NCBI GenBank assembly: GCA_964527005.1
Contig: CAZGRH010000001.1
Span: 1 to 44,439, forward strand
DNA from: an uncultured Muribaculaceae bacterium
GTDB taxonomy: Bacteria > Cyanobacteriota > Vampirovibrionia > Gastranaerophilales > Gastranaerophilaceae
Direction of reading: 5' to 3'
Length of the DNA stretch: 44,439 bases
Made by a program: the position numbers and the translations under genes. The notes under the pieces were generated by a model, which saw only the letters and a program-made list of their open reading frames with translations, was not told the origin of the DNA and made no database searches. This document shows positions 1 to 44,439 of this stretch, one piece after another (position 1 is the first letter of the stretch; the number at the start of each line of letters is the position of its first letter).

Positions 1-934
1 TTGCACCACCAGGTAATGGAGCTTGAATTAAAATTGGGTTTACAGCTAAAGAAATTGGATCTAGAGGATAATCTTTCATACATTCTTTGAAGATTTCTTC
101 AGTTTCCATAACTTTCTTAATGTCTAAACCTAAATCAAAGTCAGTACCTTTTAATGCGTGCCACATAGAAATAATATCTGGTTGACCTGTACCGCCTGAA
201 ACAGGTTTCATAGCTAAGTCAATACCATCAGCACCACCTTCTAAAGCAGCTAAGTATGCAGCTAAACCTGTACCAGCTGTTTCGTGAGAGTGGAATCTGA
301 TATGTGCATCTTGACCTAAGATTTCACGAGCCATTTTAACTGTTTCGTAAACTTTTCTTGGGTTTGATGTACCAGAAGCATCTTTAAATGCTAATGAATC
401 AAATGGTAAACCTGATTCTAAAATATTTCTTAAAACTTTTTCGTAGAATGCTACATCATGAGCACCTTCACAACCAAATGGAAGTTCCATCATAGTAATA
501 GTTACTTCGTGTGAAAGACCATGTTTTTTAATGCTGTTAGCAGAATCAATTAAGTTGTTAACATCATTTAAAGCATCAAAGTTTCTAATTACGTTTACAC
601 CGTGTTTTGCAAACATTTTAGCGTGTAAATCAATAACGTCACGTGGTTGAGAATTCAAACCAACAACGTTTACGCCACGAGCTAATGATTGTAATTTAAC
701 ATCAGGACCTACAGCAGCTCTGATTTTGTCCATTGTTTCAAATGCATTTTCATTGCAAAAGAAAATAGGAGCTTGAAATCTTGCACCGCCTGCAGTTTCG
801 AAATGCCTTATACCTGCATTAACAGCTGCTTGAAGTGCAGGAATAAAATCATCAACCAACACTTTTGCGCCGTATATGGATTGAAAACCATCTCTAAAAG
901 ATGTATCCATAACTTTAATTTGTTTTTTTGTCAT
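1..934 (-). CDS. oadA: Oxaloacetate decarboxylase alpha subunit / pyruvate carboxylase subunit B-type carboxyltransferase (N-terminal part; gene continues beyond the left edge)
   Basis: Absent from the ORF track because it is open at base 1. The reverse complement from 934 reads ATG ACA AAA AAA CAA ATT AAA GTT ATG GAT ACA TCT TTT AGA GAT GGT TTT CAA TCC = MTKKQIKVMDTSFRDGFQS. This is the typical N-terminus of the HMGL-like carboxyltransferase domain of OadA/PycB. It lies immediately downstream of an OadG-like gene. Confidence 0.8.
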   Translation of the reverse strand, partial: MTKKQIKVMDTSFRDGFQSIYGAKVLVDDFIPALQAAVNAGIRHFETAGGARFQAPIFFCNENAFETMDKIRAAVGPDVKLQSLARGVNVVGLNSQPRDVIDLHAKMFAKHGVNVIRNFDALNDVNNLIDSANSIKKHGLSHEVTITMMELPFGCEGAHDVAFYEKVLRNILESGLPFDSLAFKDASGTSNPRKVYETVKMAREILGQDAHIRFHSHETAGTGLAAYLAALEGGADGIDLAMKPVSGGTGQPDIISMWHALKGTDFDLGLDIKKVMETEEIFKECMKDYPLDPISLAVNPILIQAPLPGGA

Positions 935-965
935 TTTTTTCCCCTTTTATCTAAAAACTAACAAA

Positions 966-1184
966 TTATCTTTTTAATTTAGCAGTAGCTATTGCTATTG
1001 CAACTTCTAAATCACCAACTACATTGTTTGCGGTAGTTACTGCGACTTCTTTTACCGTCGGGAATATTCTGTTTAAATAAGCAACAACTTTGCTCATACA
1101 AAAAACAGACAACCATAATACTGCTAAGAACGCAAAAACAGTTCCCATTCCGACTGCCATTGCTACTAATCCTTCATTTAACAT
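966..1184 (-). CDS. oadG: OadG-family small membrane subunit of a Na+-translocating biotin-dependent decarboxylase
   Basis: 72 aa with a single N-terminal TM helix (GLVAMAVGMGTVFAFLAVLWLSVF) followed by a short polar tail. Sits directly upstream of oadA. Size and topology are typical of OadG. Confidence 0.65.
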   Translation of the reverse strand: MLNEGLVAMAVGMGTVFAFLAVLWLSVFCMSKVVAYLNRIFPTVKEVAVTTANNVVGDLEVAIAIATAKLKR

Positions 1185-1938
1185 AAATGTCTCCTGTTAT
1201 TATTCTACATTCTTCATCAATTTCATTTTTTACAATTAATAATCCGTCATCATCTATTGAAAGTGCAAAATATTCATTTCTTTTATCGGATTCTTTTATT
1301 GTTATTGTTTTTCCCAAAAAATTACAATTTGCAAGATATTCGGATTTTATAAATTTAAATCCTTCATTTATAAAATCATCATAATTTTGAAAAAATTCAT
1401 CGCAAATTAAATTTAAAATATTTTTAGGCTCAAAAGTTTTATTAAGAAGTGCGGAAAGAGAAGTCGCTTTTTGATCTATTTTGTTTAATGTTTCTTGTTT
1501 TAAATTAATGTTAATTCCAAATCCTAAAACAATACCGGTAATTTTCCCGTTTTGCATTTTTGATTCCGCTAAAATTCCTGAAATTTTATATCCGTCTGTT
1601 AAAATATCATTAGGCCATTTAATTTCGGCATTTATTTTAAATTCATTTTTTAGACATTTGCATATAATTGTTGATAAATATTGGGTTAAATTAGCAAAAG
1701 GAAAATTCTCGGTATTTTGTGGTTTTAATATTATACTCGCATATAAATTTTCACTGTCATCACAAACCCATTTTCTGTTATATCTTCCTCTGCCGGAAGT
1801 TTGTTTTTTTGTAAAAATAACGGTTTTATCATCAAAAGATGAAAATTTCTCAAGTGCATATTTGTTAGTAGAATCGACTTGTTCTATAGTTATAATATTA
1901 TATTTTGAAATACCTAGCGTAACCATAATCACGTTCAT
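1174..1938 (-). CDS. birA: Biotin--[acetyl-CoA-carboxylase] ligase (group I, no N-terminal HTH)
   Basis: 254 aa. Carries the biotin protein ligase signature QTSGRGRYNRKW (GRGRxGRxW-type), plus KWPNDI and a C-terminal SH3-like tail. Overlaps oadG by 11 nt. Confidence 0.85.
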   Translation of the reverse strand: MNVIMVTLGISKYNIITIEQVDSTNKYALEKFSSFDDKTVIFTKKQTSGRGRYNRKWVCDDSENLYASIILKPQNTENFPFANLTQYLSTIICKCLKNEFKINAEIKWPNDILTDGYKISGILAESKMQNGKITGIVLGFGININLKQETLNKIDQKATSLSALLNKTFEPKNILNLICDEFFQNYDDFINEGFKFIKSEYLANCNFLGKTITIKESDKRNEYFALSIDDDGLLIVKNEIDEECRIITGDIYVK

Positions 1939-1985
1939 GCTAACACAAACAAATTTAAATTTAAATTAAAAATAGTATAAAAAAT

Positions 1986-2399
1986 TTACAAATTTGTTAA
2001 AAAAGGCATTAATTTTTCTAACATAAATTTCATTAAAAGTTTATTATTTACGAGTAATTGTTTTGATATACATTCTACGTTCAACGTATTTGCGATTTGT
2101 TCCAAATTATATATTGCGGAAACTATTATTATATGCGTTTTGTAATAAGCTTTTATATCTTTTATATTTTCAACAAGCCATTCGCCTGCTATTTTCGGAT
2201 AATAATCTTCTTCCATTTGCATATCCGTAATTATTATATCAAAAGGATTTTCAATATTTTTTTTAACAATGTTTAATGCTTCATTGGCAGAATTCGCAAG
2301 TGTTATTTCAAAAACATCGTTATATAATTCGTCTATTAAATTTTTATGGAAATATAACCACGATAAAGTATCGTCAACTATTAAAATTCTTTCTTTCAT
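1986..2399 (-). CDS. Stand-alone response regulator receiver (CheY-like) protein
   Basis: 137 aa. ILIVDD near the N-terminus and DIIITDMQME at the phospho-acceptor position. No output domain. Confidence 0.7.
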   Translation of the reverse strand: MKERILIVDDTLSWLYFHKNLIDELYNDVFEITLANSANEALNIVKKNIENPFDIIITDMQMEEDYYPKIAGEWLVENIKDIKAYYKTHIIIVSAIYNLEQIANTLNVECISKQLLVNNKLLMKFMLEKLMPFLTNL

Positions 2400-2680
2400 A
2401 TATTTGATTATACATAAGTATGATTTTTTATCAATTTTATTAACAATAAGTAGCTTAATTTTTTTATGGTTGGCGGTTTATAATAAAACAAACCGGCGGA
2501 ATTAAGTATGAATATAAAAGAATATTTTTTTAGTATAAAAAAAGAAATAAACAAATTAAATGATTATGTTTCTAACCCTTTTAATTACAGAAACATTAAA
2601 AATCCGTATTCATCATTAAAAACAAAAACTTATGTTTGGGTAGATGATGATAAAAAAAACTTTTTTAAATAAATTTGAAA

Positions 2681-3640
2681 TTATTTATTTGTTTCTTTTT
2701 CAATAATATATCTCGGTCTTGCTTTTACTTCCTGAAATAATTGTCCCAAATATTCCGCAATTACACCTAAACACAACATTTGAATACAACCTATAAAACC
2801 GATAGCTACAACAATTGTTGCCCATCCCGGAACAACATTATTTTTTAATAAAGTGTCAACAATTGCACTTACGCCCAACAAAAAGCAAAAAAAGGACATT
2901 ACAAATCCGAAGAATGTTACAAAACGAAGCGGAGTTATGCTAAAAGATGTTATTCCTTTTAGTGCCAATTCAAATAAAGAAATTGGGGTATATTTCGTAT
3001 TTCCGAATTTTCTGGGTTTAACATCAAAATAAACATAGCTTGTTTTATATCCCAATTCATAAAAAATTCCTCTTAAAAATAAATTTGTTTCTTTGAAATT
3101 TTCTAAAGAATTTAATGCTTTTTTCCCTATTAATCTATAATCCGAATTATTTATTTTTATATTAACACCTAAAATATTCATGAATTTGTAAAATGCCAAA
3201 GCTGAATATTTCTTTAAAAATTTATCCGTATTCCTGTCGTTTCTTATTCCTTGAACTATTTCAAAACCGTCTTTATATTTTTGAACGAATTCTTTTATTT
3301 TTGTTTCATCTTGTTGTAAGTCGGCATCAATTGTAATAAAGCAATCAGCATTGTATTTTTTTGCTTCTAATAAACCGGCAAGTATTGCTTTTTGATTACC
3401 GAAATTTTTGCAGAACTTAATTCCTTTAATTTGTGGTGATTTGTTATTTAAATCATCGATTAATTCCCAAGTCTTATCATAACTTCCGTCGTCAACGAAA
3501 AATAGAAAACTGTTTTTACTGATAAAATGTTCCTCGGCTAATTTATTTATAATATTGAGTAATATAAATGCGGTTGATTTTATATTTTCTTCTTCGTTAT
3601 AACAAGGAATTATAATTGCTAATGTCGGTTCAAAATTCAT
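2681..3640 (-). CDS. Family 2 glycosyltransferase, polyprenyl-phosphate sugar synthase type (GtrB/ArnC/DPM1-like)
   Basis: 319 aa. Motifs IIPCYNEEENI, DDGSYDKT and DADLQQD (DXD). Two C-terminal TM helices (FVTFFGFVMSFFCFLLGV and GWATIVVAIGFIGCIQMLCLGV), as in GtrB/ArnC. Confidence 0.85.
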   Translation of the reverse strand: MNFEPTLAIIIPCYNEEENIKSTAFILLNIINKLAEEHFISKNSFLFFVDDGSYDKTWELIDDLNNKSPQIKGIKFCKNFGNQKAILAGLLEAKKYNADCFITIDADLQQDETKIKEFVQKYKDGFEIVQGIRNDRNTDKFLKKYSALAFYKFMNILGVNIKINNSDYRLIGKKALNSLENFKETNLFLRGIFYELGYKTSYVYFDVKPRKFGNTKYTPISLFELALKGITSFSITPLRFVTFFGFVMSFFCFLLGVSAIVDTLLKNNVVPGWATIVVAIGFIGCIQMLCLGVIAEYLGQLFQEVKARPRYIIEKETNK

Positions 3641-3702
3641 TATTTATTGCCTTTTTTGTTAAATTCTTATATAAATATAAAATATATTTCAGGATTATGC
3701 AA

Positions 3703-4539
3703 ATGAAAAAATTTACAATAAATGCCGATGATTTCGGATTAAGTGAAGAAAGAAACGAAGCAATTTTGCAAGGAATTTTATCAGGGGTGATAAATTCAAC
3801 TTCCATAATTGTAAACATGCCTGCATTTGACAATGCAATAAATACGATTTTACCTAAAATACCAAATATTAATTTGGGATTTCATTTTAATATTATGGAG
3901 GGAAAAGCGCTTACAAGTTCTGAATTATTAACGGATAAAAACGGTTATTTTAATAATTCTTATTTGCAATTAATTATAAAATCTTATAATCAAAATTTTT
4001 TAAATGCGCTGGAAATTGAGTTTAGAGCGCAAATAGAAAAAATTCTTGAATTTTACCCCGTTACAAATTTAGATTCTCATGTTCATATACACGCTATTCC
4101 TAATATTTTTAAATTGTTTTTGCGTTTAGCCAAAGAGTACAATATAAAATACATAAGAACTCAAAATGAAATTCCTTATTTAGTTAGTTCTTCGTTATTA
4201 AATTACAAATTTTATATAAACATTATAAAAAATATTCTTTTAAAATATTTTACTTATATAAACAAACAAGAATTAAAACACACCGATTTATTAACAAATG
4301 ATTATTTTATAGGCATTTTATATTCCGGATTTATGAGCGAAATTGCAATAAAAAACGGATTACTTAAAATAAAAGGAAAAGATAATTTTACGGAAGTAAT
4401 TTTTCATCCGTCAATGAAAGAAAATACACAAAATTATAAAGAATTTTTAATCACCAAAAATTCTTCATTAAAAGAATTTGCAAATAAATACAAATTTATA
4501 CAATGTTGTTTTAAAGATTTATTTGACAAACGATTTTAA
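3703..4539 (+). CDS. YdjC/ChbG/HpnK/NaxD-family carbohydrate deacetylase
   Basis: Begins MKKFTINADDFGLSEERNEAILQG, the typical YdjC N-terminus with the catalytic DDFG. Later metal-binding H-x-H (DSHVHIH). The ORF track opens at a TTG at 3616; I prefer ATG 3703 (or 3697) because AGGA at 3691-3694 precedes it. Confidence 0.8.
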   Translation: MKKFTINADDFGLSEERNEAILQGILSGVINSTSIIVNMPAFDNAINTILPKIPNINLGFHFNIMEGKALTSSELLTDKNGYFNNSYLQLIIKSYNQNFLNALEIEFRAQIEKILEFYPVTNLDSHVHIHAIPNIFKLFLRLAKEYNIKYIRTQNEIPYLVSSSLLNYKFYINIIKNILLKYFTYINKQELKHTDLLTNDYFIGILYSGFMSEIAIKNGLLKIKGKDNFTEVIFHPSMKENTQNYKEFLITKNSSLKEFANKYKFIQCCFKDLFDKRF

Positions 4540-6390
4540 AATAGTTTCTTTTGTTGTACCGTTTTCAAAAAGTTCCGTTATTGAATTAACTTTTTTACCC
4601 GCAAGTCTGTCTGTTTTATCTTTGCAAGCAGAGATTAAAACTTCAATTTCTTCAATAGTTGCATTTTGTGCCACCATATTATGTAATATTTTAACAAGTT
4701 TTTCATTTATATTGCCTTTTGTTTTACAAATATTTAAACATTTTTCCAAATCAGGCGGGAAATTGTAATTTTCACCGTTTATTTCAGATATAACCTTTAA
4801 AGCATCTTCTTTTACAATGTTGTTGTTATCGGCAGCGGCAGATAATACATCAGAAATTATTTGCTTCATTTTTATATCATGAAGTTCGGAGTCTTCAATT
4901 TTTTGTAAATCATCATACATATTTGAAATAGCCGTACTTACGTTTTTATCAAAAACGATTTTTTCCGTTAGTTCATTTAAAAGTTCATTAATTTTATATT
5001 CTTGCAAAAATAATGGTGCCGCAGTAAGTACAACATCTTTTACATCAGGATTTTCTTCAATTAATGGTAATATTTCCGTTATTTCTTTTTGTGTCATTAG
5101 TTTAGAGGTCATGTCGCAGATATTTTCTAATGTTTTTTGCGGTTCTTTTGAATTATTTATTTCATTTAAATATATTGAAACATCGCACGATAATACTCCC
5201 GCTTTTTTTAATGCGGTTATTGTTTCAAGATTTGTTTTATTAAGTTCTCCTTTTTTGTTGATACATTCTTTCATTAAATTTTTCATATCTTCGTATACAA
5301 TGCCGTTATTTCTCAAAAATGTGAATACACGAACAAATTTTGAATTTATAGCGCCATCTTTTGAGTAACTTTTTATGAAATCCGACATTACGTCAGTTTC
5401 AATTTTGTTAACTAACATTTCATAATGTTTTGTTTGTTCTTCTTTTGAAGCATTTTCGAAATCGTATCCCGAATAAAGAACATTATTATTTCTAATAATA
5501 TCAACCTTGTTTAAAAATTTCCAAATTTGAATTCCTGCTTTGTATATGGGATTATTTCTTTCTTCAGCTTCATTATTGCGTGTAGTGCTTAAAACTTTTT
5601 TAAGTGTAATTATTGAATTAATAGTATTTGGATTTATTTGCGAATTAAAATTAACTTTTGAGTCTTTTATAATTTTAACGCAAGATTTGGCAGGAATTCC
5701 CGCTTTATTTAATTTTATTAAATTTGTGACAACTTCTGATTTGTTTGTTCCCGTATAGTATTTAAAAAAATCAGCAAGAATTTTTGCATCTTCTTTTTCA
5801 ATTCCTGCTTGAGTAAAATAATCCAATGCTCTATATGCATTATTTTTAATTTTTACGGGAGAATCACCTGCTGAAACTTCGCAAAACATTAAGTCTTGAA
5901 AAGGCTTTCCTTTCTTTATTATATTTGTAATATCATCATATAAAGAAAGAGAAATATCACCTTTTGAACTTATTCCTTGTTGTATAATTTCGTCAAGTTC
6001 TTGTTTATTTATCCCTTCATTTTGAGCAAATATATATAATGCTTGAATGTCTGGAACTTTATATTCTTTTGTAAATTTGATTTTTACCGGAGAATATGCG
6101 TAATTCGTTGATGGTTGCGGATTTTCCCGTTTCTTTTTTAATTCAATTTCGCAATTTTCAATCCATCTTGTTTCATCCATCATTCGATTGGATTGTGCCG
6201 TTTTCTTTAATTCCGCTAACATATTTAGTTCTTTTTCTATAGTAACGGGAGAATTCGCAAAATCGGTTTTGGAATTTTTTTCTTTAAATTTTAAATATGC
6301 TTCTTTTTTCTTTCCATATTCCGTATATGATTTTTTCGGTGTTTTGTTTATTTTAATTTGTTTAGGATTTTGGACTTTTAATTCTTCCAT
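4519..6390 (-). CDS. Hypothetical protein, 623 aa, K/E/N-rich and predicted helical, with recurring SPV(T/K)I(E/K) and xAGI motifs
   Basis: Long uninterrupted ORF with no family I recognise. No signal peptide or TM helix seen. Confidence 0.65.
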   Translation of the reverse strand: MEELKVQNPKQIKINKTPKKSYTEYGKKKEAYLKFKEKNSKTDFANSPVTIEKELNMLAELKKTAQSNRMMDETRWIENCEIELKKKRENPQPSTNYAYSPVKIKFTKEYKVPDIQALYIFAQNEGINKQELDEIIQQGISSKGDISLSLYDDITNIIKKGKPFQDLMFCEVSAGDSPVKIKNNAYRALDYFTQAGIEKEDAKILADFFKYYTGTNKSEVVTNLIKLNKAGIPAKSCVKIIKDSKVNFNSQINPNTINSIITLKKVLSTTRNNEAEERNNPIYKAGIQIWKFLNKVDIIRNNNVLYSGYDFENASKEEQTKHYEMLVNKIETDVMSDFIKSYSKDGAINSKFVRVFTFLRNNGIVYEDMKNLMKECINKKGELNKTNLETITALKKAGVLSCDVSIYLNEINNSKEPQKTLENICDMTSKLMTQKEITEILPLIEENPDVKDVVLTAAPLFLQEYKINELLNELTEKIVFDKNVSTAISNMYDDLQKIEDSELHDIKMKQIISDVLSAAADNNNIVKEDALKVISEINGENYNFPPDLEKCLNICKTKGNINEKLVKILHNMVAQNATIEEIEVLISACKDKTDRLAGKKVNSITELFENGTTKETILKSFVK

Positions 6391-6597
6391 ATTTAACTCC
6401 TGTTGTACATAACAAATGTATTTGTATCACTTAAAAACCGTAATAAATTTAAATTTCCATTTTTTCTAAAATTCATTTACATTTATTTACATCGATTTTT
6501 ATTACGTAAATAATTGTAAACAAATTTCTAATTTCGGTAAATTTCAAAAATTCAGAAATTTTTCAATATTGGAAATGTTGCTCATGAAAAAGGAAGT

Positions 6598-6909
6598 ATG
6601 AAAATGTTAAAAAACGAAAAAATTGCAATTGAAATGCAAAAACAGTCAAAAGAATGCAAACGCAGTTATATTTCTAACCCTATTTGTTGTGATAATAATG
6701 ATTTATCCGACATGGTAAAGAAAGTTATAGCCATGGAATTTCCGATGTTAAGCAATAATTATTTATTACATGAAATGGTTTTATATTCTTTAAATTCAGA
6801 TATAAGAACTGTACAAAGCATTAAAAATGTTTTATCATATACTAAGGGAGCAACAATAAAAGACATTTTGTTTCAAAAAGGAGAGGTCTTGGTAAAATGT
6901 TCGGAATAA
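6598..6909 (+). CDS. Hypothetical small protein (103 aa)
   Basis: ORF preceded by AAGGAAG. The second ATG at 6604 has better spacing. Overlaps the next small ORF by 13 nt. Confidence 0.45.
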   Translation: MKMLKNEKIAIEMQKQSKECKRSYISNPICCDNNDLSDMVKKVIAMEFPMLSNNYLLHEMVLYSLNSDIRTVQSIKNVLSYTKGATIKDILFQKGEVLVKCSE

Positions 6910-7193
6910 AAAATTTAAAGCTTGTAAAAGAACTAAAGAATATAAAACCACATTTAAAATGGTTACAATTTTCAAATACGGAACAAAATAATCAAAAAGA
7001 ATTTTTTGAATCAATAATTGCTGATAATAAATTTGTAAAAGAAGACATGAAAATCAGAACAATGGTAAAAGATATAATTCGTAAAGAATTCGGTGAATCA
7101 ATCGAGAAATCGAAAGATTATGATTTTCTTGTTGACTCTGTTGTTGATAAATTAAAAAGACAACAGTTGGGAAAGATTGAACCATTGGAATAA
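6897..7193 (+). CDS. Hypothetical small protein (98 aa)
   Basis: ATG preceded by GGAGAGG about 10 nt upstream. Overlaps the upstream ORF, so probably translationally coupled. Confidence 0.5.
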   Translation: MFGIKNLKLVKELKNIKPHLKWLQFSNTEQNNQKEFFESIIADNKFVKEDMKIRTMVKDIIRKEFGESIEKSKDYDFLVDSVVDKLKRQQLGKIEPLE

Positions 7194-7356
7194 TTTTGTT
7201 TTAACGTATTTTTATTGTTTAGAAATACATTTTTTGCATTTTGTGTTTTATTTATTATCCTTTTGGTTTATTCAATTTGGCAATGTATAAATATTCTTTT
7301 TTTCGCAAAGTATTTACTGACGATAGTTAAGTTAAATACATTTTAGGAGAAAAAAT

Positions 7357-7818
7357 ATGAAATACATGATAAAAAAGCCTGATACTTTTTTTAATGCTTT
7401 AAACGAAGATATTAATGCCGTTTTACAAAAAAGTTTTGATAATTTATTCCCTGAATATATTTTTCATCAGGAATTATCAGGCATGGTTATGCCTGTAGAC
7501 GTAAAAGAATATGAAAATTCTTATGATGTAAAAGTCGAATTACCGGGGGTTAATAAAGAAGATATTAATGTTGATATAAACAAATCATATTTAAAAATTG
7601 AAGCTAAAAAAGAATCCGAAAAAAAGGAAGATGATAAAGCTCATAAATATCACAAATCAGAATTCAGATACGGCAATTATTCGAGAACTCTTTATTTCCC
7701 TTATGAAATAAATACAGAACTTGCTACGGCAGAATTACATAAAGGAATTTTACATATTAATCTTCCCAAAAAAGAAACTGAAGATAAAAAAACTAAAAAA
7801 TTAGAAATTAAAGAGTAA
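7357..7818 (+). CDS. Hsp20/alpha-crystallin family small heat-shock protein
   Basis: 153 aa. Alpha-crystallin domain pattern PVDVKEYENSYDVKVELPGVNKEDINVDI ... AELHKGILHINLPK. Strong RBS TAGGAGA upstream. Confidence 0.9.
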   Translation: MKYMIKKPDTFFNALNEDINAVLQKSFDNLFPEYIFHQELSGMVMPVDVKEYENSYDVKVELPGVNKEDINVDINKSYLKIEAKKESEKKEDDKAHKYHKSEFRYGNYSRTLYFPYEINTELATAELHKGILHINLPKKETEDKKTKKLEIKE

Positions 7819-7822
7819 AAAG

Positions 7823-8065
7823 ATGACTGCCATAATAGGTGTTAAACTTGCTCATAAAGAAGAAAATTCCGCACAATTTCAACAAATTTTAACTGATTAT
7901 AATTGTTATGTAAAAACAAGATTAGGAATAAACTCAACTTCTGTTTTTTGTTCTGATTTCGGAATAATTCTGTTGCATATAGAAGATAATAAAATTGCCG
8001 AAAAAATAGAAATGGAATTGATTGAAATTGAAGGAATTGAAATTCAAAGAATGATTTTTAATTAA
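7823..8065 (+). CDS. Small ACT-like protein resembling the TM1266 / 'iron-only hydrogenase system regulator' family
   Basis: 80 aa with a beta-alpha-beta-beta-alpha-beta pattern (IIGVKLAHKEE..FQQILTDY..RLGIN..GIILLHIED..IEMELIEIEGIEIQRMIF). Starts 4 nt after the hsp20 stop. Family assignment is from memory of the fold pattern, not a search. Confidence 0.5.
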   Translation: MTAIIGVKLAHKEENSAQFQQILTDYNCYVKTRLGINSTSVFCSDFGIILLHIEDNKIAEKIEMELIEIEGIEIQRMIFN

Positions 8066-8075
8066 AGGGTTATAA

Positions 8076-9440
8076 ATGACAGAAAAAGTTGTAATTATAG
8101 GCGGCGGTGCGGCGGGAGCAAAAACCGCCGCCAAATTAAGACGTGAACGTCCTGATATGAAAATTGATATATATACTCAAGAAAATATTGTTTCTTTTTC
8201 TGCTTGCGGATTGCCTTACTATATAGAAAATATTATTCAATCTTCCAATACTTTGATTATCAGAACTCCCGAAGATTTTAAAAAACAAAATATAAATGTT
8301 CATATTTTGCAAAAATGTATAAAGGTTGATACTAATGGCAGGGTTTTGTTAATGGAAGATGTAACAACCAAAAAGCAATATTTTGTTAATTATGATATTT
8401 TGGTAATTGCAACAGGCGCAACACCAATTATTCCTAAAATAAAAAACATAAATTTAAATAACATATTTACTTTACATTCCATTGAAGACGGAATAAAAAT
8501 AAAGAAACAAATGTTAAAATCGAAACATGCCGTATTAATTGGTGGCGGTTATATTTCGGTTGAATTACTGGAAGCCTTTGTACACAACAATTTACAAGTT
8601 ACGTTAATTGAAAAATCAAATCATATTTTAAAAATGTTTGATGATGATTTTGCGACTTTAATTCAGGATTATATAATAGGGAAAACTCCGGGGCAGGTGA
8701 ATATTTTAACTAATGAAGAAGTTATTGAATTTGTGGGAAATGAAAATGAAGAAGTAGTAAAAGTTATAACTTCAAGCGGAAAAGAAATTCAAACGGATAT
8801 AGCAGTTATTGCAACGGGCGTAAGACCTAATACCGATTTTTTACAAAATAGCGGAATAAAATTAGGAATTTATAATACAGTTAAAGTTACAAATGCTTTG
8901 AGAACTTCAAAAGCCGGCATTTATGCCGTAGGAGATTGTACTGATAATTTTAGTTTAATTACAAATCGCAATATTTGGATGCCTTTGGGTTCTACAGCAA
9001 ATAAAGAAGGCAGATGTGCCGCTATTAATATTGCAGGCGGAAATTGTAATTTTGAGGGTGTATTAAGTTCAACCATAACAAAGTATTTTGATTATACCAT
9101 TTCGATTATAGGAATAAGTTATAAAGAAGCAATTGAACTTGGTTTTCGGCCTGAATATGCGGTTGTTACTAAACGAGATAAAGCAGGATACATGCCGAAT
9201 TCCGGAATGATTACATTAAAACTTATTGCGGATAAAAATACTCATCTTATTTTAGGAATACAAGGTATAGGAACGGGAGAGGTAAATCAAAGAATAAACA
9301 CTGTAATTCCTGCCATTATGGGTAAAACAAAATTAGAATCTTTTATGAACTTGGATTTACCCTATTCCCCACCTTATTCTCCGGCAATAGATCCTGTATT
9401 AAATGCGGCACAAATCATCTATCAAAAAATTAACGGATAA
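8076..9440 (+). CDS. NADH oxidase / CoA-disulfide reductase family flavoprotein (class I pyridine nucleotide-disulfide oxidoreductase with a single redox Cys)
   Basis: 454 aa. N-terminal FAD fold VVIIGGGAAGAK, redox-active Cys motif SFSACGLPYY, second Rossmann fold AVLIGGGYISVE, and AVGDC. Confidence 0.88.
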   Translation: MTEKVVIIGGGAAGAKTAAKLRRERPDMKIDIYTQENIVSFSACGLPYYIENIIQSSNTLIIRTPEDFKKQNINVHILQKCIKVDTNGRVLLMEDVTTKKQYFVNYDILVIATGATPIIPKIKNINLNNIFTLHSIEDGIKIKKQMLKSKHAVLIGGGYISVELLEAFVHNNLQVTLIEKSNHILKMFDDDFATLIQDYIIGKTPGQVNILTNEEVIEFVGNENEEVVKVITSSGKEIQTDIAVIATGVRPNTDFLQNSGIKLGIYNTVKVTNALRTSKAGIYAVGDCTDNFSLITNRNIWMPLGSTANKEGRCAAINIAGGNCNFEGVLSSTITKYFDYTISIIGISYKEAIELGFRPEYAVVTKRDKAGYMPNSGMITLKLIADKNTHLILGIQGIGTGEVNQRINTVIPAIMGKTKLESFMNLDLPYSPPYSPAIDPVLNAAQIIYQKING

Positions 9441-10662
9441 TTGCGCTTGTTTTTTCATTTTTAATCATTTGCAATAAAACACTTTCGGCTTTTAACAATT
9501 GGGAATCTCGTTTGTTTTTTATATCATCTTGAGATAATTTTTTTTCAATATCGGGTGCAATTCCTTTTTTGTTTATATCGGTTCCGTTCGGAGTTAAATA
9601 TTTTTGTACCGTAATATTCAATCCCGCTCCTGACGGAACAAGACTTTTAACTTCTTGAACCACACCTTTGCCAAAAGTATTTTCGCCGATTAATATTGCT
9701 CTTTGGTTATCTTTTAAAGCACCTGCCAAAATTTCACTTGCTGAAGCACTGCCGTTATTTATCAATACTACAATCGGTTGAGATGAAAAATAATTTCTTG
9801 TGGAACGTGATGTGTCTTTATATCCGTCACGGTCTACAGTGCTTACAATAATTTCATCATTTAGAAATAAATCAGCAATTTCTACCGCATTATTCAATAA
9901 ACCGCCGGAATTACCTCTTAAATCAATAATAATTCCGTCTTTGTTTTTATAAGAATTAATTATTTCTTTAAAATCAGAACTTACTTTTCTGCCCATAAAT
10001 GATGAAATTCTTACATATCCGATTGAATTATCAAGTTTGTAATCTTTCGGTAATTTCGTTGAAATCGATTTTATATTAATTTCATCTCTTACTATTTTAT
10101 AAATTTTATTCGGAACATCTTTTCTTTTAATTAACAATTCTACGGTAGTTCCTTTTTTTCCTCTTATTTTATCGGCGGCTTTATCAACACTTAAATCTTT
10201 TGTGGAAACTCCGTCAATAGATAAAATTTCATCGCCGGCTAAAATTCCGGCTTTTTCTCCGGGGGTGTCTTCCATTGGAGCAACAACCGTTAATTTGCCG
10301 TCTTTTACACCGATTTGTACTCCGATTCCATATAAAGAACCTTTTATCATATTTTTTTCTTCGGTAAATTCTTTAGGAGTTACAAATCTTGTATATTTAT
10401 CATTTAAACTTACAATCATTGTATCAATTGCAACGTAAGCATCTTCAGGTGTTTTTATAAAATTATCATATTTATGACGCCATTTGTTCCAATTTTGTCC
10501 GTTGTTTGTTTCATCAAGAAATTTTGAATTTACCGTTCTCCATACGGAATCATATAATTCTGCATTCGATTCCGCCATTGCCGTATTACTTTTGCAACAC
10601 ATTAAACTTGTTATTGTTAATGCAAAAGCAAGTAATGCTACATTTTTAATTCTTTTTTTCAC
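9430..10662 (-). CDS. ctpA: Carboxyl-terminal processing protease (peptidase S41, PDZ-containing)
   Basis: 410 aa with a signal peptide. PDZ segment (GIGVQIG...GEKAGILAGDEILSIDG). S41 motifs RGNSGGLL, GSASASEI and TFGKG. Confidence 0.9.
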   Translation of the reverse strand: MKKRIKNVALLAFALTITSLMCCKSNTAMAESNAELYDSVWRTVNSKFLDETNNGQNWNKWRHKYDNFIKTPEDAYVAIDTMIVSLNDKYTRFVTPKEFTEEKNMIKGSLYGIGVQIGVKDGKLTVVAPMEDTPGEKAGILAGDEILSIDGVSTKDLSVDKAADKIRGKKGTTVELLIKRKDVPNKIYKIVRDEINIKSISTKLPKDYKLDNSIGYVRISSFMGRKVSSDFKEIINSYKNKDGIIIDLRGNSGGLLNNAVEIADLFLNDEIIVSTVDRDGYKDTSRSTRNYFSSQPIVVLINNGSASASEILAGALKDNQRAILIGENTFGKGVVQEVKSLVPSGAGLNITVQKYLTPNGTDINKKGIAPDIEKKLSQDDIKNKRDSQLLKAESVLLQMIKNEKTSAIIR

Positions 10663-10855
10663 AACTCTCTCCTTATTCCATAATTATAATATAAAGTTTG
10701 TATTTTTTATATTCTTTAAACTTAGACTTAATTAGCAACAGAAAGTTTCAATATTTATTTATTTTTTACAAATTTTTAAATAATCTTTTTTGTTATTAAT
10801 GAAGATGTTTTTTATTTCTATTTGTTTCGTTATCTTTTATTAAAAGGAGGTTATT

Positions 10856-11302
10856 ATGCAATATTTTGAAATTGAACTTCAAGGTATTAATGAAAACGGA
10901 GAAGAAAAATCTTATAAATTATCTGATTTTAGAGGCAATAATTTGATAGTGTATTTTTATCCGCAAGATGATACACCTGTTTGTACGCAAGAAGCTCAAG
11001 ATTTTCGAGATTCTTTTGAAAAATTAAATAAATATTCAAAAATAGTCGGAGTTAGTGCAAATGATATCAAATCTCACAGAGAATTTATGATAAAAAATAA
11101 ATTAAATTTTATTCTTTTATCGGATGTTGAAAATAAATTAAAAAATGCATTTAAAAAACAAATTGAAAAATTACAAAATATTCAACGTTCTACTTTTATT
11201 TTGGATAAAGAAAGTAAAATCGTTAAATATTGGGAAAAAGTTGATGTAAATGACCAAATGGAAGAAATAATACGTTTTTTTGAAAATAATGAATTTGTGT
11301 AA
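10856..11302 (+). CDS. bcp: Thioredoxin-dependent peroxiredoxin, Bcp/PrxQ type
   Basis: 148 aa. Peroxidatic Cys motif FYPQDDTPVCTQEA. RBS AAAGGAGG upstream. Confidence 0.85.
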   Translation: MQYFEIELQGINENGEEKSYKLSDFRGNNLIVYFYPQDDTPVCTQEAQDFRDSFEKLNKYSKIVGVSANDIKSHREFMIKNKLNFILLSDVENKLKNAFKKQIEKLQNIQRSTFILDKESKIVKYWEKVDVNDQMEEIIRFFENNEFV

Positions 11303-11458
11303 ATTAAATTTTATTACAGAATGTAAATACGTTTTATTCAAACAGTTATTGAATTTTTAACTGTATGGCAAAATAAATAAATTTTTCAATATCAAAAATA
11401 ATTTTTAGAGTGTTTTAAGCGAGTGTCGATAAATATAAGTTATATATACAGAAGAAAA

Positions 11459-12238
11459 ATGCGAAAAATTAATCCTATATATCATTCATCAATACTTGAT
11501 TTAAATACAACAAATACGCAACTGAAAGTTGATTTAAACAAACAGAATAAAAGAACAAAAAATTGTGATAAAATTAAAGTTATTTTAGCTTCGGGGATAG
11601 GTGCCGGTGTCGGTTTAAAATCAGGGATGTTTGTTTCTGATATATTTAAAGAAAATGCCATTAAAAATTTTAGTAATGAATATTCTCAAACAGAATATTG
11701 TAAAAGGAAATTTGTAAAGCATCTGGGTAAATTTTTAGTTGAATTCCTGCGTACGGAAGAAGATCTTGGTAAAGGTATTCGTATCGAGTCTATGTTAGTC
11801 AGAGGTTTAAAAAAAGCCAAAGAAGAATGTTATTACGGTAATTCTGTGTATCAACTTCCGCTATTTAACTTAATTAAAGAAAATGGCTTATATGCAAAAA
11901 GTAAATCGAGAGATGTTAAAAAATTATTTAAAAATCTTGTTGAGGAAAATCCTGAATTTACGACAGCAAATGGTACCGTTATAAATTATCAACATCTCAT
12001 TGATGATATAAGAAGAGTTTCGATGATCGAAATTTCGGAATGTAAAACATTAAAAGAACTTGCCAATGATAAATATAACAATTCCGAATTTTATAGAAAG
12101 GAAGCAATAAAAAAACTTATTCAAGCAAAAGCAATTATTGTTGCTTTTACCGTAATGGGTGCTTTATTGCTCGGTAAAATAACTGCTTCAGAATTAAAAA
12201 AGAAAAATGAAAGAAACAAAAAAGCTTCAATTAGATAA
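11459..12238 (+). CDS. Hypothetical membrane-associated protein
   Basis: The ORF track starts at GTG 11423; the first ATG is at 11459 (MRKINP...). Hydrophobic segments VILASGIGAGVGL and a C-terminal IIVAFTVMGALLLG. No family recognised. Confidence 0.55.
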   Translation: MRKINPIYHSSILDLNTTNTQLKVDLNKQNKRTKNCDKIKVILASGIGAGVGLKSGMFVSDIFKENAIKNFSNEYSQTEYCKRKFVKHLGKFLVEFLRTEEDLGKGIRIESMLVRGLKKAKEECYYGNSVYQLPLFNLIKENGLYAKSKSRDVKKLFKNLVEENPEFTTANGTVINYQHLIDDIRRVSMIEISECKTLKELANDKYNNSEFYRKEAIKKLIQAKAIIVAFTVMGALLLGKITASELKKKNERNKKASIR

Positions 12239-12287
12239 ATAATAAGGTGAAAATTTACTTTATTAATATAAAATTTTCTTGTGTATT

Positions 12288-12869
12288 TTAAATTAAATTT
12301 TCTTCAATATACTTTAACATTGATTTAAGGGCTTTTGCTCTGTGTGAAATTGTATTTTTTATTTCTTCGGGTAATTGTGCAATCGTTTTATCATATTCGG
12401 GAACCAAAAATATCGGGTCATAACCAAATCCGTTTGTGCCTTTGGGCGTATCATCAATATAACCGAAAACATTTCCCGTCGTTGTTTTCAAAATTTCCCC
12501 GTTTTTATCAACCAATACCATAGCGCATACAAAACGTGCGCCTCTAAATTCATAAGGAACCGTTTTTAACTGTTTTAATATTTTTTGAATTTTTTCTTCT
12601 TGACTGTCGGCATATCTTGCAGAATAAATTCCGGGTTCACCCTCAAGTGCATCAACACACAAGCCTGAATCATCCGCCAAGCAATATGTTTTTGTAATTT
12701 TTGCGGCTTCAGTTGCTTTTATTTGCGCATTTTCCAAAAAAGTTTTGCCGTTTTCTTCCGGATTAAAATCTTTAGAAATTATGTCAAATACAATTTCGGG
12801 ATTTTTGTTAATGGCATTAATTTCTGCCAATTTGTGCGGATTTGAAGTCGCAATAGTAATTTTTATCAT
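12288..12869 (-). CDS. rdgB: Non-canonical purine NTP pyrophosphatase (dITP/XTP pyrophosphatase, Ham1/RdgB family)
   Basis: 193 aa. ATSNPHKLAEI near the N-terminus, GFGYDPIF, and SHRAKAL near the C-terminus. Confidence 0.9.
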   Translation of the reverse strand: MIKITIATSNPHKLAEINAINKNPEIVFDIISKDFNPEENGKTFLENAQIKATEAAKITKTYCLADDSGLCVDALEGEPGIYSARYADSQEEKIQKILKQLKTVPYEFRGARFVCAMVLVDKNGEILKTTTGNVFGYIDDTPKGTNGFGYDPIFLVPEYDKTIAQLPEEIKNTISHRAKALKSMLKYIEENLI

Positions 12870-13607
12870 TTATTTACCAAACCTTCTATTTCTGTAATTA
12901 AATTCTATAATGGCTTTTTTCAATTCTTCTTCATCAAATTCCGGCCAAAAAACATCCGTAACATAAATTTCCCGATAAGCTAACTGCCAAAGTAAGTAAT
13001 TGCTAATTCTTTTTTCACCGCCTGTTCTGATTAACAAATCAGGATTTGGGATTTTTGCCGTATACAAATTATCGTCAATAACTTTTTCAGTAATATTATC
13101 AATTAATAATTCATTGTTTATTACTTTTGTACAAATTTGCTTAACCGCATTCGTTATTTCTGCTTTTGCACCGTAATTAAAAGCAATTTGTAAATTTAGA
13201 GTTTTACAATGTTTCGTTTTTTCTTCTCCGAACAGTAAAACTTCTTTGATTTTTTCATTTAGCGAAAGTCTGTCGCCAATAAAATTTATTTTCACATCAT
13301 TTTCAAGAAATTCAGGAATTTCGTTTATAATAGTTTTTGCTAAAAGTGACATTAAAAAATCAACTTCTGATTTTTCTCTTTTCCAATTTTCCGTTGAAAA
13401 TGCATATACGGTTAAATATTTAATTCCGAATTTTTTACAGGCTCTTACTGCCGTTTTTAAAGCATCTACACCTTTTTTATGTCCTGCCGCTGACGGTAAA
13501 AATTTCGATTTTGCCCATCTTCTGTTTCCGTCCATAATTATTGCAATATGTGTTAAATTTGTTTGTTTTACTATATTTTCGATATTTTCGTTCAATGTAG
13601 TTTTCAT
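12870..13607 (-). CDS. uppS: Isoprenyl transferase (undecaprenyl-diphosphate synthase)
   Basis: 245 aa. HIAIIMDGNRRWA, FSTENWKR, and RTGGEKRISNYLLWQ. Confidence 0.92.
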   Translation of the reverse strand: MKTTLNENIENIVKQTNLTHIAIIMDGNRRWAKSKFLPSAAGHKKGVDALKTAVRACKKFGIKYLTVYAFSTENWKREKSEVDFLMSLLAKTIINEIPEFLENDVKINFIGDRLSLNEKIKEVLLFGEEKTKHCKTLNLQIAFNYGAKAEITNAVKQICTKVINNELLIDNITEKVIDDNLYTAKIPNPDLLIRTGGEKRISNYLLWQLAYREIYVTDVFWPEFDEEELKKAIIEFNYRNRRFGK

Positions 13608-13679
13608 ATAAAAATCCTTTTAATGAATTATAATTCAAAAATGTAATTATCAAAAGAAATTCAATAAATTTTATTTAAT

Positions 13680-13707
13680 TTGCTCAAAACCTTATTTGTG
13701 ATACAAT
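13680..13707 (+). promoter_or_regulatory. Candidate sigma70-type promoter for gyrA
   Basis: TTGCTC (13680-13685), 16-nt spacer, then TG-a-TACAAT (extended -10, TACAAT at 13702-13707). About 95 nt upstream of the gyrA start. Sequence match only. Confidence 0.35.
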
Positions 13708-13803
13708 ATAGGTATCATGACAGTTTTAAATGTTTTTATTTTTAAAAAATAATAAAAGCATTTGTTGAAATTAAACGTAATTTTATAAAAAGGGGTAGAA
13801 GTT

Positions 13804-16359
13804 TTGGCACAACAAAATTTTTTTGAAGAAGGAAAAATTGTTCCTGTTAATATTCGAGAACAAATGAAACAATGTTATATCGATTATGCAATGTCCGTAA
13901 TTATAGGCAGAGCATTGCCTGATGTAAGAGATGGTTTAAAGCCTGTTCACCGCCGTATTTTGTTTGCGATGAACGAATTAGGAATGACTCCCGATAAGCC
14001 GTTTAAAAAATGTGCCAGAATCGTAGGTGAAGTTTTAGGTAAATATCACCCGCACGGTGACAGTTCCGTTTATGAAGCATTAGTTCGTTTGGCTCAAGAT
14101 TTCAATACCAGATATTTAGTAGTTGACGGGCATGGTAACTTCGGTAGTGTTGATGGTGACGGTGCTGCGGCAATGAGGTATACCGAAGCGAGAATGCACA
14201 AGATAACAACATCAATGCTTGCTGATATAGATTGTGAAACGGTAGACTTCGGACCTAACTTTGACGGTTCGTTAGAAGAACCTTATGTATTACCTGTTCG
14301 TTTGCCGATGTTGCTTTTAAACGGTGTTTCAGGTATTGCGGTAGGTATGGCAACTAATATTCCGCCTCATAATTTGTGTGAAGTAGTAGATGGTACAATT
14401 GCATTAATTGATAATCCGAATTTAACCGTCGATGAATTAATGCATTATATAAAAGGACCTGATTTCCCGACAGGCGCAAGTATTGTCGGACTTTCCGAAA
14501 TAAGAAAAGCATATACAACCGGCAGAGGTTCAATAAAAATGTCTGCAATATCTTCTTTTGAAGAAATTCCGGCTGGAAACGGCAGACAATCAAGAACTGC
14601 AATAATCATTACGGAACTTCCGTATCAGGTAAATAAGTCATTTTTAATAACCAAAATTGCAGAACTTGTTCGTGATAAAAAGATTGACGGTATTTCTGAT
14701 TTAAGAGATGAATCTGACCGTGAAGGTATTCGTATTGTAATTGAATTAAAACGTGATGCGAAACCTGATGTTGTAAAAAATAATTTATATAAAATCACTC
14801 AATTATCAACTACTTTCGGTGTAAATATGCTTGCTTTGGTTGGGCAACAACCAAGACTTATGAATTTGATTGAAGTTCTTAATGAATTTATTGAACACAG
14901 GGTAGAAATTGTTACGAGAAGAACTTTATTCTTCCTAAAAAAATCAAGAATCAGAGCGCATATTTTAGAGGGTTTATTAATTGCACTTGCAAGTCTTGAT
15001 GAAGTAATTGAATTAATCAAAAAAGCAAAAACGGCAGAAGAAGCAAGAATTGGTTTAATGTCAAAATTCGGACTTGATGTTGATCAAGCAAATGCTATTT
15101 TAGAAATGCAATTAAGACGTTTAACAGGTTTGGAGCAAGATAAAATAAAAGCGGAATACGACGAATTAAAACAAAAAATTGCAGGATATGAAGAATTACT
15201 TGCAGATAAAAATAAAGTTTTAAGCGTAATAAAAACCGAGTTAAAAGAAGATAAAGAAAAATATGGTGATGAAAGAAAAACACAAATTCTTCCCGAAATG
15301 GATGAAATAACAATCGAAGATTTAACACCGAATGTTCCTATGGCGGTATTTATTACACGTCAAGGTTATATTAAGCGTATTTCTTTGGATGTGTTTGAAC
15401 GTCAAAACAGGGCGACAAGAGGTAAAGGCGGAATTAAGACGAAAGAAGACGATGACGTAGGACATTTCTTCACGGCAATGATGCATGACAAAGTTTTATT
15501 CTTCTCTAATAAAGGTACGGTTTATAGCTTAAATGTATATGACTTCCCTGAAGGTTCAAGACAAGCAAAAGGTTTACCGATAATTAACGTGTTACCGATA
15601 GAGCAAGATGAAAAAATAACTGCCGTAGTTCCTGTTAATAAAGAATCAACAAATACTGATTTAATTATGTTAACTAAAAAAGGTTATATAAAGAGAATTG
15701 GCAGAGAAAATTTTGAAAGTATCAGAAAGAACGGTATTATTGCTATAGGACTTGAAGAAGGTGATACTCTTAATTGGGTAAAACAAGCTTGTGATAGCGA
15801 TGAAGTAATTATTGCAACAAGTTGCGGTATGGCAATAAGATTTCCGATTGAAGATTTAAGACCTTTAGGCAGAACTGCAAGAGGTGTAAATTCAATGAAA
15901 CTTCGTGTATCGGATACTATTATCGGTTGTGATGTAGTACCGAAAAACTGTGATGCAGATTTACTTGTATTAACTTCCGACGGTTTCGGAAAACGTTCAA
16001 AAATGTCGGAATTCAGAACTCAAAACAGAGGCGGTATCGGTTTAATTGCAACTAAATTTAAATCTTCAGCTTCAAGACTTGTTGCTTTAACTGTTGTTAA
16101 CGAAACTGATGAAATTATGGTAGTTACGCAAAACGGAATAGTTTCAAGGATTAAAGCGGGTGACATATCTCGTCAAGGCAGACCTGCAACCGGTGTTCGT
16201 ATTCAAAACTTAATGGATAATGATTCCGTAATGGCTGTCAACAAAATTGTTGTTACCGATACAAAATCTTCTTATACAGAAGATGAAGTAATGCGGGATA
16301 TTGAAGAAGCAGTTCAAAATAAACTTGGCGATATTACGGAAAACGGCGAACAAGGATAA
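13804..16359 (+). CDS. gyrA: DNA gyrase subunit A
   Basis: 851 aa with a TTG start. [27 protein letters not shown], the [21 protein letters not shown], the catalytic-Tyr region [10 protein letters not shown], and C-terminal beta-pinwheel repeats. Confidence 0.97.
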
Positions 16360-16805
16360 TGAAAGCAGTTGTTCAAAGAGTTTTAAGCGCTTCCGTTACT
16401 ATTGACGGTAAATTATACAGTGAAACAGGAAAAGGTTATTTGGTATTGTTCGGTGTTGAAAAGAACGATACCAAATTTCATGCTGATTGGATTGCAAATA
16501 AATTATCGGTTTTAAGATGTTTTGAAGATGATAACGGAAAAATGAATTTATCAATAAAAGATATTGCCGGTGAAATGTTGATAGTATCTCAATTTACGTT
16601 ATGTGCAGATATAAAAAAGGGTACTCGTCCGAGTTTTGATAAAGCAATGAAACCTGATGAAGCAAATGAAATTTATGAATATTTTATTTCAAAAATTAAA
16701 GAACAAAATATTCCCGTTAAAACGGGAATATTCGGTGCTGATATGAAAGTTTCGTTAATAAATGACGGACCGGTTACTTTTGTTGCGGAACCGCCCGTTC
16801 AATAA
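16359..16805 (+). CDS. dtd: D-aminoacyl-tRNA deacylase
   Basis: 148 aa. [20 protein letters not shown]. Its start overlaps the gyrA stop (ATGA). Confidence 0.9.
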   Translation: MKAVVQRVLSASVTIDGKLYSETGKGYLVLFGVEKNDTKFHADWIANKLSVLRCFEDDNGKMNLSIKDIAGEMLIVSQFTLCADIKKGTRPSFDKAMKPDEANEIYEYFISKIKEQNIPVKTGIFGADMKVSLINDGPVTFVAEPPVQ

Positions 16806-18507
16806 ATAAATCCGTAAATTCGCATTTTAGCACATCCATTAAACCTTTATCCGTTAGCTTTAATTCGGGGATTACAGATAAAGATAAAAATGCCATAGTC
16901 ATAAACGGTTCTTTTAATGTGCAACCTAAAATTTGTTCACCTGTTTTTAAGTTTTCGGATTTTTCAATAACTGTTTGTGCGGATTGATTAGATATTAATC
17001 CTGCAATCGGGAGTTCTAATTTTGCAATGACTTCACCGTTATTAATTATGACTTTTCCGCCTTGAGATTTAACAAGTTCTTTTATTGCTTTAAGCATATC
17101 AGAATCATTTGTGCCGATAACAATCATATTATGTGAATCGTGTGCTACGGTAGAAGCAATTGCACCTGATTTTAAACCAAATCCTTTAACAAAACCTTTT
17201 CCTATTTTTCCGCTGCCTTTATGACGTTCAATAACAAGTATTTTTAGTACATCTTCTTCAATGTTACTTTCTGCATAGCCGTCAATTATTTTTATTTTAG
17301 CGGGAGTCGATTTTGTAACCAATTGTCCGTCTTGAACTTGAATTGTTTTAACCGTATCGCTTAATGCTTTTATTTTTAAGTCTTTTTCATCAAGCCATTT
17401 TATATTTACCGTACCTCGCAAGGAAGATATTTCAGGATTTTGAATATCAACAATCATTTTGCCGTTTTGAGCAACTAATTGTCCGTTTTTTATAACCATA
17501 GACGGTTTGAAATCAATCAAATTGTCCAAAATTAAAATATCTGCACGATAGCCGGGGGCAATTGCGCCGTATTTGTTAATTCCAAAATATTCTGCCGTAT
17601 TGATACTTGCCATTTGTATTGCTTTTATAGGGTCAACACCTTGTTCAACACATCTTCTTACCATCATATTTATATGTTCTTTTAATGCAGATGGGTATCT
17701 GTCATCAGTAACAAAAATACATTTTCTTGTCGGGCAATTTTTTAAAACAGGAATTAGTGCATCTAAATCTCTTGCCGCACTTCCTTCTCTTATCATTAAA
17801 TACATACCTAATCTTAATTTTTCAATTGCTTCATTCGAATTTGTACATTCGTGGTCGGAAGAAACACCGGCTGCTACGTAAGCGCATAATTCTTTTCCTG
17901 ATAAATACGGAGCATGCCCGTCAATGCGTTTTCCTTTTTCAAGTCCCAACTTTATTTTTGACATAACTTGTTTGTCAAGATTAATAACCCCCGGGAAATT
18001 CATCATTTCACCGATACCTAAGACCCAAGGACTATCAATAAGCAAAGATAAATCATAACTGTTTAATTCAAATCCTGAAGTTTCATAAGGAGAAGCGGGA
18101 ACACAAGACGGTAACATCATATAAACATCCAGCGGTAAATTTTTTGAAGCTTCTCTCATAAAGCTGATACCGTGTAGTCCTATAACATTGGATATTTCGT
18201 GCGGGTCGGCTATTACTGCCGTTGTACCGGACGGAACTACTAATTTGGCAAATTCGGACGGAACTAACATTGAACTTTCAATATGTACGTGTCCGTCAAT
18301 AAATGCGGGAGATACATATTTTCCTGTCGCATCAATTTCTTTAATACCTTTATATTCCGAACCTACGCCTGCTATAATTCCGTCTTTTATTGCAATATCA
18401 GCTTGGTAGATTTCTTCCGTAATTACATTTATTAATTGTGCATTTTTAATTACCAAATCCGCAATTTGACTTGATTTTGCAGTAAGTATTACATCTTCCA
18501 ATGCCAT
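16774..18507 (-). CDS. ade: Adenine deaminase
   Basis: 577 aa amidohydrolase. FIDGHVHIESSM, HEISN, and DSHN in the C-terminal domain. RBS GCGAGG upstream. Confidence 0.9.
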   Translation of the reverse strand: MALEDVILTAKSSQIADLVIKNAQLINVITEEIYQADIAIKDGIIAGVGSEYKGIKEIDATGKYVSPAFIDGHVHIESSMLVPSEFAKLVVPSGTTAVIADPHEISNVIGLHGISFMREASKNLPLDVYMMLPSCVPASPYETSGFELNSYDLSLLIDSPWVLGIGEMMNFPGVINLDKQVMSKIKLGLEKGKRIDGHAPYLSGKELCAYVAAGVSSDHECTNSNEAIEKLRLGMYLMIREGSAARDLDALIPVLKNCPTRKCIFVTDDRYPSALKEHINMMVRRCVEQGVDPIKAIQMASINTAEYFGINKYGAIAPGYRADILILDNLIDFKPSMVIKNGQLVAQNGKMIVDIQNPEISSLRGTVNIKWLDEKDLKIKALSDTVKTIQVQDGQLVTKSTPAKIKIIDGYAESNIEEDVLKILVIERHKGSGKIGKGFVKGFGLKSGAIASTVAHDSHNMIVIGTNDSDMLKAIKELVKSQGGKVIINNGEVIAKLELPIAGLISNQSAQTVIEKSENLKTGEQILGCTLKEPFMTMAFLSLSVIPELKLTDKGLMDVLKCEFTDLFIERAVPQQK

Positions 18508-18571
18508 ATTAAACCTCGCTATCTAATTTATTACCGCCGAACAAACGGCATTTTTTACATATTACCACAAT

Positions 18572-21169
18572 TTAAAGATAAACAACATTGTTTTTTACAT
18601 TTAATTCTTCTGCTAATGAAATCATTTCTTCATAATGACAAGTGAAGAATAAAACTTGATTTGTTTTTGAAAATTCAGAAAGACATTTTAGCGTATTTTT
18701 TGTTCGTTCTTTGTCAAAATTTACAAAAGCATCATCAATAATTAAAGGCAAATTTGCTTTTCCGTTTGATTGCATTGTTGTACTGTCTACGGAATAATTT
18801 GAAGCATATCCTAATCTTAAAGCTAAATATAATTGTTCTTTTGTACCTCTTGAAAGATTATTCCAATTTTTAATTATACTTCCAGTTGAATTTTCAATTT
18901 CTTCTTTTTCTAAATTAATTAAAGAATATTTTCCGCCGGTCAAAATATTTAAATATTTTTGTGCATTTACCAAATCAGGTTGATTTTTATCAAAATTCTT
19001 TTTTGCTTTATCAGCAAGGTATAAAATCATTTTTATTGTAAATAATTCTTTTACTTTTTCCCTGTATTTATCTGTTAGGAGCGTTTTTTGCGCTTTTAAT
19101 CCGCTTACGCTTTTAACGTGTTCAAGATTATATTTTTGTGTATTTATCTTTTTTATTTCTTCAGAAAGTTCATTTTTTTCTTGTTCCGTATCTTTTATTA
19201 CTTCATCAATATTATCGAAATCAATTTCAATATTTGTTATTTTTAATTCATTAATTTGATTTTTTAATTCGGAAATCTTTTCATTTCTTATTTTTATATC
19301 ATTTGACTTGTTATCATTTATATCGTTGTATTTTTTTAATTTTTCAATATTATCCGTAATATTTTCGGAAAATTCCATATTGATGTTATTTTCTATAATG
19401 AAATTTTTTAAATTTGATTTTATTGTTTCATTTATATCTTTAGAAGATTTTATGACATTTGAAATTTCTTCAAAATCAGTTAAATCTTTTTGAATTTTTT
19501 TTATAAATTCGATAAATTCATTATATTTTTTATAATCAATATTAAACTCAATTAAAGTATCAATTTCTGATTTGAAATTATTTATTTGACTTGTTAGTAA
19601 ATCAATTTTATTTTGTAATTCCGTTATATATTGTTTGTGTTGATTATCTTCACATATTAATTCATCTGCTTTTTCAAGTTTTCTTTTTAGATTATCTTTT
19701 AAATGTTCTAATTTTAATGAAATATATGTTTCGTCTTCGTTTATTATGTTCGGATAATAAATCGCCGCTTGTTTTTTTAAGTTATTCAATATTTCTGTTT
19801 GCCGTGTTTCTTTTTTTGTAAATTCAATTAAATCTTTTTTTTGTTTTGAAAATTTAATTAAATAATAAATTGCGGAAAAAATTAAAATACAACAAGCGAA
19901 ACTTCCTGCCATTATATTGTTTTTTGTAAAAGCAATAATTGCATATAAAAACGTAATTGCACTTATTATCCCGATTACAATTGAGTCTTGTTTTAAATTT
20001 TTAGAATATTCAATTGATTTTAAACCTTTTGTTTCTTCTGTTGTTATATAATAATATTTTTTTAATTCGAATTCCAATAAATCATATAATGCTTTAATAT
20101 CGGATAATTTTTGGTTGTTCAATTCTTGTTCTGATTTTCCGATATTCTTTTTAATTTTACTTTCATAGTTATTAATATCGTTTTGATAGTTTTCAATTTG
20201 TATTTCCGATTTTTTTATTTCATTTATTAAATCAGAAATTCTGTTTGTTTTGTCTAAATCAAAAGAAAAATTAATAATATCCTCTTTTGAAATATTTAAA
20301 GAATATTTTGTTTTTATAATGTCTGTATTTTGAGAAATTCTGTTTTTTAAATTTTCAATTTTTTCCGTATTTTCTTCAATTATTTTTAAATTTGCTTTAT
20401 ATTTACCGAAAGTTTCGATGATTTCATAGTATTTTTCTCGGTTTTGTTGTAATTTAAGATTAAAATTTAGGGATAAAGCGGATTTTTCTTTTTCTAATTC
20501 ATTTAAATCTTTTGATTTCTTTAAAAAAGACAATTTTCTTTTGAAATTTTGCAGATTATTTTCTGCGTTATGGAGATTAGATAAAGTAATATTATATTCT
20601 GTTTCGTTATTAGAATAATTTTGTATCTCTTCATTAATTTTAGGTAAATTTTTTATTATTTCGTATAAATTTTTTTTGGCTTTACCATCTTTACCAATAA
20701 AAACATCAAGAATTTTTATGTAGTTTTGTATGTTTTCATTTAATTTTTTTGAAGAAGTATCATTAATTAAATCAGTTAAAGAAAGGTTATCCGCAGCATT
20801 TAACGTACATAATTCATCTAAAGTTAAAGTAAAACCAGAATAATAATATCTTCTGTCGATATATTTATCTGAAAAATTTGTTACTATGTTGCCGGAATTA
20901 TCATAAAATTTACATCTTTCTTTTCTGTTCTTGGAAAAATCAACATCCCGCCTGTATTCATTATCGGAAAGAGAAATATATATTTTCCCTTTATCTGATT
21001 TATTTTCCATGAAAAAACTTGTTTTTAAAAAATTCATTAAAGAGCTTTTGCCCGCTTCATTATTTCCGCAAATAAAATTTAATTCCGATGAAAAATTATA
21101 CGCAATGCCCGTTTTTATATCTTTTTCGCTTTTTTCAACAAGAACTTTATTAATTATAAATTTTTCCAT
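18572..21169 (-). CDS. YhaN/SbcC-like AAA ATPase with a long coiled coil interrupted by a two-helix hydrophobic hairpin
   Basis: Walker A FICGNNEAGKSSL. C-terminal signature-like LSRGTKEQL, Walker B LPLIIDDAFVNFD and H-loop FFTCH. Heptad-like K/E/N-rich middle. Central hydrophobic helices IVIGIISAITFLYAIIAFT and AGSFACCILIFSAIYYLIKF. I place the start at ATG 21169 (MEKFIINK), preceded by AGAGG and 1 nt after the upstream stop; the track opens at 21223. Confidence 0.8.
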   Translation of the reverse strand: MEKFIINKVLVEKSEKDIKTGIAYNFSSELNFICGNNEAGKSSLMNFLKTSFFMENKSDKGKIYISLSDNEYRRDVDFSKNRKERCKFYDNSGNIVTNFSDKYIDRRYYYSGFTLTLDELCTLNAADNLSLTDLINDTSSKKLNENIQNYIKILDVFIGKDGKAKKNLYEIIKNLPKINEEIQNYSNNETEYNITLSNLHNAENNLQNFKRKLSFLKKSKDLNELEKEKSALSLNFNLKLQQNREKYYEIIETFGKYKANLKIIEENTEKIENLKNRISQNTDIIKTKYSLNISKEDIINFSFDLDKTNRISDLINEIKKSEIQIENYQNDINNYESKIKKNIGKSEQELNNQKLSDIKALYDLLEFELKKYYYITTEETKGLKSIEYSKNLKQDSIVIGIISAITFLYAIIAFTKNNIMAGSFACCILIFSAIYYLIKFSKQKKDLIEFTKKETRQTEILNNLKKQAAIYYPNIINEDETYISLKLEHLKDNLKRKLEKADELICEDNQHKQYITELQNKIDLLTSQINNFKSEIDTLIEFNIDYKKYNEFIEFIKKIQKDLTDFEEISNVIKSSKDINETIKSNLKNFIIENNINMEFSENITDNIEKLKKYNDINDNKSNDIKIRNEKISELKNQINELKITNIEIDFDNIDEVIKDTEQEKNELSEEIKKINTQKYNLEHVKSVSGLKAQKTLLTDKYREKVKELFTIKMILYLADKAKKNFDKNQPDLVNAQKYLNILTGGKYSLINLEKEEIENSTGSIIKNWNNLSRGTKEQLYLALRLGYASNYSVDSTTMQSNGKANLPLIIDDAFVNFDKERTKNTLKCLSEFSKTNQVLFFTCHYEEMISLAEELNVKNNVVYL

Positions 21170-21170
21170 T

Positions 21171-22445
21171 TTATACCTCTTCATCCTCGTTGCCGTAGAC
21201 ATTATTACATAAATTAATTCCAAAATCTTTTGTTAATGTGCATATTTCGGATTTAAATTCTTGCAGTTCTTCTTTTGTAAAATTACAAGCGGGAAGAATT
21301 TTTTTAAAGTCGTCATTAACGCAATTAAAGGCTAATTCCAATTCTTCTTCCGACATTAATTGTGAATATAATTCGCCAATTATTCCCGTATCTTCTTTTA
21401 ATTTGTTAATATCTGCTTTTAAAGAAGTGTTATTTCTAATTTTTGAAATACAAATTTTATTACAAAATTCTTCTTTGATTTTTTCGGATATTTTTTCGAA
21501 AAATTCATCTGTTAATTCATTATAAAAATTAATAAAACCGATTAAATTTAACCTAAAAAGATATAATTCACAATTTCTGTTTTGTTGTTCAATTGTATAA
21601 TTTTTTACGGTTTCAGAAATTAAATCATATGCAGATGTTGTATCGCAAGCAGAAGATAAGTCAATTGTTAAATCTTCGTATCTGACAACATCTGCTTGGA
21701 TTAATTCATTATTTTTAATTTTATTATTTTTAACGGTAATATATTTAAAACCGTGAATACCTGTTTCTTTTGTGTTGCGACCTTGCAAAGTGCCGACATA
21801 ATATTCATTTGGAATATGTATATGCCCTAAGGCATAATAGTCAAAGCCTAATGCAAATAAATCACTGTTGTTACAAGGTGCATAATCACTATCTGATGTT
21901 CCGTTTAAGTCACAATGAAGCAATGCAATATTAAATAATGATTTTTCTTCGCCATTCGGAGCTGACAAATAATTTAAGATATTTTCTTTAAACGAATTTT
22001 CTTTATAGCTAATTGCTTGAATTAACGCACAAGGTAAATTGTTTTTATCATTAACCGTAAATTTTGAATTTATAGGCGTATTTAATCCGACAATTTTTAT
22101 AATTGAATTTTCATCAAAATCAAAAGTATTTTTGTTATATGAAAATATAGGGTCATGATTTCCTGCAATAATGTATGTTTTAATTTTTTCACTTTCAAGT
22201 CTTTTTAATTGATTTTTTAAAATCCATTTAGAATTGAAATCTTGTTGTGCGGAATCAAAAACATCACCTGAAATCAGTACAAAATCCGTTTGTTTTTCAA
22301 TAGCGAAATCAATTGCTTTTTTTAATGCATTTTCTGTCGCATTTTGAACAATTTTAATGATGTTTTCATCATTGGAATATACGGATAATCCAGAAAACGG
22401 ACGTCCCAAATGAATATCTGAAATATGTATAAAAGAAAATTCCAA
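21171..22445 (-). CDS. YhaO/SbcD-like metallophosphoesterase (DNA repair exonuclease family)
   Basis: Calcineurin-like motifs HISDIHLG, ISGDVFD, IAGNHD and LGHIH. The track starts at TTG 22466. I prefer TTG 22445 (MEFSFIHISDIHLG) because GGAG sits 8 nt upstream. Confidence 0.8.
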   Translation of the reverse strand: MEFSFIHISDIHLGRPFSGLSVYSNDENIIKIVQNATENALKKAIDFAIEKQTDFVLISGDVFDSAQQDFNSKWILKNQLKRLESEKIKTYIIAGNHDPIFSYNKNTFDFDENSIIKIVGLNTPINSKFTVNDKNNLPCALIQAISYKENSFKENILNYLSAPNGEEKSLFNIALLHCDLNGTSDSDYAPCNNSDLFALGFDYYALGHIHIPNEYYVGTLQGRNTKETGIHGFKYITVKNNKIKNNELIQADVVRYEDLTIDLSSACDTTSAYDLISETVKNYTIEQQNRNCELYLFRLNLIGFINFYNELTDEFFEKISEKIKEEFCNKICISKIRNNTSLKADINKLKEDTGIIGELYSQLMSEEELELAFNCVNDDFKKILPACNFTKEELQEFKSEICTLTKDFGINLCNNVYGNEDEEV

Positions 22446-22571
22446 AATTACAACTCCTATAAACAAAGATATTAAATATGATATTATAAAACAAGAAAAA
22501 AAGCCTGTTTTTAAAAATAATTAATATTCTGACATGTTTATTTTTGTTGTTAATTACGTTATTATAATTAT

Positions 22572-23312
22572 ATGAAAAATCAAAAAATAAGATTAAATAA
22601 ATATATAGCTTCTTGCGGATTTTGTTCAAGAAGGAAAGCTGACGAATACATAGAGAACGGCAATGTAAAAGTAAACGGAAATGTTGTAACAGAGCTTGGA
22701 TTTTCAGTATCTAAAAAAGATAAAATCACAATAAATAATCAAGAATTAAAACCTCAAGTTTTAACATATATTCGTTATTATAAACCTGCGGGATATATTA
22801 CAACGATGGACGATGAAAAGGGCAGAAAAACAATATATGATATATTGCCGGATGAAGTTCAAAATTTAAAGCCGATAGGTCGTTTGGATAAAGACTCTAC
22901 AGGACTTTTAATTTTGACAAATGACGGTGATTTTATTAATAAATTTGCACACCCGTCAGTAAAAGTACCAAAAGTGTACAGAGTTTGCGCTACAGGTAAA
23001 TTAAATCTTAATGACCTTGTTGTAATGGAAAAAGGTATAGAAATTGAAAAAGGACAAATAGCTTACGCTTTTGCGAGAATAATTGATTTTGAAAATAAAA
23101 ATACTGTACTGGAAATTGTATTATATCAAGGATTAAACAGACAAATAAGAAAAATGCTTGATATTTTGGGTCATCCCGTAATTTCTTTAAAACGATTAAG
23201 TATGGGTCCTGTTGATTTGCAAGGTTTAAAAAAAGGACAATTTAAATATTTAAAACCAAAACAAATTCAACAAATAAAAAATTATTTAAATAAAATAAAA
23301 GAGAAAAAATAA
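22572..23312 (+). CDS. rluB: Pseudouridine synthase, RsuA/RluB family with an N-terminal S4 domain
   Basis: 246 aa. S4 motif RLNKYIASCGFCSRRKADEYIENGNVKVNG and catalytic GRLDKDSTGLLILTNDG. Confidence 0.85.
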   Translation: MKNQKIRLNKYIASCGFCSRRKADEYIENGNVKVNGNVVTELGFSVSKKDKITINNQELKPQVLTYIRYYKPAGYITTMDDEKGRKTIYDILPDEVQNLKPIGRLDKDSTGLLILTNDGDFINKFAHPSVKVPKVYRVCATGKLNLNDLVVMEKGIEIEKGQIAYAFARIIDFENKNTVLEIVLYQGLNRQIRKMLDILGHPVISLKRLSMGPVDLQGLKKGQFKYLKPKQIQQIKNYLNKIKEKK

Positions 23313-23341
23313 GAGGCATAAATAATTATGCCTCTTATTTT
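23311..23341. terminator. Rho-independent terminator shared by convergent genes
   Basis: Perfect 10-bp stem AAGAGGCATA (23311-23320) / TATGCCTCTT (23327-23336) with a 6-nt loop. Followed by ATTTT on the + strand and preceded by A-rich sequence, so it could serve both directions. Confidence 0.7.
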
Positions 23342-23357
23342 AAGTAAAAAAAACAAA

Positions 23358-23648
23358 TTAAATTCTGTTTTCCCAAACTCCGCCATCTCTGTCAACAAGT
23401 GCATCATAAAAAGACCAAATTCTAAATACTCCTGTTAAACCTAATAAAGCATGAGTTACGTTTTTATCTTTCGGTTGTTTATTAATGGCTTGACCAATTC
23501 CCGGCCATACAAGTAAAGAACAAAATGCAGCGCCTACACTTCTGCCTGATACTTCACCGTTTTTACCGTGAGTACCTTTCGCAAATGCAGGTGTAGCAAT
23601 AGCCATAACTGATATCAAAATGAATACCGAACAAATTTTCTTAAACAT
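23358..23648 (-). CDS. Small secreted/membrane protein of unknown function
   Basis: 96 aa. Signal peptide MFKKICSVFILISVMAIATPAFA, a hydrophobic WPGIGQ segment, and RBS GGAGTG upstream. Confidence 0.55.
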   Translation of the reverse strand: MFKKICSVFILISVMAIATPAFAKGTHGKNGEVSGRSVGAAFCSLLVWPGIGQAINKQPKDKNVTHALLGLTGVFRIWSFYDALVDRDGGVWENRI

Positions 23649-23696
23649 TTTTACACTCCATTCTTAATCCACTATAGTATTATAATAAAAAGTTTA

Positions 23697-23957
23697 TTAT
23701 TCATCAATTAAGAATACTGTTGATATAACAATTCTTTGAGGGAATGTACCATTTTCTAAATAATAAGCATTGACTGCATTATTTAAAGTTGAATGCGCTT
23801 TTTTAAGGGCAGATTTATATTCTTGCCATTTGTGATTTGCAAACAGTGTTGGCACGGTAATTGCAGAAATAATACCGATAATTACGAGAGTAATTAAAAC
23901 TTCGCTAAGCGTAAAAGCCTTGCGGTTGTAAGGGGGGGGGGCAAATCGATTGTCCAT
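23697..23957 (-). CDS. Prepilin-type N-terminal cleavage/methylation domain protein (type IV pilin / pseudopilin-like)
   Basis: KAFTLSEVLITLVIIGIISAITVPTLF is the class III signal / pilin N-terminal helix (FTLxE). Start placed at ATG 23957 (MDNRF...) because GGAGG lies 9 nt upstream; the track opens at 23999. Gives 86 aa. Confidence 0.7.
   Translation of the reverse strand: MDNRFAPPPYNRKAFTLSEVLITLVIIGIISAITVPTLFANHKWQEYKSALKKAHSTLNNAVNAYYLENGTFPQRIVISTVFLIDE
23932..23941. repeat. G10 (C10 on the coding strand) homopolymeric tract inside the pilin-like gene
   Basis: Counted directly: a + 9 g at 23931-23940, plus g at 23941. Encodes A-P-P-P at codons 6-9 (GCC CCC CCC CCT). Confidence 0.9.
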
Positions 23958-23989
23958 TTTTAACATCCTCCGTTTGATATACCACTTAT

Positions 23990-24018
23990 ACAATACCACA
24001 TTTCACCGAATTTGTAAA
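23990..24018 (-). promoter_or_regulatory. Candidate promoter of the pilin-like gene
   Basis: Minus strand reads TTTACA, 17 nt, then TG-g-TATTGT. It ends about 30 nt upstream of the GGAGG RBS. Sequence match only. Confidence 0.35.
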
Positions 24019-24093
24019 CATGTGGAGGGGAATTTTGAAAATAATAAAATATGTTATTTTAAAAGTATCGAAAAGATATTGTAAATGTATTGA

Positions 24094-25803
24094 TTATATC
24101 AAATTCATTTTTTTTGATTCTTTCAGTGCATATTTTGCTTCTTGAGTAAATGCTTCTTTGTTAAAATTTTCAGGTTCTTTTGTTATGCATTTAAATCCGA
24201 AACCATATTGAAAAGCGGATGGTACTTGTGCAACGATGTGTTCGTATTCTCCTATTACTGAATTGACGCAGTGTTCAACCCCAGGGTCAATAACTGCCAA
24301 ATCGCCTTCTTTTAATATTTTAATTTCCGGTTTGCCCTCTTTTACAACAATTAAAGCAGCTGCACCGCTTGTTATCAAATACATTTCCGTTTGTCTTTTT
24401 TCTGCTAAATTAGGATGTTTATGCAATTTTTCGTCTTTTCTTAAATCAGACATTGCATAAATATTTTCATCATCCGTTTGTACAAGAGAAGCGCCTAAAA
24501 AAGGAGTTTGTCCTTTGCTTGAACCTAGTGCCGTAGAATTTGTTACCCAGTTCGTTTTTTCAAGTGTCCAATTGTTTAATTTGTCGTTTAGATTGTATAC
24601 CGCTGCATTTTTATCGATAAATTTTAATCCGCTTATGTCAAAGCCCGTGTTATCGACTTTTTTTAGGTATTCATAAACAGTTTCTTTTTCTTCTTGATTA
24701 AAATTGTATTCTTCTAATTTTTTTATAAGGTTTTCTTTATTTCCGTAAGATTCTTTCCAATAAAGCATATCGGTGTTTTCTTTATTGTTGTACAAAATAC
24801 CTGCTTTTTTTAGTTTCGTAATTAATTCTTTAGGCATATCATCGGCATTGTCTGTTCTCACAAATCTTGAATCAGTGTGTACCATCCTTGTTTGTTTGAA
24901 AATAGGCATAATTACGGCTATTTCTTCATCGGTAAACCCTTTTTCTTTTAATAAATTTTCTTCAAATTTATTATTATAAAATTGATTAAATCTTACATAT
25001 CCGTTTTCTTTTGTCGCAATAATTCCTTTGTCGAGCAATTTATCAAAAATATTTTTTGATTTTTCAAATTTTAATCGGTTTTCTTCACTCATCATATCTT
25101 TTTTTGAATTTAAGTCAAAAATTAGATTGTTTGCCGATTCGTATTTATTTATGTTTAATTCTTTTAAAAAGTTTTCTGATTTGAGTTCATCGGGTAATAA
25201 CATTGCAGGCGGAAAATCACCGTTATAAAGGTGTGAATTATAATAAGCCAGTTCTAAAAATTTGTTTTTAATATTCTCATCTTCTGCATTTTTGCCGTAT
25301 CGCTCATACCAATCGTAATCTTTTTTAGAAAAAATTACCATCGGATAACCTTTTTTTATATTGATTTTTGCTTCAGTGCCGCCGTTAATCATAACTGCGG
25401 AATTTTCATTTAAAGGAACGGTTTTTCCTTTTATTTCAAAAGTTCCTTCGCATTTTTTCGGAATTATAACTTGGGTGTCATATAAAAATTCGTTATCTCT
25501 ATTTAGGTATGAAATTGCTTTTTCACCATATATAACTTCGGTTTGCGAATCAAAATCAATAACATAAGACCCGTTATTTTTTGTTTCAAGTAATGGAATA
25601 TCTTCTTCTTTTGTAATAATAAATGCGCTTTTTATTGCAGGTGCATTTCCTCTAAAAGAAACAGGTAAAAAATTAGCCCTGACGTTTGCGCTTGAGTAAT
25701 TTGCAACAGGTTTCTCGGCATTATTTTGCAAAAGTTTTGAATTATTCTTTTGTGCCGTGTTTTTTATGTTATTAATTTGATTTTTTATTCCCGTGATTTT
25801 CAT
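24094..25803 (-). CDS. Hypothetical protein with a C-terminal cupin domain
   Basis: 569 aa. The C-terminal approx. 100 aa resemble cupin_2 (HKHPNLAEKRQTEMYLITSGAAALIVV...GDLAVIDPGVEHCV). The N-terminal 450 aa are unrecognised. Confidence 0.65.
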   Translation of the reverse strand: MKITGIKNQINNIKNTAQKNNSKLLQNNAEKPVANYSSANVRANFLPVSFRGNAPAIKSAFIITKEEDIPLLETKNNGSYVIDFDSQTEVIYGEKAISYLNRDNEFLYDTQVIIPKKCEGTFEIKGKTVPLNENSAVMINGGTEAKINIKKGYPMVIFSKKDYDWYERYGKNAEDENIKNKFLELAYYNSHLYNGDFPPAMLLPDELKSENFLKELNINKYESANNLIFDLNSKKDMMSEENRLKFEKSKNIFDKLLDKGIIATKENGYVRFNQFYNNKFEENLLKEKGFTDEEIAVIMPIFKQTRMVHTDSRFVRTDNADDMPKELITKLKKAGILYNNKENTDMLYWKESYGNKENLIKKLEEYNFNQEEKETVYEYLKKVDNTGFDISGLKFIDKNAAVYNLNDKLNNWTLEKTNWVTNSTALGSSKGQTPFLGASLVQTDDENIYAMSDLRKDEKLHKHPNLAEKRQTEMYLITSGAAALIVVKEGKPEIKILKEGDLAVIDPGVEHCVNSVIGEYEHIVAQVPSAFQYGFGFKCITKEPENFNKEAFTQEAKYALKESKKMNLI

Positions 25804-25931
25804 ATTTCAACCCTATTATAAATATTAACGAGTAAATGGCTTAAAAATTGCTTTATTAATTAAGAAATGTAAAATAACTTTGTCATATTATAATAAATAA
25901 TAAAATCACTCAGACGTTATTCGCAATACTA

Positions 25932-27584
25932 TTAATTGTTAAGTAATTTTCTTGCAAAAGCAATTGATTCTTCGTTTATTTCACCGGCACTTAACAGTGC
26001 AATTGCTTTTATTCTGTTTTCTCCCTGTAAATTATATACTGAAACTTTTGTTTGTTCCGCTTGTGTTTTCTTTACATAAAAATGTGTATTTGCTTTTGAA
26101 GCTATTATCGGCTGATGTGTAATAAGTATAATTTGATGAGTTTTTGATAAATTTATTAAGCTTTCTGCAACTGCTTGTGAGGCAATACCTGAAATTCCGG
26201 TATCAATTTCATCAAAAATAACCGTATTAGTTTTATCGGCTTTTGCAAAAATTGTTTTGATTGCAAGCATTACTCTTGAAATTTCTCCGCCTGAAGCTGT
26301 TTTCGCCAGCGGTTTTAAATTTTCCGATACATTTGTAGAAATTAAAAATTCTACATTGTCTGTTCCATTTTCATTTATATTGCAAGGTTCTATTGCAATT
26401 TCAAATTTTGCTTTCGGTAATTCGAGTTTGTCTAATTCTAATGTTACTGATTTAGAAAGTGTTTTTGCTAATTCTTTTCTATCGTTACTGATTGTTATTG
26501 CAAGTTTATCGATTTCCGTTTTTAAAACTTGAATTTCTTTTTCCGTATTAATTAATTCATCTTGAGATACGGAAATTTCGTTTAATTCGCTTGTTAATTT
26601 TTCATAAGTATTTAAAACATTTTCTAATGAATTACCGTATTTACGTTTGATTTTTTCAAGCAAACTAAGACGATTGCATATAATATCCATTCGTTCATTG
26701 TCATTTTCTTTTGAATCCGCATAATTTCTTAACTGATTTGAGATTTCTTTCAGTGTTTCAAATGCGTTTATAAAGTCTTCTTCCAATGGATTAATGTCGT
26801 TATCTAACCGTGAAAGTTTTGAAATATTAGATTTTATATCACTTAAAACGCTTAAAATGTTGCTATCGTTGCCATATAAAGCCCAATATGAAGAATATGA
26901 CAATTCTTTTAATTTTTCTACATTAGAAAGAATATCAAGTTCTTTTGTTAATTTTTCGCATTCATTAATATCTTCAATTTGTGCATTTTCAATTTCTTCA
27001 ATTTGGAATTTTAAAAAATCTTCTTGTTGTTGAGTCGTATTTATTAAATTGTTTAATTCATCAAGTTTTTTTTGTAAATTCAAAAAATTATGATATTTTT
27101 CTTTAAAAAGAATTACATTGTCTTTGTGCGATTTTGGCGCAAAATTATCAAGTAAAGTTATATGATTTTTAGGTTGAAGATAATTATAGCTTTTATTTTG
27201 CGTATGAATATCAAGAAGTTTTTCTCTTATATTTTTTATAAATTCTTGAGTAACCATAACTCCGTTAATTCTGTAACGATTAGCGGATGGCATAATTTCT
27301 TTCGAAATAATCAGTTCATCGTCAAAGATTTCAATTCCGTTTTCATTAAAAACAGAGCGTTCAAAATCTTTTTCAACGCCGATGGTAAGCTCAATAATAG
27401 CTTTTTCTTTTCCTGTTTTTATTTGTTCTTTTGAAGATTTTGCACCTAATGCTGAGTCTATTGCTCCGATAATAATACTTTTGCCGGCACCTGTTTCACC
27501 CGTAAAAACATTAAACCCATTATTAAAATCTAATGTGATTTCATCAATTAAAATATAATTTTTTACGGTAACGGATTTAATCAT
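25932..27584 (-). CDS. recN: DNA repair protein RecN
   Basis: 550 aa. N-terminal FNVFTGETGAGKSIIIGAI, coiled-coil middle, C-terminal SGGEISRVMLAIK and VIFDEIDTGISG. Confidence 0.93.
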   Translation of the reverse strand: MIKSVTVKNYILIDEITLDFNNGFNVFTGETGAGKSIIIGAIDSALGAKSSKEQIKTGKEKAIIELTIGVEKDFERSVFNENGIEIFDDELIISKEIMPSANRYRINGVMVTQEFIKNIREKLLDIHTQNKSYNYLQPKNHITLLDNFAPKSHKDNVILFKEKYHNFLNLQKKLDELNNLINTTQQQEDFLKFQIEEIENAQIEDINECEKLTKELDILSNVEKLKELSYSSYWALYGNDSNILSVLSDIKSNISKLSRLDNDINPLEEDFINAFETLKEISNQLRNYADSKENDNERMDIICNRLSLLEKIKRKYGNSLENVLNTYEKLTSELNEISVSQDELINTEKEIQVLKTEIDKLAITISNDRKELAKTLSKSVTLELDKLELPKAKFEIAIEPCNINENGTDNVEFLISTNVSENLKPLAKTASGGEISRVMLAIKTIFAKADKTNTVIFDEIDTGISGIASQAVAESLINLSKTHQIILITHQPIIASKANTHFYVKKTQAEQTKVSVYNLQGENRIKAIALLSAGEINEESIAFARKLLNN

Positions 27585-28437
27585 TTTGTCCTTTCCACGA
27601 TAAACCCCAGTGTAATTTTTCTCTTAATACGGAATAAAAAGAATTTTTTTCAATATTTAAAAGAATTAATTTGGCTTTATTTTTGCATTTCTTTATTTCA
27701 ATTATTTCATCGGTATCGATGGAAAAGATTTCTTGTCCGTCGGCTGAAAGTTTAAACGGTTGACTTGCAGGACTTGATGATACTTTTATAATTTCTTGTG
27801 ACGGAACAACAATAGGTCTTGCATTCATTGTATGCGGGCAAATAGGAACAATAACTATTGCATCTAATGTTGGTGTTAAAATCGGACCTCCGGCAGAAAG
27901 TGTATATGCCGTTGAGCCTGTCGGTGTCGAAATTATTATTCCGTCTGCAAGATAATCACATACAATATTGTCATTAATACGTACATATAATCTGGATGTT
28001 CTTGAAAAAGCTTCACCTTTAATCACAATATCGTTAAGTGCATTTATTTTTTCGTTTAAGGCAGAAAGCATTGTTCTTTCTTCTATTTTAAAACTTCCGT
28101 TTAAAAGACAATTTATTGCTTCTTCATATTGGTTTGCACTTGCTTGTGATAAAAATCCTAATCTTCCAAGATTTATGCCTAATATGGGAACATTAAATTC
28201 GGCATAAAATCTTGCAGCTTTTAAAATTGTGCCATCTCCGCCAAGAATAATTGCGCATGTTATTTCTTTTTCAAAATCTTTTGTTGTGCTTATTTGTGAA
28301 TTAATTCCGTGTTTTTGTAAAATATCATTGATTTTTTGCGCACAACAATAAGCTTTTTTATTATCTGAATTATAAAAAATACCGATATTGTTTATATTTA
28401 TCTCTTTATCGTTTTGTGATTTTATAATTTCAGGCAT
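27577..28437 (-). CDS. nadK: NAD kinase
   Basis: 286 aa. ILGGDGTIL, NLGRLGFL, and STPTGSTAY. Overlaps recN by 8 nt. Confidence 0.9.
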   Translation of the reverse strand: MPEIIKSQNDKEININNIGIFYNSDNKKAYCCAQKINDILQKHGINSQISTTKDFEKEITCAIILGGDGTILKAARFYAEFNVPILGINLGRLGFLSQASANQYEEAINCLLNGSFKIEERTMLSALNEKINALNDIVIKGEAFSRTSRLYVRINDNIVCDYLADGIIISTPTGSTAYTLSAGGPILTPTLDAIVIVPICPHTMNARPIVVPSQEIIKVSSSPASQPFKLSADGQEIFSIDTDEIIEIKKCKNKAKLILLNIEKNSFYSVLREKLHWGLSWKGQND

Positions 28438-28438
28438 T

Positions 28439-28996
28439 TTATTCTCCGATTTTATACGCCATTAAAAGTCCGTCAGGCAAATCCAAAATTTGTGTTTGAT
28501 AATCTTTGTGCGAAGAAATAGCGTTAACAAACGGTTTTGTCTTTTCTAAGTGTGATGTAATATTATCTGCTAAAATTACTCCGCCTTTTCTTAATAGCGG
28601 GTGAACAGCTTCAAAATATCTTATATATTCTTTTTTATTTGCATCTATAAATATAATATCAAATTCATCTTCAATTTCTGTCGTTATAACTTCATAAGCG
28701 TCACCGGTTTTAAAATTTACGACATGGGATAATCCGCAATATTCAATGTTCGCTTTTGCCAAACATTGTCTTTTTTCCCAAAATTCAACCGTCGTTAATT
28801 TGCCTTGAGTTTCATTCAATGCATCGGCAAACCATAATCCCGAATATCCGTTAGAAGTTCCTATTTCTAAAACTTTTTTTGCATTCATTATTTTTACAAG
28901 CATATTCATAAAATTGCCTGTTTGATGAGATACATTCCAAAACTCGTCAGCTGTTTTTTCTAATTTTTCCAGTGTTTCAATTGTTTGCTCGTTCAT
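28439..28996 (-). CDS. Class I SAM-dependent O-methyltransferase (family 3, YrrM/caffeoyl-CoA OMT-like)
   Basis: 185 aa. VLEIGTSNGYSGLW (SAM motif I) and FIDANKKEY. Confidence 0.8.
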   Translation of the reverse strand: MNEQTIETLEKLEKTADEFWNVSHQTGNFMNMLVKIMNAKKVLEIGTSNGYSGLWFADALNETQGKLTTVEFWEKRQCLAKANIEYCGLSHVVNFKTGDAYEVITTEIEDEFDIIFIDANKKEYIRYFEAVHPLLRKGGVILADNITSHLEKTKPFVNAISSHKDYQTQILDLPDGLLMAYKIGE

Positions 28997-28997
28997 T

Positions 28998-30611
28998 TTA
29001 TCTTTCCAATATAGTAATCATATTCACATAATCATTTATAGGAACGGTTTGAATTGCTTTTGATTTTGACATGTCATAAACAACATATTTTAAATCAGCC
29101 ATATTTGTAACTATTGCCATATTTGAATTAGGAATTGGTGTAAAGGCTTTTGAAAAACCATTTGTAGGAAGTTTTTCGTTATGAATTTTTTTATTTTTTA
29201 AATCGTAAGTGTAAATTGTATTATTTCCCGCACATAAAATATAAATATTATCGTTATTTTGGTAAATGTCAACGGGTTTTTCGCCAACGGGAATATCTTT
29301 TATTCCTGTTGCGTACATTTGAGAATTTTGAAGAAGTTTTTCATCGGCGGTATATTCTTTTTGAATTGTTTCATAATCCGTAACTATATCTTCCGTATAA
29401 TTTTGAGCTTCTTTTAGTTCATCTTGAGTTAATTTTGTTGCTTCTTTTATTTCTTTTTGTGATTTAGTTACTTTTGTATCTTGAAATAAATCGAAATATA
29501 CTATTCTTAAATCGGGTTTTGTTCTGGCAATTAAATACAAAACATTTTCACCTAATATTATTTCTGTAGTATTAGGATAATTAGTAATCAGTTTATTTGA
29601 ATAATTTTCATCAAGATTTAAAAGATATATGTTTGAGGTTTGCATATCCATATATGCTATTTGATTGGAATTTTTTGACAGTGTTAATCTTTGAGGAGCA
29701 CCGACAAGTTGTATCTTTTCTTTCATTGTCATTGTTTCTAAGTCAATTACCGACAAAGATTCATCTTTTGTACTTGCAACATAAGCTTTGTTATTTTTAT
29801 TATCAACCAAAATTTCAGACGGATAAGAGGTTAAATCAATGTGTTTTGCAACATATTCGTTTTTAACATCAATTACATCTAAGTTCTTTTTGTTTGCGGT
29901 TGCAACTAATAAAAATTGACCGTTCAAAACAGGCTTTATATCTTTCATTACGCCCGATGTTTTTAGAGAATATAACGGTTCAGAGATAGATGAAGAATAT
30001 ACTTGCAGATATTCCGTTTGAAAATTATTTACAAAAAACAGTTTATTTTTTAATTGTAAAGGAATATTTTGTATTTTTGTATCCGTAATTTTCTTACCGT
30101 TTGGAAGCGGTGCTCTTTTCTTTGCAACAAAAGCAGTGGTTTTTGCACTGCCGACCAAAGGAATTTGAACATCGCCTATAATTCCTGCTAATGTATCCGG
30201 TAAAACGAGTCCTTTTGGAACCATAATATCTTGAGGTAATAATCCGGTTTTTATTTCTTTTGGCAAATCGGGTATATCTTTTACGCTATATATTCCTTCT
30301 TCTGATTTCGTTACTTTTAACAAAGATAAATTATTATTGAATAAAATCATATCCGGCAATTTATCAATTGTTTGATTTTCGGGATATGTTTTAACAATTT
30401 TTATACTTTCTACTTCGCACGGATATGCGGGATATACCGGCAAATACATTATTTTATCGCTATATATAACAACTCCGTCAAATCTGACTGTCGGAACTTT
30501 TTTCTGTGAAAGTAAATAATCTTTTACATTTTTAGGTAATTGTGATGCATTTGCATACAATGCATTTACAAATAATATTAAAAATGCCAATAATAATGAT
30601 TTTATCTTCAT
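28998..30611 (-). CDS. Secreted beta-propeller repeat protein (YVTN/YncE-like)
   Basis: 537 aa. Signal peptide MKIKSLLLAFLILFVNALYANA. Recurrent short blade-like units (KAYVASTKDESLSVIDLETM, NLDVIDVKN, NTIYTYDLKN). Confidence 0.55.
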   Translation of the reverse strand: MKIKSLLLAFLILFVNALYANASQLPKNVKDYLLSQKKVPTVRFDGVVIYSDKIMYLPVYPAYPCEVESIKIVKTYPENQTIDKLPDMILFNNNLSLLKVTKSEEGIYSVKDIPDLPKEIKTGLLPQDIMVPKGLVLPDTLAGIIGDVQIPLVGSAKTTAFVAKKRAPLPNGKKITDTKIQNIPLQLKNKLFFVNNFQTEYLQVYSSSISEPLYSLKTSGVMKDIKPVLNGQFLLVATANKKNLDVIDVKNEYVAKHIDLTSYPSEILVDNKNNKAYVASTKDESLSVIDLETMTMKEKIQLVGAPQRLTLSKNSNQIAYMDMQTSNIYLLNLDENYSNKLITNYPNTTEIILGENVLYLIARTKPDLRIVYFDLFQDTKVTKSQKEIKEATKLTQDELKEAQNYTEDIVTDYETIQKEYTADEKLLQNSQMYATGIKDIPVGEKPVDIYQNNDNIYILCAGNNTIYTYDLKNKKIHNEKLPTNGFSKAFTPIPNSNMAIVTNMADLKYVVYDMSKSKAIQTVPINDYVNMITILER

Positions 30612-30622
30612 TAAAACCTCTG

Positions 30623-31747
30623 TTAATTATGGAGTACATTTTTCATTTTATCAATGAAATTTACTGATGTCTTGTTGTTAAATTTTATTTCATACAATTT
30701 TTTATATAATTCTTTTTCTTCTGCTGAAATATTTTGAGGCGTTTTTATTTTAACAACAAAGTTGTGATTTCCTCTTTTTGACGGATTTCCCAAATGTGGT
30801 ACTCCCGCACCTTTTAATTGAAGTACTGTATCGTTTTGCACTCCTTGCGGAATTGTTAAATTTTGTTTGCCGTCTAGCGTATCAACTTCAATAACATCTC
30901 CTAATGCTGCTTGAGAAAAATCAAGTTCAATTGAAGAATATATGTCAAACCCGTTACGTTCAAACTTTTTATGTTCTTTTGTGTATATTACTACTATTAA
31001 ATCACCTGTTCTGCCGCCATTTTTACCGCAATTTCCTTCTCCCGATAAACCGATTTTTGAACCGTTATCAACACCTGCGGGTATGTTTATTGTTAATGTT
31101 CTTTCGACTTCAAGTCTGCCGTCACCATTACATTTTTTGCAAGGCTTTTTGTTTATTTTTCCTGTTCCGTTGCAGTTCGGGCAAGTCGTAATTTGTCTAA
31201 AACTGCCAAGCGGAGTGTTCGTAACTTGTTGAACTCTTCCTGAACCGCCACAAGTCGGGCATGTTTCGGGTTTAGAACCTTTTTCTGCACCTGTTCCGTT
31301 GCATTCATTACATGTTTCCAAATGTGAAATTTTAACTTCTTTTTTTGTACCAAAAACCGCTTCTTCAAATTCGATTTGTAAATTTAGTCTTAAATCGGCA
31401 CCGTTTTGCGGACTGTTTGGGTTCGTTGTTCTTTGTGAAAATCCGCCAAATCCGCCGAAAAAGCTTTCAAATATATCGTTTAAATCTCCAAACCCGCCGT
31501 CAAACGGACCTGATGTGTTAAATCCTGCATCTCTTAATCCGTCTTCTCCGTATCTGTCATAAGTTGCACGCTTATTGTCATCCATTAATGTTTCATAAGC
31601 TTTTCCCAATTCTTTAAATTTAGCTTCCGCATCCGGTTCTTTATTTACGTCCGGATGATATTTTCTTGCCATTTTTCTAAAGGCAGATTTTATTTCGTCT
31701 TTTGTAGCGTCTTTATTGACACCTAATATTTCGTAAAAATCACTCAT
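30623..31747 (-). CDS. dnaJ: Molecular chaperone DnaJ
   Basis: 374 aa. J domain with HPD (KYHPDVNK), G/F-rich linker, and four CxxCxGxG repeats (CNECNGTG, CPTCGGSG, CPNCNGTG, CKKCNGDG). Confidence 0.96.
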   Translation of the reverse strand: MSDFYEILGVNKDATKDEIKSAFRKMARKYHPDVNKEPDAEAKFKELGKAYETLMDDNKRATYDRYGEDGLRDAGFNTSGPFDGGFGDLNDIFESFFGGFGGFSQRTTNPNSPQNGADLRLNLQIEFEEAVFGTKKEVKISHLETCNECNGTGAEKGSKPETCPTCGGSGRVQQVTNTPLGSFRQITTCPNCNGTGKINKKPCKKCNGDGRLEVERTLTINIPAGVDNGSKIGLSGEGNCGKNGGRTGDLIVVIYTKEHKKFERNGFDIYSSIELDFSQAALGDVIEVDTLDGKQNLTIPQGVQNDTVLQLKGAGVPHLGNPSKRGNHNFVVKIKTPQNISAEEKELYKKLYEIKFNNKTSVNFIDKMKNVLHN

Positions 31748-31774
31748 TTTCTTCTAATCTTTCAGCTATGTTTC

Positions 31775-32425
31775 TTATTTTACCGCAACTGCAACCATTG
31801 CCGGTCTTAGTACTTTATCTCCAAGTTTATATCCTTTTTGTAATTCATTTATAATTGTTTCTTCAGGATATTCTTCTGTTTGTGTTTGCATAACAGCTTC
31901 GTGTAAATTAGGGTCAAATTTTTCACCTACACTTTTAATTTGTTCCAAACCAAGTTTTGTTAATGAATCCATTAATTGTTTGTTTAAAACATGGAAACTT
32001 TCTTTCATTTTTTCAATGTCATCAATTTTTTCAATTGCTTGTTGTGCTCTGTCAAAATTGTCAACAACTTCTATTATTTTTTTCATGCATTCTTGAGCGC
32101 CGTATTTTAATAATGCTTCACGTTCTTGAACTTGTCTTTTTCTGTAATTATCAAAATCGGCGGCTAACCTTATGTATTGATTGTTAAGTGTTTCAAGTTC
32201 CGCTTTTGTTTTTTCCAGTTCATTATTTTCGGGATTGTTTTCTTCCTCGGGTGTTTGAGGCGTTTGAATTTCTTCTTTTTTTTCTTCTTCTTGTGTGTTA
32301 TTTTCTTCTTGTATTTCTTGTGAATTTAGTTCTTCAGTCATTTTTTTTCCTTTATCTCCCTTTTTTTCGGTGTGATCTATAAACGGATTGTTTTTATTAA
32401 TTTTACTTTCAAAAAAATTTTTCAT
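31775..32425 (-). CDS. grpE: Nucleotide exchange factor GrpE
   Basis: 216 aa. Acidic N-terminus, then RLAADFDNYRKR and a C-terminal beta domain ending GYKLGDKVLRPAMV. An internal ATG (MTEELN) is an alternative start. Confidence 0.9.
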   Translation of the reverse strand: MKNFFESKINKNNPFIDHTEKKGDKGKKMTEELNSQEIQEENNTQEEEKKEEIQTPQTPEEENNPENNELEKTKAELETLNNQYIRLAADFDNYRKRQVQEREALLKYGAQECMKKIIEVVDNFDRAQQAIEKIDDIEKMKESFHVLNKQLMDSLTKLGLEQIKSVGEKFDPNLHEAVMQTQTEEYPEETIINELQKGYKLGDKVLRPAMVAVAVK

Positions 32426-32567
32426 AAAGTCCTCTGCTATTCCTATTTTATAATTATAAAATATTAATATTTTTACTCAAGATATATTAATTTTTTCTTA
32501 ACTTTTCTACTAATTTAATATTGAGAATGATTTAGAAAAAGGGTATTATATAATTAGGCAGGTAATA

Positions 32568-33563
32568 ATGGCGAAAATAAAAAAAATCAGTTTTTCCGAT
32601 ACGTTAAATATAAAAAAATTAATTTCCGTAGTTTGTGCGGATAATATTTTAAACTACAGACGTTTATTTTTGATTTCAGTTCCGACTACTTATCTTCAAA
32701 ATTTATTTTATAGTGTTCATTTTAGAAAATTTGAAGAAACTTATGTAGTATCAGATAATAAAGATAATTTAAAAGGCTTAATTACCGTACGGGCACAAGT
32801 CGGAAATCCGTTTAAGTGGCAAATTAAACGATTATTTCTTGCTCCTAATTGTCATGAAGAAGGTAAACAATTAGTAGAATATATAGTTGCAAAATTTGGT
32901 GCAAGGGGTGTAGACACATTTTATGTTGCGGTCAGTGATAATAATAATGAGCTTATAGATTTGTTTATCAAAGGTTGCGGTTTTAGATATTGTTCAAATG
33001 ATGAACTTTGGAGTGTTTCAAATATTAATTTTATAACTGAAAATTTAAATGAAAAAAATTTTAAAACATTCAAAAATTCTGATTCTGAAAAAGTAGCGGA
33101 ACTTTATAATGATAATTTGATTACGCTTTATAAATATTCTCTTCAAAAAGAAAAAGAAGAATTTAACGAGCGAATTTTTCAGGGAATAAATTCTGCTTTG
33201 GCATTTAAGTATTTATATCAAGATGAGGATGAAAACAGAATTAAAGCATATTTGGAAATAAAGACGCTAGATAATACAAATTATTTTATAGATACAATTA
33301 TTCCTCTTCAATATATTGATTTATATCCTGTTGTTATTTCTTTTGCCGTGAAAAAAATTATAAAAAGAAATAAAAATTTTAAATTGTATATAAGAAATAA
33401 GAAATATCTTCAGGGCGGAGAGGTAATTTCTGCATTTTGCAAAGAAAATCGTTTTGAATTATTGCAAAATAATGCAATTTTGGTTCGTGATTTCTTTAAA
33501 ACGGTAAAACAAGAATCAAAAAGTTTTAACGAAGCAATTATTTTCAGCGGAATAGAAGTTTAA
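32568..33563 (+). CDS. Hypothetical protein with an N-terminal GNAT-like acetyltransferase fold
   Basis: 331 aa. The segment GLITVRAQ...WQIKRLFLAPNCHEEGKQLVEYIVAKFGARGVDTFYVAVSDNNNELIDLFIKGCGF resembles GNAT motifs A/B. Weak, pattern-based call. Confidence 0.45.
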   Translation: MAKIKKISFSDTLNIKKLISVVCADNILNYRRLFLISVPTTYLQNLFYSVHFRKFEETYVVSDNKDNLKGLITVRAQVGNPFKWQIKRLFLAPNCHEEGKQLVEYIVAKFGARGVDTFYVAVSDNNNELIDLFIKGCGFRYCSNDELWSVSNINFITENLNEKNFKTFKNSDSEKVAELYNDNLITLYKYSLQKEKEEFNERIFQGINSALAFKYLYQDEDENRIKAYLEIKTLDNTNYFIDTIIPLQYIDLYPVVISFAVKKIIKRNKNFKLYIRNKKYLQGGEVISAFCKENRFELLQNNAILVRDFFKTVKQESKSFNEAIIFSGIEV

Positions 33564-33572
33564 ATAAATTGA

Positions 33573-34559
33573 TTAATTATTTATTAAATATTTTGCTCGG
33601 TCACAAATTTCAAGTTTGTGAAAATTCATTTCTTGCGATTTTTGAATAACATATTTTATTAAATTTATAATGTTTTCATCAGGTTTGGAATTTCGATATT
33701 TGTTCAACCAACTGTTTTCAATGTCTATTACGATTATTTCTATATTATTTTTTTTGTTAAATGTCAGCCAATTATCAATTTCTTGTTTTGTGTCGTTAAT
33801 ATCGGGAATAATTATAAATTTGCTTATTACGTTATAGGATTTTTTTTGAGCTTTTGCATATTTCTTTAAATGATTACATACTTTATCAAAAGCATCAATT
33901 TGTTTTATTTTTTTGTAAGTTTCACGGCAAGAAGAATCAATTGAAATTACAACGGAAAGTTGCCCTGAAGTAATACCTTTTTCAATAGCTTTTGAATATT
34001 TTATACCGGAGGACGGTACCCTTATATTATCAAAACCATTTTTTAGAAATAGGGATATTAATTTGTCAAATTCGGGTAAAATAGTCGGTTCTCCGCCTCC
34101 GAAACCGATTGCTCCGTTTTTGCGAATTATTTTTTTATCAAACATATCTTTTATTATCGGATAAATGTTGTATGTTTTTAGTGAATTGTAGCGTTTTTTA
34201 TCTTCTTCCGTATAGCAATATGTGCAACGGCAATTACATTTTGTAAAATGGTCAAAAATTATACTGTCAAGATAGTTTGCTTGAGTCCATTCTCTTTCTT
34301 CTAAAAATACACACCCTTCGCAACCTTTAACGGTATTTCCGCTTTTTTGAATTTGTCTGTAATTTTCTTTGATTTTAAAAAATTCATCCCAATTGATTTT
34401 TTCACCGTGATAATTCTCAAAAATCATAGAGTTTCCGCCCCCGGGGGCGCTTACATAACAACAAAGCTTTACGTTAGAACCGTAAACACCGTTATCGAAA
34501 CAAACTCCGGATTCTAACCATTTACAACTGATATAACGTTCTTTTTTTATTTCCGACAT
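33573..34559 (-). CDS. Radical SAM protein with a Cys-rich N-terminal extension
   Basis: 328 aa. CNCRCTYC fits CX3CX2C, and GFGGGEPTI is the GGE motif. About 100 aa upstream of the cluster motif carry 7 further Cys (CKWLESGVC, KLCC, GCEGC). Confidence 0.8.
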   Translation of the reverse strand: MSEIKKERYISCKWLESGVCFDNGVYGSNVKLCCYVSAPGGGNSMIFENYHGEKINWDEFFKIKENYRQIQKSGNTVKGCEGCVFLEEREWTQANYLDSIIFDHFTKCNCRCTYCYTEEDKKRYNSLKTYNIYPIIKDMFDKKIIRKNGAIGFGGGEPTILPEFDKLISLFLKNGFDNIRVPSSGIKYSKAIEKGITSGQLSVVISIDSSCRETYKKIKQIDAFDKVCNHLKKYAKAQKKSYNVISKFIIIPDINDTKQEIDNWLTFNKKNNIEIIVIDIENSWLNKYRNSKPDENIINLIKYVIQKSQEMNFHKLEICDRAKYLINN

Positions 34560-34566
34560 AATTCTC

Positions 34567-35541
34567 TTATTTAAAATTACAATTTAAAAGTCTGCAATTC
34601 ATTTTGCATTTTGATATTTTTTCTCTTATTTCATCTGCTTTTGAGCTATACCATAAATCTTGCGGCAGATTATCTTTTAAATTTCCAATCGGCTCCATGC
34701 AGAAACATATTCTCCGATTTCCGTAAGGGTCAATTGCAAAATTATTTTCGCCTACGCTGCATTGAATTGATTGTATATCTTTCGGATTATCAATTAAAAT
34801 TTTAAATGCGTTTAATTGATTAAAACTGTTGCCAATAGGGTATCCTTTATTTTTTAATTCAATCATTTCATCAATTGCATTAAGTGCGGATTGTTTTATA
34901 TTTTGTTTATAAATTTGTTCTTCGGAATTTACTGCCGTAGAAAATGCATCTCCGTTATCCATAAGTTGAAAGCTTACTCCGATGTTTTCTGTTTTGCAAA
35001 ATTCCGCAATAGGTTTTATTTCGTTTAAATTAGACGGCATAACAACGGTTGATAAATAGATATTTTTCCATTTGTGTCCTGTTTTGTGTTTGTTTAAATA
35101 ATTCAAATTTTGAAGAGAATTTATTGTTCTTTCAAACGCATCGTCACGTCCTCTTGAAATATTGTGAATTTTCGGTTCTTTAATTGCGTTTATAGAGAAT
35201 GTTATATTCGTAAAAGCGGAATATAAAACTTTTTCTATTTTGTCCGGAAGTGCTAATCCGTTAGTAACGACATTGACCGTATCGCCTAAATTTGAGGCAT
35301 ATTCCGCCATCTCAAATACATCTTCACGAATAAAAGGTTCTCCGCCTGAAATTATAAATTGATAATTTCCCATCCAAGAGTGCAAGTTAAAAAGAATTGT
35401 TTTCCATTCTTCAATTGTTAATTCTTTTTCTTTCATTTCTGCGGGCGTTTTCCAACCGTTACAAGTAATACATCTCGATTGACAACGTTCCGTATTATTA
35501 AATGAAAATGATATGGGCTTTTTATTCGGTGATATCGGCAT
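34567..35541 (-). CDS. Radical SAM / SPASM(twitch)-domain protein
   Basis: CQSRCITC = CX3CX2C; ISGGEPF is the GGE motif. C-terminal CSVGENNFAIDPYGNRRIC fits CX12GX4C, followed by CKMNCRLLNC. The first ATG (35541) lies 2 nt after the GGDEF gene stop; the track opens at TTG 35550. Confidence 0.85.
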   Translation of the reverse strand: MPISPNKKPISFSFNNTERCQSRCITCNGWKTPAEMKEKELTIEEWKTILFNLHSWMGNYQFIISGGEPFIREDVFEMAEYASNLGDTVNVVTNGLALPDKIEKVLYSAFTNITFSINAIKEPKIHNISRGRDDAFERTINSLQNLNYLNKHKTGHKWKNIYLSTVVMPSNLNEIKPIAEFCKTENIGVSFQLMDNGDAFSTAVNSEEQIYKQNIKQSALNAIDEMIELKNKGYPIGNSFNQLNAFKILIDNPKDIQSIQCSVGENNFAIDPYGNRRICFCMEPIGNLKDNLPQDLWYSSKADEIREKISKCKMNCRLLNCNFK

Positions 35542-35543
35542 AA

Positions 35544-36422
35544 TTAACAATCCAAATTAATTTGTGAAAATAATGTAATCTTGTTTTTTCCTCGATTTTT
35601 TGAATTATAAAGTGCGTGTTCAGCGTATCTTATTAAAGAATTTGCGTTTTCTTCAAAGTTATCAACATTTGGATAAGAGGCGATTCCGCCTGAAATTTTT
35701 ACGGGATGACGTTCATCTTCACCTGCAGGCACAAAAGACATTTTTTCTACATCTCGTCTAAATCTTTCTGCAAAAATAAAGGCATTGGATTCGCTTGTAT
35801 TTGGAAGAATAACCATAAATTCTTCATCACCGTATCTAGTTACTACATCTTCTTTTCTCGCTAAATTTAAAAGCATATCGGATAGCCTTTTAAGTAAAAT
35901 ATCCCCTTGTTCATAACCGTACATATCATTAATAACTTTAAAAAAGTCAATATCGAATAATATGCAAGATACCGGAGTTTTGTATCTTTTTGAGCGTGAT
36001 AATTCTTCTTCAAGTCTTTCAAGTAAATATTTGCGGTTATGTAAACCTGTTAAATCGTCCGTTGTTGAAATATTGGAAATTTTTTCTTTTAGTTCGCTTA
36101 TTTTCGTTAAATTATTGACTTTTACCGAAAAATCAAATTCGTTTATCGGTTTTAAAATATAATCATAAGCTTCTGCACGAATATTTATGTCAACGGGAAT
36201 TTTGTCCGTAACGAATAATACGCAAGTCGGAAATTTCATAACCATTGAAAGTTCTTTTAGCTTTTCATAAGAAATATTTATAATTGCAACAGAAGGATTA
36301 TATTGCTCTATATGAGGCAGTTCAATATTATCAAGAGTTTTAATATCATATTTTGTATATTTTTTTGCTAAATCTGTTAATTGTTGGCTGTTACTTTGTG
36401 AAAAAATAATTAAATTATTCAT
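35544..36422 (-). CDS. Pseudo-receiver + GGDEF-domain protein (diguanylate cyclase family; non-canonical GDEEF active-site motif, RxxD I-site present)
   Basis: DDLTGLHNRKYL ... ILFDIDFFKVINDMYGYEQGD ... ARKEDVVTRYGDEEFMVILP. The N-terminal approx. 120 aa look REC-like (YDYILKP) but have no acidic pocket (LIIFSQSN, VAIINIS). Start placed at ATG 36422 behind GGAAAGGA; the track opens at 36500. Confidence 0.85.
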   Translation of the reverse strand: MNNLIIFSQSNSQQLTDLAKKYTKYDIKTLDNIELPHIEQYNPSVAIINISYEKLKELSMVMKFPTCVLFVTDKIPVDINIRAEAYDYILKPINEFDFSVKVNNLTKISELKEKISNISTTDDLTGLHNRKYLLERLEEELSRSKRYKTPVSCILFDIDFFKVINDMYGYEQGDILLKRLSDMLLNLARKEDVVTRYGDEEFMVILPNTSESNAFIFAERFRRDVEKMSFVPAGEDERHPVKISGGIASYPNVDNFEENANSLIRYAEHALYNSKNRGKNKITLFSQINLDC

Positions 36423-36559
36423 TAAATAATCCTTTCCGTTTATTAATTTAATTTTATCAAATTTCTTAAAAAAGTAAATAAATATAGTATTTTGTTTCAT
36501 ATTTTAAATAACTTGCCTGCGTGAAAGTTTATAAATATAATATAATTGGGAGGGATATC

Positions 36560-37732
36560 GTGCAAAGACAAAATTACACTTGCCAATATGAAACTGATAT
36601 GTATACATCAGCTTATGAACAGTATTATTTTAAAAATATGTCAACGGCACGAGTTAAACCGATAAATCATCAAGTTTATAAGTCGGTGAAAAGAAAACGC
36701 AAAAATAATATTTTAAATAAAATTATAACTTTTTCTTTTTTTATGGCTTTGTTGTTCGGAGTGTTCCCGTATTCTTTTAATAACTATGTTACAAATCTTT
36801 TTCCTCCGAATTCAAAAAAAATGTTAAATGTCGATTATAACCATTTGTTGTATCCAACGAATGATTATTTATATAAAGATTTGTTCTTGGGAAAATATAT
36901 AATTAAAAATACCGAATATTCAAAACCTTTGATGATAGATATGAAAGAATCTTATGAACGACAAGGTTTGAAAAAACAATTGTTAAATTTGGCTTCCGGC
37001 TATAAAAAAATATCACCGTCAATTTATGTATGGGAATATGATACAAAGTCTTATGTAAATATTAATGCTGATGATATATATCCTGCGGCAAGTATAATAA
37101 AAATACCTGTTTTAATTGAAATGTTTAGAGAAATTGAAAAAGGCAATTTCGGCTTATATGATAAAATGGTTTTGGAAGATTATTACAGAGCGTCGGGGTC
37201 CGGAAAACTTCAATATTCTCAAGGTGGAATTGCTCATACAATGGATTATTTGGCAAGAATAATGATAGAAAATTCCGATAATTCTTCTACAAATATGATA
37301 ATGGCGAAAATGGGCGGAATGCCGGAAGTAAATCGTGCATTAAATAAATGGGGTTTACATCGGACTCATATTAATAATTGGTTGCCTGATTTGGCGGGTA
37401 CTAATGTTACAACCGCAAAAGAAATGGCAAAAATGCTATATAATATTGACTCTACAAATATTTTAAATTCCGATTCAAAAAAGCATATATCTGATTACCT
37501 TTCTCATGTTAAAAATAATCGACTTTTACGGGCGGGATTGCCTGCGGGAGCTCAGTTATTGCATAAAACAGGAGATATAGGTTTTATGCTCGGTGATGCG
37601 GGTATAGTTAAAACTGCCAACGGTAAAAAATACCTTGTTGTTATTTTGGCAAAACGTCCTTATAATAATCAACAAGGCAAAAATTTTATAGTTGAAGCTT
37701 CTAAATTAATTTACAATAATATTGCATATTAA
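36560..37732 (+). CDS. Membrane-anchored class A beta-lactamase-like serine hydrolase (PF13354-like)
   Basis: SxxK (AASIIKIP), SDN (ENSDNSS) and KTG (HKTGDIG) in the correct order. One N-terminal TM helix (IITFSFFMALLFGVF). GTG 36560 is preceded by GGGAGGG at 6 nt; the track opens at GTG 36521. Confidence 0.8.
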   Translation: MQRQNYTCQYETDMYTSAYEQYYFKNMSTARVKPINHQVYKSVKRKRKNNILNKIITFSFFMALLFGVFPYSFNNYVTNLFPPNSKKMLNVDYNHLLYPTNDYLYKDLFLGKYIIKNTEYSKPLMIDMKESYERQGLKKQLLNLASGYKKISPSIYVWEYDTKSYVNINADDIYPAASIIKIPVLIEMFREIEKGNFGLYDKMVLEDYYRASGSGKLQYSQGGIAHTMDYLARIMIENSDNSSTNMIMAKMGGMPEVNRALNKWGLHRTHINNWLPDLAGTNVTTAKEMAKMLYNIDSTNILNSDSKKHISDYLSHVKNNRLLRAGLPAGAQLLHKTGDIGFMLGDAGIVKTANGKKYLVVILAKRPYNNQQGKNFIVEASKLIYNNIAY

Positions 37733-37744
37733 TTATATTCGCAA

Positions 37745-39238
37745 TTATGCGTATACATAAGGCGGACCGTTTTTTGTTTCAAACAGAATGTTATCAGCAA
37801 GTTGTTTTAATTCTTCTTTTGATTTGTTACCGCTCGTTGCTTGTCTGTCAAAATTTTCTATTAACGGATTAATTGCACTTTCTTTTTTTGCTTTAAAATT
37901 TCTGATTTCAACATCTACAAGACGTTTTCTTAAATTTAATTCTGTTTTTGCATTTTCTTTCAGTACTGCAACATCTTTAATAGCGTCAATTGCTTGTTTA
38001 AAAATATAACCGATTGCACTTGATAATGTAAATGCGTGAAAAATATATCTTGTAAATTTGTTTTTCGGATTTAGAACCCAATTATATAAATGTCCTCTGT
38101 TTTCATCTATATAGCAATAATATTGAATTTTTTTGGGAATACCGCCAAGCGCCGTGGGTGCATCCGCAAATATCATTTTTTTTGTAGTTTCAACCGAATT
38201 AATAATTTCTTGAATTTTATCATTGCTTAAATTATATTTTTGTCCGATTTCTTTTACAAATTCGGGCTTTGCGCAAATGGATTTCAGCATTTCAATAATT
38301 TGCGGAATATCATCGTTATTTGAATTTTGGCTCATTTTTTTTATGGATTCTATTGTCGCTTCTGTTATGTTGTTGGCAAAATTATTTGTTGCCTGAGCGG
38401 TTTTCCTAATATTTGATATACTGTATTTGCCCAGTAAAATTGCACTAATAACGACTCCTGCCGTAAGTGCAATATATTTTATATTGTTTTTCATTTCTTT
38501 TTTATTTGTATTTTCGTCTTTGTTTTTATTTTTAATAGGATTGTTTTTGAAAGAAATATATTGATTTAATAAATTTGAGTTTCCGAAAGAATTTTGTTCA
38601 TTATTTAAAATAAAATCAAAATGTTTTATATTTTTGTTCATTAATTCGTTAACAACATCCAGTTTTCCCGAAAAAGATTGTCTTTCAACATCAATTAAAT
38701 TTTCTTGAAGATATTTTTCTATATCTGCAGATTTTTTCTTTGTCCAAATTTCTTTAACTCCGTCAACAAATTTTGTTGCGGTAATTGTAATTGCACTCAT
38801 TAAAAACACTGCGGCAGCGCCTAAGATGTTTTTAAAATTAGGATCTCTTATTGCTCTGTATAGTGCAAATTGCGGTTCTTCTTTTATGTTCATGTTTACC
38901 GCCAAATCGGGTAATTGTTCAAAACTTTTTGAATTAAATATTGCATTTGACGATTTTTTTAAAATTATACTTAATCCCGCACAACCCGATAATATTATTC
39001 CTGTTCCTATTAATAACGGTTTTATTGCATTTTTAACATTAAAACAACTTTCTTCTTTATTGTTATTGTCAATTTGTGTTGATTTAGTGTTTGTCGGATT
39101 ATAAATCAAAAGTGAATTTTCAATTTCATTAAAATTAAATTGTTGTTGAGGTTGCTTTATGCAATTGTTTAATAATACACCTTTAAGTGTTCCGTTAATT
39201 TTTTGTTTTTCTTGTGCTTTAATCATTCCTACATTCAT
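37745..39238 (-). CDS. Hypothetical multi-pass membrane protein (497 aa), second gene of the riboswitch-led operon
   Basis: Hydrophobic helices LLIGTGIILSGCAGLSIIL, ILGAAAVFLMSAITITA, IALTAGVVISAILLG and possibly FHAFTLSSAIGYIF, separated by long N/K-rich soluble segments. No family recognised. Overlaps the upstream gene by about 20 nt. Confidence 0.6.
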   Translation of the reverse strand: MNVGMIKAQEKQKINGTLKGVLLNNCIKQPQQQFNFNEIENSLLIYNPTNTKSTQIDNNNKEESCFNVKNAIKPLLIGTGIILSGCAGLSIILKKSSNAIFNSKSFEQLPDLAVNMNIKEEPQFALYRAIRDPNFKNILGAAAVFLMSAITITATKFVDGVKEIWTKKKSADIEKYLQENLIDVERQSFSGKLDVVNELMNKNIKHFDFILNNEQNSFGNSNLLNQYISFKNNPIKNKNKDENTNKKEMKNNIKYIALTAGVVISAILLGKYSISNIRKTAQATNNFANNITEATIESIKKMSQNSNNDDIPQIIEMLKSICAKPEFVKEIGQKYNLSNDKIQEIINSVETTKKMIFADAPTALGGIPKKIQYYCYIDENRGHLYNWVLNPKNKFTRYIFHAFTLSSAIGYIFKQAIDAIKDVAVLKENAKTELNLRKRLVDVEIRNFKAKKESAINPLIENFDRQATSGNKSKEELKQLADNILFETKNGPPYVYA

Positions 39239-39947
39239 CTTTATCCCTATTCCTGTCTTTTTTCTTTCCTGACATTATTTTTATAATATATTTCTTTATT
39301 TCTCTTGATTTAAAAATTTGTAAATTTTCTTCATTGTTATAATTTTCATCTTCCATTTCCGGAAAAAATAACAGTACAAATTTTTTTAATTTCTTTTTAA
39401 CTTTTTCAATAACTTCTTTTTGAATAAATTTTTTAAATTCTCCGAATATGGCAATTAATTTTTCCGTAGCATGTTGAATTATTTGGTTTATATTTTGACG
39501 TAAATTGGCGAATTTCGTTAGTAAATTTGGTATATTTGACATAAAATTTAAAAACGGAGTTATCAAAATATTATTTATGAATGCAATCGGTTTTTGTAAA
39601 AATTGAGGCGCATTATTTTGCAGAATTAACAGTGAGTTTTGAATTTTTTCCGCAAATTTATCTATATTTTTTCCTAATCGGGTTAAATATTCCAATTCTT
39701 TTTGAAAACGTTCTTGAGCATTTTCAACTCTTTGTTCTTGAGCTTTCATTGCTAAGCCGACTGCATAGCACTTCATAAAAGACCATTCGTTTGATGCTTT
39801 TATTGGTTGGGAATTTTTTATTTTGGCTCCACCGCCTCCGCCCATAGCTCCGCTGCAAATAGGACAAGCTGCGGGTGGCAAGCCATGAGGGCATAATCCC
39901 GCTTTATTTGTTTGTTGAGATATGGGTGATGTTAAGTTTGTAGACAT
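39219..39947 (-). CDS. Hypothetical protein with an N-terminal CPHG-x6-CPxC motif and a Gly5 run, first gene of the riboswitch-led operon
   Basis: Starts MSTNLTSPISQQTNKAGLCPHGLPPAACPICSGAMGGGGGAK; the rest is predicted helical and K/E/Q-rich. ATG 39947 follows GTAAGG + 5 nt. The track's upstream extension to 39983 would run into the structured leader. Confidence 0.6.
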   Translation of the reverse strand: MSTNLTSPISQQTNKAGLCPHGLPPAACPICSGAMGGGGGAKIKNSQPIKASNEWSFMKCYAVGLAMKAQEQRVENAQERFQKELEYLTRLGKNIDKFAEKIQNSLLILQNNAPQFLQKPIAFINNILITPFLNFMSNIPNLLTKFANLRQNINQIIQHATEKLIAIFGEFKKFIQKEVIEKVKKKLKKFVLLFFPEMEDENYNNEENLQIFKSREIKKYIIKIMSGKKKDRNRDKDECRND

Positions 39948-40090
39948 AAAAACCTTACTTTTACGGTACGTAAGGCAGCTCAACCAACATTAAATATTAA
40001 TCGGATTTCGCAATTAATATTTACTATGGAGCATTCCGGCTTTAACGGTCGCGATCCGGCTCGGGGCTTGCACCCGATTTCCTCGTTTTT
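39948..40090 (-). promoter_or_regulatory. Cobalamin riboswitch-like leader (short, class II / AdoCbl-variant-like aptamer plus expression platform)
   Basis: GC-rich island in AT-rich DNA. The minus strand (40085 to 40028) reads CGAGGAAAUCGGGUGCAAGCCCCGAGCCGGAUCGCGACCGUUAAAGCCGGAAUGCUCC. Elements: GGAA; helix UCGGG/CCCGA capped by the loop UGCAAGC; ACCG-UUAAAGC-CGG hairpin; then AAUGCUCC pairing back to GAG. This matches the conserved cobalamin aptamer core as I remember it. Downstream there is a perfect 10-bp hairpin (39992-40022) and a CCUUAC/GUAAGG helix (39970-39975 / 39953-39958) that covers the RBS. Confidence 0.6.
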
Positions 40091-40095
40091 ATAAC

Positions 40096-40119
40096 TGTTA
40101 CAAATTATTTATTGTAACA
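40096..40119. other. 8-bp inverted repeat hairpin between ychF and the riboswitch-like leader
   Basis: TGTTACAA (40096-40103) / TTGTAACA (40112-40119) with an 8-nt loop. The T-tract (TTTTTATTTT) follows it only on the + strand, where no gene ends. On the minus strand it could be a U-tract-poor ychF terminator or part of the leader RNA. Confidence 0.3.
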
Positions 40120-40181
40120 ACACTTTTTATTTTAGCATAAACAAAAATTATTTTAGCAAAACAAACTGAGAAATATTCGTT

Positions 40182-41279
40182 TTACACATTAAATCTAAAG
40201 TGAACGATGTCGCCGTCTTGAATTATATAATCTTTACCTTCAAGTCTTGTTACCCCACGTTCTCTTGCAACGACATAAGAACCTGCATCTACAAAGTCGT
40301 TATATCCTGTAACTTCGGCTCTGATAAACCCTTTTTCAAAGTCAGTATGAATAACACCTGCAGCTTGAGGTGCTTTGGAGCCTGATTTTACCGTCCAAGC
40401 GTGAACTTCTTTTTCTCCTGCCGTAATAAATGTCGTCAAATTAAGTAATTTATATACGGATTTAATCATTCGTTCAATGCCGGAGCTTTCAACTCCGAGG
40501 TCTTTTAAATAGTCTTTTGCTTCTTCTTGTGATAAATCAACTAATTCAGCTTCTATTTTTGCAGAAATAACAACAACGTCAGCACCATGCTTGTTTGCAT
40601 ATTCTTTTACCGTATCAACATAAGCATTGCCGTTCGCTAAATCTGTTTCGCTTACATTTGCCGCATAAATTACCGGTTTTATGCACATTAGTTGAGAATT
40701 CTTTGCAACAACTAATTCGTCATCTTCAAAATGTTCTTCGGGATTAATAAATGTTTCTTTGGAAATTAATTCATATAATTTTGAAAGTACTTTTTGTTCT
40801 AAAATTGCTTGTTTATCACCTGTTTTTGCTATTTTTGAAATTCTTTCAATTCTTTTTTCCAAAGATGCCATGTCGGCAAGGGCTAATTCCGTGTTAATAA
40901 TTTCAATATCATCAATCGGGTTTATTTTTCCGGAAACGTGAATTGTATTTACGTCATCAAAACATCTGACAACTTGTATAATTGCATCAACTTCTCTGAT
41001 ATTTGCCAAAAATTGGTTGCCAAGCCCTTCTCCTTTGCTTGCACCTTTAACTAAACCAGCTATATCAACAAATTCAACGGCTGTCGGAATAATAGTTTGT
41101 GTTTTTACCAGATTTGCTAAAATCTGTAATCTTTCATCAGGAACATTTACGACTCCAACATTCGGCTCTATTGTGCAAAACGGAAAGTTTGCGCTTTGTG
41201 CATTGTTTGATGATGTAAGTGCATTAAATAAAGTTGATTTTCCCACATTGGGAAGTCCTACAATTCCTGTTCTTAACAT
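40182..41279 (-). CDS. ychF: Ribosome-binding ATPase YchF (Obg-like GTPase family)
   Basis: 365 aa. [28 protein letters not shown], and a C-terminal TGS/YchF domain ([26 protein letters not shown]). Confidence 0.95.
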
Positions 41280-41387
41280 AAATATTCCCTTTCAAATTAA
41301 TTATAGCGTAATATAAACACAATCGCTAAGCAAGTTTGAGAAAATCAAAAAATTTAAATTTGTTGAAAAAATTTAATCTTATTATGT

Positions 41388-41723
41388 TTAATTAATGTTT
41401 GGGGTACTTGTCATCCGGTTAATCAGTTTGTATATTGTATTTAAATCATGTTCGCTTAATCTCGGAAGTATTTCAATTATTTTTTCAATTTTCTGAGAAT
41501 TCGTAATTTTGACATGATTAAAATCAAACAAATCTTTTAAATCAACATTTAAAACATCTGCTATTTTTATAAAATTTTTGGTAGGGAAATTTATACCGCA
41601 TTCAATCGCACTTAATGTTCTTTGGTCAATATCAATCATCTCCGCTAAATCTTGTTGGGTGATTTGTTTTGCTTTTCGTAATTCTTTTATACGTTTACCA
41701 AGAAGCTTTTTAATATTGTCCAT
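41388..41723 (-). CDS. XRE-family helix-turn-helix transcriptional regulator
   Basis: 111 aa. LGKRIKELRKAKQITQQDLAEMIDIDQRTLSAIECG is a classic Cro/C1-type HTH. Confidence 0.85.
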   Translation of the reverse strand: MDNIKKLLGKRIKELRKAKQITQQDLAEMIDIDQRTLSAIECGINFPTKNFIKIADVLNVDLKDLFDFNHVKITNSQKIEKIIEILPRLSEHDLNTIYKLINRMTSTPNIN

Positions 41724-41751
41724 TACGTTAACCTCTTTCTTTGTTAATTAT

Positions 41752-41777
41752 CGTTAATTGATAATCAAAAGTTAACG
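41752..41777. promoter_or_regulatory. Nested palindrome, candidate operator in the XRE / DUF1796-like divergent intergenic region
   Basis: CGTTAA (41752-41757) - TTGATAATCAA (41758-41768, itself palindromic) - aag - TTAACG (41772-41777). A second inverted repeat is TACCAT (41805-41810) / ATGGTA (41817-41822). Confidence 0.35.
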
Positions 41778-41878
41778 TTGTATAAATGGTTAATATCTTG
41801 ATTTTACCATTTATCCATGGTAATTACTATTTATATCGAGTATTTTTTTGAGATATAGGATTTTTTTATAGTAATTTT

Positions 41879-42583
41879 ATGTGGAATTTGTTTAAAGTTT
41901 TTGATGATAATGCAAAATATTACGGTCATTTTATATCATTGGGATATAACTGCGAAAATGCTTTCAGATTTTTTAAAAAATATAAATTTGTGGAAGCAAG
42001 TCTTTTTACGTGGTGCAATAGTGTAAATATAGAAAATTTTAATTTAATATTGAATAATTTTGATAAAATAGGCACGGAGGGTTTTACGTTTAACGGAGCA
42101 ATGTGGAAAGACAATTTAAATAATATATATTTCCATGGTCTTGAAACGAAAAATTTTAAATATAATCAAACACCCGAAGAAACGGAAAAATTAGAGTCGG
42201 AATTAATAAGCAGAATAGCTCATTTAAAAGAAAAATTTAAAAATCAAGGTAATGACGGCAAAAAAAATTTATATACATATACATACCGAAGAAACGGCGA
42301 AACGTTGGAACGGGTGAAAATAAATATATTGAACTTGAAAAATAATATTAAAAATTTTTGTTTAAATGAATTTGATTTATTGGTTATATTGGAAAAAGAG
42401 GAAGAATTAAATCAATTGAGTTTTGATGATAATGTTTATATAAGATTTGTAGATAAATTTGCTCCTGAAAATAATGTGCCGACAAAAAAATATGACAAAA
42501 AATCTTGGAATAAAATTTTTAAAGAATTTAAACCGAATTTTAAGTTGAAAAAAAAGAAAAAATATAAATTTGAAGAGTATTAA
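41879..42583 (+). CDS. Hypothetical protein, possibly DUF1796 (putative papain-like cysteine peptidase) family
   Basis: 234 aa. N-terminal HFISLGYNCENAFRFFKKY resembles the (I/V)SLG-x-x-C motif I associate with DUF1796. Assignment is from memory only. Confidence 0.45.
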   Translation: MWNLFKVFDDNAKYYGHFISLGYNCENAFRFFKKYKFVEASLFTWCNSVNIENFNLILNNFDKIGTEGFTFNGAMWKDNLNNIYFHGLETKNFKYNQTPEETEKLESELISRIAHLKEKFKNQGNDGKKNLYTYTYRRNGETLERVKINILNLKNNIKNFCLNEFDLLVILEKEEELNQLSFDDNVYIRFVDKFAPENNVPTKKYDKKSWNKIFKEFKPNFKLKKKKKYKFEEY

Positions 42584-43989
42584 AATCTGAAATAAATAAA
42601 CGGGTTATATGTGTTGCTTGCGATTGTGATTGTTGATAAATAAAATAATATTAACAACCAAATGTCAACAACTACGTTGATTGTTTTGTTTTTTGAATAA
42701 ATCAAATTTTTGAATATCGGAAATGAACAAATAATTGCAATTATAAATATTATTATTTCAACTGTGTCAACGTAGTATATTAATTCGTAGGTAAATTTCT
42801 TTGTGTGTAAATCTAATAATCCGAACATATTCATTAAATAAGTTAAAGCATATTGAATATTTTTCGAGCGAAAAATGACCCAACCTATAAGAAATACAAA
42901 AATGCAATAAAAATGCATTAATAAATTTGTATACCATTTATGGGGTTTTGTTTCAAAGTTTTTAATGTTTAATATTTTTTCCAAAATAATGAAAAATCCG
43001 TGCCATAAGCCCCAAATAATAAATGTCAGTTCTGCACCATGCCATAAACCTGTTAATAAAAATACAAGACCTAAATTTCTTACTGTTTTTAATTTGGAGT
43101 TGCGATTTCCTCCAAGCGGGATATAAACATATTGTTTGAACCAAGTTGATAAAGAAATATGCCATCTTCTCCAAAATTCCGTAACAGATTTTGAAATGTA
43201 AGGATAATTAAAATTCTCTAAAAAATTAAATCCGAAAATTAAACCAAGTCCTATTGCCATATCCGAATATCCGCTGAAATCGAAATATAATTGAAATGTG
43301 TATGCAATTGAGCCGAGCCATGCAATTAAATGTGAAAAATTATGCGGGTCTTGAATAAAAATTTTGTCAACTATTGCACCCATTGTGTTTGCAATTAAGA
43401 CTTTTTTAGATAAGCCGATTATAAAGCGTTTTACACCTGTATTAATTTTTTCAAAATTAATTTCTCTATTGTCAATTTGTTCCGAAATATCGTGATATTT
43501 TATTATCGGACCAGCGATAAGCTGCGGAAATAAACAAATATACAGTGCAAATTTGCTTAGACTTTTCTGCGCTTTGCATTCGCCTCTGTATACATCGAAA
43601 ATATATGACATTGCTTGAAAAGTATAAAATGAAATACCGATAGGCATTATTATTTCTAATGTTTGTAATTTAGAATTAAAAATTTCATTAAAAGTGTCAA
43701 TAATAAAATTGAAATATTTAAAATAAACCAAAATCGCAAGATTGGTTAAAACACTAAGAAATAAAATGAGTTTTTTGTATCGAACAAATTTTGCAATTCC
43801 AATTCCGCCCAAATAATTAATCAAAACAGTTATTAACATTATTGATAAATATTTCGGTTCTCCCCAAACATAAAAAATTATACTTGCTATAAGTAATATA
43901 GAATTATGTAATTCTTTTTTTGAAAAGAAATACAACAAAAAAAGTATCGGTAAAAACAGAAATATAAAAGTCATTGAACTGAACAGCAT
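42580..43989 (-). CDS. MBOAT-family membrane-bound O-acyltransferase (AlgI/DltB-like)
   Basis: 469 aa with more than 8 TM helices. Conserved FWRRWHISLSTWF and the catalytic-His region LTGLWHGA. Confidence 0.9.
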   Translation of the reverse strand: MLFSSMTFIFLFLPILFLLYFFSKKELHNSILLIASIIFYVWGEPKYLSIMLITVLINYLGGIGIAKFVRYKKLILFLSVLTNLAILVYFKYFNFIIDTFNEIFNSKLQTLEIIMPIGISFYTFQAMSYIFDVYRGECKAQKSLSKFALYICLFPQLIAGPIIKYHDISEQIDNREINFEKINTGVKRFIIGLSKKVLIANTMGAIVDKIFIQDPHNFSHLIAWLGSIAYTFQLYFDFSGYSDMAIGLGLIFGFNFLENFNYPYISKSVTEFWRRWHISLSTWFKQYVYIPLGGNRNSKLKTVRNLGLVFLLTGLWHGAELTFIIWGLWHGFFIILEKILNIKNFETKPHKWYTNLLMHFYCIFVFLIGWVIFRSKNIQYALTYLMNMFGLLDLHTKKFTYELIYYVDTVEIIIFIIAIICSFPIFKNLIYSKNKTINVVVDIWLLILFYLSTITIASNTYNPFIYFRF

Positions 43990-44111
43990 TTTTTATTCCT
44001 TTGTTTGTAAATCATATAAATGATTGATACTTTTGATTGTAATACAAAAATTTCTAATATCGGTTTTGTAACCTTAAAATTTTTATGATGTCACGATATT
44101 TGTATACGTTT

Positions 44112-44133
44112 ATCCCATAGGATGGGCTTTTTT
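44112..44133 (+). terminator. Small intrinsic-terminator-like hairpin in the long right-hand intergenic region
   Basis: CCCAT (44114-44118) agg ATGGG (44122-44126), then C + TTTTTT (44128-44133). About 55 nt downstream of a candidate promoter: TTGATT (44033-44038), 16 nt, TAATAT (44055-44060). Confidence 0.3.
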
Positions 44134-44397
44134 ATTGTTTACATTGTTCTTGAAGTAATATATTGGGGGGCTTGACATTAAACCTCAATAATTTTGGGGT
44201 ATTTGGGCTTTTTTCTTTTTTTTGAAAATAATTTGTTAACAATTGTTTAAAAAAATATTTAAATCGGCGGTATTTTTCTTGACTGGCATGTTTTAGCGGG
44301 TATTATTTTATAATGGCTATTATTGCCTATGGCTAAATAATTGGTAAAAATCAATAATTTTTATATAGTTGTAGTACACCAAATGAGAGGTGAATGA

Positions 44398-44439
44398 ATG
44401 TTGAAACAAAAATATTCTGAAAGAGTAACTCCGATGGGC
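44398..44439 (+). CDS. Start of an unidentified CDS running off the right edge
   Basis: ATG 44398 (MLKQKYSERVTPMG...) is preceded by GAGAGGTG about 7 nt upstream. The overlapping ATG at 44394 hits a stop after 8 codons. Too short to name. Confidence 0.35.
   Translation, partial: MLKQKYSERVTPMG

Follow-up and report, generated by a model that had tools for sequence, protein, structure and literature searches.

Two genes of no known family, adjacent on the minus strand of the 44,439-nt stretch of DNA analysed here (the window), form a translationally coupled operon headed by a class-II cobalamin riboswitch. The unit, which has three genes in most relatives, is conserved and lineage-specific in gut Melainabacteria (Gastranaerophilales and their kin), and it is very probably a cobalamin-riboswitch-controlled orphan operon. 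The original prediction of a candidate new cobalamin-regulated system stands, since the riboswitch is real, the proteins are uncharacterised, and the surveys of gene pairing and of riboswitch association are both positive. Hundreds of Melainabacteria species in the gut have kept the unit, which therefore points to a membrane function, related to B12, that has not been described before. The fuller statement that joins the riboswitch-controlled orphan operon to a corrinoid-handling role of its products is, taken whole, quite possible but short of probable.

New transporters and cofactor-handling proteins have repeatedly been discovered through orphan genes lying behind riboswitches, since the RNA names the metabolite. 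In the present case the link is unusually clean, with one aptamer type in one position across a whole protein family, and the host belongs to an uncultured and little-understood lineage, a sister to the Cyanobacteria, which inhabits human and animal guts.

Organization of the locus

The positions originally given for the two open reading frames proved exact, and the frames overlap by 20 nt. The features of the coding region are as follows:

39219..39947, minus strand: gene 1, an open reading frame of 242 aa read from ATG
37745..39238, minus strand: gene 2, an open reading frame of 497 aa
36521..37732, plus strand: a convergent beta-lactamase-like gene whose end lies 12 nt from the stop of gene 2

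A longer start for gene 1, a TTG at position 39983, was rejected because the homologues align from the ATG. Gene 1 and gene 2 are the sole cargo of a leader of 234 nt. The earlier statement that no B12 transporter is visible in the window agrees with a Pfam scan of 30 window ORFs, which returned housekeeping genes only, and with tblastn searches using the BtuB, FecCD, ABC and PBP proteins of a relative, which found no match in the window.

Leader RNA and regulatory hairpins

The leader contains an aptamer, a regulatory hairpin directly 3' of it, and a further hairpin next to the start of gene 1:

40013..40102, minus strand: class-II cobalamin aptamer (AdoCbl-II / AdoCbl-variant type), a four-way junction P3-P4-P5-P6
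40023..40095, minus strand: match to Rfam RF01689 (AdoCbl-II), 33.5 bits, E 6.9e-6 in a 901-nt search
40052..40056, minus strand: L5 loop GAUCG, within the aptamer
39994..40020, minus strand: P13 regulatory hairpin AUAUUAAU-UGCGAAAUCCG-AUUAAUAU, from the minimum-free-energy fold, its position conserved across loci
40002..40012, minus strand: L13 loop, with two-part complementarity to L5
39952..39976, minus strand: hairpin GCCUUAC-(11 nt)-GUAAGGU, from sequence reading and the minimum-free-energy fold
39953..39958, minus strand: Shine-Dalgarno sequence GUAAGG, inside the 3' arm of the preceding hairpin

The Rfam match in the window falls 3 bits under the RF01689 gathering score of 36.5, and a default scan of the whole window comes back empty for this reason. 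Orthologous leaders exceed that score, with 45.5 bits in L003, 44.7 in L090, 42.2 in L088, 40.8 in L005, 39.4 in L048 and 38.7 in L043. A covariance model, R1, gives 85 bits on the window, whose own sequence is part of the R1 seed. Across 29 orthologous leaders the core helices covary, 80% of the cells being paired and 13 pairs having changed on both sides, and the covariation score was equalled in none of 500 shuffles. Pairing in these leaders reaches 97% in P4, 90% in P5 and 100% in P6, and 46% in P1, where the alignment is poor. The P5 of the window copy contains a C-A mismatch, a variant shared by several orthologues whose cores are otherwise perfect, and all columns that are invariant in the 29 leaders are intact in it.

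A kissing loop with bulged purines has been described as the regulatory contact that defines this class of riboswitch (PMC5028336). In the L13-L5 pairing of the window, GCG faces the CG of L5 together with its closing C, and UC faces the GA of L5. Of 58 distinct leaders, 41 show such two-part complementarity, where 2000 shuffles of the loop partners gave 27.3 +/- 2.6 (maximum 38). Moreover, L13 carries a compensating change for nine of 12 minority variants of L5, and the compensatory changes include CCA with GTG (L010, L023 and L031), AGG with GCC (L014), and GGG with CCC. Both the Rfam matches and the covariation of helices and kissing loop identify the leader, at the sequence level, as a class-II (AdoCbl-variant type) cobalamin riboswitch with a regulatory L5-L13 kissing-loop hairpin, which bears out its original description as a cobalamin-type leader.

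The Shine-Dalgarno hairpin is distinct from P13, and a U-run separates it from the gene 1 ATG at 39947. Most close orthologues have the identical CCTTAC...GTAAGG-T(5-7)-ATG layout, and the hairpin might serve as a Shine-Dalgarno-sequestering or terminator-like element. An alternative pairing that would free the anti-Shine-Dalgarno strand when no ligand is bound (through GUAA in L13 or the 3' strand of P1) was considered and discarded, as it is not conserved across loci.

The aptamer precedes the pair in 72 of 76 related loci, and this association, for which a survey of homologues had been proposed, extends to the most distant family members (L088-L090, at about 30-35% identity). In about 1 Mb of related DNA, aptamer hits of at least 49 bits occur only at this one position in each locus, all remaining hits scoring 27 bits or less. 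In L001, L033, L038 and L042 the genes are kept and the riboswitch is lost; therefore, the function of the operon is not needed only under B12 control.

Family status and distribution

The placement of both proteins outside known families was upheld, as gene 1 and gene 2 gave nothing significant in Pfam, NCBIfam, PADLOC, PHROGs, PDB sequence profiles or Foldseek searches with their AlphaFold2 models. A per-member family scan of 61 members produced only weak coiled-coil-type matches. An exhaustive search of 1.84 billion protein representatives with a gene 2 profile retrieved only 158 clusters and no relatives outside the family. Gene 2 is encoded in 382 species-representative genomes, and all 80 of the 80 genome loci retrieved belong to Gastranaerophilales/Melainabacteria or to MAGs that appear mislabelled. 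In every locus with room for it, gene 1 stands immediately ahead of gene 2, so that the pairing suspected at the outset holds throughout, and the overlapping stop and start of the two genes is conserved in relatives. A third orphan, gene 3, follows gene 2 in most relatives and is absent from the window; it likewise gave nothing significant in Pfam, NCBIfam, PADLOC or PHROGs. The operon was not found in the literature on Melainabacteria or Gastranaerophilales in connection with B12 or the cobalamin riboswitch.

The gene 1 protein

Gene 1 encodes CPHGLPPAACPIC followed by GGGGG, and AlphaFold2 puts long helices downstream, in keeping with the first description of the protein. Its invariant residues form a knuckle, C19-x-H21-G22-x5-C28-P-I-C31 (CxHG-x5-CPIC), to which C60 must be added, with a Gly-rich linker behind; they hold family-wide, distant members included. 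Gene 1 has 159 homologues. The AlphaFold2 models of gene 1 and gene 2 are of moderate confidence (pLDDT 67-70, pTM 0.34-0.48). That of gene 1 (pLDDT 70) contains helices at residues 57-112, 115-194 and 206-225, and the protein is predicted to form a long amphipathic helical hairpin behind the Gly-rich linker. A signal peptide is absent, so that capture of corrinoids outside the cell is not a role for this protein, which is predicted from its sequence to be cytoplasmic. A lipoprotein reading of its 'AGLC' was dismissed, given that there is no signal peptide and that Leu precedes the Cys, and the canonical B12-binding motif DxHxxG was sought in gene 1 and is absent.

Most gene 1 homologues read CPICSGxG, a single CxxCxGxG; the window reads CPICSGAM, and there is no match to Pfam PF00684. 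The motif fits the DnaJ-type CxxCxGxG in most homologues, and a structural zinc site is no less probable here than a ligand for corrinoid. The proposal of a corrinoid-liganding Cys/His motif is thereby weakened. In Foldseek searches against the PDB, gene 1 has no match with E below 0.7, the best ones being ESCRT-III, PspA, Vipp1 and saposin (E 0.7-7, TM-score at most 0.33). The weak Pfam matches that recur in the scan of 61 members are Baculo_PEP_C (32 of 61), apolipoprotein and phasin, and PspA_IM30 and Snf7 are not among the 25 commonest of the 125 Pfam families matched.

The gene 2 protein

Hydropathy analysis of gene 2, which has 404 homologues, reveals three clear TM segments (around residues 74-94, 138-158 and 255-275) and a weaker fourth (around 397-417), in line with the three to four TM helices originally counted. 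The AlphaFold2 model is all helical (pLDDT 67) and has two long stalk helices, 159-211 and 418-469. The protein contains an internal duplication, residues 122-197 aligning with 380-456 in hhalign (E 3.3e-4, 28% identity), and the same program found no relationship between gene 1 and either half of gene 2. Across distant members the best-conserved parts are the stalks and the motif NGPPYVY at the C-terminus. Neither Cys375 nor His383 is kept in these members. The density of Lys and Arg speaks modestly for an N-in topology, with the stalks in the cytoplasm.

Judging from the model, gene 2 looks like a four-TM inner-membrane anchor with coiled-coil stalks rather than a transporter. Its Foldseek search against the PDB gave nothing significant, the top matches being ClyA and XaxAB/PaxB (E 0.19-1.3, TM-score at most 0.29), and NCBIfam HpsJ_like_C reaches E 0.019 and 14.7 bits against a cut-off of 140. 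The topology superficially resembles that of the MotA/ExbB/TolQ stators, with three to four TM helices and long helices. No gene 2 match to this family (PF01618) occurs among the Pfam families listed, nor any ExbB or MotA structure among the top 50 Foldseek matches listed.

Genomic neighbours and the B12 regulon

In eight loci a btuB-fecCD-ABC-PBP (btuB-btuFCD) operon adjoins the pair in divergent orientation; the species concerned are closely related (79-90% identity), and the adjacency represents roughly one evolutionary event. In L162 and L138 the operon stands back-to-back with nrdD, which carries its own aptamer of identical type. The operon belongs to the B12 regulon because of this adjacency to riboswitch-controlled nrdD or to btuB-btuFCD, and the lineage has canonical B12 transporters, as the latter genes lie beside the pair in close relatives. 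The same aptamer type is found ahead of NrdD, TonB-dependent receptors, an ECF S-component-like protein, DUF4430 and a CobA/BtuR-like gene, NrdD being the commonest known cargo of the aptamer subtype in a metagenome sample (25 of about 111 loci). Within the same lineage, aptamers of the same type also head nrdD, btuB and a btuR-like gene. A BtuB-like receptor lies behind the same aptamer type in L166, on AT-rich contigs of no assigned lineage. An element upstream of btuB in L005-type loci is not counted as an established riboswitch, the covariance model built here matching it only weakly (26 bits) and Rfam not recognising it.

A B12 regulon of the lineage can thereby be outlined, consisting of btuB-btuFCD, nrdD, the btuR-like gene and the orphan operon, and it suggests that the Melainabacteria which possess it salvage corrinoids.

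Possible functions of the operon

Neither gene 1 nor gene 2 shows any resemblance to known corrinoid binders, transporters or enzymes, and it is from the regulation alone that a corrinoid-related or a B12-sparing role would follow. From the way in which this riboswitch class works, the binding of cobalamin would close the kissing loop and turn expression off, and the two proteins would be made under cobalamin scarcity. In the structural models, gene 2 would provide a four-TM inner-membrane anchor whose duplicated module joins a TM hairpin to a stalk helix about 50 residues long. Gene 1 would be its cytoplasmic partner, with a Cys3His knuckle, probably binding zinc, and an apolipoprotein-like hairpin that may dock on the gene 2 stalks or on the membrane surface. 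We would guess that the two form a starvation-induced inner-membrane complex which aids the acquisition or handling of imported corrinoids alongside BtuB/BtuFCD without being itself the transporter, for example by taking over the cofactor, or passing it on, at the cytoplasmic side of the membrane. Such a corrinoid-handling role is put forward tentatively, as a possibility somewhat less than even. A bolder version, rather unlikely as it stands, is that genes 1 and 2 (with gene 3 in relatives) constitute an unrecognised, Melainabacteria-specific and near-universal inner-membrane platform to which the importer delivers corrinoid for onward transfer or processing, with the Cys3His(+Cys) site of gene 1 taking part in cobalt ligation or redox chemistry.

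Several other readings have to be weighed against corrinoid handling. The operon might act as a B12-sparing or back-up system which, like nrdD or metE, is switched on without B12 and replaces or compensates a B12-dependent process. The divergent arrangement with nrdD, a B12-independent ribonucleotide reductase gene, fits this idea equally well. The prominence of NrdD among the cargoes of the aptamer subtype and the retention of the operon in the four loci lacking the riboswitch also speak for it. Nevertheless, neither protein is enzyme-like in fold or motif, both being all-helical coiled-coil/TM proteins, and there is no known B12-dependent process that a structural membrane complex could replace, which leaves a sparing role unlikely. 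A replacement of the uptake machinery is the strong version of the original prediction, in which the pair itself would be a new corrinoid capture or inner-membrane uptake module substituting for BtuB/BtuFCD/ECF-CbrT, with the Cys/His residues ligating cobalt. It draws on the cobalamin riboswitch, the membrane nature of gene 2, the invariance of the gene 1 Cys/His residues and the lack of a B12 transporter in the window. It is now highly improbable, as relatives carry btuB-fecCD-ABC-PBP beside the pair and the L166 receptor has the same aptamer type, gene 1 lacks a signal for export, gene 2 is anchor-like, with four TM segments only and mostly coiled-coil mass, the gene 1 motif fits a CxxCxGxG zinc knuckle, and Cys375 and His383 of gene 2 are unconserved.

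Two further proposals start from the predicted architecture. Gene 1 could be a PspA/Vipp1/ESCRT-III- or apolipoprotein-like coat anchored by gene 2, in a membrane-remodelling or envelope-stress response to B12 starvation (e.g., vesicles or membrane protection); its predicted long helical hairpin, the identity of its best, non-significant Foldseek matches, the recurrent weak Pfam matches and the reticulon-like layout of the two TM hairpins of gene 2 all point this way. Structural matches with E of at least 0.7 and such TM-scores are, however, expected of any long helical hairpin, PspA and Snf7 are missing from the commonest Pfam families, and there is no known reason for a tie to B12, so that remodelling seems improbable. 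It is very unlikely that gene 2 senses the outside through its two extracytoplasmic loops (43 and about 120 aa) and signals through the stalks to gene 1 as an anti-sigma-like protein or adaptor. The stalk helices emerging from TM2 and TM4 do resemble chemoreceptor signalling helices, weak Foldseek matches include chemoreceptor cytoplasmic domains, HAMP fusions and CpxA, and the stalks and NGPPYVY are what distant members conserve best; but all of these Foldseek matches are non-significant, an output domain, HTH, kinase or sigma factor is absent nearby, and the zinc anti-sigma motif is Hx3Cx2C, which the CxH-x6-CxxC of gene 1 does not fit. Finally, an aptamer that has drifted to another ligand or become a relic, leaving the operon outside B12 regulation in this organism, is barely credible. 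The sub-gathering score that hides the window copy from a default scan, its P5 mismatch and the complete loss of the element in some lineages would agree with drift, whereas the invariant columns, P13 and the kissing-loop complement are intact, and the C-A variant occurs in orthologues with otherwise perfect cores.

Corrinoid handling alongside the canonical importer is the likeliest guess among these readings, and the function of the complex, once solved, would supply either a new component of B12 acquisition or trafficking or a new B12-starvation response.

Relation to known systems

Orphan genes behind B12 riboswitches have historically fallen into the class of B12 uptake. With the known uptake sets (BtuB, BtuFCD, BtuG/BtuH, BtuM, ECF-CbrT and DUF4430) the operon shares the type of regulation, membrane association and, in some relatives, adjacency to btuB-btuFCD. 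It differs from them in lacking sequence or fold similarity, in the predicted cytoplasmic location of gene 1 and in the non-transporter-like character of gene 2; neither protein has a Pfam, NCBIfam or structure match to BtuB, BtuC/FecCD, BtuD, BtuF, ECF-CbrT or BtuM. The NrdD and MetE isozymes under B12 riboswitches offer the same regulatory logic, with nrdD as a divergent neighbour in two loci, whereas the pair lacks a catalytic domain and its two members appear, in the models, to be helical structural proteins.

The PspA/Vipp1/ESCRT-III and apolipoprotein-like proteins are comparable to gene 1 in its predicted long amphipathic helical hairpin, the similarity being non-significant, but these families lack its N-terminal Cys3His knuckle. 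The knuckle itself is reminiscent of the DnaJ-type zinc finger through the CPICSGxG of most homologues, with the CxH ahead as a second ligand pair; unlike DnaJ, gene 1 has one repeat instead of four, no Pfam DnaJ_CXXCXGXG match and no J domain. In the lysosomal hand-off of B12 in mammals, LMBD1/ABCD4 form the membrane side and MMACHC/MMADHC are the soluble partners, with Cys/His chemistry. A membrane protein with cytoplasmic partners that receive cobalamin might provide a parallel, as a functional analogy only and not as homology.

As for the RNA, the leader resembles the AdoCbl-variant/class-II family (RF01689; env8 hydroxocobalamin riboswitch) in its conserved core nucleotides and its compact P3-P6 four-way junction, in which P6 has no large extension, as well as in the position of P13 directly 3' of the aptamer, with a loop whose pairing to L5 falls into two parts flanking unpaired purines (PMC5028336). 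The class-II family was described from marine metagenomes (PMC2864571), whereas the present examples come from AT-rich gut Melainabacteria, and the Shine-Dalgarno sequence lies here outside P13, in the downstream hairpin followed by the U-run. The leader RNA is thus a useful natural class-II variant, both for this separate Shine-Dalgarno hairpin and for the back-to-back divergent copies present in some genomes.

Transcription unit and genomic context

The gene pair is arranged on the minus strand as follows:

40182..41279: ychF GTPase gene, upstream of the leader
minus strand: leader of 234 nt, downstream of ychF and before gene 1
39219..39947, minus strand: gene 1, 242 aa from its ATG
37745..39238, minus strand: gene 2, 497 aa
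36521..37732, plus strand: convergent class-A beta-lactamase-like gene

The two genes overlap by 20 nt and, since the beta-lactamase-like gene ends 12 nt past the gene 2 stop, the transcription unit consists of gene 1 and gene 2 only, which agrees with the original prediction that they are the sole cargo of the leader. The remaining window is ordinary chromosome (gyrA, uppS, rdgB, sbcCD-like, recN, nadK, dnaJ, grpE, GGDEF, radical SAM and MBOAT genes), and no B12 synthesis gene or, as had been stated from the sequence, B12 transport gene was found across its 44 kb. Five ORFs of 234-623 aa in the window lack a Pfam match at 1e-5, or 1e-3 for the last: 28998..30611 (-), 24094..25803 (-), 4519..6390 (-), 11423..12238 (+) and 41879..42583 (+). 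One of them, of 537 aa, lies downstream of grpE-dnaJ and ahead of a 185-aa ORF and nadK. A pair of adjacent radical SAM genes (33573..36500, minus strand), one with a SPASM domain, adjoins a GGDEF diguanylate cyclase; together they may form a small cluster for peptide maturation or modification, unconnected with the riboswitch operon.

The leader is a class-II cobalamin riboswitch

A default Rfam scan of the whole window reported no match, while a permissive scan placed AdoCbl-II (RF01689) at 40023..40095 (-) with 33.5 bits (E 6.9e-6), which falls below the gathering score of 36.5 bits. The orthologous leaders decide the case. Related loci were gathered (n=87; three-digit L-numbers below) and 29 of their upstream regions were aligned. 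In these leaders the core helices covary, P4, P5 and P6 being paired in 97%, 90% and 100%, with 13 both-sided pair changes and a covariation score that none of 500 shuffles reached. R1, the covariance model derived from this alignment, gives a single strong match per locus (49-97 bits), always on the coding strand and just upstream of gene 1, whereas its other matches in about 1 Mb of related DNA, both strands included, do not exceed 27 bits. The 3' end of the 90-nt match, whose 3' flank extends into P13, lies 17-137 nt (median 53 nt) from the gene 1 start. Independently of R1, Rfam AdoCbl-II scores above gathering in L003 (45.5 bits), L090 (44.7), L088 (42.2), L005 (40.8), L048 (39.4) and L043 (38.7). 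The cobalamin riboswitch read from the sequence is thereby confirmed, and these leaders add well-supported new members to a known class.

Downstream of the aptamer, two hairpins precede gene 1:

39994..40020, minus strand: P13 hairpin, directly 3' of the aptamer
39952..39976, minus strand: second hairpin, its 3' arm being the Shine-Dalgarno GUAAGG, followed by a U-run and the ATG

The kissing loop between loops L5 and L13, with unpaired purines, is the defining regulatory contact of this riboswitch class (PMC5028336), and the P13 loop of the window, UGCGAAAUCCG, has two-part complementarity to L5 (GAUCG plus the closing C). The contact covaries among the relatives: L5 ..CCA/C pairs with L13 GUG in L010, L023 and L031, ..AGG/C with GCC in L014, GGG with CCC in L058, L059, L063 and L076, GU.. 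with ..AC in L005 and L043, and UG.. with ..CA in L003. Altogether, L5 and L13 are complementary in 41 of 58 distinct leaders, against 27.3 +/- 2.6 (maximum 38) with partners shuffled, and nine of the 12 minority L5 types are compensated in L13. The arrangement CCTTAC...GTAAGG-T(5-7)-ATG is common to most close relatives. By the usual OFF logic translation would be shut off, perhaps with termination too, and the operon would be expressed when cobalamin is low. The Shine-Dalgarno hairpin is separate from the kissing-loop hairpin, and this platform variant is slightly unusual.

Conservation of the operon

In every locus with room, gene 1 stands directly upstream of gene 2 with stop and start overlapping, so that the expectation of a constant pair holds. 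That of a constant riboswitch holds in large part: an R1 match precedes the pair in 72 of the 76 loci that contain gene 1 with 200 nt or more of sequence ahead of it, but L001 (5878-6000), L033, L038 (~5260-5291) and L042 have lost the aptamer and kept the genes. The gene 1 start of L038 and L042 lies only about 30-40 nt past ychF, which suggests transcription by read-through from that gene. Distant members, on a 2.58-Mb contig and two others, show the same order of aptamer, gene 1-like, gene 2 and gene 3-like genes; their gene 2 is inferred to share roughly 30-35% identity with that of the window. The last-named gene, an orphan encoding about 160-200 aa, also comes after gene 2 in 53 of the 87 loci and is not in the window; the ancestral operon therefore probably had three genes, and the window organism probably lost the third or moved it elsewhere. 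A lone gene 2 homologue, without gene 1 or riboswitch, occurs at L046:5896-7386 (+); it is possibly a paralogue that works with another partner. One MAG is the source of both L022 and L023 and so has two copies of the pair.

The neighbours of the pair are variable. ychF lies upstream in 25 loci, and eight loci of closely related species have a btuB-fecCD-ABC-PBP operon divergent from the pair. The elements concerned in the relatives are:

L005:8242-8733, plus strand: third orphan gene, no Pfam match, no signal peptide
L162:9675-9764 (-) and 9826-9917 (+): back-to-back class-II cobalamin aptamers
L138:3397-3488 (-) and 3550-3639 (+): back-to-back class-II cobalamin aptamers
L005:5613-5716, minus strand: four-way-junction element upstream of a divergent btuB-like receptor

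The paired aptamers lie about 60 nt apart, one heading gene 1-gene 2-gene 3 and the other a divergent nrdD. The btuB-upstream element, found at the same position in L018, L019, L020, L028, L030 and L052, has a cobalamin-like core whose third hairpin is interrupted by a 21-nt insertion. It matches R1 weakly (22-27 bits) and Rfam not at all, and may represent a divergent cobalamin aptamer.

Other cargo of the same aptamer type

Metagenomes were scanned with the aptamer core, and in about 111 loci the first ORF downstream was inspected. It was NrdD in 25, gene 1 in 21, a marine-type orphan family in 16, a TonB-dependent receptor in four, DUF4430 in two and an ECF S-component-like protein in one. 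The orphan family (about 290-420 aa; L105, L118, L128, L139, L146, L157, L168, L174, L178 and others) comes from environmental, non-gut metagenomes, and its longest member, L178, has no Pfam match. On very AT-rich contigs (GC 0.28; L198:5376-6851 (-), L101, L209) the aptamer is followed by a small orphan ORF of 118-151 aa. Downstream of this ORF, inspected in L198 alone, comes a protein with a GKGKTTAA motif which, read by eye, makes it a candidate CobA/BtuR-like corrinoid adenosyltransferase. With NrdD, TonB-dependent receptor, ECF-like and CobA/BtuR-like proteins, what is known of the cargo of this aptamer type amounts to the classic B12 regulon, to which the gene pair regularly belongs in Melainabacteria.

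The two proteins

As had been noted from the sequence, neither protein can be placed in a family: Pfam, NCBIfam, PADLOC, PHROGs and PDB sequence profiles gave no significant match. Homologues in a collection of 5.8 billion proteins number 159 for gene 1 and 404 for gene 2, those with names being all hypothetical proteins of Gastranaerophilales/Avigastranaerophilus or "bacterium", and relatives of gene 2 are present in 382 species-representative genomes. When 1.84 billion cluster representatives were searched exhaustively with an HMM built from 61 sequences, only 158 gene 2 clusters came up, and no wider superfamily around them. No known family or fold class is detectable for the two proteins, and no paper found in a literature search mentions the pair.

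Gene 1 lacks a signal peptide. Its residues C19, H21, G22, C28, P29, I30, C31, G37, S56, C60, A69 and K163 are invariant in members down to 26-31% identity. The motif reads CPICSGxG in most homologues, with CxH before it, and fits the CxxCxGxG pattern of the DnaJ-type zinc finger. The AlphaFold2 model (pLDDT 70) leaves this N-terminal region unstructured, followed by a long hairpin (H57-112 and H115-194) and H206-225. The best Foldseek matches (ESCRT-III, PspA, Vipp1, saposin) reach only E 0.7, and the weak Pfam matches that recur are amphipathic-helix families.

AlphaFold2 models gene 2 as all-helical (pLDDT 67), the helices H135-211, H240-305 and H394-469 being very long, and Foldseek found no significant match (best PaxB, TTYH and ClyA, E at least 0.19). 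Hydropathy gives three clear transmembrane segments and a weaker fourth. The latter is also supported by an hhalign match between residues 122-197 and 380-456 (E 3.3e-4, 28% identity), which indicates a duplicated module of conserved pre-TM motif, TM segment and stalk helix. An N-in topology with both stalks cytoplasmic is modestly favoured by K+R density. The most distant members keep the stalks and the C-terminal NGPP(Y/F)(V/I)Y but not the Cys375/His383 loop.

Possible function

It is established that the operon stands under a cobalamin riboswitch, is lineage-specific and near-universal within its lineage, and encodes a membrane protein together with a cytoplasmic putative zinc-knuckle, coiled-coil protein. 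From translational coupling and strict pairing, the two products would form a complex. Orphan genes behind B12 riboswitches are no surprise in themselves; this operon offers a clean lead, open to direct testing, into how an uncultured gut lineage deals with B12.

Because the pair is located at the membrane, belongs to a salvage-type regulon and lacks any enzyme-like feature, we favour, as a tentative and somewhat doubtful guess, an accessory role on the cytoplasmic side of the inner membrane, in acquiring or handling corrinoids. The adjacency to nrdD would also fit a B12-sparing or compensating function, and a PspA/Vipp1-like membrane-remodelling role and a signalling module are competing readings. 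The stand-alone corrinoid uptake system of the original prediction ranks lowest in likelihood among the B12-related readings, because the pair occurs alongside BtuB/BtuFCD, gene 1 is not an exported protein and gene 2 is unlike a transporter.

Names and taxonomic labels of homologues

In one source, the gene 1 homologue P0034 is named "cysteinyl-tRNA synthetase" and the gene 2 homologue P0285 "ribosomal protein S17E"; unsupported by any profile search, these names look like annotation errors. The Melainabacteria-specific operon is also carried by MAGs titled "uncultured Muribaculaceae" (L009, L027, L034, L054) or "uncultured Gammaproteobacteria" (L041, L075), labels that are probably wrong; gene 2 in these six loci is 50-63% identical to the window copy.

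Follow-up and report, generated by a model that had tools for sequence, protein, structure and literature searches.

A class-II cobalamin riboswitch probably governs a conserved orphan operon of gut Melainabacteria

A leader on the minus strand of the window (the whole stretch of 44,439 nucleotides analysed here) is very probably a class-II cobalamin (corrinoid) riboswitch of the RF01689/AdoCbl-II type, and it would most likely act as an OFF switch on the two-gene operon that follows it. The kind of riboswitch is itself known, and sequence comparison supports the leader as an added member of that vitamin B12 family. What is new is its occurrence over a conserved orphan operon in gut Melainabacteria, where it offers a testable handle on orphan proteins of an uncultured lineage with a little-known vitamin economy. 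An earlier note, made from the sequence of this DNA, had placed the leader with the class-II or AdoCbl-variant riboswitches. This call is borne out, since RF01689 is the best match, orthologous leaders score above the gathering threshold, the helices covary and the same aptamer subtype is found in B12 regulons.

The leader and its aptamer core

The leader is held in the interval between the ychF stop codon (40182) and the ATG of gene 1 (39947) on the minus strand, to which all the leader elements below belong. The GC content is 57% at 40020-40079 and only 20-33% on either side, as the earlier note had remarked; the minus-strand sequence that it quoted was identical on re-reading. The island reads, in order, GAG, GAAA, a UCGGG/CCCGA hairpin, a single G, a CCG/CGA hairpin, a CCG/CGG hairpin, AAUG and CUC. 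Together these elements build the aptamer core, a four-way junction P3-P4-P5-P6 (40027-40086), identified by a lineage covariance model (R1, 80.3 bits) and by covariation. It carries the conserved elements GGAAA, GGUGnAA and AGYCGGAAUGC.

The closing helix P3 pairs GAG (40082-40084) with CUC (40029-40031), the latter facing G40084, A40083 and G40082; CUC and the preceding J6/3 AAUG (40032-40035) make up 40029-40035. P4 (40061-40077) consists of UCGGG/CCCGA with the 7-nt L4 UGCAAGC, which is at the position of the class-II T-loop. Both helices, already recognized in the earlier note, are backed by sequence, the Rfam match and covariation. P5 (40049-40059) has CCG/CGA strands, mismatched at the outer C.A in the window, around the L5 sequence GAUCG, and P6 (40036-40048) has CCG/CGG strands around the L6 sequence UUAAAGC; these two are backed by covariation. 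The P6 hairpin had also been seen before and taken for a compensatory swap. The hairpin is there, but it is the ordinary P6 of the model.

The junction is followed by two hairpins. Hairpin 1, or P13 (39991-40023), is defined by folding, homology and covariation, and has an AU-rich stem with the loop L13 CGAAAUC (40004-40010). It had been described as a perfect 10-bp hairpin, which is right as to the loop but not as to the stem, which has 12-13 bp. A linker of 14 nt (39977-39990), whose GAGC (39978-39981) is complementary to GCUC (40029-40032), leads to hairpin 2 (39953-39976). Sequence and folding define in the latter an anti-SD strand (G)CCUUAC, an 11-nt loop and the SD strand GUAAGG, with 39970-39975 pairing with 39953-39958. 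Hairpin 2 is kept across group-A leaders. It is followed by a run of five U residues (39948-39952) and by the ATG of gene 1 (39945-39947; 39945-39952 together), the N-terminus of gene 1 being aligned with those of its orthologs. All the parts of the SD-covering CCUUAC/GUAAGG helix that were reported earlier, down to the U run before the ATG, are thus present. The folding energy of the leader is not out of the ordinary (z = -1.0).

A scan of the entire window against Rfam at gathering thresholds returned no matches. A sensitive scan of 39850-40250 gave a single credible one, to RF01689 (AdoCbl-II) over model positions 1-81, with 33.5 bits where the gathering score is 36.5 (E = 3.1e-6 for the 401-nt search). 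The whole match (40023-40095) includes a weak outer helix, GUUAUA/CAUAGU, that corresponds to P1 of the model and contains a mismatch. Overlapping, lower-scoring matches of the same clan to class I (RF00174) were set aside in favour of RF01689. The latter family is set apart from class I by the lack of a peripheral P7-P11 extension, and indeed the core spans only 60 nt, P6 has 3 bp and a 7-nt loop, and no sequence able to form a peripheral domain was found between P6 and P3. Of the two Rfam families that the earlier note had named, RF01689 is therefore the better, and it is matched over its full length, but at 3 bits below its gathering score. The earlier note held that lack of a hit above that score would count against the riboswitch. 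On this reckoning the window copy falls short when taken alone, but the comparative data, which were used because the Rfam match by itself is a near miss, override it. A further consequence is that standard, threshold-based annotation would miss the riboswitch of the window.

Gene 1 has 159 homologs, none of which bears a name, and these come from Gastranaerophilales/Melainabacteria-type assemblies. A genome scan for gene 1 yielded 61 loci, every one of them from Gastranaerophilales/Melainabacteria, and nearly all share the leader. In 9 of the 17 orthologous loci scanned, an RF01689 match scores above gathering (38.3-47.5 bits) and is identically placed with respect to the gene. The other eight are below it, so that low Rfam scores are general in the lineage. 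A covariance model was made for the lineage (60 positions, 14 bp), from a seed alignment built without the sequences with a bulged P4. It finds a single copy in the window (E ~3e-22) and one copy in 59 of the 61 loci, in every case immediately before the gene; no further copies were found elsewhere in ~525 kb. The two loci without a match are L015, which is truncated, and L012, from which the aptamer has been lost.

Covariation was assessed over the 14 core pairs in an alignment of 60 sequences. This alignment is fitted to the model, which somewhat inflates pairing, with 97.7% of the cells in standard pairs as against 23-51% when the 3' partners are slid. Double-sided changes occur in 10 of the 14 pairs (117 cells), and none of 500 shuffles matched the observed covariation score. 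In P4, where 99.6% of the cells are paired, compensatory changes are seen at four of the five pairs (UA/CG; AU/GC/UA/CG; AU/GC/GU/CG/UA; GC/AU). P5 alternates between UA and CG, and P6, with all cells paired, contains CG, AU and UA. Covariation among related leaders, which the earlier note had called for, thus argues for every helix from P3 to P6, and does so robustly in view of the slid controls and of how many pair types occur.

Most orthologs have a conserved sigma-70-type promoter (-35 TTTACN or TTGACN, 17-nt spacer, -10 TAnnAT) whose end is only 7-17 nt ahead of the first G of P3 (for example, L023:3820-3866). Because the promoter abuts P3, the RNA probably starts at or just before that helix, so that transcription of a 5' strand for P1 is unlikely and the P1 of the model would not form. 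Its probable absence is plausibly why the Rfam scores sit near the threshold. The ortholog -35/-10 pattern has no match in the window at 40087-40130, where reading of the sequence suggests a candidate extended -10 element, TGTTACAAT (40111-40119). Group-A relatives have a conserved GUUAAUAY (GUUAAUAC) before P3, and the window has UAUAAAAAC.

Might the window copy be a decaying relic that dropped below the threshold through loss of function? Its Rfam score, the C.A at the outer P5 pair, the divergent 5' element, the unrecognizable promoter and the missing third operon gene (see below) could be read in this way, as could the complete loss of the aptamer in the relative L012. However, the lineage model ranks the window 14th of 60, the 13 other core pairs are intact, as are all four kissing pairs, and the C.A mismatch is common to L001, L022, L025 and L029. 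Sub-threshold scores are, moreover, the rule in nearly half of the loci scanned, plausibly through the absence of P1. Decay is therefore very improbable.

The kissing loop and the expression platform

P13 is homologous in all 60 leaders, with a long stem and a loop of 6-8 nt that reads C-G-N(1-3)-N-Y-M. Its pairing with L5 was assessed by setting the first two and last two bases of L13 against L5 positions 38, 37, 35 and 34. With the caveat that 37 of the loops were taken by a geometry-only rule and 23 by homology, 239 of the 240 cells are paired and compensatory change is found at all four central pairs. Three of these pairs are GC 56/AU 4, CG 59/GC 1 and GC 30/UA 30, and the remaining one is AU 30/GC 27/UA 1/GU 1, plus one A.C mismatch. 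In a formal count on the 13 distinct rows, 98.1% of the cells are paired, compared with 73.8 +/- 4.1% in shuffles; double changes affect 4/4 pairs and the covariation score is 0.66 versus 0.21. The four covarying pairs flank one to three unpaired L13 bases. In the window they are G40052-C40010, C40053-G40009, A40055-U40005 and G40056-C40004, with A40008 and A40007 unpaired and A40006 facing U40054. The adjoining pair 33-39 (G33-C39) closes P5 and belongs to it, since L003 and L024 have U-A there and show no compensating change in L13. Thus, of the approximately eight loop-loop pairs suggested by the earlier note, four (CG:CG and GA:UC) are backed by covariation and the rest are not. The leader family as a whole provides some 60 or more natural L5-L13 variants with clean compensatory changes.

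In the more distant leaders, the SD-hairpin loop of L032-L035, L038, L041, L042, L049, L050, L052-L055 and L061 contains (C/U)UGCGG(C/U), which is complementary to L5 and the 3' strand of P5, GCCGCA(G/A). It is a second potential partner of L5, rivalling hairpin 1, and shows partial covariation (CAG/CUG versus CAA/UUG). The motif is absent from the group to which the window belongs.

The architecture recalls that of the env8 HyCbl riboswitch, a Cbl-IIa member of RF01689 (AdoCbl-variant/AdoCbl-II; PDB 4FRG/4FRN; PMC6158498). Both have a compact P3-P6 four-way junction without peripheral extension, 7-nt L4 and L6 loops and GGAAA in J3/4. In env8, the L5-L13 helix is broken by two unpaired L13 purines, the cobalamin contacts this helix, and an L13 of this type must be presented on a stem-loop (PMC5028336). 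The kissing loop of the window is also carried by a stem-loop and likewise interrupted, as 2 bp, AA, U-A and 2 bp. The differences are equally clear. The env8 L13 contains the RBS (PMC5028336), whereas L13 of the window (CGAAAUC) is RBS-free and the SD, GUAAGG, is placed in a second hairpin 14 nt downstream. The earlier statement that the loop-loop contact has the geometry used in this class therefore holds for the interrupted kissing loop but not for the env8 arrangement of the RBS. Furthermore, P13 is short in env8 and has 12-13 bp here, and the number of unpaired L13 bases varies here with the loop length, whereas this number is reported to be strictly conserved across the 144-sequence family alignment (PMC5028336). 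Finally, Cbl-IIa riboswitches feature a P1 helix and a J1/3 T-loop that docks on J6/3 (PMC6158498), while in the present lineage P1 is weak or absent and J6/3 reads GGAAUGC. In its reduced or absent J1/3 and P1 region, the class-II core resembles the Enterococcus faecalis-type Cbl-II riboswitches without J1/3 (PMC6158498). Those serve the eut system, in contrast with the orphan genes found here behind an RNA that apparently starts at or near P3.

The overall order of elements is that of E. coli btuB and P. megaterium metE. In platforms of this type the kissing loop stabilizes P13, and a separate RBS or terminator hairpin comes next (PMC10327014). However, the aptamers of these two riboswitches are of class I and carry peripheral domains, and their kissing loop is a contiguous one of 5 bp. 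The 3' strand of P13 in metE forms an antiterminator with the 5' strand of the terminator, and no such pairing was found in the window. P13 is long here and stable by itself. The separation of the kissing hairpin from the SD hairpin makes the leader a useful subject for studies of the way in which docking is relayed.

When the folding ensemble is constrained, the SD is predominantly paired both ways, with an unpaired probability of 0.17 when the aptamer is forced and 0.25 when it is forbidden, a difference that is not decisive; hairpin 2 forms under both constraints. A search of the leader for an anti-sequestor of the SD hairpin found none. Three candidates were tried and rejected. The 3' strand of P13, which would play this part or that of an antiterminator on the metE model, lacks complementarity to CCUUAC and to the 5' strand of hairpin 2. 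The 5' strand of P4 (UAAGG) could mimic the SD and free the anti-SD, but the window has UCGGG there and no covariation is seen. As to a pairing of L5 GGA with the anti-SD UCC in the unliganded state, the GGU of L5 in L009 is compensated in L13 and not in the anti-SD.

The sole recurrent alternative pairing joins the 3' strand of P3 and its tail (GCUC...) to the linker just 5' of the anti-SD, and this is also where the leader departs from btuB and metE. The linker versions are ...GAGC, UGGAG, AAGAG and UUUUGGGU. Tail and linker of the same leader form duplexes with a mean of -7.56 kcal/mol, compared with -6.21 +/- 0.31 kcal/mol for permuted combinations (0/300 reach the observed value). The pairing is missing in L022, L026 and L028.

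The OFF switch would act mainly on translation initiation, by way of the kissing loop and the SD hairpin, and we infer the step that couples docking to expression as follows. The corrinoid would bind between the junction and the L5-L13 helix, locking the docked state and P3. Without ligand, GAGC of the linker would pair instead with GCUC of the P3 3' strand, thus extending P13 and opening the aptamer. Ligand binding would free the linker, and so favour the fully closed SD hairpin or hinder 30S loading. As an outcome, gene 1 and gene 2, which overlaps it, would be translated less, possibly with weak termination at the U run.

An alternative model keeps the riboswitch but assumes that its output is mainly transcriptional, hairpin 2 and the ensuing U5-U7 being a ligand-favoured intrinsic terminator that excludes the start codon from the transcript. 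Almost all leaders of groups A and B have a run of 5-7 U residues directly after hairpin 2, the purine tract 5' of the anti-SD can lengthen the stem in many of them, and corrinoid riboswitches in which P13 is followed by a terminator are known (PMC10327014). However, the stem has merely 6-7 bp, of which 2-3 are G-C, and a loop of 8-13 nt, and a promoter and terminator scan called nothing, hairpin 2 included. It must also be noted that the U run doubles as the SD-AUG spacer and that, as stated above, an antiterminator pairing between P13 and hairpin 2 was not found. We regard a mainly transcriptional output as rather unlikely, and keep to control of translation initiation.

The controlled genes and the ligand

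Gene 1 (39219-39947, minus strand) encodes an orphan protein of 242 aa, in which the N-terminal motif CPHGLPPxACPxC is invariant. A Gly-rich linker is present, and the AF2 model shows a long helical hairpin at residues 57-194 (pLDDT ~80-90). Gene 2 (37745-39238, minus strand) encodes a 497-aa orphan protein that is all-helical and predicted to be membrane-embedded, with hydrophobic segments, very long helices and strongly conserved motifs such as FADAPTALGGIPKKIQYYCYIDENRGHLYNW. The mean pLDDT of the AF2 models of the two proteins is ~66. The first 20 nt of gene 2 coincide with the last 20 nt of gene 1 (39219-39238). This suggests translational coupling, in which case repression of gene 1 initiation would lower gene 2 expression as well.

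Neither protein has a match in sequence searches of Pfam, NCBIfam and the PDB. Foldseek against the PDB gave nothing significant, the best result for gene 1 being the hairpins of ESCRT-III/PspA/Vipp1 (E ~1). A profile search with gene 2 among 1.84 billion representatives returned just 161 look-alikes or fragments. Homologs carry the precomputed Pfam tags PF26039 and PF21203, which were judged not meaningful. Searches of the literature for B12 in Melainabacteria/Gastranaerophilales brought up nothing about the gene 1-gene 2 operon.

The pair is kept in 48 of the 61 loci, and its upstream neighbour varies. A third orphan gene, of ~135-170 aa, follows on the same strand in 39 of the 61 loci (L018:6264-6776); it was found among L002-L030 and L036-L059 and has the motif ...LDKMLDKGVKGIDKMYP...SPNVQVMLAGIYRKTLVPDAFGPL...FDPTEEIGGAI. 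This gene is absent from the window, where a beta-lactamase-family gene lies on the opposite strand instead (36521-37745). In L012 (L012:3740-4000), the synteny of ychF and the cassette is retained, third gene included, and the aptamer is absent, which looks like a natural riboswitch loss. A further subgroup (L036, L037, L039, L040, L043, L047, L051, L057 and L060) has long leaders of 150-220 nt, in which an extra conserved hairpin (GAAAGAUUGGAAGGUCUUUC) is inserted directly 3' of the aptamer. Its members keep the third gene and have no gene-2 homolog by tblastn.

Gene 1 itself contains a second GC-rich patch (39810-39899, 52-58% GC). The patch codes for the invariant CPHGLPPAACPICSG motif and a Gly run, which points to coding constraint rather than to an RNA element. 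Elsewhere, the window consists of ordinary housekeeping DNA and contains no B12 genes. Downstream of the cassette region are a pair of neighbouring radical-SAM genes and one for a GGDEF diguanylate cyclase (33573-36500), and nothing was found that ties them to the riboswitch.

Riboswitches point reliably to the function of the genes that they control. What follows a cobalamin riboswitch is nearly always a gene for B12 transport, for B12 biosynthesis or for a B12-independent substitute, and several components of B12 uptake were first flagged through their riboswitches. Since the orphan genes are restricted to Melainabacteria and lie under such a riboswitch, they would be part of the B12 regulon of this lineage. 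More tentatively, and with less than even confidence, the cassette (gene 1, gene 2 and, in most relatives, the third protein of ~160 aa) may represent an unrecognised B12-linked function of these non-photosynthetic relatives of cyanobacteria. Corrinoid capture or uptake, corrinoid handling and a B12-sparing membrane system are candidate functions. If this reading is true, the P1-less, promoter-abutting aptamer with its RBS-free L13 would also amount to a distinct wiring of a class-II riboswitch to expression.

The nature of the ligand is approached through other genes. A metagenome scan with a pattern specific for the aptamer subtype, in which L5 was left free, detected at least 120 loci. Among the matches listed, the CPHGLPP gene is found downstream by tblastn in at least 35 loci, all on low-GC contigs. 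Others listed precede TonB-dependent receptors (Plug and barrel), the anaerobic ribonucleotide reductase NrdD, which has an ATP-cone, and a NIR_SIR protein resembling CobG. The NrdD of L097 is in a 90%-identity cluster that includes a protein named by NCBI as from a Candidatus Gastranaerophilales bacterium. The presence of the same aptamer subtype before B12-regulon genes, also within the lineage, is good support for a corrinoid ligand. A preference for AdoCbl, MeCbl or HyCbl is not readable from the sequence (PMC6158498).

It could be argued that the aptamer senses an incomplete corrinoid or another cobamide, or that B12 is merely an environmental cue for an operon unrelated to B12 metabolism. 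Indeed, the controlled proteins are orphans without a B12 signature, and J6/3 (GGAAUGC) departs from the Rfam consensus, cGAGcGCC. The selectivity of class II varies widely and is set by J1/3 together with J6/3 (PMC6158498), and an activating riboswitch that responds to cobinamide exists (PMC10327014). However, the same J6/3 subtype also precedes the TonB-dependent receptor, nrdD and cobG-like genes, so that a corrinoid is the economical reading. We give these alternatives little credence, while noting that a role of B12 as a signal for the operon is compatible with the class-II corrinoid riboswitch favoured here.

The aptamer subtype also occurs before unannotated ORFs on low-GC metagenome contigs (L132:1151-2760, with a 506-aa protein; L081:1737-2380; L069:267-1130). 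Judging from their leaders, these ORFs may be further members of B12 regulons.
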